Assembly: GCF_053078305.1 (NCBI RefSeq)
Contig: NZ_CP166879.1
Strand: one strand, 5' to 3'
DNA length: 64,000 nucleotides
Part shown: in pieces, positions 1-64,000 of the stretch
How positions within the stretch are numbered: the first letter of the stretch is position 1
How the letters are laid out: the number at the start of each line of letters is the position of its first letter
Translations under genes and position numbers: made by a program
Notes under the pieces: model-generated
What the model was told of the DNA's origin: nothing
The model's database searches: none
The model's input: only the letters and a program-made list of their open reading frames with translations

Positions 1-222
1 CTGTGGGTCCCCAATTTCGGTGTCCAGGAATACATGGGTTATTCCGAACAAATGCTCGAAGTCTTCCCGCACAACTGGACTTTCGATAACGGCTATATGC
101 ATCCGGGAGACAAACCGGGTCTTGGCATCGAATTCGATGAAAAGCTGGCGGCGAAATATCCCTATGAACCTGCTTATCTGCCAGTCGCACGTCTGGAAGA
201 TGGCACGCTGTGGAACTGGTAA
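1..222 (+). CDS. rspA: C-terminal end of enolase-superfamily dehydratase-like starvation-sensing protein RspA (5' end outside window)
   Basis: Frame open from base 1 to TAA 220-222. The tail [32 protein letters not shown] fits recalled E. coli RspA, and rspB follows as in E. coli. Confidence 0.75.
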
Positions 223-233
223 GGAGTAAGATA

Positions 234-1253
234 ATGAAAAGCATATTAATTGAAAAACCGAATCAACTGGCGATTGTCGAACGTGAAATACCCACCCCGT
301 CAGCGGGTGAAGTTCGAGTAAAAGTAAAACTTGCCGGAATTTGTGGTTCAGATAGCCATATTTATCGTGGGCATAATCCTTTTGCGAAATATCCGCGCGT
401 CATTGGACATGAATTCTTTGGCGTCATTGATGCGGTGGGTGAAGGTGTGGCAAGCGCCAGAGTCGGTGAACGTGTTGCTGTCGATCCGGTGGTCAGCTGT
501 GGTCATTGCTATCCGTGCTCTATAGGTAAGCCGAACGTTTGTACGACACTGGCTGTATTAGGTGTGCACGCTGACGGTGGTTTCAGTGAATATGCCGTGG
601 TTCCGGCAAAAAATGCGTGGAAAATTCCTGAAGCAGTGGCCGATCAATATGCGGTGATGATCGAACCTTTTACCATTGCGGCTAACGTAACCGGTCATGG
701 TCAACCGACTGAAAATGATACCGTTCTGGTTTACGGTGCCGGTCCAATCGGCCTGACGATCGTTCAGGTATTAAAAGGCGTCTATAACGTTAAAAATGTG
801 ATTGTTGCCGATCGCATTGATGAACGACTGGAAAAAGCGAAAGAGAGCGGGGCTGACTGGGTGATTAATAACAGCCAGACACCGCTTGGCGAGATTTTCG
901 CTGAAAAAGGCATCAAGCCGACATTAATTATCGATGCGGCTTGTCATCCTTCTATCTTGAAAGAGGCCGTAACGCTGGCTTCTCCAGCGGCACGTATTGT
1001 ATTGATGGGGTTCTCCAGTGAACCGTCTGAAGTGATTCAGCAAGGAATTACCGGAAAAGAACTCTCTATTTTCTCTTCACGCTTAAATGCAAATAAATTT
1101 CCGGTCGTTATCGACTGGTTAAGTAAAGGGTTAATTAAACCAGAAAAATTAATTACCCATACGTTTGATTTTCAGCATGTTGCTGATGCCATTAGTTTAT
1201 TTGAACAGGATCAAAAACATTGCTGCAAAGTCTTACTCACTTTTTCTGAATAA
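234..1253 (+). CDS. rspB: Zn-dependent alcohol/threonine dehydrogenase-family protein RspB
   Basis: Starts MKSILIEKPNQ with RBS AAGGAG at 221-226. Has GHEFFGVI, a CGHCYPCSIGKPNVC zinc cluster and GAGPIG nucleotide-binding motif. Confidence 0.85.
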   Translation: MKSILIEKPNQLAIVEREIPTPSAGEVRVKVKLAGICGSDSHIYRGHNPFAKYPRVIGHEFFGVIDAVGEGVASARVGERVAVDPVVSCGHCYPCSIGKPNVCTTLAVLGVHADGGFSEYAVVPAKNAWKIPEAVADQYAVMIEPFTIAANVTGHGQPTENDTVLVYGAGPIGLTIVQVLKGVYNVKNVIVADRIDERLEKAKESGADWVINNSQTPLGEIFAEKGIKPTLIIDAACHPSILKEAVTLASPAARIVLMGFSSEPSEVIQQGITGKELSIFSSRLNANKFPVVIDWLSKGLIKPEKLITHTFDFQHVADAISLFEQDQKHCCKVLLTFSE

Positions 1254-1310
1254 TACCAATAACGGCGAGTAAGTAGTACGCATCTTACCTCTTTTTTAGA
1301 GATAACCATT

Positions 1311-1403
1311 ATGACAATAGAAAAACACGAAAGAAGCACTAAGGATTTGGTGAAAGCAGCGGTATCGGGATGGCTGGGCACTGCGCTTGAATTTATGGAT
1401 TTC
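1311..1403 (+). pseudogene. ydfJ: 5' fragment of MFS transporter gene ydfJ, truncated by prophage integration
   Basis: MTIEKHERSTKDLVKAAVSGWLGTALEFMDF matches the recalled YdfJ N-terminus. The frame then diverges and stops. ydfJ is the gene split by Qin in K-12. Confidence 0.55.
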
Positions 1404-1446
1404 AAGAGTCATGCATAGTAACCATTTGATAAATATTAAATTAATT

Positions 1447-2721
1447 TTACCCCGCCTTGTTATGGGGCATGGTTGGGGCAAACTCGCTTAGCTGTGTATT
1501 TAACAGCGTTACCTGTGCATTATTATTTTCTGACATCCATTTTCCGTACACCTGAAACACCATTTGCGCATCGGCATGCCCCATCTGGTTTGCTATGAAT
1601 GCAGGATTAGCACCAGCTGTTAGCGACCAGCAGGCATAAGTATGTCTCGACTGATATGATTTTCGGTGGCGGAGTCCTGCTCGTTTTATTGCTGCGTCCC
1701 ACATCTGTCTTATTGAGTCAACAGTAAAATGGTCACCATAATTTTTTACTCTCGCTGACACTTCAGGTTGAAAAACAAAGGTGCATTTTTGTTTTTCTGT
1801 TCTGCCATACTCTCTGAGGTGAACATCAATGATATGCTCTTTGCTCAGTCTCGTTAGTGTCATCTGATTCTGGAGGGCCTCGATTGCTGGCTTAATAAGG
1901 TGAATTACACGATTAGTCCCCGCCTGTGTTTTTGGTACCGTAAAATGGTCTTTTGCTAAATTTCTCCTGATCATCATTGTTCCATTTTTCAGATCTATGT
2001 CCTCCCATCCAAGTGCACACAACTCACCAGGGCGAACGCCAGTATAAACAGAAACACACCACAAATTTTTGGCTTGCTGATTTCTGCACGCATCTATAAG
2101 GCGGATAAATTCCTCCCGCGAAAGAGGATCTGGAATGGTTCTTGATTCCTTTAATGGCGATATCCCCTTAAACGGATTATCTGCCAGGTAGCTGTTATCA
2201 ACACCAAACTGGAACACGGCGTTAAGATTTGTCATGTAATTATTTACGGTAACAGCCGATCTCCCGGGTTGTGTAACAATATAGTTACTTTTGGGGATCT
2301 GGTATCCAGTCAGTAACTCTTTACGAACCTCCAGTAATTTTTCTTTATTAATCGATGAGGCAAGATTTTTTTCACCGATTATGCTCAGGATATTTTTGAT
2401 GACGGCACGGTATGTATTGAGTGAACTTCTGGCAACTTCGGCCTCTTTTAGTGCCAGAAATTTTTCGGCCAGTTCACCTATAGTCAAATTTTGTCTGGCT
2501 TCCCCAAATTTTTCCAGATTGTGGGAGTAGGGGAACTGTTTTGCGTAGTCAAAAATCCCCGTTTTTATTGCGTAACAAACAGAAGCGCGTAGTTCACCAG
2601 CGATGCGTCTGTTTTTTACTGTGTCAGGGACACCGAGGTTTTCCCTGACTCTTACGCCTTTATAAACAAACCAGATGCGTAATGTCCCCCCGTGTTTTTC
2701 TACGCCTGTCGGATATTTCAT
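1447..2721 (-). CDS. int: Prophage tyrosine integrase
   Basis: 424 aa. C-terminal catalytic region reads SRHTYACW...MGHADAQMVFQVYGKW. It is the first gene inside the junction. Confidence 0.9.
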   Translation of the reverse strand: MKYPTGVEKHGGTLRIWFVYKGVRVRENLGVPDTVKNRRIAGELRASVCYAIKTGIFDYAKQFPYSHNLEKFGEARQNLTIGELAEKFLALKEAEVARSSLNTYRAVIKNILSIIGEKNLASSINKEKLLEVRKELLTGYQIPKSNYIVTQPGRSAVTVNNYMTNLNAVFQFGVDNSYLADNPFKGISPLKESRTIPDPLSREEFIRLIDACRNQQAKNLWCVSVYTGVRPGELCALGWEDIDLKNGTMMIRRNLAKDHFTVPKTQAGTNRVIHLIKPAIEALQNQMTLTRLSKEHIIDVHLREYGRTEKQKCTFVFQPEVSARVKNYGDHFTVDSIRQMWDAAIKRAGLRHRKSYQSRHTYACWSLTAGANPAFIANQMGHADAQMVFQVYGKWMSENNNAQVTLLNTQLSEFAPTMPHNKAG

Positions 2722-2755
2722 GCCAGCTTCTCTCGTTGATTAGTGTTGTTTTGGA

Positions 2756-3007
2756 TTAAGCAAGGTGACGTCTTGGCCTTGCCGATGCCTGACGCTCGAT
2801 CCAGCGATCAATTTCTTCCAGATTGTAAAAACATGGGCTGTTATCCCACGGCATGCCGTCATGAGCGACATGTTTATACTCTCTCCCTTCCATAAATGAT
2901 TTTTCCCTGGCTTTTTTCAGTGTTCCTTTTTTTATTCCTTTCAGCGCAATTAACTGCTCTTCAGATACCCATTTGCCGGGAGAGACAATCATGATTACTT
3001 CACTCAT
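2756..3007 (-). CDS. xis: Excisionase-like small DNA-binding protein
   Basis: 83-aa ORF directly upstream of int in the same orientation, the typical xis position. Sequence family not firmly recognised. Confidence 0.55.
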   Translation of the reverse strand: MSEVIMIVSPGKWVSEEQLIALKGIKKGTLKKAREKSFMEGREYKHVAHDGMPWDNSPCFYNLEEIDRWIERQASARPRRHLA

Positions 3008-3077
3008 CGCTTTTTATCTCTTACATCAGATGAGCGCCGGTTGCAGAATACCAGTCACAACCGGCGACGGTTGAACA

Positions 3078-5597
3078 TTAAAAATCAGCCTGATTCGGGA
3101 ACAGTTTTTGCCAGATAACTGAAACGTATTTTGCCTGGTAACGCGCATCGTGCAGGGCATTATGGCGTTCACCCTCAAATGTGATGACGTTGCGGGCATC
3201 GAAATCCATCACCAGTCCCAGGGCAACAATCGTTCTTACATCACGATCGTTGTAGTGACGCCACGGGCAGGGGATTTCTTGTCGTTTATATGAACGGCTT
3301 AAAATTACGTTGTCGAAGTTGGCTCCATTTCCCCAGACCTGAACAAAAAACTCACCGGAGTTTTCGTCTATAAATTCCCGTAATTGTAAAAGCGCATCAT
3401 CAAGCGGTATTCGATCAGCTAAAATGGCGGCACGGGCTTCGCCAGAGCGTTGAAGCCACCATTCGATGGTGCTTATGTCTACAGTGCCACCACATGTATC
3501 CATATCAATTATTTTGCTGAATTCTGGCCCCAGTTCTCCGGTTTGCGGATCGAAAAAGACTGCGCCTATTGAGGCTATTGGTGCGTCAGGATTTTTGCCC
3601 ATCGTTTCAAGGTCAATCATCAGGTGATCCCACATTCTGCTGGTGGATGTGCTTTCACGATGACCGTTCACCTTAATTAAGGGATTTGCTGTCTCGCCTG
3701 TTTCATTATTGCCATTGGCATGTTGATCGCCTTCGGTGCACTCCTTGTTCGGGTGTCCGGCACTTTCCATTTCCTCCAGATCTTTTTCCCGGGCTTCATC
3801 CTGGCTTTCTTCGTTGAATGTCTCCTGGTATGTTGCGTCGCCCATCACCGCGCCACAGTCAGGACAGTTGCCGCCACCGCTCTGACCGCAGGCGGTGCAG
3901 ACTTTTTCCTCTTCCTGTTGCGCTACTGGTTCGGATTGTTTCGTTTCTGGCTCGTCTTGTAACGCATTTTGGCTGTTTTGTTCTGCTTTCTGGTCGTTCT
4001 GTTCCGTTTCTTGCTGGTTCTGGTTCACAGAATCGCAGGTTTCAATCCCCTTAACCCATTTCGAATCATTCGGGTCGCTAATCCCTTCAACAAACTCACC
4101 ACGGGAAGCGGCAAGCAATTTGTCGGCATCTGGTCGACTGATGTCTGCTGCCTCCATAATTTTATTTACTTCTTCAGCAGTAACTTTTACCTGTGACTTG
4201 TCATCCAGCGGCTGCGGGTCCTGATGATGTTCAACTGTATCCGCTGCCATTGTTTCAGCCGTTGCCTGTTCATCTGCCATTGCGCCAGATGGCTGCGGTT
4301 TTTCTTCATCATCCTGTTTTCCTTCTTTTGTTACACGCTGAGGGATAGGGGCAGAGGAGCGACCGCAGGCAATATCCACGATTTCCGGATCAGGGTTGGC
4401 ATGATCGGTTTCGGTCAGTACTTTGTTCAGATATTCGGTAACACGGTGGGGAGTAGCCTCGATACCAATTGGTGCTTCTTTCACGGACGCAACTACTATC
4501 GCGCGGGAATAATCCAGGTGACCAGGCATGGCGATGAATTTGTCACGAAAAACAGAAAAGGGCGGCTTATTCTCTGAAACGATTTCTTCAATGCGTTTGG
4601 CGTGTGCCGGATGTGGATTGTAAATATCGATGTCCATTGAACGGGCCAGAACGCCAGCGGCAACGTCACGTTCCACTGACGCATCATCGTGGACAAAACC
4701 TTCACCGCGATCGGTAAGAATTCCTCCGCCAGCATTAGCGCCGGACGGGGTGCGATTGATTTCAGATACGCAATTTCCCTTTGCCCACTCTTTTGTCAAC
4801 AGCCCCTGATCAAGGTAGTCAGTCTTCATCCAGGTGGAAATGAACTTGTCGAATTCTGCCGGGCTGATACGGCGTGTTGTTGCGTGAGTGAATGCCTTTT
4901 CCACCGAATGCGCCAGTCTTCCAAGATGATGGTTTGTCAGCTTATCCAGCTCAGGATGCGAACGTACTGCAGTAAGCAGGCTCTGTATGTTTCCATCTTC
5001 CATATCCATTTCGATGCGGATCACGTCCTTGCGTTGTTCTGGTGTGGCGTGATGTTTGTATTTCTCGTCGAACTCCTGACCAAAGAAGTAGAGGTGCAGG
5101 AAGCGATGGGTAAGACTCAGGGTGGAGACGGGGATTTCACATTCAGGGCAGTCATCGTTGCTGTCCGGGGATTCGCTTTTATCTGCGTTCTCTGTCTGAG
5201 AGTCACTTTGTTCATCGCAGTCACGGCTGACACCTGTAACAGCTTCGCCGCTGGTATTGTCAGTGCTGGCAGGTTTGTCCTGAGCTGAAGGGGAAGGAGC
5301 TATAAATATCATTGTGATACCATCTTCCCCGCCTTTTTCGTAACGGTTGCAGAATTCAGTATCAAACACGCCTTCTGGAGGAAGGTCATTCACAACGGGT
5401 AAATGGACGCGAACAGGTTTTTTAAAGTCGTCCTCGTCATAATCATTATCATCCATTGCGGTAATGCAGCGGGAGATGGCAACAGATAATTTTTTTGCTG
5501 TAGTCCAGTAAAAACCACCTTTAATCCCAAGGCGTTTTCTGACCTTGTCATTTTTTGCTTCGCAATATAGTGCAAAAGTTTCTTTATCAGTGCTCAT
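3078..5597 (-). CDS. Large early protein with C-terminal DEDDh-type 3'-5' exonuclease domain
   Basis: 839 aa. C-terminus has MIDLETMG...WGNGANFDNVIL...HNALHDARYQA (DnaQ-like Exo I-III motifs). An acidic Q/E-rich linker and a CTACG..CPDCG zinc ribbon lie in the middle. Confidence 0.6.
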   Translation of the reverse strand: MSTDKETFALYCEAKNDKVRKRLGIKGGFYWTTAKKLSVAISRCITAMDDNDYDEDDFKKPVRVHLPVVNDLPPEGVFDTEFCNRYEKGGEDGITMIFIAPSPSAQDKPASTDNTSGEAVTGVSRDCDEQSDSQTENADKSESPDSNDDCPECEIPVSTLSLTHRFLHLYFFGQEFDEKYKHHATPEQRKDVIRIEMDMEDGNIQSLLTAVRSHPELDKLTNHHLGRLAHSVEKAFTHATTRRISPAEFDKFISTWMKTDYLDQGLLTKEWAKGNCVSEINRTPSGANAGGGILTDRGEGFVHDDASVERDVAAGVLARSMDIDIYNPHPAHAKRIEEIVSENKPPFSVFRDKFIAMPGHLDYSRAIVVASVKEAPIGIEATPHRVTEYLNKVLTETDHANPDPEIVDIACGRSSAPIPQRVTKEGKQDDEEKPQPSGAMADEQATAETMAADTVEHHQDPQPLDDKSQVKVTAEEVNKIMEAADISRPDADKLLAASRGEFVEGISDPNDSKWVKGIETCDSVNQNQQETEQNDQKAEQNSQNALQDEPETKQSEPVAQQEEEKVCTACGQSGGGNCPDCGAVMGDATYQETFNEESQDEAREKDLEEMESAGHPNKECTEGDQHANGNNETGETANPLIKVNGHRESTSTSRMWDHLMIDLETMGKNPDAPIASIGAVFFDPQTGELGPEFSKIIDMDTCGGTVDISTIEWWLQRSGEARAAILADRIPLDDALLQLREFIDENSGEFFVQVWGNGANFDNVILSRSYKRQEIPCPWRHYNDRDVRTIVALGLVMDFDARNVITFEGERHNALHDARYQAKYVSVIWQKLFPNQADF

Positions 5598-5689
5598 TGA
5601 TAAACCTCATTACTATTTTAAGGTTGTGCGAATCCCTGCCATTGCTGGCATTTTTAATCCGTTTGTATGGCGTTAATATGGCTGGTGGG

Positions 5690-5878
5690 TTATCCAGCCG
5701 GTATTTCGTTATTCAGGTACAGCGATACTTTTTTTAACGGGAGGCATTCGCCAGAAATTTTTTGCTCGTCTCTTGCACGGAGGCATGATTCTTTACTGGC
5801 ATAAATTCCGGTAATCACATTCTGTGGCTCACCCGTTATAAGAAAAACAGTCATTACCAGTGCAAATGCAGAAGTCAC
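5690..5878 (-). CDS. Hypothetical small protein
   Basis: 62-aa ORF in the early-left operon with a hydrophobic N-terminus. No family recognised. Confidence 0.3.
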   Translation of the reverse strand: MTSAFALVMTVFLITGEPQNVITGIYASKESCLRARDEQKISGECLPLKKVSLYLNNEIPAG

Positions 5879-6063
5879 TGCTGCCCCCCGAAAATACCAA
5901 GTTTAAGAAGGGCAATTCTGGAGAGTATGGAATTATCATTGAGAAGATAAGGCTCATATTTTCTCATCTTAATGGCATCTTCAGTAAACTCCCGGTTACT
6001 GAGCAGAACACCAATATCAAAACACCCTTCAGACGTATTAACGTTTGGTAATAACGTTTCCAT
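5875..6063 (-). CDS. Hypothetical small protein
   Basis: 62-aa ORF overlapping the start of the next gene by 4 nt (coupled). No family recognised. Confidence 0.3.
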   Translation of the reverse strand: METLLPNVNTSEGCFDIGVLLSNREFTEDAIKMRKYEPYLLNDNSILSRIALLKLGIFGGQQ

Positions 6064-6073
6064 TATCGCGTCC

Positions 6074-6631
6074 TCAACAATGAATTTTTAGTAATTGCTC
6101 CACAGTCATATTTTTAATTGCGCTCCGGTTTACAAGAGTCCAGCCTTGTTTCTCCAGATAAAACTGGAAGGTATCCAGGGTGCAGACCATTGCGCCGTCC
6201 GGAACGGTTTCAGTGAATTTGATATTGCCGTGTTCGTCGAGACGGATAACCAGGGTACGTCCGTCCCCGTGAATCATTTTGTCGGGAGACGGGGCGTTAT
6301 TCTGGCGCAGTTCTTTCTCCATGCGATCGAACTCAGCGATGTAGGCTTCTTTAAATGCAGCGGCTTTTTTGCCGGTGAAGCCCATCACCAGGAAAACGAA
6401 GCCGTTTTTGGTGATTTGGTACATGGGGCGTTTTTCGCCTTTGGCATCGGTGTAGGTAACCGACACAAAATTGTGTTCGTTAAAATTTGATGAGCAGTCT
6501 AAATTGCGAATTTTATCCAGTACTCGCTCGTGACGCTTACCAAAGAACTCTGCAATTGCAACAGACGTAGTGACAGCGCGACCATTTTTGATGGTTACGT
6601 CAGGGTGAGAAAGGGTAGGGATAGTAGCCAT
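6074..6631 (-). CDS. Rha-family phage regulatory protein (antirepressor-type)
   Basis: Starts MATIPTL at 6631 with RBS AAGAGG. Contains ...TTSVAIAEFFGKRHERVLDKIRNL..., a Rha-like N-domain. The upstream 99 codons of the long ORF are an RNA leader. Confidence 0.7.
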   Translation of the reverse strand: MATIPTLSHPDVTIKNGRAVTTSVAIAEFFGKRHERVLDKIRNLDCSSNFNEHNFVSVTYTDAKGEKRPMYQITKNGFVFLVMGFTGKKAAAFKEAYIAEFDRMEKELRQNNAPSPDKMIHGDGRTLVIRLDEHGNIKFTETVPDGAMVCTLDTFQFYLEKQGWTLVNRSAIKNMTVEQLLKIHC

Positions 6632-6800
6632 AATGGCAGCCTCTTGGTTGAGTATTAATAACTCACCACCAAGGTTTTCCACGACCATAAGGGTGGTGAG
6701 ACGTACAGGGGTGGAAATACCGGTCAACCAAGAATCCGGCCAGCCTTGCGGCTGCCCTGCACGCCCCACCATAATCTGAATGTGGCTGTGCATTACGCAT

Positions 6801-6877
6801 AAAAAAACCGCCTGAGCGCGGTTATGCGCTTGATTGAATTCCGGGTTTCCACGCCCGGCACCCGCTTTATGAGGTGC
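6801..6877 (-). ncRNA. C4 / IsrK / P4-CI-like small RNA element in the rha leader
   Basis: 77 nt: hairpin GCACC-TCATAAAGCG-GGTGC, hairpin CCGGG-CGTGGAAA-CCCGG, terminator AACCGC-GCTCAG-GCGGTT plus T7. Loop 2 is complementary to TTTCCAC at 6717-6711. A homologous element lies at 35806-35883. Confidence 0.55.
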
Positions 6878-7119
6878 AGATGAACTATAATTCCACCCGT
6901 TCTGGTTTTCAATAGCTACATTCAACATTTTCTCTTACCCTTCATCACCGAAGTGAACTTTGTTGATGCAGTGCCTGGTGCCTCCAGGTGACGTTAACCA
7001 GTTAACAATTAACGCCGGAATACAGAAGTATGCCCGTTACGCCCCGTAAAAGACCACTTTACGGTTTTAACTGTTCCGCGTGCGCTTAGCCGCATTCACC
7101 GCATCACAAAATTCACTTT

Positions 7120-7176
7120 AAAAAGGGTGGCAGAGCAGTCACGGAGTAGAACTGATGCCACCAAAGACTACACATG
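7120..7176 (-). ncRNA. dicF: DicF-like sRNA
   Basis: Minus strand reads ...GGTGGCATCAGTTCTACTCCGTGACTGCTCTGCCACCCTTTTT, very close to recalled E. coli DicF including the terminator. Lies downstream of a ydfA-like gene as in Qin. Confidence 0.65.
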
Positions 7177-7428
7177 GGTATTGTGGCGGGGCTGTCACTT
7201 AAGCGTATGGTCAACCTGACAACCCGGTGCATTTTCTGGAGCAATGGAGGAAACCCCAGCCATACTTACCGCCGCGCCATTTCGCGGAGTGCCACAACCG
7301 GAAGCGCACGTTCGAAGAAATCTAACGACAAGCCTTCTAAGGGAAAGAGCTTCGCCGTACGCTTTCGCGTTATGCCCTGACTTTTCAGGGTAAATTAACC
7401 AGTGGCAACCTGTTTTTACTGGTGCTAA

Positions 7429-7581
7429 TCAGTTAGTGTTTCTTGCTAACCAGCGACGCGCGCCAGCTTCGGTTTTAAACTTTTTACTTTTGGTATACGT
7501 CATCGCGGTAAACGTGCCGTCCTGGTTAGGGAACACACCGCATACCAGAGATTCGTTGTTGCCAAGATTGAGCGTATCCAT
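7429..7581 (-). CDS. ydfA: YdfA-like (DUF1391) small protein
   Basis: MDTLNLGNNESLVCGVFPNQDGTFTAMTYTKSKKFKTEAGARRWLARNTN closely resembles recalled Qin YdfA. The internal Met is used as start. Confidence 0.6.
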   Translation of the reverse strand: MDTLNLGNNESLVCGVFPNQDGTFTAMTYTKSKKFKTEAGARRWLARNTN

Positions 7582-7771
7582 GTTGACCTCATTTCCCCTT
7601 AACGCCGGGGTAGCGGAACTGTTTGCTGAGAACACCGTGCGGTGTCTTGATGGATGGTAATTTAGTTTTCTCATTGCGCTTGGTCAAATGTTTTTGATGA
7701 GAAATCTCAATATTTAATACAAAACAAAGCCAATACATTGAAATGTAAGGCTTTAAATTTTGTGAAGGGGG

Positions 7772-8179
7772 TTATTGATGTTTGTTACGTTTGCGAGCTT
7801 CTAGTAGCTCGGTGAATAGGCGATTAAAATTCTCAACGCGGGCACGGAGTTCGCTGATCTGTGCTTGCTGCTCTGATTTTGGAAGTGCGCGATACAATCG
7901 CAACATCTCCAACTCATCTTCCGATAAGTCTAAGGCGCTGTTGAGTGCAACTGGTGGATCTGGTGTTTTATCCTCGTCACCAAACAGTATCCAAGTTGGT
8001 GAACATTGCAATACCTCAGCTAGGCGATGCAAATTTTGCCCGCGCGGGGCTGTATGGTCGCTTTCCCATAGTGAAATTGATGAGCCAGATACGCCAGCAG
8101 CTTTGCTTAAATCGTTTTGACTTAAACCAACCTGTTTGCGTCTTTCTCTAATTCGTTGACCTAAAGTTTTCTCGTTCAT
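7772..8179 (-). CDS. dicA: DicA-type HTH repressor (CI position)
   Basis: XRE HTH, then ...LQCSPTWILFGDEDK...SEQQAQISELRARVENFNRLFTELLEARKR, as in recalled DicA. Divergent from a cro-like gene. Confidence 0.75.
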   Translation of the reverse strand: MNEKTLGQRIRERRKQVGLSQNDLSKAAGVSGSSISLWESDHTAPRGQNLHRLAEVLQCSPTWILFGDEDKTPDPPVALNSALDLSEDELEMLRLYRALPKSEQQAQISELRARVENFNRLFTELLEARKRNKHQ

Positions 8180-8256
8180 ATTTAGATATCTTAATAACCC
8201 TTGACTTGAGATTCCTTGAGTGATTACTATTGAGAAAACTCAAGCCTGGAGGGGTG
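8180..8256. promoter_or_regulatory. Divergent immunity promoter/operator region
   Basis: 77-bp intergenic region between divergent repressor genes with repeated CTTGAG/CTCAAG half sites (e.g. TTGAGAAAACTCAA). Confidence 0.4.
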
Positions 8257-8484
8257 ATGTTTAAATCAGACGTAATTAATTTTTATGGGACGAAAGCCAA
8301 AGTAGCGAAAGCTGCTGGTGTTGATCCATCTGCTGTTTCTCAATGGGGGGAACTGGTCCCTGAAGGTCGCGCGATGCGCCTGCAAGAGGCATCCGGCGGG
8401 GAGCTTCAGTATGACCCCAAAGTTTATGACGAATATCGTAAGACGAAGCGGGCGGGGCGGGTGAACAATGAAAATCACTCCTGA
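8257..8484 (+). CDS. dicC: DicC/YdaS-type Cro-like regulator
   Basis: MFKSDVINFYGTKAKVAKAAGV...VPEGRAMRLQEASGGELQYDPKVYDEY resembles recalled DicC. RBS GGAGGGG. Confidence 0.65.
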   Translation: MFKSDVINFYGTKAKVAKAAGVDPSAVSQWGELVPEGRAMRLQEASGGELQYDPKVYDEYRKTKRAGRVNNENHS

Positions 8485-8989
8485 ACAGGTTTGCGAGGCT
8501 CTGGATGCCTGGGTATGCAGACCAGGAATGACACAGGAGCAGGCGACGATATTAATCACCGAAGCATTCTGGGATCTGAAAGAGCGCCCGAACATCGATG
8601 TTCAGCGTGTCACGTTTGATGATGGCGCGGTTGATCAACGGGCGCTTGGCGTTAACCGGGTGAAGATATTCGAACGCTGGAAGGCTATCGACACCAGGGA
8701 TAAGCGTGAAAAATTCACGGCGCTGATTCCGGCAATTATGGAGGCTATCCGGATTAGTGATTTCAGGTTGTACCGCGAAATTACTGACGGAAAAAGCATT
8801 ACGTACATGATTGCCGGGTTAAACAAAGAATATGGCGATGTGGTGGAGTCCGGGCTGCTTTTTGCAGATCCAGCTGTTGTGGAACGTGAGACAGACGAGC
8901 TTATAGAAAAAGCAATCGCTTTCAAGCGTGCCTATCGTCACCAGTACCAACAAAAAGCCGGATGGAATTATGAGCCTTCTTTTTGCTGA
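8468..8989 (+). CDS. YdaT-family protein (CII position)
   Basis: 173 aa. The block KREKFTALIPAIMEAI resembles recalled YdaT (REKIQKLIPAILAIL). Position is right after cro. Confidence 0.45.
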   Translation: MKITPEQVCEALDAWVCRPGMTQEQATILITEAFWDLKERPNIDVQRVTFDDGAVDQRALGVNRVKIFERWKAIDTRDKREKFTALIPAIMEAIRISDFRLYREITDGKSITYMIAGLNKEYGDVVESGLLFADPAVVERETDELIEKAIAFKRAYRHQYQQKAGWNYEPSFC

Positions 8990-9935
8990 ACGCCCGCTGG
9001 TTATAAACACACAGCTGGCGATGAAGATTGGTTTAAACGAAGCCATTGTGTTGCAGCAACTGCATTACTGGTTAAGGGATACCAGTTCCGGCATGGAATG
9101 TGATGGCGTTCGCTGGATTTACAACACAACGGAACAATGGCTGGAACAGTTTCCGTTCTGGTCAGAGTCAACGTTAAAGCGTGCGTTTGCAAGTCTGAAA
9201 GCGCTGGGGCTTTTGCGTAGCGAAAAGCTCAATAAATCGAAGCGTGATATGACTAATTTTTACACAATTAACTACGATAGCGCGCTTTTAGATGATGGCA
9301 AAGTGAACGAATCCATCGGGGCAAAATGCGCCACTCCATCAGGTCAAAATGACACGATGGAAGAGGTCAAAATGAAACGTTCCATTGGTTCAAAACGGCC
9401 CAATGTCATCAGGTCAAAATGGCCCGATGATCCTACAGAGAATACAACAGAGAATACAACAGAGAATAAAAAACTCTCTTGTCCGGACGCTTCGCAACCG
9501 GACGAGTTGACGGCTGAACAGGCGTTTTTAACCCGCCATCCTGATGCAGTTGTGTTCAGCGTGAAAAAACGCCAGTGGGGAACCCGGGAGGATTTGACAT
9601 GTGCGCAGTGGATCTGGGGGCGGGTTGTAAACCTGTACGAACAGGCTGCCAGTGACGATGGTGAGATCACGCGACCGAAAGAGCCCAACTGGACGGCGTG
9701 GGCCAATGACGTGCGCACAATGCGGATGCTGGATGGAAGAAGTCACAGACAAATTTGCGAAATGTTCAGTCGGGCACAACGGGATCCGTTCTGGATAAAA
9801 AACATCAAGAGCCCGGAAAAACTCCGTGAGAAATGGGATGAACTGGTTATTCGACTGTGGCGTGGTCCCGCGCAGCGTTGCGTGAATCATATTTCTGAAC
9901 CGGATACCGAAATTCCGCCGGGTTTCAGGGGGTAG
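8970..9935 (+). CDS. Replication initiator (lambda O-position, winged-helix N-terminus)
   Basis: N-terminal LNEAIVLQQLHYWL...STLKRAFASLKALGLL. Internal iterons are present, and a DnaC-like gene follows. Start uncertain (8928 or 8970). Confidence 0.55.
   Translation: MSLLFAERPLVINTQLAMKIGLNEAIVLQQLHYWLRDTSSGMECDGVRWIYNTTEQWLEQFPFWSESTLKRAFASLKALGLLRSEKLNKSKRDMTNFYTINYDSALLDDGKVNESIGAKCATPSGQNDTMEEVKMKRSIGSKRPNVIRSKWPDDPTENTTENTTENKKLSCPDASQPDELTAEQAFLTRHPDAVVFSVKKRQWGTREDLTCAQWIWGRVVNLYEQAASDDGEITRPKEPNWTAWANDVRTMRMLDGRSHRQICEMFSRAQRDPFWIKNIKSPEKLREKWDELVIRLWRGPAQRCVNHISEPDTEIPPGFRG
9318..9470. repeat. Putative prophage ori iterons inside the initiator gene
   Basis: Five GG(T/G)(T/C)CAAAA(T/C)G repeats starting near 9318, 9342, 9365, 9387 and 9412 (22-24 bp spacing). 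Three tandem 12-mers ACAGAGAATACA follow (9435-9470), then an A-rich stretch. Confidence 0.5.
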
Positions 9936-9941
9936 CGCACC

Positions 9942-10682
9942 ATGAAAAACATTACGTCAGGTGGTGTTCTGGCAAGAGTCAGCAGATTTGTGCCGCAGGA
10001 TGCAATCCCTCCGTACCGTACGGTGGCGGAGTGGCGGGAATGGCAGCTTGCTGAAGGGCGTAAGCGAAGCGAGGAGGTTAATCGTCTGAATCATCAGACG
10101 CGGGTTGAAAAAATCATTAACCGCTCCGGTATCCAGCTGCTTCACCGGAAGTGTACGTTCGGTAACTACCGGGTGCAGAACGATGGTCAGCGCCATGCCC
10201 TGAGTCAGGCGAAATCCATTGTGGCAGAGCTGGAAGGCGGCTGTACGAATTTTGTTTTCAGTGGCAGGCCTGGCACAGGAAAAAACCACCTGGCGGCGGC
10301 TATTGGCAACCACCTTCTGGCGAAAGGTCGCAGTGTGATTGTGATAACAGTGGCGGATGTGATGCTGGCGTTACATGGCAGCTACGACAACAAAAACTCG
10401 GGCGAAAAATTTTTGCAGGGATTGTGTGGCGTTGACCTGCTGGTACTGGATGAAATTGGCATGCAACGGGATACGCGTAATGAGCAGGTCACGCTTAATC
10501 AGATTGTTGACCGCAGAACGGCATCGTTACTCAGTGTGGGGATGCTGACAAATCTTAATCATGCAGCGATGAATACACTTCTCGGCGAGCGGGTAATGGA
10601 CCGCATGTCCATGAACGGTGGTCGCTGGGTGACTTTTAACTGGGAGAGCTGGCGTCCGAACGTCAGCCAGCACAGGAACTGA
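9942..10682 (+). CDS. DnaC/IstB-like AAA+ helicase loader
   Basis: Walker [16 protein letters not shown] and Walker B LLVLDEIG. Position downstream of the initiator. Confidence 0.75.
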
Positions 10683-10711
10683 GAAGTAATTTTTATCCGG
10701 AGGAAATTTTA

Positions 10712-11473
10712 ATGGAAACCGTATTGCATGCACTGAAAGCGATGGGTAAAGCCAATTCTGTTGAACTGGCGGCGCGGCTTGATATCAGCCGTGAAGAAGT
10801 TCTCAACGAACTGTGGGAACTCAAAAAAAATGGCGTTGTTGATAAAACGGGTCACACCTGGTTTCTGGCTGGTGAAGGTGAATCCGGGGTAACCGAAGAG
10901 CAGCCAGCACAGTCTGAAGTACCGGATGTGCTGACCGGGGAGGTCGAACAAAAAGTTACCGCGGACATGATGATTGAGTTTATCTGTCAGGATGGGGCTA
11001 AAACGTGTGAGGAACTGGCGGATAAGTTCGGTGTTAGCATTCGCAAGGTTGCTTCCACGTTGGCGGTCGTAACAGCAACGGGGCGCCTGGCACGCGTAAA
11101 TCAGAACGGTAAATTTCGTTACTGCATACCGGGCGCTGATTTACCGGCAGAGCCGGAAGCTGCATCCGTAGCGGAAACCGATGGTAAAGCCTTTCCTCAG
11201 CCAGCAGGTGTTGCGTTACCAGTCCGGGAAGCTGCAACACAGGAAGAAATAAAAACGGAAAGTGTGGCGGTCACAGTGCAGTCACAGCCGTCGTTCACCA
11301 GAAAGCATCCGGATGGTCTGATTTTACCATCGCTGCATGTGGCTAACCGCGAGCTGCGCCGGGCAAAAGGTCAGGTTCAGAAGTGGGAGCGAGTCTGCGC
11401 CGCGCTGCGGGAGCTGAACAAGTGCCGGGATATTCTCCGGGATATTACCGCCACCAGAGAACACCAGCGGTGA
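10712..11473 (+). CDS. Hypothetical protein (DUF1627-like, N-terminal wHTH)
   Basis: 253-aa ORF in the Nin region. Family assignment from memory only. Confidence 0.4.
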
Positions 11474-11787
11474 GTGGGTGGAAGACGTGGTGCCGGGCTG
11501 AAATTCTGATACTCCGGCAGTGCGCGGGAACAATGAAGGTAAAAAGCATTGGCGCACTTATCGGACGAACTGAAGCGGCAGTGAGAACGAAGGCACGGGA
11601 GTTGGGCATCAGCATGATGTTACGTGGTGATTTTCACCCGTCGGCAAAATATTCACAACGTGATATTGAGCTGGCGCGGCAACTGCATCAGCGCGGTGTA
11701 CCCCGACGGGAAATTGCCGAAAAGTTCGGAATGAAGTTGCGCACAGTGAATAACTACGTTTATTTCGACAGGAGGGTTCAGGCGTGA
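11470..11787 (+). CDS. Hypothetical HTH-like protein
   Basis: GTG at 11470 overlaps the upstream stop. Two repeats resemble HTH units ([16 protein letters not shown]; [15 protein letters not shown]). Confidence 0.35.
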
Positions 11788-12080
11788 GGGTGAGAATTTA
11801 TATCGCCGGTCCGATGACGGGATATGAAAATTTCAACCGCGAGGCGTTTCACAGGGCGGAAGAAGCACTGAAACGGGAAGGGCATACCGTTTTAAACCCG
11901 GCAGTACTTCCGGACGGGCTGACTCAGCCGCAGTACATGGATATTTGCATGGCAATGATTCGTTGTGTGGATGCGGTTTATATGCTGAAAGGCTGGCAGC
12001 GGTCGGCAGGCGCTAAGGCAGAGCTGGCACTGGCGGAGAAACTGGGGCATGCGGTGATTTATCAGGAGGTGGCTCAATGA
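11784..12080 (+). CDS. DUF4406-like (nucleoside deoxyribosyltransferase-fold) protein
   Basis: [22 protein letters not shown]...VLNP pattern typical of this family. Confidence 0.5.
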   Translation: MRVRIYIAGPMTGYENFNREAFHRAEEALKREGHTVLNPAVLPDGLTQPQYMDICMAMIRCVDAVYMLKGWQRSAGAKAELALAEKLGHAVIYQEVAQ

Positions 12081-12538
12081 GAGAGGTTAACTATGAGGCG
12101 CTTCGTGAGGCAGCACAAAACTATCAGTCGACGCTGGCGTGGTATCAGGCTATCCCGGACAGCCCAAATGCTGAACGGGATTGTGATGCGGCTCTTGCTG
12201 CGTTTAAGCGTCACATCCGTCATCGGGAAGCGGATATTATCGCTGATTTGCTGGATGGACTGGAAGAAGCAAAATCACAACTCAACGAGCAACGTGAGTA
12301 TTACGAAGGTGTTATCTCGGATGGGAGTAAGCGCATTGCTGAACTGGAAGCGCGGGAAGTTCAATTACCGACTCGCTACGACCTTCGATATGGACACCCG
12401 ATAAATGCAGATGAGCGACAAGTCATGATACCTAAAGAAAATGGCAGTTGGCTTTACCTGATTGACCTAGAACACGCATTACGCGTCGCTGGCATTCGCA
12501 TCAAAGGAGAGGAGCATGGAAATAAAACCAGAGGATGA
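12077..12538 (+). CDS. Hypothetical protein
   Basis: 153-aa ORF translationally coupled to neighbours. Confidence 0.35.
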   Translation: MREVNYEALREAAQNYQSTLAWYQAIPDSPNAERDCDAALAAFKRHIRHREADIIADLLDGLEEAKSQLNEQREYYEGVISDGSKRIAELEAREVQLPTRYDLRYGHPINADERQVMIPKENGSWLYLIDLEHALRVAGIRIKGEEHGNKTRG

Positions 12539-12872
12539 GTTAAGCAATATCGTTTTATTTCCGGTAAAAGAGGATGACCCTCGTAATCAGGTTAATTTTC
12601 TTTATGAGCCATCGGAAAGACCATATTGTCATCACGCCTCTGTTCGGGTTGACGAAAAAGAGCGTCAGGTCCGCTGTAAAATCTGCGGTGCAGTTGTGGA
12701 GCCGTTTGACTGGATGCTCTCTGTGGCGAAAAGAGAAACCAGACTGGCAGATGATGTAAGGCTATTGCACCAGGAGGAACAGGAAAGGCGGAAAAATATA
12801 GAAAAGTTAATTCAGATTGAGCGTAACGCGAAAGCGCGGATACGCAGGGCGACAAAATCCAGAACTGAATAA
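12516..12872 (+). CDS. Hypothetical zinc-ribbon protein
   Basis: 118 aa with CHH...CKICG motif. Confidence 0.35.
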   Translation: MEIKPEDELSNIVLFPVKEDDPRNQVNFLYEPSERPYCHHASVRVDEKERQVRCKICGAVVEPFDWMLSVAKRETRLADDVRLLHQEEQERRKNIEKLIQIERNAKARIRRATKSRTE

Positions 12873-12922
12873 ATAAATTTAGCGCTGTAAATAAAATCTA
12901 ATCCTTAACTGGAGGTATATTT

Positions 12923-13135
12923 ATGTTAAATACACAGAAATCCATTAATGCGGAAAAATATAACGAGTGGGCAAGAAAATTCTCTGAGCAGATTTTTAAA
13001 ATTACTGGCGATGAGAATGCGGCAAAAAATGAATTAGAACCGTGGACGCCTGAAGGAGCCGACCCAAATTATTGCTGGAGGGAGGTTGATCCAGTTGATG
13101 CTGCAAATGAAGCTATGAGTTATCACAACGATTAA
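12923..13135 (+). CDS. Hypothetical protein
   Basis: 70-aa ORF with RBS GGAGG upstream. Confidence 0.35.
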   Translation: MLNTQKSINAEKYNEWARKFSEQIFKITGDENAAKNELEPWTPEGADPNYCWREVDPVDAANEAMSYHND

Positions 13136-13167
13136 TGTCAGGAGGCCGCCCGAAAGGGCGGTAATGA

Positions 13168-13386
13168 ATGGTCACATTATTTAGAAAAAAATATCCGCGA
13201 AAGAGTAGAACAACAGAATTTCTGTTTCTCATTCTGTTTATCGTGTTGATGATACCGATATCCCCGTTAATCCTAGTCTGGATAATCGGAAAAATAATTG
13301 AGCCAGTTATTGAATTGTATAACGACGTGGTATGGGCGTCATTCAACACACTGCACAATAAAATTAATCCGTATAAGGAAAGCTGA
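13168..13386 (+). CDS. Hypothetical small membrane protein
   Basis: 72 aa with one clear TM segment (FLFLILFIVLMIPISPLILVWIIG). Confidence 0.3.
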   Translation: MVTLFRKKYPRKSRTTEFLFLILFIVLMIPISPLILVWIIGKIIEPVIELYNDVVWASFNTLHNKINPYKES

Positions 13387-13387
13387 T

Positions 13388-13753
13388 ATGGCACTGACGA
13401 AAAAACAACGCGCAGAACTGCGCATGAAGTTCGGTGGTCGCTGTGCTTATTGCGGCTGCGAACTTGGCGAAAAGTGGCATGCAGACCATGTAAAACCGGT
13501 CATTCGTTTTGATGGAAATATGCTTCACCAGGAACGTGACGATATATCCAACATGGTTCCGGCATGCCACCCATGCAATCTGCACAAGCATTGCAGTAGT
13601 CTGGAAGATTATCGGCGAATTATCAGTGATGGTCGTCGTGAATTCCTTGCGTCCGGGAAAGGCAAAGCGCTGGTTCGTATGGGATTGGTTGAAATGAAAT
13701 CTGACCCGGTTGTGTTCTGGTTTGAAAAATATCAAGAAGGGGCTACGGCATGA
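13388..13753 (+). CDS. HNH endonuclease
   Basis: CAYCGC...HADHVKP...[13 protein letters not shown], an HNH/zinc motif. Confidence 0.7.
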
Positions 13754-14094
13754 CGACTTTTACCAGAGAGCAGTTAATAGCTCACGCAGAGGAGACTATT
13801 GAAGCACAGAGACTGTGCATACCGGGCACAATCGACCATGACATCATCCGCACATATAAGATGGATATTGCTGTTCTGGAAATCGCACTGGTATCGCTGG
13901 CAGCAGAGCCAGCCGGTAAATTGCATGAATACAAACCAGTGGGATATCAGCGTCTGGTCGATGAGTTAACCATGCTGGTAAAGCAGTTAACCTGGCAACT
14001 GAGGAAAGCGAAGCCAGACTGCAAATTACCGGATAAGGCGATGAGTTATCTGGAGCGGAACGGACTGATAAGCGTGGAGGATATTTTACGATGA
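13750..14094 (+). CDS. Hypothetical protein
   Basis: 114-aa ORF, coupled (ATGA overlap). Confidence 0.35.
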
Positions 14095-14174
14095 CCTGGC
14101 CTGAAGCATTAACAACGGTAGGAATTGCGATGGCGGTGGCGCTGGTGGTGTATTCGATTTGCCGCTGGGGATAA
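14091..14174 (+). CDS. Possible 27-aa membrane peptide
   Basis: ATGA overlap with the upstream stop. Sequence [27 protein letters not shown]. Confidence 0.25.
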
Positions 14175-14385
14175 AAACGGTTTGCGGGAAAAGGAGAGTT
14201 AAGTAGAATTGCAGCGGGTGCTTGAGGCTATCTGTCTCAGGCATGAACACCAAAAGGCAGATAGAGAAAAGCCCCAGTTAACATTACGCGTCCGGCAAGA
14301 CGCTTAACATTAATCTGAGGCTCAATCTGTGAACGGCAAATCTAGGTTAGCCTCTTACGCGCCGAAAGGCAAGGAGAAGCAGGCT

Positions 14386-14541
14386 ATGAAGCAGCAAAAG
14401 GCGATGTTAGTCGCCCTGATCGTCATCTGTATTACCGTCATTGTGACGGCACTGGTAACGAGGAAAGACCTCTGCGAGGTACGAATCCGAACCGGCCAGA
14501 CGGAGGTCGCTGTCTTCACAGCTTACGAACCTGAGGAGTAA
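14386..14541 (+). CDS. hokD: Hok/Gef-family type I toxin (HokD/RelF-like)
   Basis: MKQQKAMLVALIVICITVIVTALVTRKDLCEVRIRTGQTEVAVFTAYEPEE is near-identical to recalled RelF/HokD. The sok-type antisense RNA was not located. Confidence 0.75.
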   Translation: MKQQKAMLVALIVICITVIVTALVTRKDLCEVRIRTGQTEVAVFTAYEPEE

Positions 14542-14643
14542 GAGACCAGGCGGGGGAGAAATCCCTCGCCACCTCTGATGTGCCAGGCATCCTCAACGCA
14601 CCCGCACTTAACATGCTTCGGCGGGTTTTGTTGTATTAGAATA

Positions 14644-14961
14644 TCAGGATATTACCTGGATCCCGTTTTTCTCGACAACTGAAAGAAGCCGAAGAGCTGC
14701 ACCTCCCGGGCGTTTCACTCCTCGTTCCCAGTCTGATATCAGGTTTTTACTGACGTTGAGGTATCTGGCAAAAACAGGTTGAGACAGATGCTCTCGTTCT
14801 CGCAGTGCACGGATCCTTTCTGGAGACATTACCGGCGCAGGCTGAAGACAAGTTTCATCGAATTCGCGCATAGTTTGTTTTGTGATTGCACCGATATCAT
14901 GGAGTGACTCCATCATTTCATGTACAGATGCAAGTGCATCACTGCGGTAATTTTTACTCAT
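14644..14961 (-). CDS. HTH antitoxin (HigA/NadS-like)
   Basis: 105 aa with a C-terminal XRE HTH (LSQPVFARYLNVSKNLISDWERG). Overlaps the upstream toxin gene by 8 nt. Confidence 0.65.
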   Translation of the reverse strand: MSKNYRSDALASVHEMMESLHDIGAITKQTMREFDETCLQPAPVMSPERIRALREREHLSQPVFARYLNVSKNLISDWERGVKRPGGAALRLLSVVEKNGIQVIS

Positions 14962-15325
14962 TGGGTACCTCCGTGAACTGGCCTTGTTGAATCAATTGTG
15001 CCAGCTGTTCATCAGTAAGATTGAGGACATGGGGAGCGGCTTTTCGAAAAGCATTTTCCTCTATAGCAGTGATATTCTCTCGTTCATTCTTTGCGTATGC
15101 GTAGATGAAAAAGGCTTTTTCTGCAACGCGGTAAAAAATTATTGTCCGGTAACCGCCTGATTTTCCGCCACCACTTCGGGCTAATCTTTGTTTAATGACA
15201 CCACTACCCAAATTTGCGGATATGATCCCCTTATCGGCCAGCTCCACGATTTTGCGCAGCGATTTATCGGAAATCCGATGTTTTCGGGCGAAACGTTCAA
15301 ACCAGGCGTTTTTGAAAATTCGCAT
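14954..15325 (-). CDS. RelE/ParE-superfamily type II toxin (HigB-like, toxin-first order)
   Basis: 123 aa with ...GGKSGGYRTIIFYRVAEKAFFIYAYAKNEREN.., typical of this toxin family. Confidence 0.65.
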   Translation of the reverse strand: MRIFKNAWFERFARKHRISDKSLRKIVELADKGIISANLGSGVIKQRLARSGGGKSGGYRTIIFYRVAEKAFFIYAYAKNERENITAIEENAFRKAAPHVLNLTDEQLAQLIQQGQFTEVPNE

Positions 15326-15345
15326 ACCTGCCTCTGCATTTTATA

Positions 15346-15360
15346 TAACACATAGTGTTA
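15346..15360. promoter_or_regulatory. Palindromic operator candidate for the TA operon
   Basis: TAACAC-ATA-GTGTTA lies 21 bp upstream of the toxin start. Confidence 0.4.
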
Positions 15361-15548
15361 CACCATGTGGACTATGGAGGCAATCTTTATTTGAGAATGC
15401 TTGCTGATTTATCGGTGTTCAAAAAACAGACGTAATTCAGATTGTATAAACGGCAGACAGAAAAAGTCATTGTTCTTGCGCATAAAATCCTCAGATTTAC
15501 TGAGTGAAATGCGTCTCTTTTCATGGTTATAGTCCGAGAGAAGCGATA

Positions 15549-15776
15549 ATGCATTTCATTTCCTTTACGTCAGGAGGTGTTGTGAAAATCCCAGCCAGTT
15601 TGATCCCGGGGTTTTATGAGAGCACGCGCCCGGTTGTTGTTTACAGAAACAGTGATGGTTCTTTTCAATGTGGTTTTGTTATGCGAAGTAATGAGGTTGT
15701 TGTAAGCCTTTCTCTTCTTTCTGAGGTAAGAGAGTTGGCAGGATTACCTGTTGATGATATTCAGAAGCAGCTATAA
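15549..15776 (+). CDS. Hypothetical protein
   Basis: 75-aa ORF (MHFISFTSGG...). Start uncertain. Confidence 0.3.
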   Translation: MHFISFTSGGVVKIPASLIPGFYESTRPVVVYRNSDGSFQCGFVMRSNEVVVSLSLLSEVRELAGLPVDDIQKQL

Positions 15777-15829
15777 AATCAGGCTGACTTGAACCGTCGC
15801 TGAGAAACACCGTGCCACCGGAGATCCCG

Positions 15830-16102
15830 ATGGCGCACGATATCAAACATCACAATTCTGATACCGGCCCTGCCAGCAGGCACGGGCGGCGTTCTCACAC
15901 ATTCAAATCTGACTGGTTCCTGCATGACCCATGCACTGAAGAACAGGCCGAATGGCTGATTCAGTGCTACCGCAGACGCGGGTATAAGTTTGAGAAAGCC
16001 CTCAGTCTTGACCGTCGCCACTGGATAATCTCCGTCAGGCTCCCTTATTCCGAACGCCCACCGCGTCCGTCCCGTACATTCCAGCAGCGCATCTGGAGGT
16101 AA
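15830..16102 (+). CDS. Hypothetical protein
   Basis: About 90-aa ORF immediately upstream of and coupled to the DUF968 gene. Confidence 0.35.
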   Translation: MAHDIKHHNSDTGPASRHGRRSHTFKSDWFLHDPCTEEQAEWLIQCYRRRGYKFEKALSLDRRHWIISVRLPYSERPPRPSRTFQQRIWR

Positions 16103-16103
16103 C

Positions 16104-17153
16104 GTGCGGGTATTACTTCGACCTGTTCTGGTACCGGAACTCGGGATGGTGCTCCTAAAGCCGGGCCGTGAATCAATGTCAGCATTCCATAACGGCAGAA
16201 TATTGGTGGAGCCGGAACCGAAAAACATGCGCGGTCTGCCGTCCGGAGTCGTTCCTGCCGTTCGACAGCCGCTGGCAGAGGATAAAACATTACTGCCATT
16301 TTTCAGCAACGAACGGGTGATTCGTGCTGCGGGTGGCGCTGGTGCACTGTCTGACTGGTTATTACGTCACGTGAAATCCTGCCAGTGGCCACACGGTGAT
16401 TATCATCACAGCGAAACTGTCATTCACCGTTACGGTACCGGCGCGATGGTGTTGTGCTGGCACTGCGACAACCAGCTGCGCGACCAGACATCAGAATCAC
16501 TCGATCAACTTGCTCAGCAGAATCTGGTTGCCTGGATGATTGACGTTATCCGTCACGCAATAAGCAGTACGCAGGAGAGGGAGTTATCGCTGGCCGAATT
16601 ATCCTGGTGGGCGGCCTGCAATCAGGTGGTGGATGCACTACCTGAGGCAGTAGCGCGTCGTTCGCTGGGATTACCAGCGGAAAAAATCCGCTCCGTATAC
16701 CGTGAGAGTGACATCGTACCGGGAGAACAGACAGCCATCAGCATACTGAAGCAGCGCACAAAAAATATTGCGCTGCCACTTCACGTCCACCAGCAACAAA
16801 ATCCACCACAGAAAAAAACGGTTGTCAGTATCGCCGTTGATCCGGAGTCTCCTGAATCGTTCATGAGGCGGCCTAAACGTCGCCGTTGGGTTAATGAGAA
16901 ATACACGCGCTGGGTAAAGACACAGCCGTGTGCGTGTTGTGGTAAGCCTGCTGACGATCCGCATCACCTGATTGGTCATGGTCAGGGGGGAATGGGGACA
17001 AAGGCCCACGATATTTTCACGCTACCGTTGTGCCGGGAGCACCACAACGAACTTCATGCAGACCCGCTGGAGTTTGAGAAAAAGTACGGCTCTCAGATTG
17101 AGTTAATTTTTCGTTTTCTTGATCACGCCTTTGCGACTGGCGTGCTCGGGTAA
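16104..17153 (+). CDS. DUF968 (YdfU-like) protein
   Basis: C-terminal CACCGKPADDPHHLIGHGQGGMGTKAHD...LCREHHNELH motif. RBS GGAGG, GTG start. Confidence 0.65.
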   Translation: MRVLLRPVLVPELGMVLLKPGRESMSAFHNGRILVEPEPKNMRGLPSGVVPAVRQPLAEDKTLLPFFSNERVIRAAGGAGALSDWLLRHVKSCQWPHGDYHHSETVIHRYGTGAMVLCWHCDNQLRDQTSESLDQLAQQNLVAWMIDVIRHAISSTQERELSLAELSWWAACNQVVDALPEAVARRSLGLPAEKIRSVYRESDIVPGEQTAISILKQRTKNIALPLHVHQQQNPPQKKTVVSIAVDPESPESFMRRPKRRRWVNEKYTRWVKTQPCACCGKPADDPHHLIGHGQGGMGTKAHDIFTLPLCREHHNELHADPLEFEKKYGSQIELIFRFLDHAFATGVLG

Positions 17154-17165
17154 AAGAGGTGACTG

Positions 17166-17525
17166 ATGCTCATAGATTTGGTTTTACCTTACCCGCCGAC
17201 GGTGAACACTTACTGGCGACGCCGTGGCAGCACATATTTTGTATCAAAAGCAGGGGAGCGTTATCGCCGGGCAGTGGCACTTATTGTTCGCCAGCAGCGG
17301 CTGAAATTAAGCCTGTCCGGACGGCTGGCAATAAAAATTATTGCAGAGCCACCGGATAAGCGTCGTCGTGACCTGGACAATATTCTGAAAGCACCGCTGG
17401 ATGCGCTGACGCATGCGGGAGTGCTCATTGATGACGAGCAGTTTGATGAAATCAATATTGTACGTGGTCAGCTTGTTCCTGGTGGTCGGTTGGGTGTGAA
17501 GATTTACAAAATTGAGAGTGAGTGA
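17166..17525 (+). CDS. rusA: RusA Holliday-junction resolvase
   Basis: LPYPPTVNTYW...RRRDLDNILKAPLDALTHAGVLIDDEQ, the RusA signature. Confidence 0.85.
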   Translation: MLIDLVLPYPPTVNTYWRRRGSTYFVSKAGERYRRAVALIVRQQRLKLSLSGRLAIKIIAEPPDKRRRDLDNILKAPLDALTHAGVLIDDEQFDEINIVRGQLVPGGRLGVKIYKIESE

Positions 17526-18094
17526 GCGTAAATATGATATATCCGGAAATTACAGGCAAAAGCGGCGAACATTTACGCCTGAACACGCTGGAAGCAGTCT
17601 GGATCCAGGGGAAATTACGGATGTGGGGGCGGTGGTCGTATATCGGTGGGGGTAAATCCGGAAATATGTTTAACCGGTTACTGGTTTCGAAGAAGCTGAC
17701 GAAAACAGCAGTTAATGAGGTTTTACGCAGAATGAAGAAATCCGGGCTGGAAAAACCGGAACTTGAGGCATTTTTTCGGGATATGACCAGAGGGAAGCAG
17801 AAGAGCTGGTTGTCACATTGTACAGACACAGAGGCGTTGATTATTGATCGCGTTATCAGTGAGGTGCTTGGGGAATATCCCGGGCTAATCAATATTCTCC
17901 GGCAAAGGTACGAAGGACGGGGAATGAGCAAACTGAAAATGGCCGAAAGGTTAAATGCAGATCATCCTGAGTGGACGTTGGTTACGTGCAGACGCCGAAT
18001 TGATCAGTGGTTGGGGATATCTGAATTTATGTTACATGCCCCCATGCGTATGGCTTTTGTTACAGAGAAAAAAATGTTGCAAACTGATCAATAA
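17522..18094 (+). CDS. Late antiterminator Q (phage-82/Qin type)
   Basis: 190 aa after rusA. Contains WIQGKLRMWGRWSYIGGG...ILRQRYEGRG, an AntitermQ-like pattern. A promoter/terminator region follows. Confidence 0.7.
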   Translation: MSVNMIYPEITGKSGEHLRLNTLEAVWIQGKLRMWGRWSYIGGGKSGNMFNRLLVSKKLTKTAVNEVLRRMKKSGLEKPELEAFFRDMTRGKQKSWLSHCTDTEALIIDRVISEVLGEYPGLINILRQRYEGRGMSKLKMAERLNADHPEWTLVTCRRRIDQWLGISEFMLHAPMRMAFVTEKKMLQTDQ

Positions 18095-18165
18095 ACTGCT
18101 TCAATCCGTATAAGCTTCGCAAGGCTGTATCGCGAGGCGAAACGCAAGTTTTTTCGCACAAGGAA

Positions 18166-18187
18166 GCCACCGGAAGGTGGTTTTTTT
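18166..18187 (+). terminator. tR'-like intrinsic terminator downstream of Q
   Basis: GCCACC-GGAA-GGTGG followed by T7. Confidence 0.6.
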
Positions 18188-18310
18188 GTGTCCGTAATAT
18201 ACAGCAGCGCAATAAATTCGCTGGTGGTTATTAATACCGTTCTTTCAGCTTGCTGGCTTGTTCGACAAGAGTTATTGGTGTGTCACGTTAACCGGAAAAA
18301 GGAAAAAGAC

Positions 18311-18508
18311 ATGCTGAAACAGCAGGATATGACCGAAACCGCCAGAGTGGTGTTTAATGAATTAAGCGTCACAGAACCGGCGACAGTCGGGGAGATTGCG
18401 CAGAATACTTACCTTTCACGCGAACGCTGTCAGTTAATACTGACCCAGCTGGTTATGGCGGGTCTGGCAGACTATCAGTTCGGTTGTTACAGACGCCTTC
18501 AGTCCTGA
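18311..18508 (+). CDS. Hypothetical small wHTH-like protein
   Basis: 65 aa (MLKQQDMTETARV...), followed by hairpin terminator 18495-18518. Confidence 0.35.
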   Translation: MLKQQDMTETARVVFNELSVTEPATVGEIAQNTYLSRERCQLILTQLVMAGLADYQFGCYRRLQS

Positions 18509-18658
18509 AGGCTTTTTTATTTGTGGTAAATGGGCGGCTGGTGGGTGTTAGGGGCACTCACCAGCCATCTGCTCATGCGTCCGGATCACAAGCAAACCTC
18601 AGGCCCACTGCTTTGCGCAAAAGCAGAATGAGCCTATCAGAGACAGGCTTAATGATCC

Positions 18659-19717
18659 ATGCTTAATACTGTAAAAATATCCAGTTGTGAGTTAATCAAC
18701 GCCGACTGCCTGGCATTTATCCGGTCGTTACCCGAAAATTCTGTTGACCTGATAGTCACGGACCCGCCGTACTTTAAAGTGAAGCCTGAGGGCTGGGATA
18801 ACCAGTGGAAGGGCGACGATGATTACCTGAAGTGGCTGGACCAGTGTCTTGCGCAGTTCTGGCGGGTGCTGAAACCTGCCGGAAGTCTTTACCTGTTCTG
18901 TGGCCATCGCCTGGCATCTGATATCGAAATCATGATGCGTGAACGCTTCAGTGTGCTGAACCATATTATCTGGGCAAAGCCGTCCGGACGCTGGAACGGG
19001 TGCAACAAGGAAAGCCTGAGGGCGTATTTCCCCGCCACAGAGCGCATTCTGTTCGCGGAACATTATCAGGGGCCGTATCGTCCGAAAGATGCCGGGTATG
19101 AGGCGAAGGGCAGGGCACTGAAACAGCATGTGATGGCCCCGCTGATTGCTTACTTTCGTGATGCGCGTGCTGCCCTGGGGATAACGGCAAAACAGATTGT
19201 GGATGCCACAGGAAAGAAAAACATGGTGTCGCACTGGTTCAGTGCCAGTCAGTGGCAGCTACCGAACGAAAGCGATTATCTGAAATTACAGGCGCTGTTT
19301 GCCCGGGTGGCAGAAGAGAAGCATCAGCGCGGTGAACTGGAAAAGCCCCACCACCAGCTGCTGGAGACGTATACTTCACTGAACCGGCAGTATGCGGAAC
19401 TGCAGAGTGAATATAAGCATCTGCGGCGGTATTTTGGCGTGACGGCGCAGGTGCCGTACACCGATGTGTGGACGCATAAACCGGTGCAGTACTATCCCGG
19501 GAAACATCCGTGCGAAAAACCGGCAGAAATGCTGCAGCAGATAATCAGCGCGAGCAGTCGTCCGGGGGACCTGGTTGCAGATTTTTTCATGGGGTCGGGT
19601 TCGACAGTCAAAGCCGCGATGGCGCTGGGGCGTCGTGCAACTGGCGTTGAGCTGGAGACTGAACGTTTTGAGCAGACGGTCAGGGAAGTACAGGATTTAG
19701 CCAGTCAGAACGGATGA
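18659..19717 (+). CDS. Beta-class N6/N4 DNA methyltransferase
   Basis: DPPY motif near the N-terminus (LIVTDPPYF) and FMGSGST near the C-terminus. Same position as the methylase upstream of tRNAs in Stx-type phages. Confidence 0.8.
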   Translation: MLNTVKISSCELINADCLAFIRSLPENSVDLIVTDPPYFKVKPEGWDNQWKGDDDYLKWLDQCLAQFWRVLKPAGSLYLFCGHRLASDIEIMMRERFSVLNHIIWAKPSGRWNGCNKESLRAYFPATERILFAEHYQGPYRPKDAGYEAKGRALKQHVMAPLIAYFRDARAALGITAKQIVDATGKKNMVSHWFSASQWQLPNESDYLKLQALFARVAEEKHQRGELEKPHHQLLETYTSLNRQYAELQSEYKHLRRYFGVTAQVPYTDVWTHKPVQYYPGKHPCEKPAEMLQQIISASSRPGDLVADFFMGSGSTVKAAMALGRRATGVELETERFEQTVREVQDLASQNG

Positions 19718-19757
19718 TATTGCAGTATTAGTTACGTACCGTTATTATCCTGCACCC

Positions 19758-19833
19758 GGCCCTTTAGCTCAGTGGTGAGAGCGAGCGACTCATAATCGCC
19801 AGGTCGCTGGTTCAAATCCAGCAAGGGCCACCA
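19758..19833 (+). tRNA. ileZ: tRNA with CAU anticodon (Ile2/Met, ileZ-like)
   Basis: Cloverleaf folded by hand: acceptor GGCCCTT/AAGGGCC, anticodon loop CTCATAA, T-loop TTCAAAT, encoded CCA. Confidence 0.85.
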
Positions 19834-19842
19834 TATCACATA

Positions 19843-19919
19843 CCGCCATTAGCTCATCGGGACAGAGCGTCAGCCTTCGAAGCTGGTTGCGCGGGGTTCG
19901 AGTCCTCGATGGCGGTCCA
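19843..19919 (+). tRNA. argN: tRNA-Arg (UCG)
   Basis: Acceptor CCGCCAT/ATGGCGG, anticodon loop CTTCGAA, T-loop TTCGAGT, encoded CCA. Confidence 0.8.
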
Positions 19920-19932
19920 TTATCGGTATTCA

Positions 19933-20009
19933 GCGTTGTTAGCTCAGCCGGACAGAGCAATTGCCTTCTAAGCAATCGGTCACTGGTTCGAATCCAGTAC
20001 AACGCGCCA
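19933..20009 (+). tRNA. argO: tRNA-Arg (UCU)
   Basis: Acceptor GCGTTGT/ACAACGC, anticodon loop CTTCTAA, T-loop TTCGAAT, encoded CCA. Confidence 0.85.
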
Positions 20010-20178
20010 TACTTATTTTTCTGGCTCGCTTTTGCGGGCCTTTTTTGTATCCGCGCCACGCCCGGCGCATATCAACCACAGAGCCTTTCGGGGGTGAGCT
20101 TACGGAGTGGTCAGTGTGACTTTCTCTGTGGGCAGATCGCTCCCGGGCGTTGGCTCACCCACCCAAAGGAACGTCACG

Positions 20179-20610
20179 ATGTTTGGTATTTTCAAAAAGA
20201 AAACCCGCAGAGCAGCAACGGAAATTAAAAAGTTTGAGAAACGCGATCTGGCACAGGCGGTTATTAATGCTGCCTACCTGGTAGCCTATGCAGATGGTGA
20301 ATGTGAGGCTTCAGAGAAAGCGAAGATCGAACAGGTATTACGTAACCAGCCTGCGTTGTCCGCGTTTACGTCAGAAATTAATGCCATCAGTGCCACGATC
20401 ACAGGTCAGCTTGACACCAACTTTAAAATTGGTCGTCGAGCGGCGTTGCGTGAAATTGAAGATGTGAAACACGATACGCGTGAAGCGGAAGATGTGCTGG
20501 ATGTGGCGGTGGCTATTGCTGAAGCAGATGGTGAAATTGAGCCGGAAGAGCGTAAGGTTCTGGAAGAGATTGCAGGTGTTCTTGGCCTGCGACTGGAGAA
20601 CCACCTGTGA
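20179..20610 (+). CDS. TerB-like (tellurite-resistance TerB fold) protein
   Basis: 143 aa with two ADGE..E.E acidic repeats (AYADGECEASEKAKI; AEADGEIEPEERKVL), typical of TerB-family metal-binding helices. Confidence 0.5.
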   Translation: MFGIFKKKTRRAATEIKKFEKRDLAQAVINAAYLVAYADGECEASEKAKIEQVLRNQPALSAFTSEINAISATITGQLDTNFKIGRRAALREIEDVKHDTREAEDVLDVAVAIAEADGEIEPEERKVLEEIAGVLGLRLENHL

Positions 20611-20771
20611 CGGTAAAACTGCGTCTGGCCGCTGTGGCACTCCTGCTGTTTCTGGTGGTGATGGTGGATTTCACCAGCAGGATCATGTCGGTGCTGGCGG
20701 ATGGAGTGCTGGTGGTCGGTATTGTGGTGGTGCTTTTTCCTTTGGTGAAAAAGGACATGCCAGGTAGTTAG
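20607..20771 (+). CDS. 54-aa two-TM membrane peptide coupled to the TerB-like gene
   Basis: GTG overlaps the TerB stop (GTGA). Sequence MTVKLRLAAVALLLFLVVMVDF...GVLVVGIVVVLFPLV. Confidence 0.4.
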   Translation: MTVKLRLAAVALLLFLVVMVDFTSRIMSVLADGVLVVGIVVVLFPLVKKDMPGS

Positions 20772-21072
20772 CCGGGTATCAGTCATGCCCCGAAAATTTT
20801 AAATGTCTCACAATTCAGACGGTTGACAGTTGTCTGTTTTGCGGGGAGTTTGTTAAAAGAAACTGGCATGGTGAATCCCCCTGAGCGGAGGGGCGACTGG
20901 TGCATTAGGTGTTATCTTTGATACCTAGGAAAGTGAACGCGCGGGTTTGGTTGCACCGGGCTGAACTCACCGGGAGGCACCCGGCATCATGCGCATGATG
21001 ATACAGATACGCGGCTTTAGCCCCTCTCCGGAGGGGCTTTTATATGAATTTTGTAAGATATGAGTAAACTAA

Positions 21073-21408
21073 TTATGGACACTGTTGTTTTAGTCCGTAA
21101 GGGCATATTTGCAGAATGCAATGATTATTAAAGCATTCTTTCAATACGTTATCTGAATTTGCAGGACATTCCTGGCTGTTTTTGATTAAATCCCAGAATC
21201 TTTTATTGAATGGTACAACGTTGTAAATGGTTACAGGTAGCACTTTGTTATTAAGTACGATACCTGTGTGAGTCAACGTAAATATACTTTCAGGAGGTAA
21301 GAAAACATCCGATTGATACCAGATTATTAATTTTATTTTACTCCATATGGCTGAAAAAGATATTCCGCATGATGGCTGGATAACTGTATCAATCACAATC
21401 CACTTCAT
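21073..21408 (-). CDS. Hypothetical protein in an AT-rich moron
   Basis: 111-aa ORF on the opposite strand to the late operon. Local AT-rich block spans 21060-21650. Confidence 0.35.
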
Positions 21409-21661
21409 TTAGCCTCCTTATTTATGCTGTGCTGGTGATGTTCTGAAAAGTATAAATGATAATTTTGAATGTAAACCATAGAGCAGAATTATTTTTCTGA
21501 TGTTGTTTATTTAAATACAGGTTTTTTATATCCCGTCTTGTAGTTTATCCATGCATACCTGCTTTATGATGAGGTTTTCATTTAAGGTATGGTTTTGTGT
21601 TTTTTTCTGTATTTCATGTCAGGTATTTTAAAGAATTGTTTTTAATATGGTGGAAAGAACC

Positions 21662-23629
21662 ATGGCATTTAAACACTACGATGTGGTCAGGGCGGCGTCG
21701 CCGTCAGACCTTGCGGAGCGACTGACTCAAAAACTGAAGGAGGGGTGGCAGCCATTTGGCAGTCCTGTCGCCATCACGCCTTATACCCTGATGCAGGCCA
21801 TTGCGGCGGAAGGTGATGTCACCACACCTGTGCTGGTGAAGCCGTCGGATGGAGAAGGCACAGTTATCAGCACCACCAGCGAACCGGAGTATTACTTTGT
21901 TGTTGTTCTGGCGGGGCAGTCAAACAGCATGGCATATGGTGAAGGCCTTCCGCTGCCGGAGACATATGACCGTCCGGACCCGCGTATTAAGCAGCTGGCG
22001 CGCCGCAGTACGGTGACACCGGGCGGTGCCGCCTGTAAGTATAACGACATTATTCCGGCGGACCATTGTCTGCATGATGTGCAGGACATGAGCCGTCTTA
22101 ACCATCCGAAAGCGAACCTGTCAAAGGGGCAGTACGGAACCGTGGGGCAGGGGCTGCATATCGGCAAAAAACTGCTGCCGTTTATACCGGCGAATGCGGG
22201 CATTCTGCTGGTTCCGTGCTGCCGTGGTGCTTCGGCATTCACAACGGGTGCAGACGGCACATACAGCGAATCAGCCGGTGCATCGGAAAATTCACTGCGC
22301 TGGGGTGTGGGTAAGCCGCTGTATCAGGATTTGGTGAGCCGGACTAAAGCCGCACTGGCGAAGAACCCGAAAAACCGTCTGCTTGCGGTGGTGTGGATGC
22401 AGGGAGAAGGTGATGCGGCAGTGGGGACGCATGCGCAGCATCCGGGGCTGTTTAGTGCGATGGTGAATCAGTTCAGAACGGAGCTTGCCGGTCTGGCATC
22501 ACAGAGCACAGGAGGCAGCGCATCAGCGGTACCGTGGATTTGCGGGGACACAACGTATTTCTGGAAGCAGCGTCATGCGGAAGGGTATGCATCAGTATAC
22601 GGAGGGTATAAGGGTAAGGAGTCGCAGAACATTTTCTTTGTACCGTTAATGACGGATGAGAATGGTGCGAATGTGCAGACCAATGACCCGGCAGAAGACC
22701 CGGACCTGGAAGCCGTCGGTTATTACGGTTCAAAGTGGCGTAATGACCAGAAGACCTGGACATCTGTGGACAGGGCAAGCCATTTCAGTTCATGGGCACG
22801 CCGTGGGATTATTTCCGACCGTCTGGCAACGGCGATTCTGGTGCATGCCGGGAGAACTGCTGAATTCATTACCGGAAAACAGCCTGATACGGTGAAGCCC
22901 ACCGGACCTTCCGGTGAAGGCCCGGAGAGAGAGCCGGAAGCCCCGGTCAGTAACCGAACCCTGATGAGTCTGCTGGCGTCCGGTGAAGACCTGGCATCAC
23001 AGGGCTGGCGCTATTATCACAAACCGGCGAGCGGAGACAATGTTGATAAAAACATCGCTGAGGCTGTGGTCAGTGATGAGGGTGCCACCGGTGGTAAGGC
23101 CCTGCAACTGAACAAACCGGAAAGCCACATCTGGTTTCTGGAGCATGATGCCGCCGGGCAGGGGGCAGAGTTGCTGAAGAAAGGCGGACGTGTGAGCGTA
23201 CGGTTTAAGGTGCCGGGCTCACTGGTGCCGAATCAGTTTGCCCTGGGTATTTACTGGCAGTTGTCGTCCCTGCCGGAGGGAGTGACGCTGGCAGAGGAAG
23301 GCAACGACATGCTGATGTCCTTCTTCCTGCAGACGGATGCGACGAACCTGAACGCGATGTACCACAAGAAGCAGAATGCGAAGCTGGATACGTTCGGGGT
23401 CTTTGATAACGGATGGCACACACTGGCTTTTGAGTTTGCCGGAAACAACAGCATTCAGGTGACGCCGGTACTGGATGAGAAACGGGGTACACCGTTCACA
23501 CTGGTGAAATCTCCGGCATCAGGGGCGGCGGACAAACTGCAACTGACAGGCATATCAAAGGCGGCGACATATACGTTGCTGATTGACAGTGTGAAGGTGG
23601 AAGTGAACAACGCGGACGCCGCGGCATGA
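21662..23629 (+). CDS. nanS-p: Prophage sialate O-acetylesterase NanS-p (DUF1737 + SGNH/SASA esterase + C-terminal lectin-like domain)
   Basis: MAFKHYDVVRAASPSDLAE... N-terminus and the VLAGQSNSMAYGEG esterase motif, as recalled for EHEC prophage NanS-p. Lies in the post-stx position. Confidence 0.75.
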   Translation: MAFKHYDVVRAASPSDLAERLTQKLKEGWQPFGSPVAITPYTLMQAIAAEGDVTTPVLVKPSDGEGTVISTTSEPEYYFVVVLAGQSNSMAYGEGLPLPETYDRPDPRIKQLARRSTVTPGGAACKYNDIIPADHCLHDVQDMSRLNHPKANLSKGQYGTVGQGLHIGKKLLPFIPANAGILLVPCCRGASAFTTGADGTYSESAGASENSLRWGVGKPLYQDLVSRTKAALAKNPKNRLLAVVWMQGEGDAAVGTHAQHPGLFSAMVNQFRTELAGLASQSTGGSASAVPWICGDTTYFWKQRHAEGYASVYGGYKGKESQNIFFVPLMTDENGANVQTNDPAEDPDLEAVGYYGSKWRNDQKTWTSVDRASHFSSWARRGIISDRLATAILVHAGRTAEFITGKQPDTVKPTGPSGEGPEREPEAPVSNRTLMSLLASGEDLASQGWRYYHKPASGDNVDKNIAEAVVSDEGATGGKALQLNKPESHIWFLEHDAAGQGAELLKKGGRVSVRFKVPGSLVPNQFALGIYWQLSSLPEGVTLAEEGNDMLMSFFLQTDATNLNAMYHKKQNAKLDTFGVFDNGWHTLAFEFAGNNSIQVTPVLDEKRGTPFTLVKSPASGAADKLQLTGISKAATYTLLIDSVKVEVNNADAAA

Positions 23630-23768
23630 TAAAAAGAGCCGCCAGCGGCAGGAATGGAAGCTGGCGGAGGTAATCCCAATGGAGAATGTAAAGAAAAGAT
23701 GCTTTCGTACATCGGTTGTTTTTTTAAATGAAAACAGTTCTCATTGTCAACCATAACGGTAAGAAATT

Positions 23769-23948
23769 ATGACATTTATTCATCAGGTGATGCTGTACTT
23801 CTGTACGGCGGTCTGTGTGCTGTATCTTCTTTCGGGTGGGTACAGGGCCGTGCGCGATTTCTGGCGCAGGCAGATTGATAAAAGGGCCGCAGAGAAAATC
23901 AGCGCCAGTCAGTCAGCCGGAAGCAAACCCGAAGAGCCGCTCATTTAG
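23769..23948 (+). CDS. 59-aa membrane protein
   Basis: MTFIHQVMLYFCTAVCVLYLLSGGY..., below the ORF-track cutoff. Read directly from the DNA. Confidence 0.4.
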   Translation: MTFIHQVMLYFCTAVCVLYLLSGGYRAVRDFWRRQIDKRAAEKISASQSAGSKPEEPLI

Positions 23949-23988
23949 CTGCAACTTTCTTAACAACCATTTTCAACGAGAAAATCCC

Positions 23989-24234
23989 ATGTCAGAAATC
24001 ACATCCCTGGTCACTGCAGAGGCAGTGAAGGAAGTCCTGCGCTCTGAAGAAGTCCTGAGCGCACTGAAACAGAAACTCCGCCAGAACCTTGAGTCGCGTC
24101 TTGATGCAGAAGTGGATGCCATTCTGGATGAACTGCTGGGCGCACCGGCTGTTCCGGAGCCGGAAGGCATTGCGGGTGACGGGAGTGCTTCAGATGGCGG
24201 TGAACCCACACCCGACAGCGACATGATGATGTAA
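23989..24234 (+). CDS. Hypothetical acidic protein
   Basis: 81 aa starting [13 protein letters not shown]. Lies upstream of the holin. Confidence 0.45.
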
Positions 24235-24310
24235 GCATGCGCAAGGGACCATCGGTGTGTGCCGGTGGTCTTTATATTGTTGTGAGCTTCCGGATTGCGG
24301 GAGACGGGGT

Positions 24311-24526
24311 ATGTACCAGATGGAAAAAATCACAACAGGTGTGTCATACACCACGTCAGCGGTGGGAACGGGCTACTGGTTCCTGCAGTTGCTGGACAGG
24401 GTTTCCCCGTCTCAGTGGGCGGCAATAGGCGTGCTGGGGAGTCTGCTGTTTGGTCTGCTGACATACCTGACGAACCTGTATTTTAAAATCAGAGAAGACC
24501 GGCGTAAGGCGGCCCGGGGAGAGTAA
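24311..24526 (+). CDS. S: Holin S (dual-start motif)
   Basis: [29 protein letters not shown]...[25 protein letters not shown] matches recalled Stx-phage holin. Met codons at 24311 and 24320. Confidence 0.8.
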
Positions 24527-24530
24527 AGCG

Positions 24531-25517
24531 ATGAATAACAAATATGAACTGGTTGTAAAAGGGATAAATCATTACCCGGATAAGATAACTGTTACGGTGG
24601 CACTGGAAATTGCCGGTCAGCCGTCGTTGTTGTCGCCATATGTGGCGATTAGTCTTGACCGTACTGAAGGTGCCACGCTGGAATTTTACGAAGCTGAGGC
24701 GAAAAAACAGGCGAAGCAGTTTTTCATGGATGCGGCTCTCGGATTACGCGAAGGGACTGCGCGATGTGGCTTTCAGAATATTTCTTCATGGACAATGCCG
24801 GAAAAAATCGCCACTTACCCGGGGCGTGAAAAGGTCAACGAACCGGTAAAAAATGCGCCTGATGATGTGCAGAGCGCGATGGTTAATGTGGAGCTTCCGG
24901 CACGTGTGACACCAGGAGTGAAAGTCGGGGAAGATTCTCGTCTTGTGCTGACCAAAAGAATAGGCAGCGTGGTCAGTGTTCATATTGATCATGAGGAAGT
25001 TCTGTCGGTTATGTACAGGGAAGACTACGATCCGAAAACAACATTCAGCGACTATGAAGCGAGAGCAAAGGAGTATGCCTTGTCGGTATTTGCTGCGGTA
25101 CGTGGCGAGGACTGTCGTAAAAACGGGCATGAAAGTGATTTTACTGTGCCTGTGTCGGACAAAAACCAGGAACGGGAGTGTAACCGGCCATCCTTTGTTG
25201 TATCCGGTGATGACGGGAAAATCACCATATCAGAAAATGGAAAAGTAACACCGCCATCGCACCAGCACAGTGAGACGCTCATTGAATTTGCCATTGATTA
25301 CCTGAAGAACAATAAAAAACAGGGGCTGATGAAGCGCATTGGTCGCTGCATGGGATATCTGCAGCTGGCGGCAGAGATTGAAGCACTTGCCAGTGGTGCA
25401 GACAGGGATGCTGCGGTGCGGGAGGCTCTTCTTTGTGATTTCAATACGCCACCCTTTAAGAAAGAGCCTGATGGCTGGATCCAGCCGGGGCTGACTTATC
25501 TTAAAGTGCGTATTTAG
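24531..25517 (+). CDS. Unknown 328-aa protein inserted between holin and endolysin
   Basis: Tight spacing (4 nt after the holin stop). No recognisable motif. Confidence 0.6.
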   Translation: MNNKYELVVKGINHYPDKITVTVALEIAGQPSLLSPYVAISLDRTEGATLEFYEAEAKKQAKQFFMDAALGLREGTARCGFQNISSWTMPEKIATYPGREKVNEPVKNAPDDVQSAMVNVELPARVTPGVKVGEDSRLVLTKRIGSVVSVHIDHEEVLSVMYREDYDPKTTFSDYEARAKEYALSVFAAVRGEDCRKNGHESDFTVPVSDKNQERECNRPSFVVSGDDGKITISENGKVTPPSHQHSETLIEFAIDYLKNNKKQGLMKRIGRCMGYLQLAAEIEALASGADRDAAVREALLCDFNTPPFKKEPDGWIQPGLTYLKVRI

Positions 25518-25553
25518 TGGGCCAGGGACAGCGGCTGAATATTTAATATATAC

Positions 25554-26087
25554 ATGAACGCAAAAATCAAATACGGCCTGTCAGCTGCTGTTCTGGCGCT
25601 GATTGCCGCAGGTGCGCCTGCGCCTGAAATCCTCGACCAGTTTCTTGACGAAAAAGAAGGTAACCACAGCACGGCATACCGTGATGGTGCGGGTATCTGG
25701 ACCATCTGCCGTGGTGCCACCCGGGTGGATGGTAAGCCTGTCGTCCCTGGCATGAAGCTGTCGAAGGAAAAATGCGACCAGGTTAACGCCATTGAACGTG
25801 ATAAGGCGCTGGCATGGGTGGCGAAAAACATCAAAGTGCCACTGACTGAACCCCAGAAAGCGGGGATCGCGTCATTCTGTCCTTACAACATTGGCCCAGG
25901 TAAGTGTTTCCCGTCGACGTTTTATAAACGAATTAATGCAGGCGATCGCAGGGGAGCGTGTGAGGCGATTCGCTGGTGGATTAAGGACGGTGGCAGAGAC
26001 TGCCGTATTCGCTCAAATAACTGTTACGGTCAGGTATCCCGGAGAGACCAGGAGAGCGCGCTGGCGTGCTGGGAAATCGACAGATAA
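25554..26087 (+). CDS. R: SAR-type endolysin (GH24 lysozyme)
   Basis: N-terminal Gly/Ala-rich SAR segment GLSAAVLALIAAGAPA, then the catalytic region EGNHSTAYRDGAGIWTICRG. Confidence 0.85.
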   Translation: MNAKIKYGLSAAVLALIAAGAPAPEILDQFLDEKEGNHSTAYRDGAGIWTICRGATRVDGKPVVPGMKLSKEKCDQVNAIERDKALAWVAKNIKVPLTEPQKAGIASFCPYNIGPGKCFPSTFYKRINAGDRRGACEAIRWWIKDGGRDCRIRSNNCYGQVSRRDQESALACWEIDR

Positions 26088-26243
26088 GCAGAATATTTTG
26101 CTGAAAAATGAGGTTTGCTTACATGGACGGATAACACGAAATCCTGCGAACTGGCAAAATGTAAGTGAATAAAAGTAAAAACCCCGTTTGTTGGCAGCAA
26201 GCGGGGTTTTGTGTTTCTGACCTTGGATAAGGCAAGGGAGAAC

Positions 26244-26426
26244 ATGGAAAAGTATAAACGAATTCTGTTGAGGTTGACTATGAAAAACGGCCTTGAACTG
26301 AAAGCGCCAGTAACTGATGACATCAGCAGAGCACTGGCTTTTGCTATTAAGTGGGTGGCGGTCGGTATCGCTGTGTCTCCGATGCTGTATGGGCTGGCAA
26401 AACTGGTCATTGCGTTGAAATCGTGA
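26244..26426 (+). CDS. 60-aa membrane protein
   Basis: Starts after terminator 26179-26212 with RBS AGGGAG. C-terminal TM segment WVAVGIAVSPMLYGLAKLVIAL. Confidence 0.45.
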   Translation: MEKYKRILLRLTMKNGLELKAPVTDDISRALAFAIKWVAVGIAVSPMLYGLAKLVIALKS

Positions 26427-26440
26427 AGGGAGGATTAAAC

Positions 26441-26572
26441 ATGTCAGACAAACTCATAATGCTGGCGAAGATCCTCTGTGTAATCGTCGGCATTTCATTT
26501 TCACTAATGCTGGTTGCTATTTGCTTTTCCACTGCCTGGCGCGTCTTAACTCTGTCAGGGCTGGTGGGGTGA
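26441..26572 (+). CDS. 43-aa membrane protein
   Basis: RBS GAAGGGAGG. Sequence MSDKLIMLAKILCVIVGISFSLMLVAICFSTAW... Confidence 0.45.
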   Translation: MSDKLIMLAKILCVIVGISFSLMLVAICFSTAWRVLTLSGLVG

Positions 26573-26579
26573 CAGAAAC

Positions 26580-27515
26580 ATGAAATGTGTACTGTATTCC
26601 GGTGACTGTCTTGATGTTATGCCTTCATTACTACCGGGAAGTGTTGACCTGGTTTTATGTGACCCGCCGTATGGAACCATTAAAGGGCTTACACTCCGTA
26701 CATGGGATAAGAGTACGACAGCATGGGACGATGCCTTAAATCCTGAAGATATTTTCACACAGTGCGAACGACTGCTGAGGGTGGGCGGTGTGCTGGTCAT
26801 GTTCAGCCAGGAGCCGCATACAAGCACGATGATTACTCTGGCGGATAAAAACCTGCCGTTTTTATATCGTATGGTGTGGAAGAAGGAGCATTTCCCCAAC
26901 CCGCTTTCAGTAAAAAAAGCACCTGTATCTTTATTCGAGGATATCGTTGTTTTCCGGAAAAAATATGACAGTGAGAAAAACCACCCGCTGAGGGAGTACG
27001 CCCGAAATATCCTTTCTTTCATTGGCCACAGGACAGACAAGGAAGTTAACAAAACACTGGGGCACTGTCGGGCAGAGCATTTTTTTCGCGTGAACACAGT
27101 CCAGTTTTCCCTCTGCTCACAGGATACGTACAACGAGTTAATTAAACGCTTTGGTATCGACCGTATGCCGGGTTTCATGACATATGAAGAAATGTGCAAA
27201 GTGAATTCCGGTTACGGCACTGTGGTTTTTAATCTCCCTCAGGGGAAAAAATACCGCGCAAATATTCTGGAGTACGCGCGGGAGCGGGAGCGATGGCATC
27301 CGACCCAGAAGCCAGTTGCATTACTGGAAGAGCTGATTCAGACGTACAGCAACCCTGGCGACAGGGTACTGGATTTTACTATGGGGAGTGGTTCAACAGG
27401 TGTTGCATGTATCCGGACGGGGAGACGGTTTACCGGAATAGAAAAGGATGACCGGTATTTCGCTGTTGCAAAAAAACGTCTGGAAAAAGAAAACAGTGAA
27501 ATGGTGGTGATATGA
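26580..27515 (+). CDS. Second beta-class N6/N4 DNA methyltransferase
   Basis: LVLCDPPYG near the N-terminus, then HPTQKP and FTMGSGSTG near the C-terminus. Overlaps the Rz start by 4 nt. Confidence 0.8.
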
Positions 27516-27979
27516 ACCGTGTTCTGTGTGTGGTGATTATTGTCCTGCTGGTGGCCTGTGGTGCGCTTAGTCTGGGGCTGAATCATTACCGCGATAACGC
27601 CATCACCTACAAAGCGCAGCGCGATAAAAAAGCCAGAGAGCTGGAGCTGGCAAACGCAACCATTACTGATATGCAGCAGCGCCAGCGCGATGTTGCTGCG
27701 CTCGATGCTAAATACTCGAGGGAATTAGCCGATGCGAGAGCTGAAAATGAAACTCTGCGTGCTGATGTTGCCGCTGGTCGTAAGCGCCTGCGGGTTAAAG
27801 CCACCTGTCCAGGCTCCGTGCGTGAAGCCCCCACCACCTCCGGCGTGGATAATGCAACCGGCCCCCGACTGGCAGACACCGCTGAACGGGATTATTTCAT
27901 CCTCAGAGAACGGTTGATGACAATGCAGAAGCAGCTGGAAGGGGCGAAGGAATATATCCGCACTCAGTGTATTAACTAG
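27512..27979 (+). CDS. Rz: i-spanin Rz
   Basis: N-terminal TM segment followed by a coiled-coil. Resembles recalled lambdoid Rz. Confidence 0.8.
27747..27917 (+). CDS. Rz1: o-spanin Rz1 (embedded, +1 frame)
   Basis: [15 protein letters not shown] lipobox and a proline-rich body, fully embedded in Rz. Confidence 0.7.
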
Positions 27980-28002
27980 TATTTTTGTTATCCGGAGAAT
28001 GC

Positions 28003-28227
28003 ATGAAGAAATTACTGGTAACCGTAAAGCCTTTTCAGGGAACAATTCCGTTCCGTATTTTGCAGTGTGGTCGTGTTCTTGTTGAAGGTTCGTTCAGTGG
28101 TAAATGTACGCAATTACACTCCCGGACCTTTCAGGTGAATGCCACGAATGAAGAGCTAACCGTTGAGTGTACGATGAATGCAGCTAAATGCCGCATGGTA
28201 TCGGCTGCATTACAGCCAGTGTGTTGA
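28003..28227 (+). CDS. Hypothetical protein (bor position)
   Basis: 74-aa ORF after the spanins. It is not Bor-like. Confidence 0.35.
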   Translation: MKKLLVTVKPFQGTIPFRILQCGRVLVEGSFSGKCTQLHSRTFQVNATNEELTVECTMNAAKCRMVSAALQPVC

Positions 28228-28456
28228 GCGACCTTATTATCCATGCGCGGTATTGTCGCCGTATTCCTGCATTAACAGAGACCGCAGCCCGACAGGGAGA
28301 CTCCTCTGCGCGAGTGTGCGGGGATAATCAAAAACGATACACACCGGGGTTTACCGCGTTAACGGAGCGCGGCGTTGTCCCCTCATGGTCGCTGGTCCGG
28401 TGCGATGGTGGAAGAAACTGGATTTTGTTGCAACTGATAATCATTATCATTTTCTC

Positions 28457-28640
28457 GGGTCCTTTCCGGCATATGGACCCGTTACGGGGCGGCGACCTCG
28501 CGGATTTTCACTATTTATGAAAATTTTCCGGGATCCATGTCCGGTTTCTCTGCAAGTTAACCATATGAAAAATATAAAAACATGCTTTCCATGAACCGGA
28601 CATGCGCAAAAAATAGACACTAAAACCGGACATGACCGGT
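28457..28640 (+). promoter_or_regulatory. Helper cos site (cosQ side, cosN, cosB)
   Basis: GGGTCCTTTCCGG...CCGTTACG then GGGCGGCGACCT (28487-28498, the lambda cohesive-end sequence as recalled), then CGCGG..TATTTATGAAAATTTTCCGG. Three AACCGGACATG repeats at 28536-46 (inverted), 28594-604 and 28624-34. Confidence 0.85.
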
Positions 28641-28681
28641 TTTGTTGTGATTGTGAGGTGAGAGTTTTTGCGAGGTGAGGA

Positions 28682-29191
28682 GTGGCTACGCAGACTGAAG
28701 TTGCCAGGCATTTAAGTCTGACCGATCGCCAGCTTCGCAGATTGCAGAAATTGCCGGGTGCCCCGATATCGAATAAGCGAGGGCAACTGGATCTGGATGC
28801 CTGGCGCGATTTTTACATATCGTATCTGAGAAGAAGTAAAAACGATGTGCCTGATGGCGATAGCGAAGACGACTATGAGGAGAAATTGCTTATTGCCAGA
28901 TGGGAACTGACAGCAGAACAGGCTGTTACACAGCAGTTAAAAAATGAGGTGTCAAAAGGAAAACTTATTGACACCGGGTTCTGTATTTTTGCCCTCAGCA
29001 AGCTGGCAATGGCGTTATCCAGTACGCTTGATTCCATCCCTTTATCCATGCAGCGACAGTTTCCTGATTTAACACCGCGCCATCTTGACCATCTGAAAAC
29101 CCTTATTGCGAAGGGGGCAAATCAGTGTGCGCGGGCGGGGGATAAATTACCGGATTTACTCGATGAATATATCAGAGCAACAACTGAATAA
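28682..29191 (+). CDS. nu1: Terminase small subunit (Nu1 family C-terminal part, distinct N-terminal HTH)
   Basis: GTG start. The C-terminal part FCIFALSKLAMALSSTLDSIPLSMQRQFPDL...LLDEYI aligns with recalled lambda Nu1. Confidence 0.8.
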   Translation: MATQTEVARHLSLTDRQLRRLQKLPGAPISNKRGQLDLDAWRDFYISYLRRSKNDVPDGDSEDDYEEKLLIARWELTAEQAVTQQLKNEVSKGKLIDTGFCIFALSKLAMALSSTLDSIPLSMQRQFPDLTPRHLDHLKTLIAKGANQCARAGDKLPDLLDEYIRATTE

Positions 29192-31091
29192 TATGATGAG
29201 CGCTGTCACAACAGCATTACAGCCCCTGATAAGGGCATTGCCGGTGACGCCAGTTGAATGGGCTGATCAAAATTATTATCTGCCTAAAGAATCTTCATAT
29301 GGTGAGGGAGAATGGAAAACGCTGCCGTTCCAGATCGCCATCATGAACAGCATGGGGAATGATCAGATCCGGACTGTTAATCTGATTAAATCTGCCCGTG
29401 TTGGCTATACAAAGATGTTGCTGGGAGTCGCCGGGTATTTTATTGAGCATAAATCCCGAAACAGTCTGCTTTTTCAGCCCACGGATTCTGCCGCTGAAGA
29501 TTTTATGAAGTCTCACGTGGAGGCGACGATTCGCGATGTTCCCTGCCTGAAAAAACTTTCTCCCTGGCTGGGACGTAAACATCGTGATAATACCATCACG
29601 CTGAAACGCTTTTCATCGGGTGTGGGTTTCTGGTGCCTGGGTGGTGCGGCAGCAAAAAACTACCGTGAAAAATCCGTGGATGTGGTCTGCTATGACGAGC
29701 TTTCCTCGTTCGAGCCGGATGTTGAAAAAGAGGGCTCGCCAACCCTGCTGGGGGATAAGCGTATTGAGGGCTCGGTATGGCCAAAATCCATTCGCGGCTC
29801 GACGCCAAAAATAAAAGGTTCCTGCCAGATCGAAAAAGCGGCCAACGAGTCGGCGCATTTTATGCGTTTTTATGTGCCCTGCCCACACTGCGGGGAGGAG
29901 CAGTATCTGAAATTTGGCGATGAGTCCACGCCTTTTGGCCTTAAATGGGAGAAGGACAGCCCCGAAAGCGTTTTCTACCTCTGTGAACATCATGGCTGCG
30001 TGATCCATCAGTCTGAGCTTGACCAGAGCAACGGGCGGTGGATCTGTGAAAACACGGGGATGTGGACCCGTGATGGTCTGACGTTTTTCAGCGCTGCGGG
30101 TAATGAAATTCCACCGCCGCGCTCCATCACGTTCCACATCTGGACGGCGTACAGTCCGTTCACCACCTGGGTACAGATAGTCTATGACTGGCTGGATGCA
30201 CTGAAAGATCCCAACGGCGTGAAAACCTTTGTGAACACCACGCTGGGCGAGACCTGGGAAGAGGCCGTGGGCGAAAAACTCGATCACCAGGTGCTGATGG
30301 ATAAGGTTGTGCGTTACACAGCGGCGGTGCCTGCCCGGGTGGTTTATCTGACGGCGGGTATTGACTCGCAGCGAAACCGTTTTGAGATGTATGTCTGGGG
30401 ATGGGCTCCGGGAGAGGAAGCCTTTCTGGTGGATAAAATCATCATTATGGGGCGTCCCGATGAGGAAGAGACGCTGTTACGTGTGGATGCGGCGATCAAC
30501 AAAAAATACCGCCATGCAGACGGAACCGAAATGACCATTTCCCGTGTCTGCTGGGACACAGGGGGGATCGATGGCGAAATTGTCTATCAGAGGTCAAAAA
30601 AACACGGTGTTTTCCGGGTGCTGCCGGTAAAAGGTGCATCTGTTTATGGCAAGCCGGTGATCACCATGCCAAAAACCCGCAATCAGCGGGGCGTGTATCT
30701 GTGCGAAGTGGGGACGGACACCGCAAAAGAAATTCTCTATGCCCGTATGAAAGCCGATCCCACGCCTGCGGATGAAGCCACGTCGTATGCCATCCGTTTT
30801 CCTGATGATCCGGAGATTTTTTCGCAGACAGAGGCGCAGCAACTGGTGGCGGAAGAGCTTGTGGAGAAGTGGGAAAAAGGAAAGATGCGTCTGCTGTGGG
30901 ATAACAAAAAGCGGCGTAACGAAGCGCTGGACTGCCTGGTGTATGCCTACGCGGCATTACGTGTGTCCGTGCAACGCTGGCAGCTTGATCTGGCTGTACT
31001 GGCAAAATCCCGGGAAGAAGAGACGACCCGGCCAACCCTTAAAGAACTGGCAGCGAAGCTGTCCGGAGGAGTGAATGGTTACAGTCGCTGA
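29163..31091 (+). CDS. A: Terminase large subunit gpA
   Basis: MNISEQQ...VEWADQNYYLPKESSYGEGEWKTLPFQIAIMN...KNYREKSVDV..YDEL is collinear with recalled lambda gpA throughout. Confidence 0.95.
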   Translation: MNISEQQLNNMMSAVTTALQPLIRALPVTPVEWADQNYYLPKESSYGEGEWKTLPFQIAIMNSMGNDQIRTVNLIKSARVGYTKMLLGVAGYFIEHKSRNSLLFQPTDSAAEDFMKSHVEATIRDVPCLKKLSPWLGRKHRDNTITLKRFSSGVGFWCLGGAAAKNYREKSVDVVCYDELSSFEPDVEKEGSPTLLGDKRIEGSVWPKSIRGSTPKIKGSCQIEKAANESAHFMRFYVPCPHCGEEQYLKFGDESTPFGLKWEKDSPESVFYLCEHHGCVIHQSELDQSNGRWICENTGMWTRDGLTFFSAAGNEIPPPRSITFHIWTAYSPFTTWVQIVYDWLDALKDPNGVKTFVNTTLGETWEEAVGEKLDHQVLMDKVVRYTAAVPARVVYLTAGIDSQRNRFEMYVWGWAPGEEAFLVDKIIIMGRPDEEETLLRVDAAINKKYRHADGTEMTISRVCWDTGGIDGEIVYQRSKKHGVFRVLPVKGASVYGKPVITMPKTRNQRGVYLCEVGTDTAKEILYARMKADPTPADEATSYAIRFPDDPEIFSQTEAQQLVAEELVEKWEKGKMRLLWDNKKRRNEALDCLVYAYAALRVSVQRWQLDLAVLAKSREEETTRPTLKELAAKLSGGVNGYSR

Positions 31092-31281
31092 ACTGCAGGC
31101 GCTGCGTCAGGCGCGCCTTGATTTATTAACCGGTAAACGGGTGGTGTCTGTCCAGAAAGATGGTCGCAGAATTGAATATACGGCGGCCTCTCTGGATGAG
31201 CTTAACCGTGCGATCAATGATGCTGAGTTGGTACTGGGGACAACCCGCCGTCGCCGTCGTCCGCTGGGAGTGAGGTTATGA
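31075..31281 (+). CDS. W: Head-tail joining protein gpW
   Basis: 68 aa in the lambda W position, with a basic C-terminus. Confidence 0.8.
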   Translation: MVTVAELQALRQARLDLLTGKRVVSVQKDGRRIEYTAASLDELNRAINDAELVLGTTRRRRRPLGVRL

Positions 31282-32098
31282 AACGAACGCCTGTCCTGAT
31301 TGATGTGAACGGCGTTCCGCTTCGGGAGAGCCTAAGCTACAACGGGGGCGGCGCAGGATTTGGCGGGCAAATGGCAGAGTGGTTGCCACCCTCGCAGAGT
31401 GCCGATGCGGCCCTGCTGCCCGCGTTGCGTCTGGGGAATGCCCGTGCAGATGATCTGGTGCGCAATAACGGAATAGCGGCCAATGCGGTGGCCCTGCATA
31501 AGGATCACATTGTCGGGCATATGTTTCTGATTAGCTACCGTCCGAACTGGCGCTGGCTGGGGATGCGGGAGACCGCGGCAAAAAGTTTTGTCGATGAGGT
31601 GGAGGCGGCCTGGTCAGAATACGCAGAAGGGATGTTTGGTGAGATCGACGTGGAAGGGAAACGCACGTTTACGGAATTTATCCGTGAAGGTGTGGGCGTT
31701 CATGCGTTTAACGGCGAAATCTTTGTGCAGCCGGTCTGGGATACGGAGAGCACGCAACTGTTTCGTACGCGTTTTAAAGCCGTGAGTCCGAAACGGGTGG
31801 ACACGCCAGGACACGGTATGGGGAACCGTTTTCTGCGGGCCGGTGTGGAGGTCGATCGATATGGTCGTGCCGTTGCGTACCATATCTGTGAGGATGATTT
31901 TCCTCACTCCGGGAGTGGACGATGGGAACGGATCCCGCGTGAACTTCTCACCGGGCGTCCGGCCATGCTGCATATTTTCGAGCCGGTGGAGGACGGGCAG
32001 ACCCGTGGGGCCAATCAGTTTTACAGCGTCATGGAACGGCTGAAGATGCTCGATTCCCTGCAGGCAACACAGCTTCAGTCGGCCATTGTTAAAGCCAT
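31278..32098 (+). pseudogene. B: Portal protein gpB, 5' part (about 273 codons), interrupted by island insertion
   Basis: Lambda B-like up to ...TQLQSAIVKA, then 17 unrelated codons and a stop at 32150. Confidence 0.9.
32091..32098. repeat. attL core (AAAGCCAT)
   Basis: Identical octamer at 43930-43937. TATG follows 1 nt downstream at both junctions. Confidence 0.7.
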
Positions 32099-32227
32099 TT
32101 ATGTCTATCATCTCCCCGTAGTTGTCCGCATCGTTCGCCAACTCCACTGAAACCCTTGCTGCGGCTGGAATGTCGTTTTCCATACTTTTGATGACCGTTC
32201 ATCACACTTCCAGGTTTTCGCGGTTTT

Positions 32228-32280
32228 GTGTATTGCAATGTGTATTGCAAATTGGCGATCGGGATGGGTGTGTATTGCAA
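32228..32280. repeat. GTGTATTGCAA repeats (candidate integrase arm-type sites, left arm)
   Basis: Three copies at 32228-38, 32240-50 and 32270-80. Two more lie at 43835-57 near the other end. Confidence 0.5.
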
Positions 32281-32298
32281 ATCTCTTGAGGGCTGTTA

Positions 32299-33540
32299 AT
32301 GGCTATTGAAAACAAACTCAGTGACAAACTGTTAAAGAGTCTTGTCGGAAAACGGCAGGACAAACAAAAAACAATAGCGGATGGGCGCGGGTTGTCTGTG
32401 CGTGTAAGCATGGTTGGGGGGATCAGCTTTGTTTTTTACTATCGTCTTGGTGGCAGGGAATCCCCTCCGGTATGGCTTACACTTGGGCGCTATCCTGATA
32501 TGTCTCTTGCAACAGCCAGGCGCATGCGTGATCAGTGCCGTGAGTGGCTGGCTGAAAATCTGGACCCCCGCAGGCAAATAAAACTTGCCGCCGAAAAAAC
32601 CATGCAACCAGTGACCGTAAGGGATGCGCTGTTTTACTGGTACGACAATCACGCCACAACAGCCAGAAAAGAGCATGAATATTTAATAAAACGATTTGAA
32701 AAGCATATCTTCCCCTATATCGGTGATATGGCTATAGAACAGTGCAAATTACACACATGGCTTGCCGTCTTTGACAGGATCAAAAAAAATGCGCCTGTTA
32801 TGTCTGGTGCAATTTTTCTTGATATCAAACAGGCGTTGCGTTTTTGTCGCGTCAGGCAATACATCGCGTGCGATCCCTTTGGCGATATTAACGTAAGTTA
32901 TGTCGGGCGCTCATCCGGTATAAGGGATCGCGTTCTTAATATCAATGAAACAGCGGATGTATGGTCTTATGCTTACGGTAATAATTTGCTGACACTGTCA
33001 TCAATACATAACAGAAGAATAATGGTTATCTGCCTGGTGTTTGGTTGCCGTCAGCAGGAGGCGAGGTTATCCACATGGGACGAATGGGATTTAAAAAACT
33101 GGGTATGGACAGTCCCAAAAGAGCACAGCAAAAACAAGGAGGCCATAGTAAGGCCTGTTCCTGACGGCATAAAACAATGGCTCGTTAATCTTTACGCAGA
33201 AACAAAAAATCGCGGTTATGTTGTCGGTTGTGCTTTGCAAAGGGCGACAATAACAGGGGCTGCAAACAGAATATGCAGGCGTCTTGGTCATGATATTAAT
33301 GGCTTGTGGTGCATACATGATTTCAGGCGCACATTTTCCACTGCGCTTAATGATATGGGGGCGGATCCTTATATTGTCGAACTTCTTTTAGGTCATAAAG
33401 TGAAAGGGGTTGCCGGTGTTTACAATAAAAGCAGGCATATAAAGAAAAAACTTGAGGTGCTTAATATGTGGGTTAATTACCTTAATACGATAGCAGGATT
33501 TAACAACAACGTTATCGAGCTTAATAAAGAGGTGGTGTGA
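32299..33540 (+). CDS. int: P4-type tyrosine integrase
   Basis: 413 aa. N-terminal KLSDKLLKSL...DGRGLSVRV...FVFYYRLGG (DUF4102-like arm-binding domain). C-terminal HDFRRTFST...LLGHKV..VAGVYN. Confidence 0.9.
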   Translation: MAIENKLSDKLLKSLVGKRQDKQKTIADGRGLSVRVSMVGGISFVFYYRLGGRESPPVWLTLGRYPDMSLATARRMRDQCREWLAENLDPRRQIKLAAEKTMQPVTVRDALFYWYDNHATTARKEHEYLIKRFEKHIFPYIGDMAIEQCKLHTWLAVFDRIKKNAPVMSGAIFLDIKQALRFCRVRQYIACDPFGDINVSYVGRSSGIRDRVLNINETADVWSYAYGNNLLTLSSIHNRRIMVICLVFGCRQQEARLSTWDEWDLKNWVWTVPKEHSKNKEAIVRPVPDGIKQWLVNLYAETKNRGYVVGCALQRATITGAANRICRRLGHDINGLWCIHDFRRTFSTALNDMGADPYIVELLLGHKVKGVAGVYNKSRHIKKKLEVLNMWVNYLNTIAGFNNNVIELNKEVV

Positions 33541-33541
33541 T

Positions 33542-33799
33542 ATGGCAATTTATTCTCTTGTTGATGAAAACGATTTGCGCACAATGAAGGACATTGATCG
33601 GTTCATTCGTGAAAAAGAGTGCATAGCACTTACCACGCTGGCAAACTCAACACGCTGGAAAATGGAGCAGGCAGGTAAATTCCCGCGACGTATCAAGATC
33701 GGTGAACGTGCGGCAGGGTATCGACTTTCAGAGGTTCAGGCATGGATCCGTGGTGAGTGGCATCCTGGATGGAAACCTGGAAAAACAAAACAGCAATAA
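33542..33799 (+). CDS. alpA: AlpA-family regulator/excisionase
   Basis: 85 aa with ...STRWKMEQAGKFPRRIKIGERAAGYRLSEVQAWI, the AlpA/Vis-type HTH. Directly after int. Confidence 0.75.
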   Translation: MAIYSLVDENDLRTMKDIDRFIREKECIALTTLANSTRWKMEQAGKFPRRIKIGERAAGYRLSEVQAWIRGEWHPGWKPGKTKQQ

Positions 33800-33812
33800 C
33801 CAGTAAATAACG

Positions 33813-33834
33813 CCCCTCATCAAGAGGGGTTTTT
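33813..33834 (+). terminator. Intrinsic terminator after alpA
   Basis: CCCCTC-ATCAA-GAGGGG followed by T5. Confidence 0.6.
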
Positions 33835-33853
33835 GTCTATAGGGTAAAACGCG

Positions 33854-34432
33854 ATGAATAAAAATATTGCCGTGACGGGCAAGGGGTACGCTCGTCCAGT
33901 GAAAAAATTCTGTGATATTCGTGATCTTGTCGTTCTGCGCTTTGATGGTGTGAGCGTTCGCGTGGTGTATGTGAACGGCGATCCGTGGTTTGTTGCCGTT
34001 GACGTGTGCGCTGCGCTGGAAATTGTTGATCACAAGGTTGCGTTACGCCGTCTCGATGATGATGAAAAGGGGGAGTGTTTAATACCCACCCCAGGTGGAA
34101 ATCAAACAATGCGAACGGTATGCGAGTCAGGGTTCTACAAACTAATCGCCAGAAGTCGGAAAGCTGTTACTCCTGGCACGTTCGCCCGTCGTTTCAGTAA
34201 CTGGGTATTCAGAAATGTGATACCAGGTATCAGAAAAACGGGGGCTTATGGTATCCCGTGGGGGGCATTACAGGATTTTTCCCGCCGTAAAGAGCAATAT
34301 CAAATAAGTGCCAGCGAGAAGGGGAGGGAGCTACAGGCATGTAAGCGCAAAAAACGTGAACTGGAGGAAGAAGAAAAAAGGCTGATACGTGAATATCAGC
34401 CTGAGTTTTACTTTGGTGAGCGTATTCAGTAA
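33854..34432 (+). CDS. BRO-N domain protein (antirepressor-like)
   Basis: ...LRFDGVSVRVVYVNGDPWFVAVDVCAALEI...GGNQTMRTVCESGFYKLIARSR, a Bro-N pattern. Confidence 0.65.
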   Translation: MNKNIAVTGKGYARPVKKFCDIRDLVVLRFDGVSVRVVYVNGDPWFVAVDVCAALEIVDHKVALRRLDDDEKGECLIPTPGGNQTMRTVCESGFYKLIARSRKAVTPGTFARRFSNWVFRNVIPGIRKTGAYGIPWGALQDFSRRKEQYQISASEKGRELQACKRKKRELEEEEKRLIREYQPEFYFGERIQ

Positions 34433-34770
34433 CCACACGCGGTGCTGATTATACGGTACATCGTGTTAACCGAGAAGCTACCCACCAGCAAGGCAAAATC
34501 TTCTGCTAAAAAATGACATATGGCCAGTCGTCCGGAAAGCATGAAATTTTACAAAAATGGAAAATGAAGATTTTTATTGTGCTGGTGGGTAAAAACAAAA
34601 AGCGCCCCGTTGCCGGAGCGCCCTTGTGAACAATTAACCTGCTGCGAAAAAATTGGATCAGTGCAGGGAAATTATATCAACTGTGTGAAGAAGCGCCACA
34701 ATTGCCAGTTTAGCTTTGCGGCGAACGCGTCAATAAAGAATATTCTTTCTTTAAATTCTGTTTGTGTATT

Positions 34771-34800
34771 TTTTCGTAGTTTTTCGTAGTTTTTCGTAAG
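34771..34800. repeat. Three tandem 10-bp repeats TTTTCGTAGT
   Basis: Exact 10-bp periodicity. The same CTACGAAA half site forms a palindrome at 43442-43458. Confidence 0.6.
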
Positions 34801-34895
34801 GAGAAAGAGCGGCGCGTATGCACCGCTAAGGAGTTTATTTTCATGACTTATGCAGCTTTCAATCTTAGCACCGCCGTAGCTGGTGGACAAGGCTA

Positions 34896-35123
34896 TCAGC
34901 CAGGCGGTCGGTTTTTAGTGGCTTTTAACCGCCGTGGGTATTTCTCGACAAAATCTTCAAGGGCAAATTTTTCTGGTGGCACTAAGCGCGGCGCTGGTGG
35001 TGGTATTTTTGTTCTGGTTAGTTCTTCCTCAAGTCTGGCGCAGGCTTCTAACTGCCTTTGCCGGATGATTTCATCATCTTGCGTTTGCGTGTCTTGTATT
35101 GGTGATAGTGTGTTGTTGGTCAT
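34896..35123 (-). CDS. Hypothetical protein (second gene of the leftward regulatory operon)
   Basis: 75-aa ORF downstream of the RHH gene. Confidence 0.4.
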   Translation of the reverse strand: MTNNTLSPIQDTQTQDDEIIRQRQLEACARLEEELTRTKIPPPAPRLVPPEKFALEDFVEKYPRRLKATKNRPPG

Positions 35124-35180
35124 GATACTGCCCTGTAAAGCAATGCGCCGGAGTACCTCACGCCACGGCGCTGATAGTGA

Positions 35181-35486
35181 TTATTCTGATTCTTGGGTCT
35201 TGCGACGCTGGAGTTCTTCGCGTGCAACGGTGACAAGTTGCCCGATTTCTTCCGCTGCTTTGATGCCGATTTGTTCGACCTTAGCCAGAGCATCCAGTGA
35301 AGACACAAGGGGATTTTCTCCGCTGCCTTCTGCCTGGCGGCGGGCGATTTCACCGCGCATGGCGGTTACTATGAATCCGGCGTTGCTTTCACCGTCCAGT
35401 TTTACGGATTCCATGCCTTCAATAACATCATGCGGGATCCGAGCTGTCAGTGATTGTGATTTTGCGTTTTTTGAACCTGTAGCCAT
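35181..35486 (-). CDS. Ribbon-helix-helix (Arc/CopG-like) regulator
   Basis: ATG at 35486 with RBS GAGAGGA. N-terminal KSQSLTARIPHDVIEGMESV beta-strand/helix pattern. Divergent from the rightward operon. Confidence 0.55.
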   Translation of the reverse strand: MATGSKNAKSQSLTARIPHDVIEGMESVKLDGESNAGFIVTAMRGEIARRQAEGSGENPLVSSLDALAKVEQIGIKAAEEIGQLVTVAREELQRRKTQESE

Positions 35487-35507
35487 CTGTAATCCTCTCA
35501 ATGAAAG

Positions 35508-35576
35508 TGTAAGACAATATACACATAAAAAGTCTTACATAAAAGCATTGACATGTAAGCCACCTATAAATAAAGT
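35508..35576. promoter_or_regulatory. Operator palindrome plus rightward promoter
   Basis: TGTAAGAC (35508-15) and GTCTTACA (35532-39) form an inverted repeat. TTGACA (35548-53), 17 bp, TAAAGT (35571-76). Confidence 0.45.
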
Positions 35577-35805
35577 TACTTACACCTTGTTAATGCAAGG
35601 TGCAGAAACGACGAAACCCGGCAGTGCGCTAACACTAACCGGGCTTCTAACCACCAACGATAGAAAGCGTATCGAGGTAGCTATGAGAAATCATACCACA
35701 CACCCGCAAGGGCGGGACTCGCACAACCTGAATAAATACATCTGGCGTTTTCTGGCCCGAAAAAACCAGTTGATCGCCAGTGTCGAAAATAGCTATGATT
35801 CCCGC

Positions 35806-35883
35806 GCACCTCATAAAACGGGTGCCGGGATTGGCGTCCTGGGCAAAACTGAAGCGCATAACACGCGCCCCGCGTGTTTTTTT
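35806..35883 (+). ncRNA. C4 / IsrK / P4-CI-like small RNA element in the island leader
   Basis: GCACC-TCATAAAACG-GGTGC; CCGGGA-TTGGCG-TCCTGG; ACACGCG-CCC-CGCGTGT plus T7. Loop 2 is complementary to ACGCCAA at 35963-69. Homologous to 6877-6801. Confidence 0.55.
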
Positions 35884-36045
35884 GTGCCGCATAGTCACAC
35901 CTTATCAATGGTGGGCTGTACGGGGGCGGAGCAATCCGCGCCGGTTTCTTCAGTGTCCGGTTACGCCAACCCTGTACAGTCCGCCACCAGCGAAATTGGC
36001 GTTTCCGGTGGCGGTTATCTTAACCACACTGAGGAGGCTGCCAAC

Positions 36046-36237
36046 ATGGCTACTATCCCTACCCTTGTACATTCTCAAACCGCCTTTCTCTGGCGCTTTA
36101 TCATCTTTGGCGCGTCAGACCATCAAATCATCCACGTCACCGCCTGGACGGAACGCGAAGCGCGTAGCCGTTGCCCGTCCGGTTGTGTTGCTGTATTCGC
36201 CGCCCGTATTCGTCAGGAGGTGTGCCATGTGCAATAA
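36046..36237 (+). CDS. Icd-like small protein (host cell-division inhibitor family of P1/P4-type elements)
   Basis: RBS GAGGAGG. MATIPTLVHSQTAFLWRF...VTAWTEREARSRCPSG... Has the same first 7 codons as the helper rha gene. Confidence 0.5.
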   Translation: MATIPTLVHSQTAFLWRFIIFGASDHQIIHVTAWTEREARSRCPSGCVAVFAARIRQEVCHVQ

Positions 36238-36484
36238 AACCACACCGGACGCAGCCGCCGCGCTCACTACACTGATGCACGCGCTGATTGATATTTCTGT
36301 TATTGCTGACAGGGCGCATAAGCACGCCACCAGTGAAACAGAATATGCCGGGGCTTTCGTTCCTCATTCGCTGGCGGTTATGCAACTTAGTGCTGATATG
36401 GCGCTGAATGAGGCCAAAGCTATCCTGATTTCTGATTGTGAAAATGGGGGGGGGTTATGCGTGATGATCGTTTTAATGCCCTGA
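36227..36484 (+). CDS. Hypothetical protein
   Basis: 85 aa, RBS AGGAGG. Overlaps the icd-like stop. Confidence 0.4.
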   Translation: MCNKTTPDAAAALTTLMHALIDISVIADRAHKHATSETEYAGAFVPHSLAVMQLSADMALNEAKAILISDCENGGGLCVMIVLMP

Positions 36485-36678
36485 AACAGGAGTTTGATGG
36501 TGCGCCTGATGATGCAGGTGATGCGCTTTCGTCAATATCCGAACTGATAAGAGTGGCCTTTTTCTTACTTGGCACGAAAGAATATAAATCAACTGGAATA
36601 GACGTACTGAATATTACTGCTGATTATGCGGAATATATGGCAGAAGTGGATTTAAGAAAGATAACGGACAGGGGGTAA
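36457..36678 (+). CDS. Hypothetical protein
   Basis: 73-aa coupled ORF. Confidence 0.4.
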   Translation: MRDDRFNALKQEFDGAPDDAGDALSSISELIRVAFFLLGTKEYKSTGIDVLNITADYAEYMAEVDLRKITDRG

Positions 36679-36679
36679 T

Positions 36680-36913
36680 ATGCGTGATATTTACCACGAA
36701 ACAATAGACCGCGCATTTAGTGCCCTTGCTTACGCTGAAGGTATGTACGAAATATTGCAAATGTGTCTGGAAACATTTGGCGATAATGAGCGTGATGTAA
36801 AGAAGGCGCGGATTATTAAATCACTGATAACTCTCCTTGAACCTGTAATAACAGAGTTGCAGGAAATAGACTTATTGCACGACAGATATAACGAACAGCA
36901 CACCGGAGAATAA
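36680..36913 (+). CDS. Hypothetical protein
   Basis: 77-aa coupled ORF. Confidence 0.4.
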   Translation: MRDIYHETIDRAFSALAYAEGMYEILQMCLETFGDNERDVKKARIIKSLITLLEPVITELQEIDLLHDRYNEQHTGE

Positions 36914-36918
36914 AAATA

Positions 36919-37218
36919 ATGAAACTTAAATATCCTGGCTTAACTGCCAGTGGCAACACTCACCCTAAATTTACGCGCGGTGATATTTACCGCGACCAGT
37001 ACGGCGGCACGGTAATGATTAAGGGCGTGGCGGGACGGTGCGTAACTTACCGCCGTGAAGGCTACGAATATGATTGCGTGATGCCTGTTTATCAGTTCCG
37101 GCGTGATTTTTCTCTGGTACAGACCGCGCCGCATAACGTGCCCACCAGCAACGCCAGGGCACGGGCAAACATCCAGAAGCTGAAAACCATGATTAACGGA
37201 TTCAGGGGTAAAAAATGA
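36919..37218 (+). CDS. Hypothetical protein
   Basis: 99-aa coupled ORF. Confidence 0.4.
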   Translation: MKLKYPGLTASGNTHPKFTRGDIYRDQYGGTVMIKGVAGRCVTYRREGYEYDCVMPVYQFRRDFSLVQTAPHNVPTSNARARANIQKLKTMINGFRGKK

Positions 37219-38624
37219 AACTGGCACCGAACGTAAAACGATTACCGAAAGATAAATACACCGAAGCGGTTATTTTTGCGGGTATTGATGCTCACTCATT
37301 CGCAGAGCATTACATCATTGCACAGGCCAAAAAAGCAGGCGATCCAGTCCCTCCCGTTTATCTGGGGCGTTATCAGTTAAGCGAACTGGATAACCTCCAG
37401 ATTGTTGATGATGGGCGATACAGGGCGACGGTGATACGCGCCGGAAATATTGAAGAGCCGCAGCTGTTAACCATCGCCACGAAACTGGCGAGCGCCGGAG
37501 TCCAGGAGGCGCGGCTACTTTCTGAAAATTTCGAATTGCTGGAGGAATGGAGCGACCAGCTTCCACGGCTTAGGGAGGCATGGGAACGCGGGGAAAGCCT
37601 GGTCATGAAAAAAATTCCCCAGCGAAAAACCACGCTACCGATGAGCGTTGGATCTACCGGATACGACACACAGCTTGATTACGTGGTAAAGGGGATTATT
37701 CCGGCATCGTCGCTTTGCAGCATATACGGGGCGAGCGGTTCCTATAAATCATTCCTTGCCGGATCGTGGGCGTGTCACGTTTCCACGGGCCGCCAGTGGG
37801 GAGGCCGCAGGGTGGCGCATGGCGCTGTTCTCTATGTGGTTGGTGAAGGCGGTATCGGCGTTCCGCGTCGTGTAAAAGCCTGGGAGGTTGTGCACGGTGA
37901 GCAGGTGAAAAATCTGTATCTGGTAAACCGTCCCATCTTTCCGGCTGTCCCGCTTGATGTTGATGAACTGGTTATTGCTGCCAGTCAGGTGGAGAGGGAA
38001 ACGGGTAAACCTGTTCGCATGATTATTCTGGACACGCTGGCGCGTTGCTTTGGCGGCAATGATGAAAATGACTCCCGCGACATGGGGGCATTTATCCGTG
38101 GTTGTGACGAGCTTAAACGGCGCACAGGGGCTACGGTGCTGGTGGTTCACCATTCCGGCAAGGATGAAACAAAGGGGGCGCGTGGTTCCAGTGCATTTCG
38201 TGCATCACTGGACGCTGAATACCGGATACGCAGGGAGGACGCAGGAAGCGAAGCGCTGGTTATCTCATGCACCAAAATGAAGGACGCGGAGGAACTCAAA
38301 GAGGCTGCCTATGATTTGCGGGTGGTGGAGCTTTTTACCGACGCTGACGGGGAGTTAATTACGTCGCTGGTGGTGGTGGATAAGCCGCGCCCTCCCGTTG
38401 AACTGGAGCGCATCGAGGAGGCAGGCAACAAGACGGAAAACCATACCGCGCTATGGGGGTGCATCCGTTCACGCACACAGAACGGCGACAAGTGCACGAT
38501 CCCGCTGTTACGTGACGATATGAAAAAGCTGGGGTATGACACAAAACACCTTAAACGATGGTTAGCCAAACTGGAAAAAGACGACGTGATCTACATTGAC
38601 GGTGATGATGTAGGACCACTGTAA
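37215..38624 (+). CDS. Replication protein with RepA/AAA_25-type RecA-fold ATPase domain
   Basis: Walker A-like YGASGSYKSF, MIILDTLARCFGG..ENDSRDM and LVVHHSGKDETKGARGSSA motifs typical of RepA-like helicases. Iterons follow. Confidence 0.65.
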   Translation: MKLAPNVKRLPKDKYTEAVIFAGIDAHSFAEHYIIAQAKKAGDPVPPVYLGRYQLSELDNLQIVDDGRYRATVIRAGNIEEPQLLTIATKLASAGVQEARLLSENFELLEEWSDQLPRLREAWERGESLVMKKIPQRKTTLPMSVGSTGYDTQLDYVVKGIIPASSLCSIYGASGSYKSFLAGSWACHVSTGRQWGGRRVAHGAVLYVVGEGGIGVPRRVKAWEVVHGEQVKNLYLVNRPIFPAVPLDVDELVIAASQVERETGKPVRMIILDTLARCFGGNDENDSRDMGAFIRGCDELKRRTGATVLVVHHSGKDETKGARGSSAFRASLDAEYRIRREDAGSEALVISCTKMKDAEELKEAAYDLRVVELFTDADGELITSLVVVDKPRPPVELERIEEAGNKTENHTALWGCIRSRTQNGDKCTIPLLRDDMKKLGYDTKHLKRWLAKLEKDDVIYIDGDDVGPL

Positions 38625-38825
38625 AAAGTGGGCATTAAAAGTGGGAAAGGTGGGCGATTTAACGTAATTTTAACAAAATCACCCACTTTCCCACGTGTAT
38701 ATATCCCAAAAAGTGGGCACTAAAAAAATACCTATGAAACAAGATGATATAAATCCCAAACTTCCCACGTTGGACGAAGTGGGAAAACGTAAAAAGTGGG
38801 CGAAAAAAGTGGGTAGAGGTGGGCG
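38620..38825. repeat. Island ori candidate: AAAGTGGG iterons
   Basis: At least 8 direct (A/G)GTGGG copies (38627, 38640, 38649, 38712, 38778, 38795, 38808, 38818). Inverted copies at 38682-94 and 38764. Located directly 3' of rep. Confidence 0.6.
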
Positions 38826-38826
38826 A

Positions 38827-39078
38827 ATGACTCAAAAACACAGAGACAGAACAGAGCCAAAATATAAAGCGTTAGACATGACAGAGCACGCTTTAAAGGT
38901 GGCAATCAGGGTAATAGACCGCCACACGCGGGAAGGATACGCGAAGGAACATCCCGACCTGATAAGCGCATTCATGACCACAGCGGCGGCAAACTTTGCC
39001 ACGCTGACAGAACGGGAGATAGCCGAAGCGGAACAGGTAACAACCATCAACGTTAAAACCGGAGAGGTGGAATCATGA
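38827..39078 (+). CDS. Hypothetical protein
   Basis: 83 aa from the ATG at 38827. Longer starts (38695 GTG) would read through the iterons. Confidence 0.35.
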   Translation: MTQKHRDRTEPKYKALDMTEHALKVAIRVIDRHTREGYAKEHPDLISAFMTTAAANFATLTEREIAEAEQVTTINVKTGEVES

Positions 39079-39485
39079 CAGCACAGATAGCCGCTTACGG
39101 GCGGCTGGTGGACGACCCGCAGGTAAAACAAACCAGCAAGGGCACACCGATGACGCTGGCGCGTATGGCGGTATCTCTGCCATGCAGCCAGGCACAGGAC
39201 GGGCAGGCTACGTTATGGCTATCAGTGATGGCATTTGGTAAGCAGGCCGACTTCCTGGCTAAACATCAAAAAGGCGATGTTGCCAGCGTATCCGGCACGA
39301 TGCAGGTAAGCCAGTGGACCAGACAGAACGGGGAAACGCGGCAGGGTTATCAGGTTATTGCAGACAGTGTAATCAGTGCCCGTGCTGCCCGTCCTGGCGG
39401 GAGCAGACGTACAACCACAGGCACACAGGGTAATCAGCCACCAGCGGGAGGCGATGACCCTTACGGTGACGGTATTCCGTTCTGA
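39075..39485 (+). CDS. ssb: Single-stranded DNA-binding protein
   Basis: OB-fold N-terminus, Gly/Pro-rich linker and an acidic tail DDPYGDGIPF. Confidence 0.8.
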   Translation: MTAQIAAYGRLVDDPQVKQTSKGTPMTLARMAVSLPCSQAQDGQATLWLSVMAFGKQADFLAKHQKGDVASVSGTMQVSQWTRQNGETRQGYQVIADSVISARAARPGGSRRTTTGTQGNQPPAGGDDPYGDGIPF

Positions 39486-39495
39486 GGGGGTGACG

Positions 39496-39768
39496 ATGGT
39501 ACATGACCGCATAGCGGAGGAACTCGAGGCAAAAGGCTTTTACCGGAGGGCGGCGGCGCGATGGGGTGAAGTTATGCAGCTGGTGGAGACAGACAAGGAA
39601 CGGCATCAGGTTACGATGCGACGGCTGGAATGTTCCAGGAAGGCACAGAGGCCACCGGAGCCGCCGGATAACTTCGGAGACCTGAAAAAAGCAGTAGATC
39701 GCACTTATGCCGAAATGGGTATGGATGGTGTAAGCGATGAAATATGGCGTAATTACCCAGACAGCTAA
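39496..39768 (+). CDS. PerC-like transcriptional activator
   Basis: MVHDRIAEELEAKGFYRRAAARWGEVM.. resembles the recalled PerC-family N-terminus. Confidence 0.45.
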   Translation: MVHDRIAEELEAKGFYRRAAARWGEVMQLVETDKERHQVTMRRLECSRKAQRPPEPPDNFGDLKKAVDRTYAEMGMDGVSDEIWRNYPDS

Positions 39769-39774
39769 TCAACA

Positions 39775-39796
39775 GCCGGAGAAATCCGGCTTTTTT
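39775..39796 (+). terminator. Intrinsic terminator
   Basis: GCCGGAGAAATCCGGC plus T6, identical to the hairpin at 42049-42071. A second hairpin lies at 39810-39845. Confidence 0.65.
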
Positions 39797-40007
39797 GTAC
39801 CCAAAAAAAGCCCGATAAGTACAGGAGGCATCTTATCGGGCTTTTGCATATGAGGTTTTTTTGGTGCACTGACACACATGATCGGGGTAATCATTTCATA
39901 ATTTGCAACACAACTCAACATCATTGCACAAAATGCAATCCTGATTATAATCAGAGCTGGATGAACATCCAGTTCTGATTTTTTAAGTCAAAGAGGAATT
40001 TCTTACT

Positions 40008-40214
40008 ATGGCTGAAGAGAAAAAAGGCGGTGTTTCGGTGTACATAAGCCCCGAAATCGTGGAGGTGCTCAAGCAGCGCCACAAAAAAAACTATGAGGCT
40101 GGCGTAGCGGCTGGACTGGATCCGCTGATGACGCCGGAGCCGTCGATAGGTTCACTTGTGCGCTCTTATTTACTTGCGGCGCTTGGGATGCATAAAAATT
40201 ATGGTGGTGAATAA
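40008..40214 (+). CDS. Hypothetical small protein, first gene of the island head operon
   Basis: 68 aa, RBS AAGAGGA. Stop overlaps the capsid-gene start. Confidence 0.4.
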   Translation: MAEEKKGGVSVYISPEIVEVLKQRHKKNYEAGVAAGLDPLMTPEPSIGSLVRSYLLAALGMHKNYGGE

Positions 40215-41269
40215 TGACAGTAAAAGCAATGGCACTTACAACTAACCAGCTTTTCGCGTACCTGAATCGCGGGGATATTGCAGAATTTAAATTCAGTCCG
40301 CTGTTTACCACGCTGTTTTTCCCGAACGTGGCGACCTTCAACACCCAGAACATCATGCTGGACACCCTGGACATTGAAGAGGTTACGATGTCAGCGTTCT
40401 GTTCGCCTATGGTGGGTAGTCAGGTCCAGCGCGATAAAGGGTACGAAACCAGCACGATTAAACCAGGCTACATGAAACCCAAACACGAAATCGATCCAAC
40501 AAAAACCATCATGCGCATGGCTGGAGAAGATCCGGCACAGCTTAACGACCCTACCTACCGCCGTATGCGCCTGATTACTGGCAACATGCGCCGCCAGATA
40601 AACGCCATTAAAGCGCGCGTGGAATGGCTGGCGGTGAATGCGATAACGACCGGAAAAAACATCATTGAGGGCGAAGGCATAGAACGCTATGAAATCGACT
40701 GGAAAATACCGGAAAACTGCATCATAGAGCAGGCCAAGGGTAAAAAATGGTCCGAGCATGATAAAGATATTTACGATCCAATCTATGACATCGAACTATA
40801 CGCAGATCAGGCAGGTTGCCCCGCCAACGTCATGATTATGGGCGCTGAGGTATGGCGCACGTTACGCAGCTTTAAAAAATTCCGCGAACTGTACGATCTT
40901 TCCCGTGGTTCAGAATCCGCCGCAGAACTGGCCTGTAAAAACCTGGGTGAAGTAGTGAGCTTTAAAGGCTATCTGGGCGATATTGCCCTTATCGTCTATT
41001 CCGGCAAATACACTGACAGCGACGGTACCGAAAAATATTTCCTTGAGCCTGATTTGCTGGTCCTGGGTAACACCAACAATAAAGGGCTGGTGGCCTATGG
41101 TGCGATTATGGATCAGGAAGCGGTAAGAACGGGCGCAACGCAAAACATGTTCTACCCGAAAAACTGGATTGAAGACGGCGATCCGGCGATTGAGTACGTT
41201 CAGACGCACAGCGCACCGCAGCCGGTACCGGCAGATATTCGCAAATTTGTTACCGTCAAAATTGCTTAA
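40214..41269 (+). CDS. Lambda gpE-family major capsid protein paralogue (E')
   Basis: 351 aa. Shares PGY.KPKHE, GEDPAQLNDP.YRR, VVSFKGY.GD, DGTEK, YPK.W and GDPA.E blocks with helper E (46646-47674). Confidence 0.85.
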   Translation: MTVKAMALTTNQLFAYLNRGDIAEFKFSPLFTTLFFPNVATFNTQNIMLDTLDIEEVTMSAFCSPMVGSQVQRDKGYETSTIKPGYMKPKHEIDPTKTIMRMAGEDPAQLNDPTYRRMRLITGNMRRQINAIKARVEWLAVNAITTGKNIIEGEGIERYEIDWKIPENCIIEQAKGKKWSEHDKDIYDPIYDIELYADQAGCPANVMIMGAEVWRTLRSFKKFRELYDLSRGSESAAELACKNLGEVVSFKGYLGDIALIVYSGKYTDSDGTEKYFLEPDLLVLGNTNNKGLVAYGAIMDQEAVRTGATQNMFYPKNWIEDGDPAIEYVQTHSAPQPVPADIRKFVTVKIA

Positions 41270-41280
41270 CGGGGGATTCT

Positions 41281-41616
41281 ATGGACACTCCATACATTGA
41301 GTTATTTGCAGGCAGTCAGCAGGTATCCACGACGCTGGTACATTTTGCCGCTGATGCTGGCGTTATTCAGGAATTTACCCCGCTGATGCTGGCGGACAAT
41401 GGCGAGTTTAAGCCGTGGGATGGTCAGGAATCTGGCAAGGCTGTTTATCTGACCTCGTACCCCGTGGACACGTCAAAGCAGAAATCAGCACAGTGTTACA
41501 AGACGGGGATATTTAATATCGCCGCCGTAAACTGGCCTGAGAGCGCCGACACTGACGCGAAAAAATGCGCCGCCTTTGCGGGTTCTGGCGTATCCGTTCA
41601 GCCGCTGGCGCGATAA
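41281..41616 (+). CDS. Lambda gpD-family head decoration protein paralogue (D')
   Basis: 111 aa. Shares TPLML, WDGQ, YK.G.F, WPES and AF.G blocks with helper D. Confidence 0.75.
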   Translation: MDTPYIELFAGSQQVSTTLVHFAADAGVIQEFTPLMLADNGEFKPWDGQESGKAVYLTSYPVDTSKQKSAQCYKTGIFNIAAVNWPESADTDAKKCAAFAGSGVSVQPLAR

Positions 41617-41628
41617 GCAGGGGAAACG

Positions 41629-42042
41629 ATGGCAACGAATGAAAGCATCATGGCGCTACCGCTGGCGAGTAAATTTAAAGCAGAAGCGCGGGCAATGGCT
41701 GACAGAGGTTTATCAACCTACGAGGCCGTATATCAACTCAACAAACTGGAAGAGCAGGACAAGCCGCGCGCTGATGCGATTATGGCGCTTCATGAACATA
41801 ACGACTATCAGCCGCTGTTACGTGCAATGGCAAACGTGCCATGTATTAGCGTCGATAATGCTCGTGAAATCCTGAACATGACCATAGAGCAGGAGCGCCC
41901 AAAGGTTGCGCCGGAGCTTACCGCAGCCTTTGAAAACTTTATGGACATGCACAGCCCGAAAGCCGTATCACCCGGCATGGCATACGACGGCAGAAACCAG
42001 GGCGATGAAGGCGACGTCGATCGCATACTGAAAACCATCTGA
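41629..42042 (+). CDS. Nu3-like scaffolding protein (Nu3')
   Basis: The tail LTAAFENFMDMHSPKAVSPG...GDEGDVDRIL parallels the helper gpC tail TTALFEHFMANHSPAAVQGG...GDADVKML. Also IMALHE...ISVDNAREIL versus IMALDE...MTVESARAVL. Confidence 0.65.
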   Translation: MATNESIMALPLASKFKAEARAMADRGLSTYEAVYQLNKLEEQDKPRADAIMALHEHNDYQPLLRAMANVPCISVDNAREILNMTIEQERPKVAPELTAAFENFMDMHSPKAVSPGMAYDGRNQGDEGDVDRILKTI

Positions 42043-42048
42043 CATAAG

Positions 42049-42071
42049 GCCGGAGAAATCCGGCTTTTTTT
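42049..42071 (+). terminator. Intrinsic terminator abutting the island cos
   Basis: GCCGGAGAAATCCGGC plus T7. Confidence 0.65.
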
Positions 42072-42073
42072 AC

Positions 42074-42140
42074 GGGTCCTTTCCGGCATATGGACCCGTT
42101 ACGGGGCGGCGACCTCGCGGTTTTTCGCTATTTATGAGCT
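42074..42140 (+). promoter_or_regulatory. Island cos site 2 (same orientation as helper cos)
   Basis: 42074-42120 is identical to helper 28457-28503, including GGGCGGCGACCT (42104-42115). The downstream cosB-equivalent is different. Confidence 0.85.
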
Positions 42141-42248
42141 TTTTTCGGGTGCTGGTGGTGGTTTTGTTGTTCGCTCTATCTCTATGAATAAAAAGGGAAA
42201 GATAAAACCAATACACCAACCTGAAACATTACTTAAGTGGGGATATTG

Positions 42249-42791
42249 ATGAAATCGCACCTGATGAACAAAAAAAACATGGCGCAAAGCTGCCGTGTAA
42301 GTGCGACAGCGTTCGACAAGTGGGGAGTGACTCCCGTTGAACGTAAAGGACGCGAGGCTTTTTACGATGTTGCCAGCGTGATAGACAATCGGGTAAGCAA
42401 TGCAATTAACCAGGTTACAAACGACAAAGGCGAGATTGATGATGATGAACTCTTACGAGTCAGGATCAGATTACTGACCGCCCAGGCTGAGGCGCAGGAA
42501 CTTAAAAACGAGCGCGATCGCGGTGACGTAATTGATACTGAGTTTTGCCTGTACGCGCTTTCAAAGCTGGCGAGTCAGATTTCTTCAATCATGGACAGTT
42601 TGCCGCTTACCATGCAAAGGCGCTTCCCGCAGATTACTCCCGCTATGCTGGATGGGCTTAAAAGGGAAGTGGTTAAAGCCTGTAATGCCAGTGCCACAGT
42701 TGCCGACAACCTCCCGAAGATACTGGCTGATTACCTGATGGAAACTACCGGAGACGTACCGGAGAAGTTGCTACAGAAGAAAGGCGAGTAA
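42249..42791 (+). CDS. Nu1-family terminase small subunit paralogue (TerS')
   Basis: N-terminal MNKKNMAQSCRVSATAFDKWGV resembles lambda Nu1 (VNKKQLADIFGASIRTIQNW). The C-terminal FCLYALSKLASQISSIMDSLPLTMQRRFPQI..ILADYL parallels the helper TerS. Start 42237, 42249 or 42264. Confidence 0.8.
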   Translation: MKSHLMNKKNMAQSCRVSATAFDKWGVTPVERKGREAFYDVASVIDNRVSNAINQVTNDKGEIDDDELLRVRIRLLTAQAEAQELKNERDRGDVIDTEFCLYALSKLASQISSIMDSLPLTMQRRFPQITPAMLDGLKREVVKACNASATVADNLPKILADYLMETTGDVPEKLLQKKGE

Positions 42792-42940
42792 CAGACGCGC
42801 AATTATTGAACAAAAGTAAGGCCCGACATGAAATCACCCAAAAATGCCTTTTTCATGCGTTTGTATGTCTGACCTTTTACGGTTTCGATATTATAAAAAA
42901 CAAATAGTTACGCTCGAGAGGTACCGACACGCATTTTTCA

Positions 42941-43014
42941 GGAAAATTTTCATAAACAGATAAAAACCGCGAGGTCGCCGCCCCGTAACGGGCCATAATT
43001 CCAGGAAGGACCCG
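42941..43014 (-). promoter_or_regulatory. Island cos site 3 (inverted, diverged flanks)
   Basis: Reverse complement reads GGGTCCTTCCTGGAATTATGGCCCGTTACG-GGGCGGCGACCT-CGCGGTTTTTATCTGTTTATGAAAATTTTCC. The core lies at 42972-42983. Confidence 0.8.
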
Positions 43015-43047
43015 ACGACACCAGGCTATCAGAACGATGAGGGCACA

Positions 43048-43329
43048 ATGACAGAAGCCGAACTACTGGGATTAATCCGCTACGTTACCGGAATCAGCCA
43101 GCAGCATGACGAACAGGCCACGCAGCCGGACAGCGTGACCGCTGAAAATTATGCGCGTGTTGTTGCTGAGGTGATGCGCCGTGATGGTATCCAGCTTAAT
43201 GATGCAGATATGCGCGACATACGGATCCGCGTTCTTGAAATGCTGGCCTACCGTCGCCGCGTGCAGACGTACAGGGAAAAAGCAAAAATAACGTACCAGT
43301 GGAAGAAGCCGGAGCGATTACGGCGGTAA
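43048..43329 (+). CDS. Hypothetical protein
   Basis: 93-aa ORF, last gene before the right arm. Confidence 0.4.
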   Translation: MTEAELLGLIRYVTGISQQHDEQATQPDSVTAENYARVVAEVMRRDGIQLNDADMRDIRIRVLEMLAYRRRVQTYREKAKITYQWKKPERLRR

Positions 43330-43441
43330 CTTGCTGATATTCCCGATAACGCAAAATTGCGCTCTGTCCTAACCCGTTGATATTTTCGGGAACAGCCAAC
43401 GGCTGAGGCCGGAACAACGATTATCTTTCAGATAGTCAGAG

Positions 43442-43458
43442 CTACGAAATTTTCGTAG
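43442..43458. repeat. Palindrome CTACGAAA-T-TTTCGTAG
   Basis: Perfect 8+1+8 inverted repeat of the half site that is repeated at 34771-34800. Confidence 0.6.
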
Positions 43459-43724
43459 TTTAATTACTCGCCAGTTTATCGTTAACTCGTTGATATTTTC
43501 GGTAACCTCAATTTGAGGAGATCGGAAACATAACCCTTCACATTCTGAATGGTTATAATGACCACTCAGACCATCAAGGCAACCATAACGAACATCGTTA
43601 CGGTTGGAGCTTTTACCCCACTGGGGGGAAGGTGCACATCTGGATCATCATTACCGTGATCAAGGGTATGTAAAACCCACCAGCCTGATTAACTGTTAAC
43701 CGGAAAAAAGCCAGGTAGCCAATC

Positions 43725-43748
43725 TCGATATGGGGATCCCCATATCGA
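43725..43748. repeat. 24-bp perfect palindrome TCGATATGGGGATCCCCATATCGA
   Basis: Read directly from the sequence, in the ORF-free right arm. Confidence 0.6.
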
Positions 43749-43834
43749 CATTAACGCCCCCTAGAACTGCGCATATCTGCATATAAAAACATCCACCAGC
43801 TTTATGACGGATGCCGCTCATCTGATAAATAATC

Positions 43835-43857
43835 GTGTATTGCAATGTGTATTGCGA
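43835..43857. repeat. GTGTATTGCAA repeats (right arm)
   Basis: GTGTATTGCAA at 43835-45 and GTGTATTGCGA at 43847-57. Confidence 0.5.
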
Positions 43858-43929
43858 CTCCTTTAAACGATAGGTTTGAGCATTCGTAATGTACTGTTTT
43901 TAAATTTTATTTTTTCCTGTCTTTTCATA

Positions 43930-44709
43930 AAAGCCATGTATGCAGCGACGATTGAAAGTGAACTTGATACCGAAAAGGCCTTTGAATATATCGCCGGTGC
44001 GCCGCAGGGGCAGAAGGATAATCCGCTTATTAATATTCTGGATAAGTTCTCCACCTGGTATGACACGAATATCGTGACGCTGGGCGGTGTCAAAATTCCG
44101 CACCTTTTCCCCGGTGATGATCTGAAACTTCAGACCGCGCAGGATTCAGACAATGGATTTTCGGCGCTTGAACAGGCGCTGCTGCGGTATATCGCCGCCG
44201 GTCTTGGCGTTTCCTACGAACAGTTGTCCCGTGATTACTCGAAGGTCAGTTATTCAAGTGCCCGCGCCTCCGCCAATGAGTCGTGGCGCTATTTTATGGG
44301 ACGACGAAAATTTATTGCAGCCCGGCTGGCCACGCAGATGTTTTCCTGCTGGCTGGAAGAGGCACTTCTTCGGGGGATTATCCGTCCGCCACGGGCACGT
44401 TTTGATTTTTATCAGGCGCGTTCAGCCTGGTCGCGGGCAGAGTGGATTGGCGCAGGAAGAATGGCCATTGACGGGCTCAAGGAGGTCCAGGAATCAGTGA
44501 TGCGCATTGAGGCCGGACTGAGCACGTATGAGAAAGAGCTGGCGCTGATGGGTGAGGATTATCAGGACATTTTCCGCCAGCAGGTCAGGGAATCCGCAGA
44601 GCGGGAAAAAGCCGGACTCTCACGTCCGGTGTGGATAGCGCAGGCGTATCAGCAGCAGATAGCAGAGAGCCGCAGGCCGGAAGAGGAGACAACACCACGT
44701 GAGACGTAA
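43930..44709 (+). pseudogene. B: Portal protein gpB, 3' part
   Basis: KAMYAATIESELD...LLRYIAAGLGVSYEQLSR...ARASANESWRYFMGRRKF...GAGRMAIDGLKEVQE is collinear with the recalled lambda B C-terminal half. Codons upstream of 43930 are island DNA. Confidence 0.9.
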
Positions 44710-46204
44710 TCTTTCACACATTATTGCCGCAGCATTCAATGAACCGCTGCTTCTGGAGCCCGCCTATGCGCGGGTTTTCTTTTGCGCGCTCGGGCGCGAG
44801 ATGGGGGCAGCAAGTCTTTCGTTACCACAACAGCAGGTACAGCTTGATGCTCCCGGGATGCTGGCTGAAACGGACGAGTACATGGCCGGAGGTAAACGAC
44901 CGGCCCGTGTTTACCGGGTGGTGAACGGTATTGCGGTACTGCCGGTGACCGGCACGCTGGTGCACCGGCTGGGTGGTATGCGGCCATTTTCCGGAATGAC
45001 AGGCTATGACGGCATTGTTGCCTGTCTTCAGCAGGCAATGGCGGACACCTCTGTCCGGGGCGTACTGCTGGATATTGACAGTCCGGGCGGGCAGGCCGCC
45101 GGTGCGTTTGACTGCGCTGACATGATTTACCGCCTCCGGCAGCAGAAGCCGGTCTGGGCACTGTGTAATGACACGGCCTGTTCTGCGGCCATGCTGCTGG
45201 CGTCGGCCTGCTCCCGACGGCTGGTTACCCAGACATCCCGTATCGGCTCCATTGGCGTGATGATGGGCCATGTCAGCTATGCCGGTCATCTGGCGCAGGC
45301 CGGAGTGGATATCACGCTGATTTATGCCGGGGCGCATAAGGTGGATGGCAATCAGTTTGAAGCGTTGCCGTCAGAGGTTCGCCAGGACATGCAGCAGCGG
45401 ATTGATGCGGCGCGCCGGATGTTTGCCGAAAAAGTGGCGATGTATACGGGGCTGTCTGTGGAAGCTGTCACGGGGACAGAGGCTGCCGTTTTTGAAGGTC
45501 AGTCCGGTATTGAAGCCGGGCTGGCGGATGAATTAATCAATGCGTCGGATGCCATCAGTGTGATGGCTGCGGCGTTGAACACACATGATACAGGAGGCAC
45601 TATGCCGCAATTAACTGCAACGGAAGCCGCCGCGCAGGAGAACCAGCGAGTGATGGGGATCCTGACGTGTCAGGAAGCGAAAGGACGTGAACAGCTTGCC
45701 ACGATGCTGGCAGGACAACAGGGCATGAGCGTTGAACAGGCCCGGGCGATTCTGGCCGCGGCGGCACCACAGCAGCCGGTGGCATCCGCGCAGAGTGAAG
45801 CCGATCGCATTATGGCGTGTGAAGAAGCTAAAGGTCGTGAACAACTGGCGGCAACGCTGGCGGCGATGCCGGATATGACGGTGGAAAAAGCCCGCCCGAT
45901 CCTGGCGGCTTCACCGCAGGTGGATGCCGGCCCCTCACTCCGTGATCAGATTATGGCTCTGGATGAGGCAAAAGGGGCTGAGGCGCAGGCTGAACAGCTG
46001 GCTGCCTGCCCGGGAATGACAGTGGAGAGCGCCCGGGCTGTGCTGGCTGCGGGATCAGGTAAGGCAGAACCGGTTTCTGCATCAACAACCGCCCTGTTTG
46101 AACATTTCATGGCGAACCATTCACCGGCAGCCGTGCAGGGTGGCGTGTCACAGACGTCGGCAGACGGTGATGCGGACGTGAAAATGCTCATGGCCATGCC
46201 ATGA
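44699..46204 (+). CDS. C: Head protease/scaffold gpC (S49 ClpP-like) with nested Nu3-type C-terminus
   Basis: FNEPLLLEPAYARVFF..., SPGGQAAGAFDCAD and RIGSIGVMM are collinear with recalled lambda C. The C-terminal scaffold module is triplicated. Confidence 0.9.
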   Translation: MRRNLSHIIAAAFNEPLLLEPAYARVFFCALGREMGAASLSLPQQQVQLDAPGMLAETDEYMAGGKRPARVYRVVNGIAVLPVTGTLVHRLGGMRPFSGMTGYDGIVACLQQAMADTSVRGVLLDIDSPGGQAAGAFDCADMIYRLRQQKPVWALCNDTACSAAMLLASACSRRLVTQTSRIGSIGVMMGHVSYAGHLAQAGVDITLIYAGAHKVDGNQFEALPSEVRQDMQQRIDAARRMFAEKVAMYTGLSVEAVTGTEAAVFEGQSGIEAGLADELINASDAISVMAAALNTHDTGGTMPQLTATEAAAQENQRVMGILTCQEAKGREQLATMLAGQQGMSVEQARAILAAAAPQQPVASAQSEADRIMACEEAKGREQLAATLAAMPDMTVEKARPILAASPQVDAGPSLRDQIMALDEAKGAEAQAEQLAACPGMTVESARAVLAAGSGKAEPVSASTTALFEHFMANHSPAAVQGGVSQTSADGDADVKMLMAMP

Positions 46205-46240
46205 AGTCAGTGCTGACCATCAATATGAGGTTTTTACAAT

Positions 46241-46588
46241 ATGGTAACGAAAACCATCACTGAACAACGTGCGGAAGTACGTATTTTTGCCGGTAATGAT
46301 CCGGCTCATACCGCCACAGGCAGCAGCGGGATTTCTCAGGCAACACCGGCACTGACGCCCCTGATGCTGGATGAAGCCAGCGGGAAACTGGTGGTCTGGG
46401 ACGGACAGAAAGCCGGTAATGCGGCTGGCATACTGGTACTGCCGCTTGAAGGCACAGAGACGGTGCTGACGTATTACAAGTCGGGGACCTTTGCGACGGA
46501 GGCAATCCGCTGGCCTGAAAGTGTGGATGAACACAAAAAGGCCAACGCCTTTGTCGGCACAGCCCTGAGTCACGCGGCGCTGCCGTAA
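46241..46588 (+). CDS. D: Head decoration protein gpD
   Basis: NDPAHTATG...TPLMLDEASGKLVVWDG...YYKSGTF resembles lambda D. Confidence 0.85.
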   Translation: MVTKTITEQRAEVRIFAGNDPAHTATGSSGISQATPALTPLMLDEASGKLVVWDGQKAGNAAGILVLPLEGTETVLTYYKSGTFATEAIRWPESVDEHKKANAFVGTALSHAALP

Positions 46589-46645
46589 CACGTTATCAGG
46601 CCACCGCGTTGGCCTGACTGATTTCTGAATGAAAGGAACTGATTT

Positions 46646-47674
46646 ATGGGATTGTTTACGACCCGCCAGTTACTCGGTTATACCGAACAAAAAGTGAAAT
46701 TTCGTGCGCTGTTTCTGGAGCTGTTTTTCCGCCGTACGGTGAATTTCCACACCGAAGAGGTGATGCTGGATAAAATTACCGGAAAAACGCCGGTGGCAGC
46801 CTATGTCTCCCCGGTTGTTGAAGGAAAAGTGCTGCGTCATCGTGGTGGTGAAACCCGCGTGTTGCGTCCGGGCTACGTCAAGCCGAAACACGAATTTAAT
46901 TACCAGCAGGCGGTGGAGCGCCTTCCCGGTGAAGATCCGGCGCAACTGAACGACCCGGCCTACCGTCGTCTGCGTATCATCACTGATAACCTCAAACAGG
47001 AAGAGCATGCCATTGTCCAGGTGGAGGAAATGCAGGCGGTGAATGCCGTGCTGTATGGCAAATACACCATGGAAGGGGAGCAGTTTGATACTGTCGAGGT
47101 GGATTTCGGGCGCTCTGAAGGAAATAACATTGAGCAGGCTGACGGTAAAAAATGGTCTGAGCAGGACCGTGATACGTTTGATCCGACGCATGATATTGAC
47201 CTCTACTGCGATCAGGCCAGCGGTCTTGTGAATATCGCCATTATGGACGGTACGGTCTGGCGTCTGCTGAATGGCTTTAAGTTGTTCCGCGAAAAACTGG
47301 ATGCCCGTCGCGGCTCAAATTCACAACTCGAAACAGCAGTGAAAGACCTGGGGTCGGTGGTGTCCTTCAAGGGGTATTACGGCGATCTGGCCATTGTGGT
47401 GGCGAAAACGTCTTATGTGGCAGAGGACGGTACCGAAAAACGTTATCTGCCGGAGGGCACGCTGGTCCTGGGAAATACGTCAGCGGAGGGCATCCGTTGC
47501 TATGGTGCCATTCAGGATGCGCAGGCGTTGTCCGAAGGTGTGGTGGCCTCTTCCCGTTATCCGAAACACTGGATGACCGTGGGCGATCCGGCCCGTGAAT
47601 TCACCATGACGCAGTCCGCGCCGCTGATGGTGCTGCCGGATCCGGATGAGTTTGTGGTGGTACAGGTGAAATAA
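46646..47674 (+). CDS. E: Major capsid protein gpE
   Basis: Collinear with recalled lambda E (PGYVKPKHE, VEEMQAVNAVLYGKYTM, RRGSNSQLETAVKDLG, GDPAREFTMTQSAPLM). Confidence 0.95.
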   Translation: MGLFTTRQLLGYTEQKVKFRALFLELFFRRTVNFHTEEVMLDKITGKTPVAAYVSPVVEGKVLRHRGGETRVLRPGYVKPKHEFNYQQAVERLPGEDPAQLNDPAYRRLRIITDNLKQEEHAIVQVEEMQAVNAVLYGKYTMEGEQFDTVEVDFGRSEGNNIEQADGKKWSEQDRDTFDPTHDIDLYCDQASGLVNIAIMDGTVWRLLNGFKLFREKLDARRGSNSQLETAVKDLGSVVSFKGYYGDLAIVVAKTSYVAEDGTEKRYLPEGTLVLGNTSAEGIRCYGAIQDAQALSEGVVASSRYPKHWMTVGDPAREFTMTQSAPLMVLPDPDEFVVVQVK

Positions 47675-47725
47675 TCCGGGAGCGGGGGCGAAATGCCCCC
47701 GTGTCTTTTTTCACAGGGGGCTGAG

Positions 47726-48109
47726 ATGGCAACAAAAGAAGAAAATCTGAATCGTCTTCGTCAACTGGCTGGTCTGCTGGGGCGCGAGGCGGATATGTCG
47801 GGGAGTGCTGCGGATATTGCTCTGCGTGTGTCTGAGTGGGAAGAGGAGCTTGCAGCTTCCCGGGAGGGCATTATGCACTCTGATGAGAGCGGGTCTGATC
47901 AAAATGACACAGACGATGGTGAGCAGTTGAACAACACGGATTCTCCGGATGATGTTAAAGCCGTCCGGGTACGGAAGTGCCTGCAAGTGATGGGGTATTG
48001 CCCGGAGACAGGTCGTCCCGTTGAGCTGGCGTTACGGGGTATGCGTGTTCTGGTGCCATCATCACTGGCAACGGCCATGATACAGCACGGAACGGCTGAA
48101 TATGCGTGA
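47726..48109 (+). CDS. FI: DNA-packaging protein FI
   Basis: MATKEENLNRLRQLAGLLGREADMSGS...ALRVSEWEEEL with an acidic linker, lambda FI-like. Correct position. Confidence 0.7.
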   Translation: MATKEENLNRLRQLAGLLGREADMSGSAADIALRVSEWEEELAASREGIMHSDESGSDQNDTDDGEQLNNTDSPDDVKAVRVRKCLQVMGYCPETGRPVELALRGMRVLVPSSLATAMIQHGTAEYA

Positions 48110-48455
48110 TTTTCAGAATGCCTTTGATGCTGCCCTCGCCGGGGTGGACAGTACGATCGTTGAAGTGATGGGGATCCGTGCGCAGTTCACCTCCGGTGCA
48201 CAGCGTGGCGGCGAAGTTCAGGGGGTTTTTGACGATCCGGAGTCGCTGGGTTTTGCCGGTGGCGGGGTCCGTATTGAAGGAAGCAGCCCGTCATTATTTG
48301 TGCGGACGGATACGGTGCGTGCTGTGCGGCGTGGTGACACGCTGACCATTAACGGCGAGATGTTCTGGGTGGATCGTGTTTCTCCGGATGACGGGGGCAG
48401 CTGTTATCTCTGGCTCAACCGTGGGCAACCACCCGCTGTTAACCGGCGACGATAA
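48102..48455 (+). CDS. FII: Head-tail connector FII
   Basis: ...GVFDDPESLGFAGGGVRIEGSSPSLFVRTD..RRGDTLTI...FWVDRVSPDDGGSCYLWL..PPAVNRRR is near-identical to recalled lambda FII. Confidence 0.9.
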   Translation: MRDFQNAFDAALAGVDSTIVEVMGIRAQFTSGAQRGGEVQGVFDDPESLGFAGGGVRIEGSSPSLFVRTDTVRAVRRGDTLTINGEMFWVDRVSPDDGGSCYLWLNRGQPPAVNRRR

Positions 48456-48470
48456 ACGCAGGGTGAAATT

Positions 48471-48940
48471 ATGGCGATAAAAGGGCTTGATCAGGCGATT
48501 GATAATCTGAGCCGGGTTCGTAAAAACGCCATTCCTGCTGCTTCAGCAATGGCCATTAACCGCGTGGCCACAACGGCAATAAATCAGTCTGCGTCACAGG
48601 TTGCCCGTGAGACAAAGGTACGCCGGAAACTGGTAAAGGAAAGGGCCAGGCTGAAAAGGGCCACGGTAAAAAATCCGCAGGCCAGAATCAAAGTTAACCG
48701 GGGGGATTTGCCTGTAATCAGGCTGGGTAATGCGCGGGTTGTCCTGTCCCGACGCAGGCGACGTAAAAAGGGGCAGCGTTCATCCCTGAAAGGTGGCGGC
48801 AGTGTGCTTGTGGTGGGTAACCGTCGCATTCCCGGCGCGTTTATTCAGCAACTGAAAAATGGGCGGTGGCATGTCATGCAGCGTGTGGCCGGGAAAAACC
48901 GTTACCCCATTGATGTGGTAAAAATCCCGATGGCGGTGCC
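48471..48940 (+). pseudogene. Z: Tail protein gpZ, truncated at about codon 157 by the Mu-like insertion
   Basis: MAIKGLDQAIDNLSR...YPIDVVKIPMAVP matches recalled lambda Z. The frame then reads VTR-stop in foreign DNA. Confidence 0.85.
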
Positions 48941-49115
48941 TGTAACCAGGTAAATCATTTGATACCGACAAGGGTTTTAGTGAAAGGAGGTGAAATCACC
49001 TGTAAGATACTGAAATAAAACAGGTGATCGATGATTCTGGAGGTTGTTTAGTTTTGATACTGATTAAATAAAATCCGGTATAAAATTAAGGTATCGGCAA
49101 CAAATTTGATACTGC
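48941..49115. repeat. Left-end transposase binding-site region (attL of Mu-like phage)
   Basis: TTTGATAC at 48958-65, 49053-60 and 49105-12. Related AAGATAC at 49004 and inverted GTATC at 49091. The terminal dinucleotide is TG. Confidence 0.6.
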
Positions 49116-49245
49116 ACATACTGCTTATGGACGTTTTTAAAAGTACTTAAAATGTCTTTTATGCTAAAAAGTTTATATCAATATCGATCTGGTCACAAAT
49201 CAAGTTGAAAGTGCTCGCTAAGTGCATAGCCTGGGCTTCATGGGG

Positions 49246-49764
49246 TTACGCTTTGGCTTCTTTATGGGTTAAATTGAAATGATGCTCCTTGGTTTCATCT
49301 CCCTCGAAAATCTCTCTAACCTTTTGATCTGATAAATTATTAAGGCTCAATGCTGCCAGGCGTCGAATACCTGTTAAAGCGATCAACTCTTGATTCTCTT
49401 GATTGCAGAATTCCAGCAATTTTTCTACCCCTTTCCTTCTCAAGGTGTAAATAACTAATTCTTGCTCTTCTTGGCTCAAAGTGTCGATGAGTTCGAGCAA
49501 CTCGCTATTGCCACCGTTCTTTTGAGGGGGCTGGTGTTTTATTTCTGCACTACCTGTAATGATGGAAACAACATGTGCAGGTAAGTCGCTTAAACGGTAG
49601 GCAAATGCTCTCCCTCTGATACCAGGTGTAGTTACCGAACGTTTTTCCCATCCTTCATTTTTTGCTCGTTTATGAAGCCCAGCCAGAGATGAAGGAAGAC
49701 CTCCAACCCCCAACAAGTCACTGGCAAGGATCCATTCTTGGTCAAGGATCATATCAAACTCCAT
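49246..49764 (-). CDS. Mu-type repressor
   Basis: 172 aa on the minus strand at the left end. N-terminal domain LLGVGGLPSSLAGLHKRAKNEGWEKR is shared with the transposase N-terminus, as in Mu c/A. Confidence 0.7.
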   Translation of the reverse strand: MEFDMILDQEWILASDLLGVGGLPSSLAGLHKRAKNEGWEKRSVTTPGIRGRAFAYRLSDLPAHVVSIITGSAEIKHQPPQKNGGNSELLELIDTLSQEEQELVIYTLRRKGVEKLLEFCNQENQELIALTGIRRLAALSLNNLSDQKVREIFEGDETKEHHFNLTHKEAKA

Positions 49765-49981
49765 TTGATATTAACTTTTGTTTATATCTTTTATGCGGTT
49801 TATTTCAAAAATAACTCAATAAAAAACAAATAGATACAGAGCAAATTTAAAAATTTGAAATTAACCAGTTGATATTTACTAAGTTAATATCTAACATATC
49901 AAACATACACTAGTGAGTAACTCAATAGAGTAGCACACATGAGTAATAAAGTTTGCCATAGAAAGTACACAGGGGGCCATT

Positions 49982-50227
49982 GTGAGTCTTATTGAAGATT
50001 GGTCTTCCGCCGATATAAAGGCAGCCTTAGAAAAACGCGATACCAATTTGTCACGTTTATCAAGGGAAAATAATTTGCAGCCTAGGACTTTGGGTAATGC
50101 TTTGCGAGTTCCCTACCCTAAAGGTGAAAAGATAATTGCTAGGGCTATAGGTGTAGAGCCACAGGTTATTTGGCCTACTAGATATGAACGACGTGCGCGG
50201 AGGAAATATGTGGGTTGCAATGACTGA
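49982..50227 (+). CDS. ner: Ner-like early regulator
   Basis: DWSSADIKAALEKRDTNLSRLSRENNLQPRTLGNAL...KGEKIIARAIGVEPQVIWPTRYE resembles recalled Mu Ner. Confidence 0.75.
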   Translation: MSLIEDWSSADIKAALEKRDTNLSRLSRENNLQPRTLGNALRVPYPKGEKIIARAIGVEPQVIWPTRYERRARRKYVGCND

Positions 50228-52292
50228 ATTGATTTCATTCAGTGACCTACCTAGTTCTTTGGCAGGTCTGCACAAAAAAGCAAAGAGGGAAGCGTGGAAA
50301 ACGCGGCTAAAACCAGGGGTAAAAGGGAAAGTTTTAGAGTGTGAAATAGGAGCTTTGCCTTTAACTGTTCAGCAGGCAGTACGCGAACGCCATGCCCTGC
50401 AACTGATGACGCAAAAAGCCGATGAATCACCGGCTCCGGTGGTGACAAAGGCCAGACGCTCACCTGCCGTGGTTGATGCGGTGGAGGCATATCGCGGATC
50501 ACCCCAACTGATGGTCGAACGCCTCAATGCCCTGACTGAAAATCAGCGCCAGGTGGCTGATGCACGAATCGCGATCGTCAGCGAAGTTCTGAAAGTCGCG
50601 CAACAACCTGGTTTCAGCTGTGCGAAGGCTATCCGGTTTATCGTTGACAACCTGGCACGTTCGCAGTTGGACGAGCGCATTGTGGCAATGGTTGAGACGG
50701 CGAACGCCAAAAAGGGAAACAGCCGCGCGTTAAGTGAAATCACGCTGAAACGCTGGATTGCGGCCTTTAACAAGGCGCAGAACGCCGCTGAACGCCTGCT
50801 TTTACTGGCACCGGGTAAGCGCCAGGAAATAAAAGCCGAAGATATTAACTGGCTGCCCGAATTTCTGGCGCAGTATCGCCAGTCAAACGGCCGACCAATG
50901 ACCGAGGCTTACGAGGATTTTGTCGCTGAATGGCAGCACCGGCACGCCGATGAGCCTTATATGCTCGATATCATGCCGTCTTATGACACCATTCGCCGCG
51001 CAATGAAGAAACTGCCGGAAGTGGTGAAACAAAAAGGCCGGGTGACCGGCAGTGAATACCGCCAGCTTGAGGGATTCACGCGCCGCGACTGGTCAAAAAT
51101 GCCGGTGAATTATGTCTGGATTGGTGACGGTCACGGCATGAAGCTGAAATGCGCACACCCGGTTCACGGTCGGCCATTTGCACCGGAAGTGACCTTTGTT
51201 ATCGACGGTGGCACGCGCTTTGTGGTGGGCTGGAGCCTTGACCTGGCTGAAAATGTTTTCGCCGTAGCCGGTGCCATACAGCACGGCATTCGCCATCACG
51301 GCAAACCGTTTCTGTATTACTCGGATAACGGCTCCGGGGAAACCGCCGACATCCTGGATAAGGAGGTTGTGGGGATACTGCCGCGACTGGGGATTAATCA
51401 CCCGACCGGGATTGCCGGTAATCCGCAGGGACGAGGCATTATCGAACGGCTTAACCGCACATTACCGATGCGCATAGCCCGTAAATACCGCACCTATTTC
51501 GGGAAAGGTGCAGATCGCGAGACGTTACGCAAAACCAACCGCGATTTACGCTCGGCATTTACTGCCCTGCAACAGGGCAAACGGCTGAACGCCCGGCAGC
51601 AGTCAGCGATGCGTGATTTACCGTCCTGGTCTGAACTGATTGATGCCATTCGTGACGGTGTTGAGTGGTACAACAACCGGCCGCACGATGAATTACCGGT
51701 GAAGCCGAACGGCAAGCATTACAGCCCGGCGGAGTTCAGAAAAAAACGCCTGGCGGAAGAGGACACGGAAATTGAATGGCTGTCCGATGTTGAGCTGCGG
51801 GATATGTTCCGGCCGATGGTGGAACGCCCTGTAAGACGCTGTGAAATACGCTGGCTGAATAATATTTACTACGCGCCCGAGCTGCGTGACGAGCATGGTC
51901 GTAAGGTGCTTATCAGCTATGACATTCATGATGCCGAACGAATTACCGTACGTCGCCTGGATGGCAGCGTGATTTGCGAGGCGGTATGGGACGGTAATAA
52001 ACGCGAAGCCTTCCCGGTTAGCGCGGAATACTACAAACAGCAGCAACGCCTTAAAGGCATGCGTAAACGCGCAGAGGAAAAAATCCGTGATGCCGAGGAT
52101 GAGGTTGTCAACGTGCTGGAGCACAAGCCGCAGGAGCCCTGGCTGGAAAACATATACCGCCCTGTGGGTAATACGGTGACCGTTCAGCAACCGGTCGCTG
52201 ACGATGAACCTGATGAAGAATACGAGCGTAATTTCCAGCGGGGATTGCAGTTGCTGGAAGCGAAATTAAAAGAAAATGACCCGCTGGCCTGA
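50208..52292 (+). CDS. A: MuA-like DDE transposase
   Basis: About 694 aa. N-terminal site-binding domain, then an rve core WIGDGHGMK...YYSDNGSGE...GRGIIERLN. Confidence 0.85.
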   Translation: MWVAMTELISFSDLPSSLAGLHKKAKREAWKTRLKPGVKGKVLECEIGALPLTVQQAVRERHALQLMTQKADESPAPVVTKARRSPAVVDAVEAYRGSPQLMVERLNALTENQRQVADARIAIVSEVLKVAQQPGFSCAKAIRFIVDNLARSQLDERIVAMVETANAKKGNSRALSEITLKRWIAAFNKAQNAAERLLLLAPGKRQEIKAEDINWLPEFLAQYRQSNGRPMTEAYEDFVAEWQHRHADEPYMLDIMPSYDTIRRAMKKLPEVVKQKGRVTGSEYRQLEGFTRRDWSKMPVNYVWIGDGHGMKLKCAHPVHGRPFAPEVTFVIDGGTRFVVGWSLDLAENVFAVAGAIQHGIRHHGKPFLYYSDNGSGETADILDKEVVGILPRLGINHPTGIAGNPQGRGIIERLNRTLPMRIARKYRTYFGKGADRETLRKTNRDLRSAFTALQQGKRLNARQQSAMRDLPSWSELIDAIRDGVEWYNNRPHDELPVKPNGKHYSPAEFRKKRLAEEDTEIEWLSDVELRDMFRPMVERPVRRCEIRWLNNIYYAPELRDEHGRKVLISYDIHDAERITVRRLDGSVICEAVWDGNKREAFPVSAEYYKQQQRLKGMRKRAEEKIRDAEDEVVNVLEHKPQEPWLENIYRPVGNTVTVQQPVADDEPDEEYERNFQRGLQLLEAKLKENDPLA

Positions 52293-52363
52293 AATAAAAA
52301 AATAACCCGAGCGGCGACTCAGGTTATTTGATTAAACAAGGTATCAAATGAAAGGTTAATAAT

Positions 52364-53296
52364 ATGACTGATATTAACGATGTAATCAAGACCATTGATG
52401 AACTTATTGATGGCGGCGTACTGACGCAGTATGCCATCGCCAGAGAGGCGGGAATTTCCGACGGCACATTATCGGCTTTCCGTAAGGGAAAATATAAAGG
52501 CGATAACGCTGCTGTGGCTGCTTCCCTGCGTTCCTGGTATGAGAACTGGAATAAACAAAGCGCACTGCCGGAACCGCCGCAGTTTGTGGAAACGCAGACA
52601 GTCCAGGAGCTGCGCACACTGTTTCAGGCGGTTCGTCTGATGGGCTGTATTAACGTTATTGTGGGCGTACCGGGTGTGGGTAAAACGGCCACTGCCCGTA
52701 ATTACTGCCAGGAGCAACCAAACACCTGGATGATCACCCTGTCACCCGCGCACTCCAGCGTCACGGAGTGTCTGCTGGAGCTGGCCGATGCGCTGGGGAT
52801 TGATTACACCCGCGCGAACAAAGGGGCATTATCCCGCGCCATCCGCCGTCGCCTGATGGGAACGCGTGGACTGGTGATTGTGGATGAGGCGGATCATCTT
52901 GGTATTGACGGTCTGGAGCAACTCCGGGCAATTCAGGACGCCACGGGGATCGGGATGGTGCTTATTGGTAACCCGCGCGGATTGTTTAAAGGTGGACGCC
53001 GCGCCTTTGATGATTTATCGCGCCTGTTCAGCCGTCTTGCCCGTACAAAACAACTTCGCAAGGCCAAAAAGGCGGATGTGCTGGCCATTGCCAGTGCGTG
53101 GGGGATCAGTGGTGAGGCCGAGCTGGCCGTCATGCAGGCTATCGCTGAAAAGCCGGGAGCGTTACGCGTTCTGACACATACGCTTAACCAGGCGTGGCTC
53201 ACCGCCAGCGGTGAAGGCGCGGCGCTGACAGAAAAACATATTAATGCGGCCTTTAAAGAGGTTTATACCAACCCTGAATTACTCTCACAGGTGTGA
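52364..53296 (+). CDS. B: MuB-like AAA+ transposition ATPase
   Basis: N-terminal HTH, Walker A GVPGVGKT, Walker B LVIVDEADHL. Confidence 0.85.
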   Translation: MTDINDVIKTIDELIDGGVLTQYAIAREAGISDGTLSAFRKGKYKGDNAAVAASLRSWYENWNKQSALPEPPQFVETQTVQELRTLFQAVRLMGCINVIVGVPGVGKTATARNYCQEQPNTWMITLSPAHSSVTECLLELADALGIDYTRANKGALSRAIRRRLMGTRGLVIVDEADHLGIDGLEQLRAIQDATGIGMVLIGNPRGLFKGGRRAFDDLSRLFSRLARTKQLRKAKKADVLAIASAWGISGEAELAVMQAIAEKPGALRVLTHTLNQAWLTASGEGAALTEKHINAAFKEVYTNPELLSQV

Positions 53297-53520
53297 TTAT
53301 GGCGGTATTTAATATTCCTGATATTTACGGACGCTTTTACCTGGTTAATTTCGATAACGTGAAGGTGATTTCACTGGCCGAAAATAAAGAATGTGGCGAT
53401 TTACTTTTTGAATTTAATGACCGCACACGAATGGTGATATCTGCCGGACTTGATCGCGAAGGTGCGACAGACGTTTACAGCGGAATATGCCGTTCTGTTG
53501 GTGCGAAACAAGTCAGCTAA
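53293..53520 (+). CDS. Hypothetical early protein
   Basis: 75-aa coupled ORF. Confidence 0.35.
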   Translation: MIMAVFNIPDIYGRFYLVNFDNVKVISLAENKECGDLLFEFNDRTRMVISAGLDREGATDVYSGICRSVGAKQVS

Positions 53521-53787
53521 ATGAGGTGTTATATGAATATGCAATCCTGCGGTAACAAAATGAATTTATTCGACTCCCTGAACAGCGCGCGCCGTCTGAC
53601 CGAACTTGCCGGTGCGGTACTGGAACGCAGTAAGCGCTATCCGCAACGTTTTGCACTGAAAACCACGCCGCCGGTAGGCAACGTGCAGGGAACCGGTGAA
53701 ATTGAAATCACCATACAGACCAACGGCCTGCGCCGCCGTGTGAAGGCCACCCGCATCAGCGGCTGCACGGTTTACTGGGAGGTGTGA
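53521..53787 (+). CDS. Hypothetical early protein
   Basis: 88-aa ORF. Alternative start at 53533. Confidence 0.35.
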   Translation: MRCYMNMQSCGNKMNLFDSLNSARRLTELAGAVLERSKRYPQRFALKTTPPVGNVQGTGEIEITIQTNGLRRRVKATRISGCTVYWEV

Positions 53788-53788
53788 G

Positions 53789-54071
53789 GTGAAAAAAAAA
53801 TCTCATTGCATGGGCGTGGTCGAGTGGTCTTATTGAGTTTGGTTACGTCCTGCCGGAAGGTGCATTGCCGATAGTTGCCGGAAAGCCTGCCACGGTACGG
53901 CATGTGATTGAGGTTATGGCGCGTCATGGACGTGATGAACAGGAGCAGTTACTGGTTCCGGGGATACCGGAAGCGGTGACGGAGGAAGAAGCCTTTAATG
54001 CCATGATTCGGTTCTGCCGTGAGGTCAGACGCCGGGTCAGTTATCCAAACAGAACGAGGACCAGAGGATGA
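53789..54071 (+). pseudogene. Early gene whose GTG start is out of frame across an A9 tract
   Basis: GTG 53789 plus A9 (53792-53800) stops after 15 codons. The downstream frame (KKNLIAWAWSSGLIEFG...) is open from 53793 but has no start until the TTG at 53865. Confidence 0.4.
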
Positions 54072-54340
54072 GTAAAGTCGTACGCATTATTTTCGAATAC
54101 AAGGAGCACGTTATCCATAAAAACGCGGATGGAACAGTGCGCATGGGGATAAGTCTGGACATACGTTCAACCGGGATAAAGCAGAAAGGTGATGGACCTG
54201 CCATGATTTTTGGGGTGGTTATGCTCGCGGAAAGCAGAGACTTTGCTGAACTTGTGGCAATGAAAGCCAGTGCGCTCATGAAAGATATGAGCATGCGTTC
54301 CGGGGTTATTAAAGGTAATGAATTTAATCAGCAGGGGTAA
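54068..54340 (+). CDS. Hypothetical early protein (paralogue 1)
   Basis: Starts MSKVVRIIFEYKEH. Tandem with a related gene. Confidence 0.4.
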   Translation: MSKVVRIIFEYKEHVIHKNADGTVRMGISLDIRSTGIKQKGDGPAMIFGVVMLAESRDFAELVAMKASALMKDMSMRSGVIKGNEFNQQG

Positions 54341-54344
54341 TTCC

Positions 54345-54638
54345 ATGAGCAAAGTACGCGTTATTTTTGAATTTAAGCATGTTTCGCATGACGAAAAACC
54401 GGCAGGCAATGACTGTGTTGAAGTGCATGAAAAGATTGGTGTGGATGTAAAAACAGAACGTGATACGAATAACAGGCCGACGTCACTCTGTGACGTTTAT
54501 GTAAGTATTCTCCAGTATCACAGTCCTGAAATTATTCAGTTTCTCTCAGCGGAATTTCAGGCATCTGTACAGGCTTTTGGGGCGGATGCCATCATTAAAC
54601 GCCACCGCGTGCATAAAGCATCAGGCACACTGCAATAA
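54345..54638 (+). CDS. Hypothetical early protein (paralogue 2)
   Basis: Starts MSKVRVIFEFKH. Confidence 0.4.
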   Translation: MSKVRVIFEFKHVSHDEKPAGNDCVEVHEKIGVDVKTERDTNNRPTSLCDVYVSILQYHSPEIIQFLSAEFQASVQAFGADAIIKRHRVHKASGTLQ

Positions 54639-54649
54639 GGAAAAACAAA

Positions 54650-55180
54650 ATGGCAAAACGCGTTACAAAATTAAAGGCCGCAGCAGAGGCGGCACCGCAG
54701 ACCCGTGAAGAGGTCAGCCGCGATATCCGCACCCTGGGCGATATTCAGCGAGAGGCGCTGCGCCTGGAAACAGCGATGAATGATGAAGTGGCAGAAATCA
54801 CCGCCCGTTATACGCCGCAGATTGAAAACCTTAAAAAAGAAATCAAAGTGCTTTTTAAGGGGATTCAGGACTGGTGCAAAACCAACCGTGATGAGCTGAC
54901 GAACGGCGGCAAAACCAAAACTGCCAATCTGACCACCGGAACAGTGTCATGGCGGCTGGGAAATCCATCATGCAGCGTCAGCCGTGATGTGGAAGGTGTG
55001 ATTGAAATGCTGCGCCGTATGGGGCTTGAGCGATTCATCCGCACGAAAGAGGAAGTGAACAAGGAAGCGGTCCTGGCGGAGCCGGATGCAGTGAAAGGCA
55101 TTGCCGGTATTAAGGTGAATAAAGGCGCTGAAAGTTTTTATGTCGAGCCTTTTGAACAGGACGCCGGACTGAATAAATAA
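54650..55180 (+). CDS. gam: Gam-like host-nuclease inhibitor
   Basis: 176 aa in the Mu Gam pattern (..REEVSRDIRTLGDIQRE...YTPQIENLKKEI...NGGKTKTANLTTGTVSWR). Confidence 0.8.
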   Translation: MAKRVTKLKAAAEAAPQTREEVSRDIRTLGDIQREALRLETAMNDEVAEITARYTPQIENLKKEIKVLFKGIQDWCKTNRDELTNGGKTKTANLTTGTVSWRLGNPSCSVSRDVEGVIEMLRRMGLERFIRTKEEVNKEAVLAEPDAVKGIAGIKVNKGAESFYVEPFEQDAGLNK

Positions 55181-55277
55181 CACCGCATTAAATCTTTAAA
55201 TATCACATCGTTTTAAGTATGGCGCTCGCGTCAGGGGACTGTCTGCGCCTGTAAACTGAAAATAAGGAACAGGATAT

Positions 55278-55820
55278 ATGGCATATTTTTATTTCAAATT
55301 AGACCGTGTGCAGACAAATAAATATTTCACCAAATATCAACAGACTGTTTTACCGCTACGCAACAGTATTCTTCGGGCATTACTGAAAAATACAGGCGCT
55401 GCCGGATTGCGCTTAAAGCCGTTTGCCATGGACGTAATCAGTGAGTTTTATTTTTCTGGTACTCTGCCTGCGGGCTGGCGTAAGCGCGATGATGTGGCTT
55501 TTATCGGGGACGGACCGTGCTTTATTGCCAGACCTGATGAGTCATGCCCTGAAGGACCGGCGATTGCCGCAATGATTGAAGCCGCTGAACGCGAGTTAAG
55601 AAAGCGTCCTGATTTCCTTGTCTGGCTCTGTGAAAAGCTGGGGGTAATGAGAATCCCCTCCATGTTTAACATGGACTCCTGGTGGACCCCGTCGCTCTCC
55701 CGTGATGCCCTGTGCGTGGTGTTTAAAGTAGGCGCTTATGGCAGGGAAATAAAAGGGGGTATTCCTGAAGAATGCCAGGAGATTAAACATTCTGAATATG
55801 TGGCGCTGACGGAGGAATAA
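55278..55820 (+). CDS. Hypothetical protein
   Basis: 180-aa ORF in the semi-essential early region. Confidence 0.4.
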   Translation: MAYFYFKLDRVQTNKYFTKYQQTVLPLRNSILRALLKNTGAAGLRLKPFAMDVISEFYFSGTLPAGWRKRDDVAFIGDGPCFIARPDESCPEGPAIAAMIEAAERELRKRPDFLVWLCEKLGVMRIPSMFNMDSWWTPSLSRDALCVVFKVGAYGREIKGGIPEECQEIKHSEYVALTEE

Positions 55821-55823
55821 TTC

Positions 55824-56357
55824 ATGATTGATGCAAAAGTGCTTGAAGGGGTTAAAAACTGGCTGAGTATTTACGGGCGTCTGACCTGCGGAGTTCTGGC
55901 TGAAAAAATGAATATGCCGCCATCCTCGATGGTTTATTTTCTGCGTGATGCGGTTGATGCCGGGGTGCTGACGGAATGTAACGGTTTTTATGATATTCCG
56001 CGTCCCCGCCCGGTGCAGCCGGTTCGTCGCAAATGCAGCCAGGAGTCTGCGGCTGATGATGTTCAGTGGTGCAGCTTCAGAAAATCCCTGCCGTGGATTG
56101 AGGGGCATGATATTCCGTCGATGGCGTGGGAATTTGCTCAGGGCATACTGACCTGTGAAACCGTTTATGTGGTGGCTGAAGTTGATGAGCAGGCCATGAA
56201 AGAAGGCGTGCCCCAGTTTGTGATGGCGTATATCGACATACGCCTGGGTGTCATTATCTGCGGTTTAAGCGGCTGGAATATCACCTCGCGCGTTCTGCGT
56301 TACCTGATTGTTGACCGGACGGCCGCGCCTGCCGGGATATCTGCGGAGGTGGCGTAA
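55824..56357 (+). CDS. Hypothetical protein (N-terminal wHTH-like)
   Basis: 177-aa ORF. Confidence 0.4.
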   Translation: MIDAKVLEGVKNWLSIYGRLTCGVLAEKMNMPPSSMVYFLRDAVDAGVLTECNGFYDIPRPRPVQPVRRKCSQESAADDVQWCSFRKSLPWIEGHDIPSMAWEFAQGILTCETVYVVAEVDEQAMKEGVPQFVMAYIDIRLGVIICGLSGWNITSRVLRYLIVDRTAAPAGISAEVA

Positions 56358-56872
56358 TGTTCTTTAAAACATCAAACCCTTCCGCGCTGGCCGCGTGGCA
56401 AAAATATCAGCAGGACTGCCAGAAAGTTAAGGATGAGGCAAAACGCCTTGAGGCCGTGCTGAATGTTGCGTGCCGGTCGGTATTTGTATCCGGTATCAGT
56501 GGCTTTTGTTTTAAAGGGCTGCGCTTTATGGATGACAAATATCCTTTTCATCGCGACTTATGGCGAAAACCGACTGCGTCGAATGGCTGGAGCTGCACAC
56601 CGCGCACATCACGTATTCCCAAAGCCCTGCGCGTTGCCTCTGACGAACTTAACAGTCTGTGGCGTGAATATTCGCCCGTCACGTATGCCAGAACCGATGC
56701 ACTGTTGTTCTGGCTGGGTATTGATTTCTCGGCAATCATGTTTGGCCCTGTGAAGTGGTTCTGCGTTGACGATGTGATTTACCTTGAGTGCGGCGTAAAA
56801 CCCGCAAATCAGAAAATGACCGAAATTCTGTCTGATGAGTTTTATGCTGCTGAAAAGCGAGTCAGGGGGTGA
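56357..56872 (+). CDS. Hypothetical protein
   Basis: 171-aa ORF with ATGA-type coupling. Confidence 0.4.
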   Translation: MFFKTSNPSALAAWQKYQQDCQKVKDEAKRLEAVLNVACRSVFVSGISGFCFKGLRFMDDKYPFHRDLWRKPTASNGWSCTPRTSRIPKALRVASDELNSLWREYSPVTYARTDALLFWLGIDFSAIMFGPVKWFCVDDVIYLECGVKPANQKMTEILSDEFYAAEKRVRG

Positions 56873-56875
56873 TGT

Positions 56876-57427
56876 ATGATGATTTTACAACCCATGGGGC
56901 GAAAAGGTCAGGCACCTGCTCATGTCCGTGCGTGGACACCTGAAGAAGATGCGCTGCTGATTGCGCTTTATCCATCCACCCCGGTTAAGGATATTGCTGT
57001 CAGGGTAAAAAGAAGTTTCTGGGGTGTACATAACCGGATTGTTTTATTACGCGGTACTTACCCGGAGTTGCTCAAATGCAAACGTCCAAGATTTAAACAT
57101 GATGAAGATAAATTTATCCGAAAAAATGCCAGAACGATGACCGGTAAGCAAATAGGAGAATATCTGGGGCGAGACCGGGATTCTGTCCACAATCGGGCGC
57201 GATATATTGGCGTAAGCATGAAAAAATACGGAGAATTGCTGCCCTTCACCCGTATACCTGACGATGATGTTCATCTTATTCGTGAATTACGGGATGCTGA
57301 ATCACCACGACGTCTTACCTTCCGGGAAATAGGCGAGAAATTTGAATTATCCGAGAGTACGGTGAATTTTATTTATCACCATCGCCGGACTGCCGAGGAC
57401 GCTGTATTACGGGAGTTAACGCCATGA
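56876..57427 (+). CDS. Hypothetical DNA-binding-like protein
   Basis: 183 aa with repeated HTH-like segments (e.g. RLTFREIGEKFELSESTVNFIY). Confidence 0.4.
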   Translation: MMILQPMGRKGQAPAHVRAWTPEEDALLIALYPSTPVKDIAVRVKRSFWGVHNRIVLLRGTYPELLKCKRPRFKHDEDKFIRKNARTMTGKQIGEYLGRDRDSVHNRARYIGVSMKKYGELLPFTRIPDDDVHLIRELRDAESPRRLTFREIGEKFELSESTVNFIYHHRRTAEDAVLRELTP

Positions 57428-57609
57428 TAAAGAGACTTGTATTTTTCGCAATTTTCGTTCCGGTGTTGGGGGTTGGTTTTATATTTGCGATTACAGGAAA
57501 CCTGTCCATGATGCCAGATATTTGGTTCTTTATCAGGATGTCGCTCTTCCTGTTTATTATGAATCTTCTTATCGACATATATATCCGTATTACTGGAAAA
57601 CATAAATGA
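57424..57609 (+). CDS. Small membrane protein
   Basis: 61 aa with two TM segments. Confidence 0.35.
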   Translation: MIKRLVFFAIFVPVLGVGFIFAITGNLSMMPDIWFFIRMSLFLFIMNLLIDIYIRITGKHK

Positions 57610-57980
57610 GAAAAATCACGTCCTTGTCAGAGTTACAGGAGATGAATATGAGTATTGAATTAAGATCGTCTTATGAGTATCGCAAATTTCTTATCGCCGG
57701 AGGCATGAAACCGGAAGATGTGGAAAAAATCGTTTCTTTTATGGATAAGGAATGTGACAAGCGGGATGTGTCAGAAATTATTATGGATGACATGATTCTG
57801 GATTCAGTCGTGGCGTTAAGTCCGTTATGGATTGTGCATTCTCTTGCGGAAATTGCCAAAGGCACCGATAAACAGGCAGCTGTTGCTGCCCTTCAGACGC
57901 TTAATGAAATGCGTATATCTCCACGCCCGACATTAATACAGATGATTTTGTCCAGTATGGAGGATAAAGCAAATGAATAG
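57606..57980 (+). CDS. Hypothetical protein
   Basis: 124-aa coupled ORF. Confidence 0.35.
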   Translation: MRKITSLSELQEMNMSIELRSSYEYRKFLIAGGMKPEDVEKIVSFMDKECDKRDVSEIIMDDMILDSVVALSPLWIVHSLAEIAKGTDKQAAVAALQTLNEMRISPRPTLIQMILSSMEDKANE

Positions 57981-58170
57981 TCTACCCGCTGGATGGGCGC
58001 GCCCTCTGATGGCTAAGAAGCATCATTTTTTTAAAACTGGCGATAATATCAGTATATGTAGGCGGTGGTTATATCTGGCTCATAATCGCGAGCCGGATAC
58101 ATTTGAAAGCCCTGATGACTGTGCCGAATGTCGCAGAAGACTGAATAAGGAGAAAGATAATGGACAGTAG
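57973..58170 (+). CDS. Hypothetical small protein
   Basis: 65 aa with Cys pairs (ICRRW...CAECRRR). Confidence 0.35.
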   Translation: MNSLPAGWARPLMAKKHHFFKTGDNISICRRWLYLAHNREPDTFESPDDCAECRRRLNKEKDNGQ

Positions 58171-58456
58171 TTCGCAGTTGTTCTGGTGTTTATATATCAC
58201 ATCGTTTTTCGGTGCATTCGTCATTACACGATGGCTGTGCCGGAAAGTTATCAGTATTTTTCATAAAAAATACCTGATTGGGCTGGCGGCGACTTCTCTG
58301 ATTAATGCACTTGCCAGATATCATAAGGGGGAATACTACTCAAGAATAAAAACTGATGATGGTTTTAATATTTTTGTGATTCCTCCGGAGTATCGGGTTC
58401 AGCTCGATCGGGAAAGTAATATCTATCATATCAGCAGGAGTGTTGATACAGCATGA
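58160..58456 (+). CDS. Small membrane protein
   Basis: 98 aa with an N-terminal TM segment. Confidence 0.35.
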   Translation: MDSSSQLFWCLYITSFFGAFVITRWLCRKVISIFHKKYLIGLAATSLINALARYHKGEYYSRIKTDDGFNIFVIPPEYRVQLDRESNIYHISRSVDTA

Positions 58457-58962
58457 GAGGGAAACTGATATCCGCTATTCATGTGGCAAAGCGCGAGCTT
58501 GCCCTGGATGATGAGACCTACACATTCGTACTACTGGCAGCCACCGGCAAAACCAGTTGCCGGGATATGTCACCGGATGAGTTATCCCGCGTGCTGGATG
58601 TTTTCAAAAAACGCGGTTTTAAAGTGCGTCAGAAACCGGTTAACCGGGCCTTAAAACCGGGTACGGTGACCGCCAAAATTCGCGCCATCTGGAAAGTGAT
58701 GCACTGGCAGGGCTTTATCTCTGATGGTGCGGAAACCGCTCTTAACCGCTGGGTGAAATCGCAGACGGCCGCGCAGAACGGCGGCGAAGGTGTGGCAAAC
58801 TGGCAGTGGCTGGAGCAACACCCCGCCCTGGCCTCAGATGTGCTGGAGCGTCTCAAGCGATGGCACCGCCGCAAAATGCTGGCCGCGATGGGAATGCCCG
58901 AACGCACGCTGATGGGGTATGACGCCGTTTGCAGGCAGTATGAAAAATCACTTCCCCGTTAA
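58453..58962 (+). CDS. gemA: GemA-like (Mu gp16, DUF1018) regulator
   Basis: LISAIHVAKRELALDDETY...MSPDELSRVLDVFKKRGF pattern. Confidence 0.7.
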   Translation: MRGKLISAIHVAKRELALDDETYTFVLLAATGKTSCRDMSPDELSRVLDVFKKRGFKVRQKPVNRALKPGTVTAKIRAIWKVMHWQGFISDGAETALNRWVKSQTAAQNGGEGVANWQWLEQHPALASDVLERLKRWHRRKMLAAMGMPERTLMGYDAVCRQYEKSLPR

Positions 58963-59031
58963 CCCCAAATCCCGCCACAACGCGGGATTTTTATTTTAAA
59001 CTTACCGGGAACGCGAGAACCGGAGGCTGAT

Positions 59032-59457
59032 ATGGCAGAAACTCAGATGAGCATGTTTGGTGGTGACAGTGAGCAACTGCACGCCCTTATCGACCGCCTT
59101 GATGACATCCCTGATGATGTTCTCAAAAAGAACTGGCCGCGTACCCTGTCTGAACTGGTTGAAGTCACCGGCGCAGAACTTCAGCGTCAGGGGATTGAGC
59201 CGGTACTGGCCGGTAAACTGGCACGCAAGGTGGCTGCGGCTCAGGCCGCCTATATGGGCGGACGGGGTTATTACCTGCCGGTCGGGGAATCTCTCTTTGC
59301 CGAGCTGCGAAACAATGAGATATTTTCGCGCTGGGACCGGGGCGAGAAAATTGAATCCCTTCGCCGCCATTACCGGATGTCAGAAACCCAGATTTATACC
59401 GTCATACGTGAACAGCGCCGTCTGCATCTGGCAAGAACACAACCGCCACTTTTCTGA
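59032..59457 (+). CDS. mor: Mor-family middle-operon activator
   Basis: C-terminal ...RNNEIFSRWDRGEKIESLRRHYRMSETQIYTVIREQR HTH as in Mor/C. Confidence 0.75.
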   Translation: MAETQMSMFGGDSEQLHALIDRLDDIPDDVLKKNWPRTLSELVEVTGAELQRQGIEPVLAGKLARKVAAAQAAYMGGRGYYLPVGESLFAELRNNEIFSRWDRGEKIESLRRHYRMSETQIYTVIREQRRLHLARTQPPLF

Positions 59458-59528
59458 TATTCCGCAAAGCCTGCCGCCTTTCCTTCACCGTTACGCTGAC
59501 TCAGAGAACATCATGAGACAGCGTAACA

Positions 59529-60029
59529 ATGCCAAAACTCCCCGCACCACTGCGTAAAAAGCTGATTGCCCTTGTTCTGGCCGGTGCCGGGACGTTCACG
59601 ATTGCCACGCATTACACCGGTTACTGGGAAGGGAAAGAAAACTCCACGTATATCGATCCCACCGGTACACCCACCATCTGTTACGGCCATACCGGCCCGG
59701 ATGTGAAACCGGGTATGACCCTGACGGATGAAGAATGCCTGGAACTACTGGAAAAGGACATGAAATGGGCCTTTGCGGCCATTGATCGGCGTGTTCAGGT
59801 GCCGCTTACCCGTGGTCAGACGGTGGCGCTGGCTTCGTGGATCTTCTGGGCCGGTGAAACGAACTTTCGCAACTCCACGCTTCTGCGCCTGATCAATGCC
59901 GGGCAGATGCCCGCGTCCTGTAAGCAGTATATCCGCTGGATTTATTCAAAGGGGGTGAAGCTCCCCGGCCTTGAGGCCCGCCGTTCGGCGGATGAATGGT
60001 TATGTCGCTACGATTTGCCGAAAGTCTGA
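59529..60029 (+). CDS. Endolysin (GH24 lysozyme, SAR-like N-terminus)
   Basis: LIALVLAGAGTFTIA, then EGKENSTYIDPTGTPTICYGHT, the catalytic E-D-T pattern. Confidence 0.85.
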   Translation: MPKLPAPLRKKLIALVLAGAGTFTIATHYTGYWEGKENSTYIDPTGTPTICYGHTGPDVKPGMTLTDEECLELLEKDMKWAFAAIDRRVQVPLTRGQTVALASWIFWAGETNFRNSTLLRLINAGQMPASCKQYIRWIYSKGVKLPGLEARRSADEWLCRYDLPKV

Positions 60030-60106
60030 ACCGCTTCTGGCGACCGATCATGATAGCGCTGCTGTGTGCGGTACTGCTGTTACGGGGTGTCCTGTGGCTG
60101 CGGTGA
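60002..60106 (+). CDS. Possible 34-aa membrane peptide overlapping the endolysin end
   Basis: MSLRFAESLNRFWRPIMIALLCAVLLLRGVLWLR. Below the ORF cutoff, read from the DNA. Confidence 0.3.
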   Translation: MSLRFAESLNRFWRPIMIALLCAVLLLRGVLWLR

Positions 60107-60492
60107 ATAATGCCTTACCGGCCCTGATTGCCGGGGCGTGCATGGCGGCGCTGGGGATTATCGCTGTACTGGTTGCCGCGATATGGGGAATGCACCAGAA
60201 GACGCAGCGCCTTGAAGACAATAATCAGGTGCTTGTGCGTGAGCGGGATGAGGCGCGTCAGGTGCTGGCAAATCAGCAGCACACCCTGCAACTCATTTCA
60301 CAAATCAGTGAGGCGGCCACGAATGAAAAACAACAGAACATTCAGCACAGCGAGGGGCAGCAGAGCGTTGTCCGCCGGTCGCTGGCAGCAGTGCCTGCGG
60401 CCTCTGCCCCTGTTCCTGATGATGTGGCTGATCGGGTGCGCCGGGCCGTCTGTGAAATACGTGCCTGTGAAGCCGGTGCCGATCCCCGCTGA
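60103..60492 (+). CDS. i-spanin candidate
   Basis: GTG start. TM segment ALPALIAGACMAALGIIAVLVAAIW, then a coiled-coil-like Q/E/R-rich region. Confidence 0.55.
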   Translation: MNNALPALIAGACMAALGIIAVLVAAIWGMHQKTQRLEDNNQVLVRERDEARQVLANQQHTLQLISQISEAATNEKQQNIQHSEGQQSVVRRSLAAVPAASAPVPDDVADRVRRAVCEIRACEAGADPR

Positions 60493-60694
60493 ATGGCTGG
60501 CTGACTGCCTGGTCCCTCCTGCGCCGGAGCCGTTCACGTTTGGGGCATCGGTCACTTACAACCTGCAACTGCTGGCGGTGATCAAGAACTGCAACGTGGA
60601 CAAGGCCAGTATTCGTCGTCTGGAGGCGCGGCGACAACATGAATTTACTGATATGGCCGGAACGCCTGCTGTTCCGGCAGGAAAGACGAAGTAA
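60323..60694 (+). CDS. o-spanin candidate (lipoprotein, overlapping frame)
   Basis: Lipobox LMMWLIGC followed by a Pro-rich segment. Overlaps the i-spanin 3' end. Confidence 0.55.
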   Translation: MKNNRTFSTARGSRALSAGRWQQCLRPLPLFLMMWLIGCAGPSVKYVPVKPVPIPAEWLADCLVPPAPEPFTFGASVTYNLQLLAVIKNCNVDKASIRRLEARRQHEFTDMAGTPAVPAGKTK

Positions 60695-60704
60695 GGAAAA
60701 AGGT

Positions 60705-60932
60705 ATGGATGATTCAGATCGTGCTCAGGCTGTGATGGAGCGGGGATCAGAACGCGCCCTTTGTAACCGGCTGACACGTAAGCGCCGGGCAGTGGATGCT
60801 CCGGGCAGACGTGTCTGCGCAGACTGTGGCGGAGAGATCCCCGCCGCACGTCTTGTTGCTGTGCCGGATGCCATCCGTTGTGTGAACTGCCAGAACATCA
60901 TGGAGGCCCGTCATGTGGGTCAGCATCGTTAA
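60705..60932 (+). CDS. TraR/DksA-type zinc-finger protein
   Basis: CADCGGEIPAARL...IRCVNCQ four-Cys finger. Confidence 0.7.
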   Translation: MDDSDRAQAVMERGSERALCNRLTRKRRAVDAPGRRVCADCGGEIPAARLVAVPDAIRCVNCQNIMEARHVGQHR

Positions 60933-61221
60933 AGATTATGTTGTGCCGATCCTTTCGGCGACGGCAACCGCTGGCGGGATATTCATGGCGCTGATGCGCA
61001 AAACGTTTGTCCCCCGCGAGGCCTTTGAAAAACTCTCCGACCGCGTTGAGAAGGTGGAAACCCGCCTGTCGTCACTGCCGACAGAAGCCGAGGTCAACCG
61101 TCTGAATGTGGAAATCGTGACCCTGCGGGGTGAACTGAAAACCACGAACGCCACGCTCCGCTCTGTCTCCTATCAGAACGAACTGCTGCTGGAGCAGGCT
61201 GTAAGGAAAAAAACGCAATGA
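60913..61221 (+). CDS. Mu gp25-position protein (TM plus coiled-coil)
   Basis: 102 aa with an N-terminal TM segment and a heptad-like region. Confidence 0.45.
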   Translation: MWVSIVKDYVVPILSATATAGGIFMALMRKTFVPREAFEKLSDRVEKVETRLSSLPTEAEVNRLNVEIVTLRGELKTTNATLRSVSYQNELLLEQAVRKKTQ

Positions 61222-61508
61222 GTGATTTCATTACTGAAGATCAGCGTCTGGTCATTCTGCGGTCGCTGGCAGATTACAACGGTGAACTGGGTGAATCCGT
61301 GCTCCAGGACTGTCTGGATGATTACGGCCACCGCGTGTCCCGCGACACCGTTCACACCCACATAGCCTGGCTTGCCGAGCAGGGACTGGTGCGCAAACGC
61401 GTTCTGATTAACGGTTATTTCATCGCGGAACTGACCGGTCGTGGGCAGGATGTGGCGGAAGGCCGGGCCTGCGTTCCGGGTGTGAAGAAACCACGCGCAA
61501 GGGGGTAA
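61218..61508 (+). CDS. Mu gp26-position wHTH protein
   Basis: 96-aa coupled ORF. Confidence 0.45.
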   Translation: MSDFITEDQRLVILRSLADYNGELGESVLQDCLDDYGHRVSRDTVHTHIAWLAEQGLVRKRVLINGYFIAELTGRGQDVAEGRACVPGVKKPRARG

Positions 61509-61510
61509 CG

Positions 61511-62092
61511 ATGGACAAGCCGACGCGTGGTCGTGTACGCAAGGTGGATTTGCTCCCCGACAGCATCCGTAAGCCGCTGCTGGAAATGCTGCGTGAAAAA
61601 CGTCTGACGCAGGTCCAGATCCGCGAGGAAATCAACCGTCTGATCCGTGAGGCGGGCCTGCCGGAAGAGCAGCAGCTTTCACCGGCGGCCATCAGCCGGG
61701 AAGCCTCCCGTAATGAGCTGATTGCCCGTAACCTGCGTGATTTACGCGAGCAGACAAAAGCCATGATGGCCGAACTGGGGGACAAGCCAACCGGTGAAAC
61801 CACAGCGCTGATTCTGGAAATGTCCCGCGCCCTGATGTACCGCCGCCTGCGTGCCGCGACCGAATCTCTGAACAGCGACAGCGACGTGGATATGCGCCTC
61901 ATCAAAGACATCCTCCTGTCAGCACAGCGTGCGGAAAGTGCCGCCGAGCGCAGCATTAAGCGTGAAAAAGAAATCCGGGCCGCATTTGCTGAAGAGATGG
62001 CAAACGCGGTCACCGACGAGCTGCGCGGCGTGGATGGCATGAGCGAGCAGATAGAATTTCGTATCAGGCAGATGCTGCTGGGTAAAGCGTAG
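61511..62092 (+). CDS. Mu gp27-like terminase small subunit (DUF3486-like)
   Basis: 193 aa immediately upstream of the large terminase, with a basic N-terminus. Confidence 0.6.
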   Translation: MDKPTRGRVRKVDLLPDSIRKPLLEMLREKRLTQVQIREEINRLIREAGLPEEQQLSPAAISREASRNELIARNLRDLREQTKAMMAELGDKPTGETTALILEMSRALMYRRLRAATESLNSDSDVDMRLIKDILLSAQRAESAAERSIKREKEIRAAFAEEMANAVTDELRGVDGMSEQIEFRIRQMLLGKA

Positions 62093-62102
62093 GAGGTGAA
62101 TC

Positions 62103-62351
62103 ATGGCAACAGATAACCGCTCACTGATGATCTGTGCCCATCAGAAGGCATTCAGTCTTGCAACACAGTTACCTCCTGAAACCATAAAAGTGTGTCGTGA
62201 GTTGACTGAACTCTGCATTGCCGGGGAAATCTCCCTGAAACAACTGCATTCGCTGCTGGCAGAGGCTGTCACTGATGAATTGAGCAGCGTGGACGTGATG
62301 ACTGAAGAGCTTGAGTCCCGAATCAGGGGCATTCTGACAGGTAAAGCATGA
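62103..62351 (+). CDS. Small protein duplicating the C-terminal segment of the gp27-like protein
   Basis: AVTDELSSVDVMTEELESRIRGILTGKA versus AVTDELRGVDGMSEQIEFRIRQMLLGKA. Confidence 0.45.
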   Translation: MATDNRSLMICAHQKAFSLATQLPPETIKVCRELTELCIAGEISLKQLHSLLAEAVTDELSSVDVMTEELESRIRGILTGKA

Positions 62352-64000
62352 TGAGCAAAGCCAAAGAAACGTCTCCTTCACTGATGCAAATGACGCCTCC
62401 CCGCAAAATTGATCTGGCCGGTGAAAAAGCCCTGCTGGGCGTGGATGTGCCGGACAGCCTTGATTTACCCGGTGATATGCCGGTGTTTCTGGATTATCAG
62501 GCCCGCTGGTTTGAGGATGAAAGTCAGGTCTGCATCGCGGAAAAATCCCGACGCACCGGGCTGACCTGGGCGGAAGCCGGGCGTAACGTCATTACCGCCG
62601 CAAAGCCTAAGCGTCGTGGTGGCCGTAATGTGTTTTATGTGGGGTCAAAGCAGGAGATGGCGCTGGAATATATTTCTGCCTGCGCCCTGTTCTCCCGTGC
62701 CTTTAACCAGCTGGCAGATGCTGATGTGTATGAGCAGACCTTCTGGGATCGGAATAAAAAAGAAGAAATTCTGACCTACATGATCCGCTTTCCGAACAGT
62801 GGATTCAAAATTCAGGCACTGTCTTCCCGTCCGTCAAACCTGCGCGGCCTTCAGGGGGATGTGGTGATTGATGAAGCCGCGTTCCACGAGTCACTGGATG
62901 AGCTTCTCAAGGCGGCAATGGCGCTCACCATGTGGGGCGCGCGCGTGCGTATTATCTCCACGCATAACGGCGTCGATAATCTGTTTAATCAGTACATTCA
63001 GGAAGCCCGCGAGGGGCGCAAGGATTACAGCGTCCACCGCATAACCCTGGATGATGCCATTGCGGACGGGCTGTACCGTCGTATCTGTTATGTCACCGGC
63101 CGCGAATGGTCACCGGAAAGCGAGCAGAAGTGGCGTGATGATCTCTACAAAAACGCCCCGACCCGTGAGGATGCCGACGAGGAATACGGCTGTATCCCGA
63201 AAAAATCCGGCGGTGCCTATATTCCTCACGCGCTTATTGAAATGGCGATGCTCCGCGACATCCCGATTCTGACGTTTGAAGCCCCGGACGACTTCATCAG
63301 CCGTGCCGCATGGCTGCGTGAATCGGAGGTTTTAACCTGGTGTGAAGAACATTTAAAACCGCTTTTAGAGGCGTTAAATCCCCGTTCCCGCTTCAGCTTC
63401 GGGGAAGACTTTGCCCGCACCGGTGACCTCTCCTGCTTTGTGCTGCTGGAAATCACTGAATCCCTGGCAAAACGCGAGGTGTTTCGCGTGGAGCTGCGCA
63501 ACCTGCCGTATGCCCAGCAGGAGCAGGTGATGATGTACATCCTGACCCGCGTTCCGGCGCTGGTCGGTGCGGCGTTCGACGCCACCGGTAACGGCGGCTA
63601 TCTGGCCGAAGCCGCGCTGCTGGCCTTTGGCCCGGACATCATCGACTGCGTGATGTTATCGCCGAAGTGGTACGGCGAGTGGATGCCAAAACTGAAGGCC
63701 GAGTTTGAGGATCAGAATATCCTCGTCGCCCGCCATCAGACCACGCTTGATGATTTGCGCCATGTGAAGGTGGTGAACGGTATCCCGCAAATCGACAAGG
63801 GGCGTACGAAGGACCAGAACGCAACGGCTGTGAACGCCCGCCGCCATGGCGATTTTGCCGTGGCGCTCTGTATGGCAAACCGGGCGTCGTACATGGAGGG
63901 CTTCATCCTGGATGAATCAGCCTGTCAGGCGCTGCCGGAGCGGTCGCGGGCCATGGAGGGCGGTTATCGTGATGACGATGAGGCATATCATGAATTTGAT
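62348..64000 (+). CDS. Mu gp28-like terminase large subunit (3' end outside window)
   Basis: ATG overlaps the upstream stop. The frame is open for 551 codons to the window end. Not in the ORF track because no stop is reached. Walker-B-like VVIDEAAF. Confidence 0.75.
   Translation, partial: MMSKAKETSPSLMQMTPPRKIDLAGEKALLGVDVPDSLDLPGDMPVFLDYQARWFEDESQVCIAEKSRRTGLTWAEAGRNVITAAKPKRRGGRNVFYVGSKQEMALEYISACALFSRAFNQLADADVYEQTFWDRNKKEEILTYMIRFPNSGFKIQALSSRPSNLRGLQGDVVIDEAAFHESLDELLKAAMALTMWGARVRIISTHNGVDNLFNQYIQEAREGRKDYSVHRITLDDAIADGLYRRICYVTGREWSPESEQKWRDDLYKNAPTREDADEEYGCIPKKSGGAYIPHALIEMAMLRDIPILTFEAPDDFISRAAWLRESEVLTWCEEHLKPLLEALNPRSRFSFGEDFARTGDLSCFVLLEITESLAKREVFRVELRNLPYAQQEQVMMYILTRVPALVGAAFDATGNGGYLAEAALLAFGPDIIDCVMLSPKWYGEWMPKLKAEFEDQNILVARHQTTLDDLRHVKVVNGIPQIDKGRTKDQNATAVNARRHGDFAVALCMANRASYMEGFILDESACQALPERSRAMEGGYRDDDEAYHEFD

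What the first reader, a model, noticed from the sequence alone, without database searches (positions are those of the whole stretch)
42249..42791. Island TerS looks chimeric: a helper-like TerL-interaction half with a different DNA-recognition half
Seen: the C-terminal halves of helper TerS and island TerS' align well. Helper: LIDTGFCIFALSKLAMALSSTLDSIPLSMQRQFPDLTPRHLDHLK...LPDLLDEYI. Island: VIDTEFCLYALSKLASQISSIMDSLPLTMQRRFPQITPAMLDGLK...LPKILADYL. The N-terminal HTH parts are unrelated. The helper has TQTEVARHLSLTDRQLRRLQKL. The island has NKKNMAQSCRVSATAFDKWGV, which resembles lambda Nu1 itself. Established: the Nu1 N-domain binds the cosB R sites and the C-terminal part binds gpA. Inference: TerS' could recruit helper TerL to the island cosB, competing with helper TerS. 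This is a different solution from the Rpp adaptor described for E. coli PICIs.
Basis: partly seen in the sequence, partly recalled or inferred. Interest (0 to 1): 0.65.

Follow-up and report, generated by a model that had tools for sequence, protein, structure and literature searches.

The report
Satellite's own lambda-type small terminase
A small phage-parasite island, inserted in the portal gene of a lambda-like prophage, carries its own DNA-recognition subunit of the packaging enzyme beside its own packaging site; this is a common but untested way for such islands to get packaged, and not a one-off chimera made from this helper.

Summary
The ORF at 42249-42791 (180 aa) and the helper TerS (28682-29191) align only over their C-terminal 115 aa (48% identity, E=6e-33).

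"Chimeric" is only partly right. TerS' is a full-length Nu1-family small terminase. Its N-terminal DNA-binding domain is N15-type: 63% identical to N15 gp1, 33% to lambda Nu1, 10% to the helper. Its C-terminal part is a satellite-lineage module, closest to the PhiR5_1/helper type (56%/51%) and further from lambda/N15 (40-41%).

Mixing of DNA-binding domains and C-terminal modules occurs across the whole family. The helper TerS has the unusual N-terminus. The clear recombinant is a sister allele, P0100.

TerS' lies between two inverted cos sites, in the slot that RppA occupies in the model island EcCICFT073. cos1 carries a conserved GT-rich element at the R3 position that resembles R3 of N15. 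cos2 is a phage-21-type cos.

The gene is under purifying selection (dN/dS 0.10-0.17). It occurs in 762 of 5426 complete E. coli genomes, against 97 for rppA.

Most likely mechanism: TerS' binds cos1 and recruits helper TerL. This is the SaPI TerS strategy in a cos/lambda setting. The mechanism is inferred and has not been shown.

The parts
28450..28640 (+). Helper prophage cos. cosQ-like GGGTCCTTTCC; cosN GGGCGGCGACCT at 28487-28498; cosB with three exact CCGGACATG R-boxes at 28536-28544 (-), 28596-28604 (+) and 28626-28634 (+).
   Evidence: Sequence read. Motif scan: the exact copies occur only here in the 64 kb window.
28682..29191 (+). Helper TerS, 169 aa, Nu1 family, with a third type of N-terminal DNA-binding domain.
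   Evidence: (99.4% identical to PhiR12_1/2 Nu1).
29163..31091 (+). Helper TerL (gpA homologue). Its N-terminal 48 aa are 65% identical to PhiR5_1 TerL, 54% to lambda and 46% to phage 21.
31278..32103 (+). 5' part of the helper portal gene (gpB homologue). It is interrupted at the attL core AAAGCCATTTATG (32091-32103).
   Evidence: blastn against the intact PhiR12_1 portal gene: nt 1-826 match at 97.8%.
32104..43929 (+). ~11.8 kb helper-embedded PICI-type satellite. Genes: int 32299-33540, alpA-like 33542-33799, RepA-type helicase 37215-38624, SSB 39075-39485, PerC 39376-39768, gpE-like capsid 40214-41269, gpD-like decoration 41281-41616, Nu3/scaffold-like 41629-42042, TerS' 42249-42791, 93-aa ORF 43048-43329.
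   Evidence: Same gene order as EcCICFT073 and the island in RM14516.
42073..42144 (+). Island cos1, forward orientation: cosQ-like GGGTCCTTTCC and cosN GGGCGGCGACCT (42104-42115). The stretch GGGTCCTTTCCGGCATATGGACCCGTTACGGGGCGGCGACCTCGCGG is identical to the helper's. This is the left arm of a 72-nt inverted repeat.
   Evidence: I1: 82% complementary.
42154..42171 (+). Candidate TerS' binding site in cosB1: GGTGGTGGTTTTGTTGTT, bp 51-68 counted from the first base of cosN. It is conserved in all satellites examined whose TerS has an N15-type DNA-binding domain. It shares the GTTGTT core with R3 of N15 (bp 48-59, GAGGTTGTTGTT).
   Evidence: R3-N15 position from PMC4669245.
42249..42791 (+). 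TerS' (the finding), 180 aa: N15-type winged-HTH domain (~1-50), long helical linker, C-terminal satellite-lineage module (~93-180).
42795..43014 (-). Island cos2, inverted orientation: cosN at 42972-42983 on the minus strand, a cosQ-like element distal to it, and a phage-21-type cosB (R3, I1, R2, R1) between cosN and the terS' stop codon.
   Evidence: 81.1% identity over 171 nt to phage 21 cos, M81255 nt 161-331, whose annotated features are R1, R2, I1, R3, I2 and cosN. Also.
43930..44709 (+). attR core AAAGCCATGTATG (43930-43942) and the 3' part of the helper portal gene.
   Evidence: blastn against the PhiR12_1 portal gene: nt 814-1593 match at 96.9%.

Best explanation
The window holds a PhiR12-like lambdoid prophage whose portal gene is split by an ~11.8 kb helper-embedded PICI-type satellite. 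TerS' is the satellite's own Nu1-family small terminase subunit. It belongs to a packaging cassette with the layout cosQ/cosN - cosB1 - terS' - cosB2 - inverted cosN/cosQ.

Proposed mechanism:
1. The N15-type winged-HTH domain of TerS' binds the GT-rich R3-like element in cosB1.
2. Its C-terminal module binds the N-terminus of the helper's TerL.
3. The helper nuclease/motor is thereby positioned on the satellite's cosN, whose sequence is the same as the helper's.
4. Satellite concatemers are cut and packaged into helper-made heads, without needing the helper's TerS.
5. By consuming TerL, this would also compete with helper packaging.

This is the SaPI 'own TerS, borrowed TerL' strategy carried out with a cos/lambda-type terminase. 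It sits in the same slot that Rpp occupies in EcCICFT073.

Shown here: family membership, anatomy, the [cosB + DNA-binding domain] pairing exchanged as one block (one clear swap), selection and distribution. Inferred: DNA binding at cosB1, TerL binding and competition.
For: - Full-length Nu1/phrog_57 membership, and collinearity with N15 gp1 (46% over residues 1-158) and lambda Nu1 (36%).
- The DNA-binding domain is homologous to the lambda-type winged HTH.
- The gene lies ~150 bp downstream of a cosN identical to the helper's, the canonical cos-Nu1 layout.
- cosB1 differs from the helper cosB. There is no exact helper R-box in the island.
- The cosB1 element GGTGGTGG(T/G)(T/G)TTGTT is conserved at bp 51-68 in E. 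coli and Enterobacter-type satellites with an N15-type domain. It shares its core with R3-N15 (PMC4669245).
- In islands whose TerS (P0100) has a PhiR5_1/21-type domain, cosB1 is a PhiR5_1/21-type R-box cosB. The cosB and the DNA-binding domain therefore swap as one unit.
- The C-terminal module aligns with the TerL-binding region of the family. It is nearest the PhiR5_1/helper type, and TerL N-termini sort into the same three types.
- The island's cos2 is 21-type and does not match this helper's cosB, so cos1/TerS' is the plausible route with this helper.
- dN/dS is 0.10-0.17 overall and at or below 0.25 in every third of the gene, with dS up to 0.65.
- The cassette is present in 762 of 5426 complete E. 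coli genomes.
- All close homologues whose context was checked lie in satellites without a terL gene.
- Lab chimeras with swapped cosB + domain and a constant C-terminus are functional (PMC4669245).
Against: - There is no experimental or structural evidence here for TerS'-TerL binding.
- The last ~31 aligned residues are only 39% identical to the helper TerS, and TerS' has a 13-aa C-terminal extension absent from phage TerS.
- The excess C-terminal similarity to the helper type (51-56% against 40-41%) rests on 75 positions and a handful of reference phages.
- The cosB1 element lies 6-9 bp further from cosN than R3-N15, and cosN-R3 spacing is critical in lambda (PMC4669245).
- The AlphaFold model is poor (pLDDT 62.5, pTM 0.27).
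- In EcCICFT073 the helper TerS is strictly required (PMC6092414, PMC6739421), so a TerS-dependent mode cannot be excluded for this island either.
Confidence: 0.55

Rival explanations
1. TerS' works like Rpp. It forms mixed oligomers with the helper's TerS. The mixed complex loses affinity for the helper cosB and gains affinity for cosB1, while TerL is brought in by the helper TerS subunit or by both subunits.
For: TerS' occupies exactly the rppA slot between cos1 and the inverted cos2. The RppA winged HTH also matches the TerS family profile (phrog_57, E=3.9e-8). The region of highest TerS'-helper identity is residues 88-131 (59%), which corresponds to the self-association region of Nu1 rather than the extreme TerL-binding tail. 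The helper TerS is required for EcCICFT073 transfer (PMC6092414).
Against: TerS' shows no sequence similarity to RppA or RppC. Rpp proteins are 139-154 aa and lack the TerL-binding C-terminus (PMC9026076), whereas TerS' retains it under purifying selection. Rpp heterodimerises by mimicking the lambda-type DNA-binding domain and helix alpha3, but this helper's domain is of a different type, 10-12% identical to that of TerS'.
Confidence: 0.2
2. TerS' is dispensable or a captured relic. The island is packaged because it carries phage-type cos sites read directly by helper terminase: cos2, or the shared cosQ/cosN.
For: cos2 is a complete phage-type cos. Related islands carry cos2 variants matching other phage cosB types, including this helper's type in EcCICFT073. 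The 21-type R boxes (CATGTCGG) resemble the helper R box (CATGTCCGG).
Against: There is strong purifying selection on all parts of terS'. The gene is retained intact at 180 aa in hundreds of genomes. cosB1 is swapped together with the TerS domain in the P0100 allele, and in the islands checked each domain type has its matching cosB1. This island's cos2 does not match this helper's cosB type.
Confidence: 0.12
3. One reading: a recent chimera in which the island fused the helper's own TerL-binding half to a foreign DNA-binding domain.
For: The C-terminal halves align at 48%. The N and C halves have different nearest phage relatives.
Against: Identity to the helper is only 51% in the C-module, against 97-100% between satellite alleles. 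The same C-module, at 90-97% identity, occurs in islands at the chromosomal roxA/phoQ site, unlinked to this helper. In a library clustered at 50% identity, the nearest non-satellite relatives are at or below 49% identity.
Confidence: 0.03

Closest known systems
Phage N15 gp1 (TerS) with its simple cosB (single R3)
   Same: Closest phage protein: 46% identity over residues 1-158 and 63% in the DNA-binding domain. A GT-rich site near the R3 position shares the GTTGTT core. There are no obvious R2/R1/IHF-type repeats in cosB1.
   Different: The N15 C-terminal module is lambda-type (84% identical to lambda). That of TerS' is only 41% identical to N15 and is nearest the PhiR5_1/helper type. N15 gene 1 overlaps its terL gene, whereas TerS' has no terL partner. 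The site is 6-9 bp further from cosN. No rR2-like inverted copy was found inside terS'.
RppA/RppC of EcCICFT073-type PICIs (PMC6739421, PMC9026076)
   Same: Same island family and the same slot, directly downstream of cos1 and upstream of an inverted cos2. Both have an N-terminal winged HTH related to the TerS DNA-binding domain. Both are presumed to redirect packaging to an island-specific cosB.
   Different: No pairwise sequence similarity. TerS' is 180 aa and has the family's C-terminal TerL-binding region. Rpp is 139-154 aa, lacks that region and depends on the helper TerS. The terS' cassette is about eight times more frequent than rppA in complete E. coli genomes.
SaPI-encoded small terminase TerS_S (pac SaPIs; Ubeda 2007, as cited in PMC6739421)
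   Same: A satellite encodes only a TerS homologue, has its own packaging site and uses the helper's TerL. PICI TerS is treated as a core component that redirects packaging (bioRxiv 10.1101/2022.09.14.508007).
   Different: The SaPI system is headful (pac), and its TerS is presumably of a different family (not compared here). Here the system is cos-type with a Nu1-family TerS, and cosN/cosQ are shared with the helper. No Ppi-like partner was identified.
Laboratory chimeric terminases lambda-21 hy51 and lambda-N15 hy4 (PMC4669245)
   Same: A [cosB + TerS N-terminal domain] block is exchanged while the TerL-binding C-terminus is kept. This is the pattern seen between TerS' and its sister allele P0100.
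   Different: Those are engineered or selected phage hybrids. Here the exchange is natural and lies in a satellite that lacks terL.
Helper-embedded PICIs (HE-PICI/HES; PMC10111431)
   Same: [quoted passage not shown]
   Different: The described model 11capE, like EcCICFT073, lacks terS. The paper does not discuss Nu1-type TerS.

Membership tests
Lambda-type small terminase (Pfam PF07471 Phage_Nu1; PHROG phrog_57) | Significant match to the family profile | tested here: met
   PF07471: 84.9 bits against a cutoff of 30. phrog_57: E=1.3e-51, covering residues 1-173.
Lambda-type small terminase (Pfam PF07471 Phage_Nu1; PHROG phrog_57) | N-terminal winged helix-turn-helix DNA-binding domain homologous to that of Nu1 | tested here: met
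   hhalign of the island/N15-type N-terminal profile against the lambda/21-type profile: probability 96%, E=3.8e-9, 54 columns. The AF2 secondary structure (beta-alpha-alpha-beta-beta-alpha) fits the fold, but the model is of low confidence (pLDDT 62.5) and Foldseek hits are weak: TerS domain 7lwr with TM 0.73 over 51 columns, E=0.04.
Lambda-type small terminase (Pfam PF07471 Phage_Nu1; PHROG phrog_57) | C-terminal segment equivalent to the TerL (gpA)-binding domain | tested here: met
   Residues 132-162 align without gaps to the C-terminal ~31 residues of lambda, N15, 21, PhiR5_1 and helper TerS. The LP..L.(D/E)Y(L/I) motif is shared only with the helper, PhiR5_1, lambda and N15, not with 21. 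Binding itself is not testable here.
Lambda-type small terminase (Pfam PF07471 Phage_Nu1; PHROG phrog_57) | Gene lies just downstream of cosN-cosB | tested here: met
   cosN at 42104-42115; terS' starts at 42249.
Lambda-type small terminase (Pfam PF07471 Phage_Nu1; PHROG phrog_57) | Followed by, and overlapping, a cognate terL gene | tested here: not met
   There is no terL in the island. Downstream lie the inverted cos2 and a 93-aa ORF. The same holds in related islands. TerS' is an orphan TerS.
PICI / helper-embedded PICI satellites | Integrase, AlpA and replication module, ~10-15 kb, mostly unidirectional, with no tail or lysis genes | tested here: met
   Same gene order as EcCICFT073.
PICI / helper-embedded PICI satellites | [quoted passage not shown] | tested here: met
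   The portal gene is split at nt 814-826. The 13-bp core AAAGCCAT(T/G)TATG is present at both junctions.
PICI / helper-embedded PICI satellites | Helper-dependent induction, packaging and transfer | not testable with these tools
   Requires induction and transfer experiments.
Rpp (redirecting phage packaging) proteins | Sequence homology to RppA/B/C | tested here: not met
   BLASTP against RppA: E=1.3. phmmer against PDB, which should hold RppC, finds nothing at E<=1.
Rpp (redirecting phage packaging) proteins | 139-154 aa, lacking the TerS C-terminal TerL-binding region (PMC9026076) | tested here: not met
   TerS' is 180 aa and has the aligned C-terminal region.
Rpp (redirecting phage packaging) proteins | Encoded directly downstream of the island cos1 | tested here: met
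   Same position as rppA (L004:7660-8094) in EcCICFT073.
Rpp (redirecting phage packaging) proteins | Binds helper TerS to form a heterocomplex | not testable with these tools
   Needs an interaction assay.
SaPI-type satellite TerS strategy (functional analogy, not homology) | Satellite encodes a TerS but no TerL, and has a packaging site distinct from the helper's | tested here: met
   No terL in the island. cosB1 differs from the helper cosB, and the island has no exact helper R-box.
SaPI-type satellite TerS strategy (functional analogy, not homology) | Satellite TerS complexes with helper TerL | not testable with these tools
   Only indirect support: TerS C-terminal types co-vary with TerL N-terminal types.

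The most novel reading that the evidence does not exclude
The cos1-terS'-cos2 segment may be a self-contained, two-way, exchangeable packaging cassette.

- cos1 is read by the satellite's own TerS', which needs only a compatible helper TerL.
- The inverted cos2 mimics a phage cosB so that a different helper's native terminase can also package the island.
- The cassette swaps [cosB + DNA-binding domain] blocks with phages while keeping a satellite-specific C-terminal module.
- It flips between orientations through its inverted cosQ/cosN repeats. This could happen by recombination, or by terminase cutting at both cosN sites followed by re-joining, since the internal fragment would carry two identical cohesive ends.

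Rpp would then be one derived occupant of this slot, and TerS' the commoner one.
Probability: 0.3. Interest if true: 0.6.

Novelty: new member of a known kind. Interest (0 to 1): 0.4.

Why it matters
In the papers read here, the one experimentally dissected packaging-redirection mechanism for the E. coli PICIs packaged by lambda-type cos phages is Rpp (other E. coli islands, the capsid-forming PICIs, use their own terminase). In complete E. coli genomes the terS'/cosB1 cassette is about eight times more frequent than rppA: 762 against 97 of 5426 genomes, including O157:H7, O145 and O111 strains.

If TerS' recruits helper TerL directly, the helper range of these islands depends on TerL compatibility, not on the helper's TerS. 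Phage escape mutations would then map to TerL rather than TerS. The system would also be a natural experiment on how the DNA-recognition and TerL-binding modules of lambda-type terminases are re-paired.

If TerS' acts like Rpp instead, it would link Rpp evolutionarily to full-length TerS.

Tried and rejected
- A PDB sequence search with TerS' and with the downstream 93-aa ORF found nothing at E<=1. Neither protein is Rpp or a close relative of the solved Nu1 domain.
- BLASTP of TerS' against RppA found no similarity.
- The AlphaFold2 model of TerS', built from a 21-sequence alignment, has low confidence (pLDDT 62.5, pTM 0.27). Foldseek against PDB gave no hit at E<=0.001, only weak winged-HTH, TerS-domain and MerR-like hits to the N-terminal ~50 residues. 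I used it only as weak support.
- I looked inside terS' for an N15-style rR2, an inverted second copy of the R3-like element. None was convincing.
- I looked in the island for helper-type R boxes (CCGGACATG). There were no exact copies. One 1-mismatch copy lies in cos2 R1.
- The promoter/terminator scan of 41500-43500 flagged only the cosN palindromes. It missed the visible hairpin GCCGGAGAAATCCGGCTTTTTTT at 42049-42070.
- The whole island is not present at 80% coverage or more in RefSeq complete E. coli genomes or in INPHARED phages. The source genome was not identified.
- I considered a recent chimera derived from this helper and rejected it on the identity values.
- I did not test whether TerS' C-tail alleles correlate with helper TerL type across many helper-embedded composites. 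The TerL gene lies beyond the retrievable flanks.

Full report
**Context**

The window is a lambdoid prophage. From cos through TerS, TerL, W and the portal gene it is about 98% identical to phage PhiR12_1.

Its portal gene is split. Nucleotides 1-826 of the PhiR12_1 portal gene match window 31278-32103, and nucleotides 814-1593 match 43930-44709. A 13-bp identity block, AAAGCCAT(T/G)TATG, is present at both junctions.

The ~11.8 kb between the junctions encodes:
- a P4-type integrase and an AlpA-like protein;
- a RepA/AAA_25 helicase, SSB and PerC;
- a gpE-like capsid protein and a gpD-like decoration protein;
- a 137-aa protein resembling the scaffold end of gpC;
- the ORF of the finding and a 93-aa ORF.

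This is the 'helper-embedded PICI' configuration described by Tommasini, Mageeney and Williams, who list sites in gpB cognates (PMC10111431). The late zone has the same gene order as the model island EcCICFT073.

**Checking the observation**

BLASTP gives one strong alignment: helper 54-168 against island 54-167, 48% identity, E=6e-33. The first ~50 residues do not align. Both proteins pass Pfam Phage_Nu1.

**Is TerS' a chimera with a helper-like half?**

Three results qualify this reading.

First, TerS' is collinear with ordinary phage TerS proteins over its whole length. tblastn aligns residues 1-158 with N15 gp1 at 46% identity, and residues 1-161 with lambda-type Nu1 at 36%.

In a seven-protein alignment, identities of TerS' to reference proteins are as follows:

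| Region of TerS' | N15 | lambda | phage 21 | PhiR5_1 | helper |
|---|---|---|---|---|---|
| N-terminal domain (1-46) | 63% | 33% | 28% | 30% | 10% |
| C-terminal 75 aligned positions (88-162) | 41% | 40% | 35% | 56% | 51% |

The DNA-binding domain is therefore N15-type, not 'lambda itself'. The C-terminal half is nearest the helper/PhiR5_1 type, but only moderately so.

Second, the helper TerS is the odd one. It aligns with lambda, N15, 21 and Pseudomonas TerS only over its C-terminal ~90-115 residues, at 40-47% identity. It aligns at full length only with PhiR12 phages (99%) and distantly with Aeromonas phages. A C-terminal-only match is therefore what this helper protein gives with almost every family member.

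Third, the N-termini are not unrelated folds:
- island/N15-type against lambda/21-type profile: 96% probability, E=3.8e-9;
- helper-type against lambda/21-type profile: 92% probability, E=8e-7;
- helper-type against island-type directly: no detectable match.

Both proteins match PHROG phrog_57 end to end.

**Mosaicism is nevertheless real, across the family**

N15 gp1 combines the N15-type domain with a C-terminus 84% identical to lambda's.

Cluster representatives show all three domain types joined to different C-modules.

The clearest recombinant is a sister allele, P0100. Its first ~110 residues are PhiR5_1-type (90% identity). Its last ~85 residues are virtually identical to TerS', with the crossover at VIDTGFCL|YALSKLAS.

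At the DNA level, window 42480-42815 is 94% identical to the P0100 gene, while cosB1 and the 5' two-thirds of the gene do not match.

The P0100 islands have a PhiR5_1/21-type R-box cosB in cos1. So [cosB + DNA-binding domain] moves as a block onto a constant satellite C-terminal module. This is the natural counterpart of the functional laboratory hybrids lambda-21 hy51 and lambda-N15 hy4 (PMC4669245).

When only the C-module was searched against 1.84 billion cluster representatives, the nearest non-satellite relatives were at or below 49% identity. The module is a satellite lineage, not a copy of a helper.

**Anatomy of the packaging cassette**

- cos1. Upstream of terS' lies a cos whose cosQ-like and cosN sequences are identical to the helper's over 47 nt. 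The match ends a few bases beyond cosN, and the cosB region is different.
- cos2. Downstream, in inverted orientation, is a second cos. It is 81% identical over 171 nt to phage 21 cos, including its annotated R1, R2, I1 and R3.
- The two cos sites form a 72-nt inverted repeat.
- EcCICFT073 has the same layout, with rppA in place of terS'. That agrees with the published cos1 and cos2 (PMC6092414, PMC6739421).
- cos2 differs between islands. It is 21-type here. In EcCICFT073 it is exactly this window's helper type, with CCGGACATG R boxes. In RM14516 and the P0100 islands it is a third type with lambda-like architecture.
- The helper's R box occurs exactly three times in the window, all in the helper cosB. 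With this helper, cos1 plus TerS' is therefore the plausible route.

**The candidate TerS' site**

In all satellites examined whose TerS has the N15-type domain, cosB1 carries GGTGGTGG(T/G)(T/G)TTGTT at bp 51-68 from cosN. This holds for the E. coli islands and for Enterobacter/Citrobacter-type islands embedded in gene E.

R3 of N15 is GAGGTTGTTGTT at bp 48-59 (PMC4669245; verified).

The shared core and similar position fit a cognate pairing of domain and site. The 6-9 bp offset is a caveat.

**Function and constraint**

Eight terS' alleles give dN/dS of 0.10-0.17, with dS up to 0.65. Every third of the gene is constrained. The C-terminal third changes fastest in amino-acid terms.

All close homologues whose context was inspected lie in satellites without a terL gene, at the roxA/phoQ site or embedded in prophage gene E.

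The cosB1 + terS' segment is in 762 of 5426 complete E. coli genomes. The equivalent rppA segment is in 97.

TerL N-termini (residues 1-48) sort into the same three types as TerS C-termini: lambda with N15 (75% identity), helper with PhiR5_1 (65%), and 21 apart. The TerS' C-module falls nearest the helper/PhiR5_1 type. This is indirect support for TerL matching. In the last 31 aligned residues, however, TerS' is only 39% identical to the helper.

**Mechanism**

The best-supported reading is that TerS' binds cosB1 through its N15-type winged HTH, and brings helper TerL to the shared cosN through its C-terminal module. This is the SaPI 'own TerS, borrowed TerL' logic in a cos system.

The main rival is Rpp-like mixing with the helper TerS. 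It is suggested by the shared slot, and by the fact that identity to the helper peaks in the presumed self-association region (59% over residues 88-131). Neither model can be decided without interaction assays.

**What is already known**

- PICI small terminases are treated as a core PICI component that redirects packaging (bioRxiv 10.1101/2022.09.14.508007).
- Fillol-Salom et al. noted terS homologues in some Gram-negative PICIs (PMC6092414).
- Reviews of satellite packaging strategies list helper-cos carriage, SaPI TerS plus Ppi, Rpp and capsid-forming PICIs, but not a Nu1-type TerS in E. coli islands.
- Four of the full-text searches were aimed at this; none turned up a functional study of it.

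I therefore file it as a new, uncharacterised member of a known kind. It is not a new principle.

Noticed in passing
L007 5784-6807, L009 5784-6807 and L008 5784-6807 (PICIs at the roxA/phoQ site). The equivalent window segment is 42073-43014.: The ~1 kb cos1-terS-cos2 segment occurs in both orientations relative to the rest of the island. In L008, terS is co-oriented with the capsid genes. In L007 and L009 it is inverted. The internal segment is 99% identical forward-to-forward, while the flanks align in reverse. The breakpoints fall in the ~80-bp inverted cosQ/cosN repeats. This suggests a naturally invertible packaging cassette.
   Followed up: partly
P0100 (TerS of L007-L009) compared with window 42249-42791: P0100 is a clear natural recombinant. 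It joins a PhiR5_1/21-type N-terminal ~110 aa and a PhiR5_1/21-type cosB1 to a C-terminal ~85 aa essentially identical to TerS'. The crossover is at VIDTGFCL|YALSKLAS.
   Followed up: yes
window 42795-42971; L004 8095-8297 (EcCICFT073 cos2); L002 and L008 cos2: The inverted cos2 carries a different phage-type cosB in different islands. It is phage-21-type here. In EcCICFT073 it is this window's helper (PhiR12) type, with CCGGACATG boxes. In RM14516 and the P0100 islands it is a third type with lambda-like architecture (R = CAGATCC). cos2 looks like a swappable mimic of helper cos sites.
   Followed up: partly
window 42154-42162, compared with L004 7613-7621 (EcCICFT073 cos1, bp 55-63 from cosN): The TerS'-type cosB1 has GGTGGTGGT at bp 51-59. 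The Rpp-type cos1 has its reverse complement, ACCACCACC, at bp 55-63. Murialdo and Feiss report that stretch as identical in four Rpp islands (PMC9026076). This could be chance in a triplet repeat, or a shared site in opposite orientation.
   Followed up: no
window 41629-42042: The 137-aa ORF upstream of cos1 resembles the C-terminal scaffold (Nu3-like) end of the helper's gpC: 35% identity over 83 aa, E=2e-9. It also hits the C-terminal end of the PHROG head-maturation-protease profile. With its gpE-like and gpD-like genes, the island therefore encodes capsid, decoration and scaffold homologues, but no portal, protease domain or TerL.
   Followed up: partly
E. coli genome collection: cosB1 + terS' (window 42140-42800) is found at 80% coverage or more in 762 of 5426 complete E. 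coli genomes. The rppA segment of EcCICFT073 is found in 97. The experimentally studied Rpp islands are the minority type.
   Followed up: yes
window 34996-35013: There is a second, 2-mismatch copy of the cosB1 element: GGTGGTGGTATTTTTGTT against GGTGGTGGTTTTGTTGTT. About 0.1 such matches are expected by chance in the window. It lies in the island's early/regulatory region, antisense to a small ORF with a PPP stretch. Its significance is unknown.
   Followed up: no
window 32228-32248 and 43835-43855: A perfect 21-nt direct repeat, GTGTATTGCAATGTGTATTGC, lies just inside both ends of the island, with further TGTGTATTGCA copies at 32239 and 32269. It probably corresponds to the 'doubled motif' of HE-PICI attP regions, that is, integrase arm sites (PMC10111431).
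   Followed up: no
window 38621-38813: Three or more AAAAAGTGGGC repeats, spaced 83-85 bp apart, lie directly downstream of the RepA-type helicase gene. This is where PICI replication origins are reported (PMC6092414).
   Followed up: no
window 39775-39796 and 42049-42070: An identical 22-nt terminator-like hairpin, GCCGGAGAAATCCGGCTTTTTT, occurs twice: after the PerC gene and after the 137-aa gene just before cos1. terS' would therefore need read-through (for example Q-antiterminated helper late transcription) or its own promoter.
   Followed up: no

What the first reader, a model, noticed from the sequence alone, without database searches (positions are those of the whole stretch)
42941..43014. 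A third, inverted cos site faces the island cos across the terS' gene
Seen: the reverse complement of 42941-43014 is GGGTCCTTCCTGGAATTATGGCCCGTTACG GGGCGGCGACCT CGCGGTTTTTATCTGTTTATGAAAATTTTCC. This is a full cos-like site with the same 12-nt core (42972-42983) but diverged flanks. It is oriented towards cos2, 0.87 kb away, so the two convergent sites bracket only terS'. No terS follows it in its own orientation. Its cosB-side flank contains ATGCGT/ACGCAT repeats and one CCCGACATG, one mismatch from the helper R-like motif. Inference, with alternatives: (a) a relic of recombination with another cos element; (b) a decoy that titrates or misdirects helper terminase; (c) a second initiation site allowing packaging in the opposite direction.
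Basis: partly seen in the sequence, partly recalled or inferred. Interest (0 to 1): 0.7.

Follow-up and report, generated by a model that had tools for sequence, protein, structure and literature searches.

The report
Inverted second cos site of a PICI
The inverted cos site is real, but it is the already published "cos2" of the EcCICFT073 family of E. coli phage satellites; here it carries a complete phage-21-type terminase-binding region, which suggests a second packaging entry point for a different class of helper phage.

Summary
The window holds three exact GGGCGGCGACCT cores (28487+, 42104+, 42972-). A 72-nt, 82% inverted repeat links the two island sites across the terS-like gene. The feature is larger than reported. 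It is a discrete ~250-bp insertion (42795-43045) between the terS' stop and the next gene, and it holds a whole lambdoid cos in reverse orientation: cosQ, cosN, I2, then R3, I1, R2 and R1. These align at canonical spacing with the annotated cosB of phage 21 (~80% identity).

It is not new. The published deletion primers for "cos.2" of the satellite EcCICFT073 flank exactly this core in this orientation. Published experiments show cos2 is a working cos site, is not essential, and slightly lowers transfer by lambda. The junction is present in 579 of 5,426 complete E. coli genomes.

The added finding is that the cosB part of this slot is a swappable cassette. I found at least five types, all with the same R3/R2/R1 geometry. 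Several match real phages, which the published papers did not recognise.

Best reading: a second packaging initiation site that does not need TerS'/Rpp, is specific for another helper class, and is inverted so that paired cos sites do not delete the gene between them.

The parts
28456..28660 (+). cos of the resident helper prophage. cosQ/cosN core at 28487-28498. cosB of the 'CATGTCCGG' (PhiR12) type.
   Evidence: The cassette is 99% identical to the stretch directly upstream of Nu1 in phage PhiR12_1.
28682..29191 (+). Helper small terminase (Nu1 family), 100% identical to PhiR12_1 Nu1.
29106..31091 (+). Helper large terminase gpA (ATPase and nuclease domains).
31278..32150 (+). 5' part of the helper portal gene (Pfam Phage_portal_2 positions 2-241), interrupted by the island at about 32100.
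32299..33540 (+). Island integrase, marking the left end of the ~11.8-kb satellite (about 32100-43935).
42073..42236 (+). Island primary cos, the orthologue of EcCICFT073 cos1. cosQ, cosN core at 42104-42115, and an island-specific cosB (GGTGGTGG / CAATACACCAACC).
42249..42791 (+). terS': a full-length Nu1-family small terminase (180 aa) in the slot where EcCICFT073 has rppA.
   Evidence: No hit to solved structures, which should include RppC.
42795..43045 (-). The whole inverted cos module ('cos3', orthologue of EcCICFT073 cos2). It is a discrete insertion relative to single-cos relatives, in which terS' and the next gene are 12 nt apart.
42984..43020 (-). cosQ-side flank of the inverted cos. 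It has 0 mismatches to the 30-nt 3' arm of published primer CFT073-delta-cosN-12c.
42972..42983 (-). cosN 12-nt core of the inverted cos.
42919..42934 (-). R3 of the phage-21-type cosB (13 of 16 identical to phage 21 R3).
42898..42910 (-). I1, the IHF site of cosB (12 of 13 identical to phage 21 I1).
42861..42876 (-). R2, in the opposite orientation to R3 and R1 (13 of 16 identical).
42817..42833 (-). R1 (16 of 17 identical).
43048..43329 (+). 93-aa gene of unknown function (phrog_1561). It is the last gene of this island and is shared with capsid-forming PICIs and helper-embedded PICIs that lack the inverted cos.
43876..44709 (+). 3' part of the helper portal gene (Phage_portal_2 positions 235-354), resuming at about 43930.

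Best explanation
The feature is the positional orthologue of cos2 of EcCICFT073-family phage-inducible chromosomal islands. It is a complete lambdoid cos site (cosQ-cosN-I2-R3-I1-R2-R1), inserted in reverse orientation between the island's packaging-specificity gene (here a full Nu1-type terS'; rppA in EcCICFT073) and the last island gene.

Proposed mechanism, with shown and inferred steps marked:
1. After induction the island excises and replicates as concatemers (established for the family).
2. The forward cos at 42104 has an island-specific cosB. It is presumably served by TerS' together with the helper large terminase (inferred by analogy with Rpp and cos1).
3. The inverted cos carries a genuine phage cosB, here of phage-21 specificity. 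Unmodified terminase of a phage-21-like helper could therefore bind it, nick at 42972-42983 and package leftwards (inferred here; the CFT073 orthologue is a working cos site by plasmid transfer and deletion tests).
4. The cosB of this slot is exchangeable. Otherwise near-identical islands carry at least five cassettes with the same R3(+)/R2(-)/R1 geometry, so the slot would set which additional helper class can package the island without the island's own protein (inferred).
5. Termination at cos is orientation-dependent in lambda (established knowledge, from memory). An inverted pair would therefore still give unit-length genomes from either site, whereas a direct pair would delete or duplicate terS' (inferred).
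6. The cost is occasional double cutting. This fits the published rise in transfer when cos2 is deleted.
For: Identity with cos2:
- The published delta-cos.2 primers flank the inverted core exactly in CFT073 (L007 12030-12041) and in the window (42972-42983), in the same orientation.
- The gene order is the same: capsid E, decoration D, 137-aa gene, cos, rpp or terS', inverted cos, 93-aa gene.

Published function (PMC6092414; PMC6739421):
- Cloned cos2 permits plasmid transfer by lambda and phi80.
- Deleting cos1 lowers transfer and deleting cos2 raises it. The double deletion abolishes transfer.
- RppA stimulates cos1 but not cos2. cosB swaps place the Rpp target in cos1.

Complete phage cos:
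- About 80% identity over 172 nt to the phage 21 left end.
- All annotated subsites are at the same spacing.

Discrete insertion:
- Single-cos relatives L067 and L068 have terS' and the 93-aa gene 12 nt apart.

Cassettes:
- Types A-E have R motifs at about +50(+), +110(-) and +153(+) (B: +140(-); E: +187(+)). Phage 21 has the same geometry.
- Type B is 99% identical to the cosB directly upstream of Nu1 in phage PhiR12_1, and matches the window's own helper.

Conservation:
- The junction is in 579 of 5,426 complete E. coli genomes.
- In a sample anchored on the 93-aa gene, the inverted core was perfect in 31 of 40 loci and had one mismatch in 4. The forward core was perfect in 36 of 40.

Potential helpers:
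- Phage-21-like cosB is common: 1,146 of 5,426 genomes.
Against: - No cleavage or transfer data exist for this island or for a phage-21-type cassette.
- The experiments on the orthologue used lambda and phi80, whose cosB does not match cos2, so helper-matched use has never been shown.
- In both cases where the helper is known, the cassette does not match it. The window has a PhiR12-type helper and a 21-type cassette. CFT073 has a 21-type helper (phi4) and a PhiR12-type cassette. With five types this is expected by chance, but it gives no positive support.
- Close relatives do without the site (L067-L069).
- Five of 40 sampled loci carry one truncated form lacking cosB and 4 nt of the core.
- Deleting cos2 improved transfer in the laboratory.
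- The surveyed loci are not phylogenetically independent.
Confidence: 0.6

Rival explanations
1. Non-functional relic. A phage cos region was captured once by recombination with a lambdoid helper. It persists, and is shuffled between islands, only because it is short and nearly neutral.
For: - It is absent from close single-cos relatives.
- A truncated variant is present in 5 of 40 loci.
- Deleting the orthologue does not harm transfer and in fact raises it (PMC6092414).
- Core point variants occur in 4 of 40 loci.
Against: - The boundaries are exact, from cosQ to R1, with no other phage DNA.
- At least five different cassettes occupy the same slot, and each keeps the three-R geometry.
- The core is conserved about as well as that of the essential forward cos.
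- The orthologue is a working cos and carries the residual transfer of a delta-cos1 island.
Confidence: 0.2
2. Decoy or interference element. The phage-type cosB binds native helper terminase and provokes unproductive binding or cutting, which lowers helper yield.
For: - It carries a genuine phage cosB rather than the island-type one.
- It sits on a high-copy replicating satellite (inference).
Against: - In EcCICFT073 the screen for an inhibitor of lambda identified RppA, not a DNA site (PMC6739421).
- In the two known pairs the cassette does not match the resident helper.
- A cos cut on the island's own concatemer would damage the island as well. This is consistent with delta-cos2 raising island transfer, so it is a cost rather than a benefit.
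Confidence: 0.08
3. Recombination substrate. The ~72-nt inverted repeat exists to let the segment between the two cosN cores invert or be exchanged, reshuffling packaging specificity or switching terS'/rpp orientation.
For: - Some loci have only 512 nt and no gene between the convergent sites. In these the PhiR12-type cassette and an rpp 3' remnant lie in the opposite orientation to CFT073.
- One locus (L092) has the same core variant GGGCGTCGACCT in both sites, which suggests gene conversion.
Against: - The arrangement is stable in most loci: spacing classes are 855, 727 or 747 nt, and the gene is in the same orientation.
- Inversion is an expected by-product of any inverted repeat and needs no selected function.
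- No recombinase-specific sites were seen.
Confidence: 0.07

Closest known systems
cos2 of the E. coli satellite EcCICFT073 (Fillol-Salom et al. 2018, PMC6092414; 2019, PMC6739421)
   Same: - Same position, between the packaging-specificity gene and the 93-aa last gene.
- Same inverted orientation relative to cos1.
- Identical cosQ-cosN flank: the published deletion primer arm matches with 0 mismatches.
- Same island backbone.
   Different: - The cosB cassette is phage-21 type here and PhiR12 type in CFT073.
- The gene between the two sites is a full-length Nu1-type TerS (180 aa) here and RppA (144 aa) there.
- This island sits inside its helper's portal gene rather than at a chromosomal site.
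cos of phage 21 (cosN, R3, I1, R2, R1 as annotated in OL657228)
   Same: Identical 12-nt cosN. R3, I1, R2 and R1 are at the same spacing and orientation, with 13/16, 12/13, 13/16 and 16/17 identities. Overall about 80% identity over 172 nt.
   Different: - No terS follows. The homology stops before the terS start.
- The site points into the 3' end of a convergent gene.
- The cosQ-side flank is the island variant (GGAATTATGGCCC) rather than the phage one.
Phage lambda cos and double-cos constructs
   Same: Same cosQ/cosN/I2 layout and three-R cosB geometry.
   Different: - The R sequences differ from lambda's CGTTTCC type.
- Two natural sites in inverted orientation on one replicon are not a feature of lambda.
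- The consequences for termination are inferred from lambda knowledge and were not tested here.
Rpp-dependent cos1 of Gram-negative PICIs (Murialdo and Feiss 2022, PMC9026076)
   Same: It belongs to the same packaging module and shares cosQ and cosN.
   Different: cos1 has an island-specific cosB with no phage-type R repeats and depends on Rpp-TerS. The inverted site has a phage-type cosB and was not stimulated by RppA.

Membership tests
Lambdoid cos site (cosQ-cosN-cosB) | 12-nt cohesive-end core GGGCGGCGACCT | tested here: met
   Exact match at 42972-42983 on the minus strand.
Lambdoid cos site (cosQ-cosN-cosB) | cosQ-type flank upstream of cosN | tested here: met
   GGGTCCTTCC...CCCGTTACG aligns with the cosQ side of the helper, the island forward cos and phage IdasGreatGrand. 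It resembles the cosQ given in PMC6092414 Fig. S5.
Lambdoid cos site (cosQ-cosN-cosB) | cosB with R3, an IHF site, then R2 (inverted) and R1 at canonical spacing | tested here: met
   Mapped onto the annotated phage 21 subsites with one 1-nt indel. Motifs are at +55(+), +113(-) and +156(+), against 55, 112 and 155 in phage 21.
Lambdoid cos site (cosQ-cosN-cosB) | Small terminase gene immediately downstream of cosB | tested here: not met
   Homology ends before the terS ATG. The stop codon of the convergent terS' follows.
Lambdoid cos site (cosQ-cosN-cosB) | Nicking by terminase to give 12-nt cohesive ends | not testable with these tools
   Shown only indirectly for the CFT073 orthologue, by plasmid transfer and deletion phenotypes (PMC6092414).
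EcCICFT073-family PICI cos2 | Lies between rpp/terS' and the 93-aa gene, inverted relative to cos1 | tested here: met
   Window 42104(+) and 42972(-). The same convergent pair is in CFT073 (L007), L001, L002, L008 and most IMG/VR loci.
EcCICFT073-family PICI cos2 | Sequence identity with the experimentally deleted site | tested here: met
   The delta-cos.2 primer arms flank the core exactly. The cosQ-side arm matches 30 of 30 in the window and the I2-side arm 24 of 30.
EcCICFT073-family PICI cos2 | Same cosB as the tested cos2 | tested here: not met
   The window cassette is phage-21 type and the CFT073 cassette is PhiR12 type.
Rpp proteins (for the gene between the two sites) | 139-154 aa, winged-helix N-terminus, lacking the C-terminal TerL-binding part of TerS | tested here: not met
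   The window protein is 180 aa and aligns over its full length with Nu1-type TerS: Pfam Nu1 35-163 of 164, and phrog_57 8-192 of 199. It is 14% identical to RppA and has no hit among solved structures.
Helper-embedded PICI (Tommasini et al. 2023, PMC10111431) | [quoted passage not shown] | tested here: met
   The portal gene is split into Pfam positions 2-241 (31278-32150) and 235-354 (43876-44709), with the island in between on the same strand. The same portal::int junction is in 63 complete genomes.

The most novel reading that the evidence does not exclude
The inverted cos slot of EcCICFT073-family satellites is a modular helper-range determinant. It holds an exchangeable, genuine phage cosB cassette. 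At least five specificities were seen, including the phage 21 and PhiR12 types. Each would let the native terminase of one lambdoid helper class package the island without Rpp or TerS'. The forward cos with its hijacker protein would serve other helpers.

[quoted passage not shown] It would also correct the published statement that no phage cosB is recognisable in these sites.
Probability: 0.4. Interest if true: 0.6.

Novelty: new member of a known kind. Interest (0 to 1): 0.35.

Why it matters
The presence of a second, inverted cos is not news. It was found, cloned and deleted in EcCICFT073 in 2018.

What may matter is why it is there. The comparison shows that the terminase-binding part of this site is real phage cosB. 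It comes in several interchangeable specificities on near-identical satellites. That turns an unexplained duplicate into a testable idea: satellites keep one proprietary packaging signal and one plain phage signal, and swap the latter to follow the available helpers.

If correct, cassette type would predict which prophages can mobilise a given island and the virulence or fitness genes it carries. It would also be a simple handle for engineering PICI-based delivery particles with chosen helper specificity.

Tried and rejected
1. Is terS' an Rpp? Rejected. It has no hit among solved structures, it aligns over its full length with Nu1, and it is 14% identical to RppA.

2. Does cassette type co-occur with a matching prophage in the same genome? 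I attempted inclusion-exclusion with three megablast searches for the PhiR12-type cassette. This failed. The phage R2-R1-terS junction (1,144 genomes) is far more widespread than the full cassette (225 genomes), because phage cosB regions are themselves mosaic. No conclusion was drawn.

3. Does the inverted cos serve helpers whose large terminase cannot be recruited by TerS' (lambda-like versus 21-like C-terminus)? Not supported. A single-cos TerS' island (L067) sits inside a helper with the phage-21 cos and a small terminase (gp1) identical to phage 21's, and TerS DNA-binding and C-terminal domains are mosaic among phages.

4. A scan of genome contigs with the 93-aa protein returned only one locus (Shigella, no cos) and was uninformative.

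5. A promoter and terminator scan of 41900-43500 found nothing beyond the cosN palindromes.

6. Literature after 2019 (Murialdo and Feiss 2022, the PICI engineering and diagnostic papers, and the helper-embedded PICI paper) contains no analysis of cos2.

Full report
**1. Observation**

- The 12-nt core GGGCGGCGACCT occurs exactly three times in the window: 28487 (+), 42104 (+) and 42972 (-). Shuffles give 0.32 matches even when one mismatch is allowed.
- A repeat search finds inverted arms 42073-42144 and 42943-43014. They are 72 nt long, 82% complementary and 798 nt apart.
- The convergent arrangement around the terS-like gene (42237/42249-42791) is therefore real and not due to chance.

**2. 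Context**

The first cos belongs to a lambdoid prophage.
- Its small terminase (28682-29191) is 100% identical to Nu1 of phage PhiR12_1.
- It is followed by gpA, and then by a portal gene split into Pfam positions 2-241 (31278-32150) and 235-354 (43876-44709).

Between the two portal halves lies an ~11.8-kb satellite on the same strand. Its genes are:
- an integrase, a Bro-N protein, an Ash-family protein, a DUF4222 protein, a RepA-like helicase and an SSB;
- a lambda E-type capsid protein, a D-type decoration protein and a 137-aa protein resembling the C-terminal part of head maturation protease;
- then cos, terS', the inverted cos and a 93-aa gene.

This is the helper-embedded PICI configuration described by Tommasini et al. 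(PMC10111431). The same portal::integrase junction is in 63 complete E. coli genomes.

**3. The feature is the published cos2 of EcCICFT073**

The late half of the island has the same gene order as EcCICFT073 in strain CFT073 (locus L007). There, a 144-aa gene, rppA, occupies the terS' slot.

[quoted passage not shown] Their supplementary primer table gives the recombineering arms for delta-cos.1 and delta-cos.2.
- The delta-cos.2 arms flank exactly the inverted core of CFT073 (L007 12030-12041), with the forward primer on the island's plus strand.
- In the window the same arms flank 42972-42983. The cosQ-side arm matches 30 of 30 and the I2-side arm 24 of 30.
- The delta-cos.1 arms flank 42104-42115.

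**4. What is already known experimentally**

From PMC6092414 and PMC6739421:
- Each cloned site allows lambda and phi80 to transfer a plasmid, less well than the cognate phage cos.
- Deleting cos1 strongly reduces island transfer.
- Deleting cos2 raises transfer: significantly with lambda, and described in the text as slight with phi80.
- The double deletion abolishes transfer.
- RppA stimulates transfer of cos1 plasmids but not cos2 plasmids, and cosB swaps place the RppA target in cos1.
- The authors state that they could not identify a phage cosB in either site. [quoted passage not shown]

Later papers that I could search do not treat cos2.

**5. Anatomy: a complete phage-21-type cos inserted as a unit**

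- The 226 nt from 43020 down to 42795 match lambdoid phages. The best matches are phage 21 and its relatives, at about 80% identity over 172 nt.
- Aligned to the annotated phage 21 genome, every subsite is present at the same spacing, with a single 1-nt indel:

| Subsite | Window coordinates | Identity to phage 21 |
|---|---|---|
| cosN | 42972-42983 | 12/12 |
| R3 | 42919-42934 | 13/16 |
| I1 (IHF site) | 42898-42910 | 12/13 |
| R2 (opposite orientation) | 42861-42876 | 13/16 |
| R1 | 42817-42833 | 16/17 |

- Homology ends just before the point where the phage terS would start. The stop codon of the convergent terS' follows.
- Two portal-embedded relatives (L067 from strain EC28 and L068 from SCEC020022) have the same terS' and the same forward cos. 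In them, terS' and the 93-aa gene are only 12 nt apart and there is no inverted cos. A third relative (L069) also lacks the inverted cos.
- The alignment shows that the window has a clean ~250-bp insertion, 42795-43045, which is exactly the cos unit.

**6. The cosB of this slot is a cassette**

In CFT073, L001, L002, L008 and the window, the cosQ-cosN-I2 side and the outer flank are nearly identical. The stretch between them differs completely.

An IMG/VR scan with the cosQ-cosN sequence returned 57 loci. Typing them gave five cassettes at the 93-aa-gene side:

| Type | R motif | Note |
|---|---|---|
| A | TCAGATCC | weak match to phage SerU-LTIIb |
| B | CATGTCCGG | PhiR12 type |
| C | phage 21 type | window and two other loci |
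| D | CATGTCGTTTCT | weak match to PhiR5_1 |
| E | GGTTGTTGT | resembles the island's own forward cosB; no phage match found |

- Each type has its motif near +50 (+), near +110 (-) and near +153 (+). Type B has its third copy at +140 (-) and type E at +187 (+). Phage 21 shows the same geometry.
- Type B is 99% identical to the stretch directly upstream of Nu1 in the phage PhiR12_1. It is also the cosB of the window's own helper.
- So the EcCICFT073 cos2 does contain a recognisable phage cosB. It is simply not that of lambda, phi80 or phi4.
- The pairings seen (forward type + inverted type, with locus counts) were: F (TerS' type) with D (12), A (11) and C (3); G (RppA type) with B (10) and E (8). 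There is also a gene-less 512-nt form pairing B with E.

**7. Frequency and conservation**

- The inverted-cos/93-aa-gene junction is present, with at least 80% query coverage, in 579 of 5,426 complete E. coli genomes.
- I ran an IMG/VR sample anchored on the 93-aa gene alone, so that it was blind to cos. Of 123 evaluable loci, 43 have the inverted cos. The other 80 are capsid-forming PICIs, helper-embedded PICIs and other types.
- Among the 40 loci with enough upstream sequence, the inverted core is perfect in 31 and has one mismatch in 4. In 5 it is truncated by one and the same deletion, which removes cosB and 4 nt of the core.
- In the same 40 loci the forward core is perfect in 36 and has one mismatch in 4.
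- The site is therefore accessory. Where present, it is kept about as intact as the essential cos.
- These loci are not phylogenetically independent.

**8. Mechanism**

Best reading (confidence 0.6): the site is a second packaging initiation site that uses the native terminase of a helper matching its cosB, here phage-21-like. It works independently of TerS' or Rpp and packages in the opposite direction.

Steps that are shown:
- It is a full cos.
- The orthologue works as a cos and carries the residual transfer of a delta-cos1 island.
- The cosB cassettes are of phage origin and are exchangeable.
- Phage-21-like cosB is common in E. coli: 1,146 of 5,426 genomes in distant mode.

Steps that are inferred:
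- That a 21-type terminase actually uses this copy.
- That the cassette sets helper range.
- That inversion is favoured because cos termination in lambda is orientation-dependent. Either site alone would then yield unit-length genomes, whereas two direct sites would delete or duplicate terS'. This last point rests on my knowledge of lambda packaging and was not tested here.

The published rise in transfer after cos2 deletion fits a cost from occasional cutting at both sites.

**9. Rival explanations and negative results**

Rivals:
- A neutral relic (0.2). It is favoured by absence in relatives, the truncated variants and the deletion phenotype. The exact boundaries, the cassette diversity with kept geometry and the working orthologue count against it.
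- A decoy for helper terminase (0.08). It has no support: the published screen identified RppA as the inhibitor.
- A recombination substrate (0.07). Inverted-repeat recombination clearly does happen, as shown by the 512-nt form with an rpp remnant in flipped orientation and by the same core variant in both sites of L092. It looks like a by-product.

Negative results:
- In the two cases where the helper is known, the cassette does not match it. The window has a PhiR12-type helper and a 21-type cassette. CFT073 has a 21-type helper (phi4) and a PhiR12-type cassette. With five types this has no statistical weight.
- My attempt to measure co-occurrence genome-wide failed, because phage cosB regions are mosaic.
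- A hypothesis based on TerS C-terminal classes was contradicted by L067.

**10. Verdict**

It is a new member of a known, experimentally characterised kind (EcCICFT073 cos2). It differs in carrying a phage-21-type cosB and in being paired with a full-length TerS rather than an Rpp.

The modest new insight is that this slot holds interchangeable genuine phage cosB cassettes. That offers a testable answer to why these satellites keep two cos sites.

Noticed in passing
window 31278-32150 and 43876-44709; island about 32100-43935: The satellite is integrated inside the portal gene of the lambdoid prophage and co-oriented with it (a helper-embedded PICI). The 21-nt repeat GTGTATTGCAATGTGTATTGC occurs near both ends (32228 and 43835) and may be an integrase arm-type site. 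The same portal::int junction is in 63 complete E. coli genomes.
   Followed up: partly
window 42249-42791 versus L007 11392-11826: The slot between the two cos sites holds either RppA (144 aa, CFT073) or a full-length Nu1-type small terminase (180 aa; window, O157:H7, O145 islands). The TerS' has a lambda-like C-terminus, so it may recruit the helper large terminase directly instead of through a heterodimer. As far as I could find, this TerS' variant of the family has not been studied.
   Followed up: partly
L007 (CFT073) 11830-12030; window 28499-28650; L066 (PhiR12_1): The cosB of the published EcCICFT073 cos2 is 99% identical to the cosB directly upstream of Nu1 in phage PhiR12_1 and to that of the window's helper. 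The 2018 and 2019 papers state that no phage cosB could be identified in the island's cos sites.
   Followed up: yes
window 28456-28503 and 42073-42120: The helper cos and the island forward cos are identical over 48 nt (cosQ side, cosN and the first 5 nt beyond it). The inverted cos has a different cosQ-side variant (GGAATTATGGCCC).
   Followed up: no
L023 9514-10049 (also L010, L014, L020, L024, L037, L064): In some islands the two convergent cos sites are only 512 nt apart with no gene between them. The PhiR12-type cassette and a remnant of the rpp 3' end lie in the opposite orientation to CFT073. This suggests inversion of the inter-cos segment followed by deletion.
   Followed up: partly
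L085, L103, L117, L145, L150: A truncated form of the inverted cos. The terS' stop codon is fused to CCGCCGCCC, so cosB and 4 nt of the core are deleted while cosQ remains. All five loci have the same junction, so this was probably a single event.
   Followed up: partly
L092: Both cos cores of one island carry the same variant, GGGCGTCGACCT. This suggests gene conversion between the inverted repeats, or adaptation to a helper with a variant cosN.
   Followed up: no
window 40214-42042: The island encodes a lambda E-type major capsid protein, a D-type decoration protein and a 137-aa protein matching the C-terminal part of head maturation protease (phrog_53 positions 494-567), possibly a Nu3-like scaffold. 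The 2018 paper states that EcCICFT073 lacks capsid morphogenesis genes and is packaged in full-sized capsids.
   Followed up: no
window 43327-43500: There are three direct copies of TAACnCGTTGATATTTTC (43327, 43370, 43483) downstream of the 93-aa gene, near the right end of the island. Their function is unknown; they may be recombination-directionality or integrase arm sites.
   Followed up: no
window 43048-43329; L003 8015-8296; L067 23949-24230: The 93-aa gene (phrog_1561, no Pfam family) is the last gene of at least three satellite architectures: the EcCICFT073 type, capsid-forming PICIs (where it follows the large terminase) and portal-embedded PICIs. Its function is unknown.
   Followed up: partly

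Follow-up and report, generated by a model that had tools for sequence, protein, structure and literature searches.

We conclude, with a probability of roughly 0.92, that an Sp18-type Mu-like phage transposed by a DDE-type reaction into the tail gene Z, at codon 157, of a lambdoid prophage resident beside rspB. An earlier note on this DNA, made from the letters of the window (the whole 64-kb stretch that was analysed), had proposed that a Mu-like phage is inserted in the lambdoid Z gene, and had predicted that a right end, a duplication and the continuation of Z would lie downstream of the window. All three are present, and the insertion is therefore real, although the duplication and the right-terminal bases prove to differ from those that were expected.

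Organization of the window

Positions 1-1253 of the window are E. coli chromosome and carry rspA and rspB. The left part of the lambdoid host prophage adjoins rspB and extends from 1447 to 48940 (plus strand), as delimited by homology to E. coli FHI_NMBU_10 and its annotation, together with ORFs and Pfam matches. The prophage starts with its integrase gene (1447-2721, minus strand), which is followed by an excisionase gene, a RecE-like exonuclease gene, immunity and replication genes, a NanS-like esterase gene and the lysis genes, and then by Nu1, A, a split portal gene, C, D, E, FI, FII and the truncated Z. No stx gene was seen in the part of the host prophage that lies within the window. The lambdoid lysis cassette includes a DNA methylase gene (26580-27515; Pfam N6_N4_Mtase) between the lysozyme and Rz genes, and the relative CP55_Sichuan is without this gene. 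The rest of the window, 48941-64000 (plus strand), is the left 15.06 kb of an Sp18-type Mu-like prophage that continues past the window end; it is 96.7-98.8 % identical to Mu-like prophages located at unrelated sites, and the homology to these starts at 48941.

The left junction in tail gene Z

The interrupted gene sits as Z does in lambda, with FI and FII upstream and U and V beyond the right junction. Its 5' 470 nt, corresponding to 157 codons, lie at 48471-48940 (plus strand), as judged by identity to lambda gpZ, by Pfam and by the break relative to an intact Z. The ORF as it now stands (48471-48953) ends in ...VVKIPMAVP followed by VTR encoded by Mu-like DNA, with a stop codon at 48951-48953. 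The truncated product aligns with residues 1-157 of lambda gpZ at 91 % identity, and it covers positions 1-157 of the 190 in the Pfam Minor_tail_Z profile (PF06763; 2.7e-64). Alignment with the intact Z gene of E. coli STEC434 runs through 48940, with seven scattered substitutions among the 470 nt, and is lost from 48941 onward, where the intact gene continues with GCTGACCACAGCATTTAAACAG, encoding LTTAFKQ. The break at 48940/48941 is thus exactly where the earlier reading had put it, with a match to lambda Z as far as VVKIPMAVP and foreign DNA from the TG at 48941. The TGCC at 48937-48940 occurs only once in intact Z and is repeated at the right junction, which identifies it as the left copy of a 4-bp target-site duplication.

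The same boundary is obtained from the Mu-like side. In a megablast comparison with 5,426 complete E. coli genomes, Mu-like homology begins exactly at 48941 with TGTAACC... (TGTAACCAGG...), and the left terminal dinucleotide 5'-TG (48941-48942, plus strand) is constant in all copies while the flanks differ. An exact junction search found no complete E. coli RefSeq genome that spans the Z/Mu junction, and an exact-protein look-up of the truncated Z returned no record.

The right junction and reconstruction of Z

The relatives of the inserted element are 38.8-40.0 kb long, so its right end must lie beyond the window. An exact 30-mer across the left junction has one match in IMG/VR, in record UViG_2617271340_000001 (IMG taxon 2617271340), which aligns with window positions 36643-49412 with no substitutions and 11 single-base indels over 12.7 kb. 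Given the absence of mismatches over this length, the record and the window apparently represent the same strain in another assembly. Eleven indels without any substitution are consistent with the same strain having been assembled twice, once with homopolymer-type errors; the ORFs of the window within 36643-49412 are open.

A second IMG/VR search, for the conserved right end of the relatives separated by a gap of variable length from the downstream part of Z, also gave a single match, UViG_2617271340_000003, from the same IMG taxon, 2617271340. In this record the right end of the Mu-like phage (...GCGCTATA) is followed by TGCC and then by GCTGACCACAGCATTTAAACAG, the junction reading ...GGTATCAAAAAAATCGCCGCGCTATA/TGCC/GCTGACCACAGCATTTAAACAG..., i.e. 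CTATA/TGCC/GCTGACC. Beyond it Z is completed (LTTAFKQ...), and U, V, G, T, H and additional tail genes follow. Removal in silico of the element and one copy of TGCC restores a 579-nt ORF encoding a 192-residue Z, which is identical to the intact STEC434 Z at 190 of 192 positions. What had been predicted for the right end therefore stands with respect to the Z continuation (LTTAFKQ...) and fails with respect to a CA-3' terminus and a GTGCC duplication, in place of which CTATA-3' and TGCC are found.

It is exceedingly improbable that the junction is an assembly chimera, in which a lambdoid contig was misjoined to a Mu-like contig. The presence of two Mu-like copies in the source genome can confuse assemblers, and the 11 single-base indels between the window and the IMG/VR record mean that the sequence is imperfect in one of them. 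The identical junction nevertheless recurs in the independent IMG/VR record, the reciprocal junction has a matching 4-bp duplication with a seamless continuation of Z, and the break falls exactly at the conserved TG terminus of the element.

The left and right junctions were read from separate IMG/VR records, apparently of one genome, and this bears on a further alternative, that the arrangement is not a simple insertion and that the junctions are now the ends of different Mu-like copies, brought together by inversion, recombination or replicative rearrangement. We consider this improbable too, if less extremely so. A second Mu-like left end is present in the same genome (IMGVR_UViG_2617271340_000022), and no record of taxon 2617271340 covers the approximately 21 kb between position 64000 and the right-end locus; a 42-mer from 63950-63991, used as a bridge in IMG/VR, matched four other genomes and none from this taxon. 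However, both Z junctions carry TGCC and together rebuild Z perfectly, which indicates that the original event was a simple insertion. Moreover, the second copy differs in its immunity region and shares only 92-97 % identity, and the right-end locus has, as expected, a right arm of the Sp18 type, with 98.4 % identity to that of strain Z869. Simple insertion of one element in Z is thus the reading that we adopt, and the insertion was found in no other genome searched, whether in complete E. coli RefSeq or in IMG/VR.

The second Sp18-type left end begins at position 449 of its record, with the flank ...CTCTGTGCCTGG/TGTAACC. As a distinct left end with its own immunity region, it implies that the strain holds two distinct Mu-like prophages.

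Duplication length and terminal bases

Both flanks were read for ten independent Sp18-type insertions, the present one included. An exact 4-bp duplication is found in all ten: CATC in LC727881, ATCA in strain Z869, ATAA in STEC2018-553, CGAG in N8B7-2, TTTT in MDP9-27, CTGA in F8492, AGAA and AACA in IMG genomes 2529293218 and 2548876695 respectively, TAAA for Sakai Sp18 and TGCC for the insertion in Z. The element between them reads TGTAACC...GCGCTATA in every case, with TG at the left and TA-3' at the right. Immediately left of the left repeat, these insertions have T, C, A, T, A, G, G, C, T and G, so that the terminal A of the element is matched in two of the ten; immediately right of the right repeat, its first T is matched in three of the ten. 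A fifth base therefore matches at the rate expected by chance; the duplication is 4 bp, and no 5-bp reading fits. The alternatives GTGCC and TGCCT, and termini shifted to G...A or TG...CA, each fail in most of the ten insertion pairs, and TG...TA with 4 bp is the sole reading that accommodates all of them. The duplication had previously been given as the five bases GTGCC at 48936-48940; it is the four bases TGCC at 48937-48940, in line with the 4 bp seen in 10/10 insertions. Likewise, the right end had been expected to be CA-3', and it is ...CTATA-3' both here and in 10/10 insertions. A 4-bp feature in the GenBank entry LC727881 already carries the label 'duplication due to insertion of Mu'.

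The duplications described for transposable phages are 5 bp (Mu) and 6 bp (B3), and TG-CA ends are conserved in Mu- and B3-like phages, with TA-TA prophages of Leptospira as the reported exception (PMC8705779). The Sp18-type element departs from the textbook description of Mu on both counts, the duplication length of 5 or 6 bp and the CA-3' right end, and in the literature searched we found no paper that discusses a 4-bp duplication or Sp18-like ends. The 4-bp stagger may be a property of the enzyme. The chances seem to us about even that the Sp18-type phages constitute a distinct Mu-like lineage, marked by a highly diverged A protein, a 4-bp stagger and asymmetric ends, CA-3' at the left and TA-3' at the right. 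Should this be so, and should it be previously undescribed, these phages would offer a natural system for the study of stagger length and terminal-base choice in MuA-type transpososomes. There is also a practical consequence for annotation, in that the ends of Sp18-type prophages should be sought as TG...TA with 4 bp rather than TG...CA with 5 bp; a scan based on the textbook rule would misplace or overlook them.

End repeats

Three putative transposase-binding sites lie near the left end, all on the plus strand: L1 (TTTGATACCG) at 48958-48967, at offset 18 from the terminus and kept in the relatives, and L2 and L3 (both TTTGATACTG) at 49053-49062 and 49105-49114, at offsets 113 and 165, each conserved in an otherwise diverged stretch. 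The TTTGATAC repeats listed in the earlier note at 48958, 49053 and 49105 are thus all present. The window contains eight copies of TTTGATAC against 1.9 expected, a number that none of 100 shuffles reached, so that three copies within 155 bp are not attributable to chance. In copies of the phage whose left-end sequence has diverged, the TTTGATAC motifs stand out as conserved islands.

At the right end, repeats of the same TTTGATACYG type are found at offsets 18, 40 and 75, and those at both ends all point inward. With the ends placed at TG...TA, the first TTTGATACCG site is at offset 18 from both termini. We infer that these TTTGATAC repeats are bound by the A transposase. The ends of Mu have an L1 / L2-L3 and R1-R2-R3 layout of sites, which the spacing of the Sp18-type repeats resembles.

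Genes of the Mu-like phage

Downstream of the left repeats, Pfam domains occur in Mu order as far as the window end, as had been claimed: a repressor gene on the divergent strand, ner, A, B, gam, mor, lysis, gp27 and terminase. The Mu c-type repressor gene (49246-49764, minus strand; Pfam HTH_Tnp_Mu_1) has the position and strand of its Mu counterpart, and the gene for a Ner-like early regulator (49982-50227, plus strand; Pfam HTH_35) occupies the position of Mu ner. The remaining genes are also on the plus strand. Transposase A is encoded at 50184-52292 and has weak similarity to MuA, with HTH_Tnp_Mu_1 at residues 22-149 and Mu-transpos_C at residues 539-599 (Pfam); in relatives the gene is annotated from a start equivalent to 50208 (2085 nt). 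Immediately after it is the gene for a MuB-type AAA+ target-capture ATPase (52364-53296; Pfam Phage-MuB_C and AAA_22). There follow a Gam homologue (54650-55180; Pfam Phage_Mu_Gam), a Mor middle-transcription activator (59032-59457; Pfam Mor) and, at the start of the lysis cassette, a lysozyme gene (59529-60029) recognized by a length and position that equal those of the annotated lysozyme in relatives. A Mu gp27 homologue (61511-62092; Pfam Phage_Mu_Gp27) occupies the small-terminase position.

The gene in the large-terminase position (62351-64000) is open to the window end and aligns with a 1665-nt gene of the relatives. Its alignment to these by BLAST has six gap openings, and pseudogenization was considered on account of the apparent frameshifts; the translation is nevertheless uninterrupted over 549 codons, and we discarded this interpretation.

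Between gp27 and the large-terminase-position gene there is an extra ORF of 82 amino acids (62103-62351) that none of the relatives compared possesses; its final 90 or so nucleotides duplicate the 3' end of gp27, and it has no Pfam match. For several Sp18-type relatives, the RefSeq annotation includes an 80-nt 'tRNA-OTHER', encoded on the minus strand between the genes for head morphogenesis and virion morphogenesis, in a region beyond the window (L003:18689-18768, L007:17921-18000 and L008/L009:18387-18466), and F8492 is without this annotation.

The possibility that the inserted element is a degraded Mu-like remnant, and not a complete and potentially active phage, is one that we regard as unlikely. 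The window shows no more than 15 kb of it, and the extra ORF with its duplicated gp27 segment sets it apart from its relatives. Against degradation, all genes in this 15 kb of Mu-like DNA are open and of the lengths found in the relatives, both termini and all six repeat sites are intact, and the right 2.9 kb matches intact relatives; in addition, the perfect target-site duplication and the absence of the insertion from the other genomes searched suggest a recent event.

An island in the portal gene

The host prophage is interrupted at a second place. Its portal gene is split into a part at 31278-32150, which matches Pfam Phage_portal_2 positions 2-241, and a part at 43876-44709, which matches positions 235-354. 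Between these is an island of 11.8 kb (32091-43942, about 32104-43929) with imperfect 13-bp repeats, AAAGCCATtTATG and AAAGCCATgTATG, which is integrated site-specifically in the portal gene; without the island the target site would read AAAGCCAT(G/T)TATG. The island genes encode a P4-type integrase, an anti-repressor, an Ash-family regulator, a primase-helicase and a single-stranded-DNA-binding protein (SSB), as well as a lambda-E-like major capsid protein, a decoration protein, a scaffold-like protein and a small terminase. The island resembles a PICI-type satellite aimed at the portal gene of a possible helper phage. The junction between portal and integrase genes occurs in 63 of the 5,426 complete E. 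coli genomes, and no paper describing such a portal-targeting island was found in the literature searched; with its integrase and its occurrence in 63 complete genomes, the island may merit separate study.

Proposed mechanism and consequences for the lambdoid prophage

By analogy with Mu, the A transposase would bind three TTTGATACYG-type sites at each end, six in all, and the MuB-type ATPase, again on the Mu model, would capture and deliver the target DNA. The 3' ends of the element, CA-3' on the bottom strand at the left and TA-3' on the top strand at the right, would then attack Z four bases apart, and gap repair would duplicate TGCC. As a result Z would lose its C-terminal 35 residues, and the tail genes from U to J would be moved about 39 kb farther from the late promoter.

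It is reasonable to suppose that the lambdoid host is crippled by the insertion in Z and that virion production would be lost. Mu-type elements excise without precision, so that the damage would be effectively permanent, unless recombination with another lambdoid prophage were to repair Z. The portal gene is independently disrupted, and the Mu-like insertion may therefore not be the event that disabled the prophage. The composite prophage amounts to at least 97 kb, made up of 47.5 kb at the left, about 39 kb of Mu-like DNA and at least 10.4 kb of tail genes seen, which is roughly twice the size that the lambda capsid accepts for packaging. A composite of this size would exceed the lambda packaging limit regardless of the state of Z, and the insertion must therefore have happened in the prophage state; this, together with its absence from the other genomes searched and the perfect duplication, suggests a recent, strain-specific event. 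More generally, nested mobile elements of this kind immobilize lambdoid prophages and increase the number of defective prophages that Shiga-toxin-producing E. coli (STEC) strains carry.

Comparison with Mu, Sp18 and other transposable phages

Domain architecture, gene order and behaviour all identify the element as a Mu-like transposable phage. The MuB-type ATPase is 49 % identical to MuB over 300 amino acids, whereas the transposase matches MuA only weakly by BLASTP (E about 4e-9), with 21 % identity in the N-terminal 390 residues and 32 % in a C-terminal patch, and at the nucleotide level only a 130-bp patch is similar to Mu. The alignment of the transposase with MuA covers the motifs GDG(H/Y) and (S/I)DN, which we take to contain D269 and D336 of MuA, the first two acidic catalytic positions. 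With the transposase as query, a sequence search of the PDB returned 1TNS, which is the N-terminal domain of MuA, together with the Mu repressor and rve-type retroviral integrase cores, and at E<0.01 no MuA core structure. The element resembles Mu in its TGTA left start, in having three sites per end with L1 apart from L2/L3 and R1 and R2 adjacent, in a repressor and a transposase that share an N-terminal DNA-binding domain, and in insertion sites that are effectively random; Sp18-type insertions are found at such unrelated sites as hyfF, yahO, ypdA, torZ, cah, sorM, lsrC and several prophage genes. It differs from Mu in the 4-bp duplication and TA-3' right end, where Mu has 5 bp and CA-3'.

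The element has the ends of Sp18, and we group it with that phage and not with Mu itself. Sp18 of E. coli O157:H7 Sakai and its STEC relatives, such as Phi804-3 of FRIK804, are of the same type, with termini TGTAACCAGG...GCCGCGCTATA, and they share with the present element the TTTGATAC sites, the gene order and the 4-bp duplication. The differences are that Sakai Sp18 is inserted in sorM and the present element in the lambdoid Z, that the first bases after the terminus are here of the Z869-type variant and not the Sakai/LC727881 type, and that the 82-residue ORF at 62103-62351 is found here and not in the Sp18-type relatives. Insertion sites of Sp18-like phages are known to differ between strains (PMC7430833), and Sp18 itself was predicted to be intact, its DNA being efficiently packaged and not circularized (PMC2669165). 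Further afield, the TA-TA transposable prophages of Leptospira provide a precedent for ends that do not follow the TG-CA rule (PMC8705779), although they end in TA on both sides, use a B3/Tn552-type transposase and show duplications of 6 bp, whereas the present element has TA at the right end only, MuA-type flanking domains and a duplication of 4 bp.

In complete E. coli genomes, many other left ends of the Sp18 type directly adjoin structural genes of prophages, among them genes for terminase small subunit, an HK97-gp10-like protein, tail tip, P2 major capsid, head completion and head closure. Of ten Mu-like phages in STEC of clonal complex 119, six were situated in mobile elements, several of them in Stx phages (PMC10132054). 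Since Sp18-like phages within prophages have been published and are in GenBank, the Z insertion is not new in kind; it is a further instance of a known nested-phage phenomenon, and alone it adds little to a pattern already reported in Shiga-toxin-producing E. coli. Close parallels are LC727881 and LC727895 (Microb Genom 2023, PMC10132054), annotated with a 'region of the inserted Bacteriophage Mu-like phage', in which an Sp18-like phage is nested in a Stx-converting lambdoid prophage much as one is nested in a lambdoid prophage here, the host prophage and the target gene being different.
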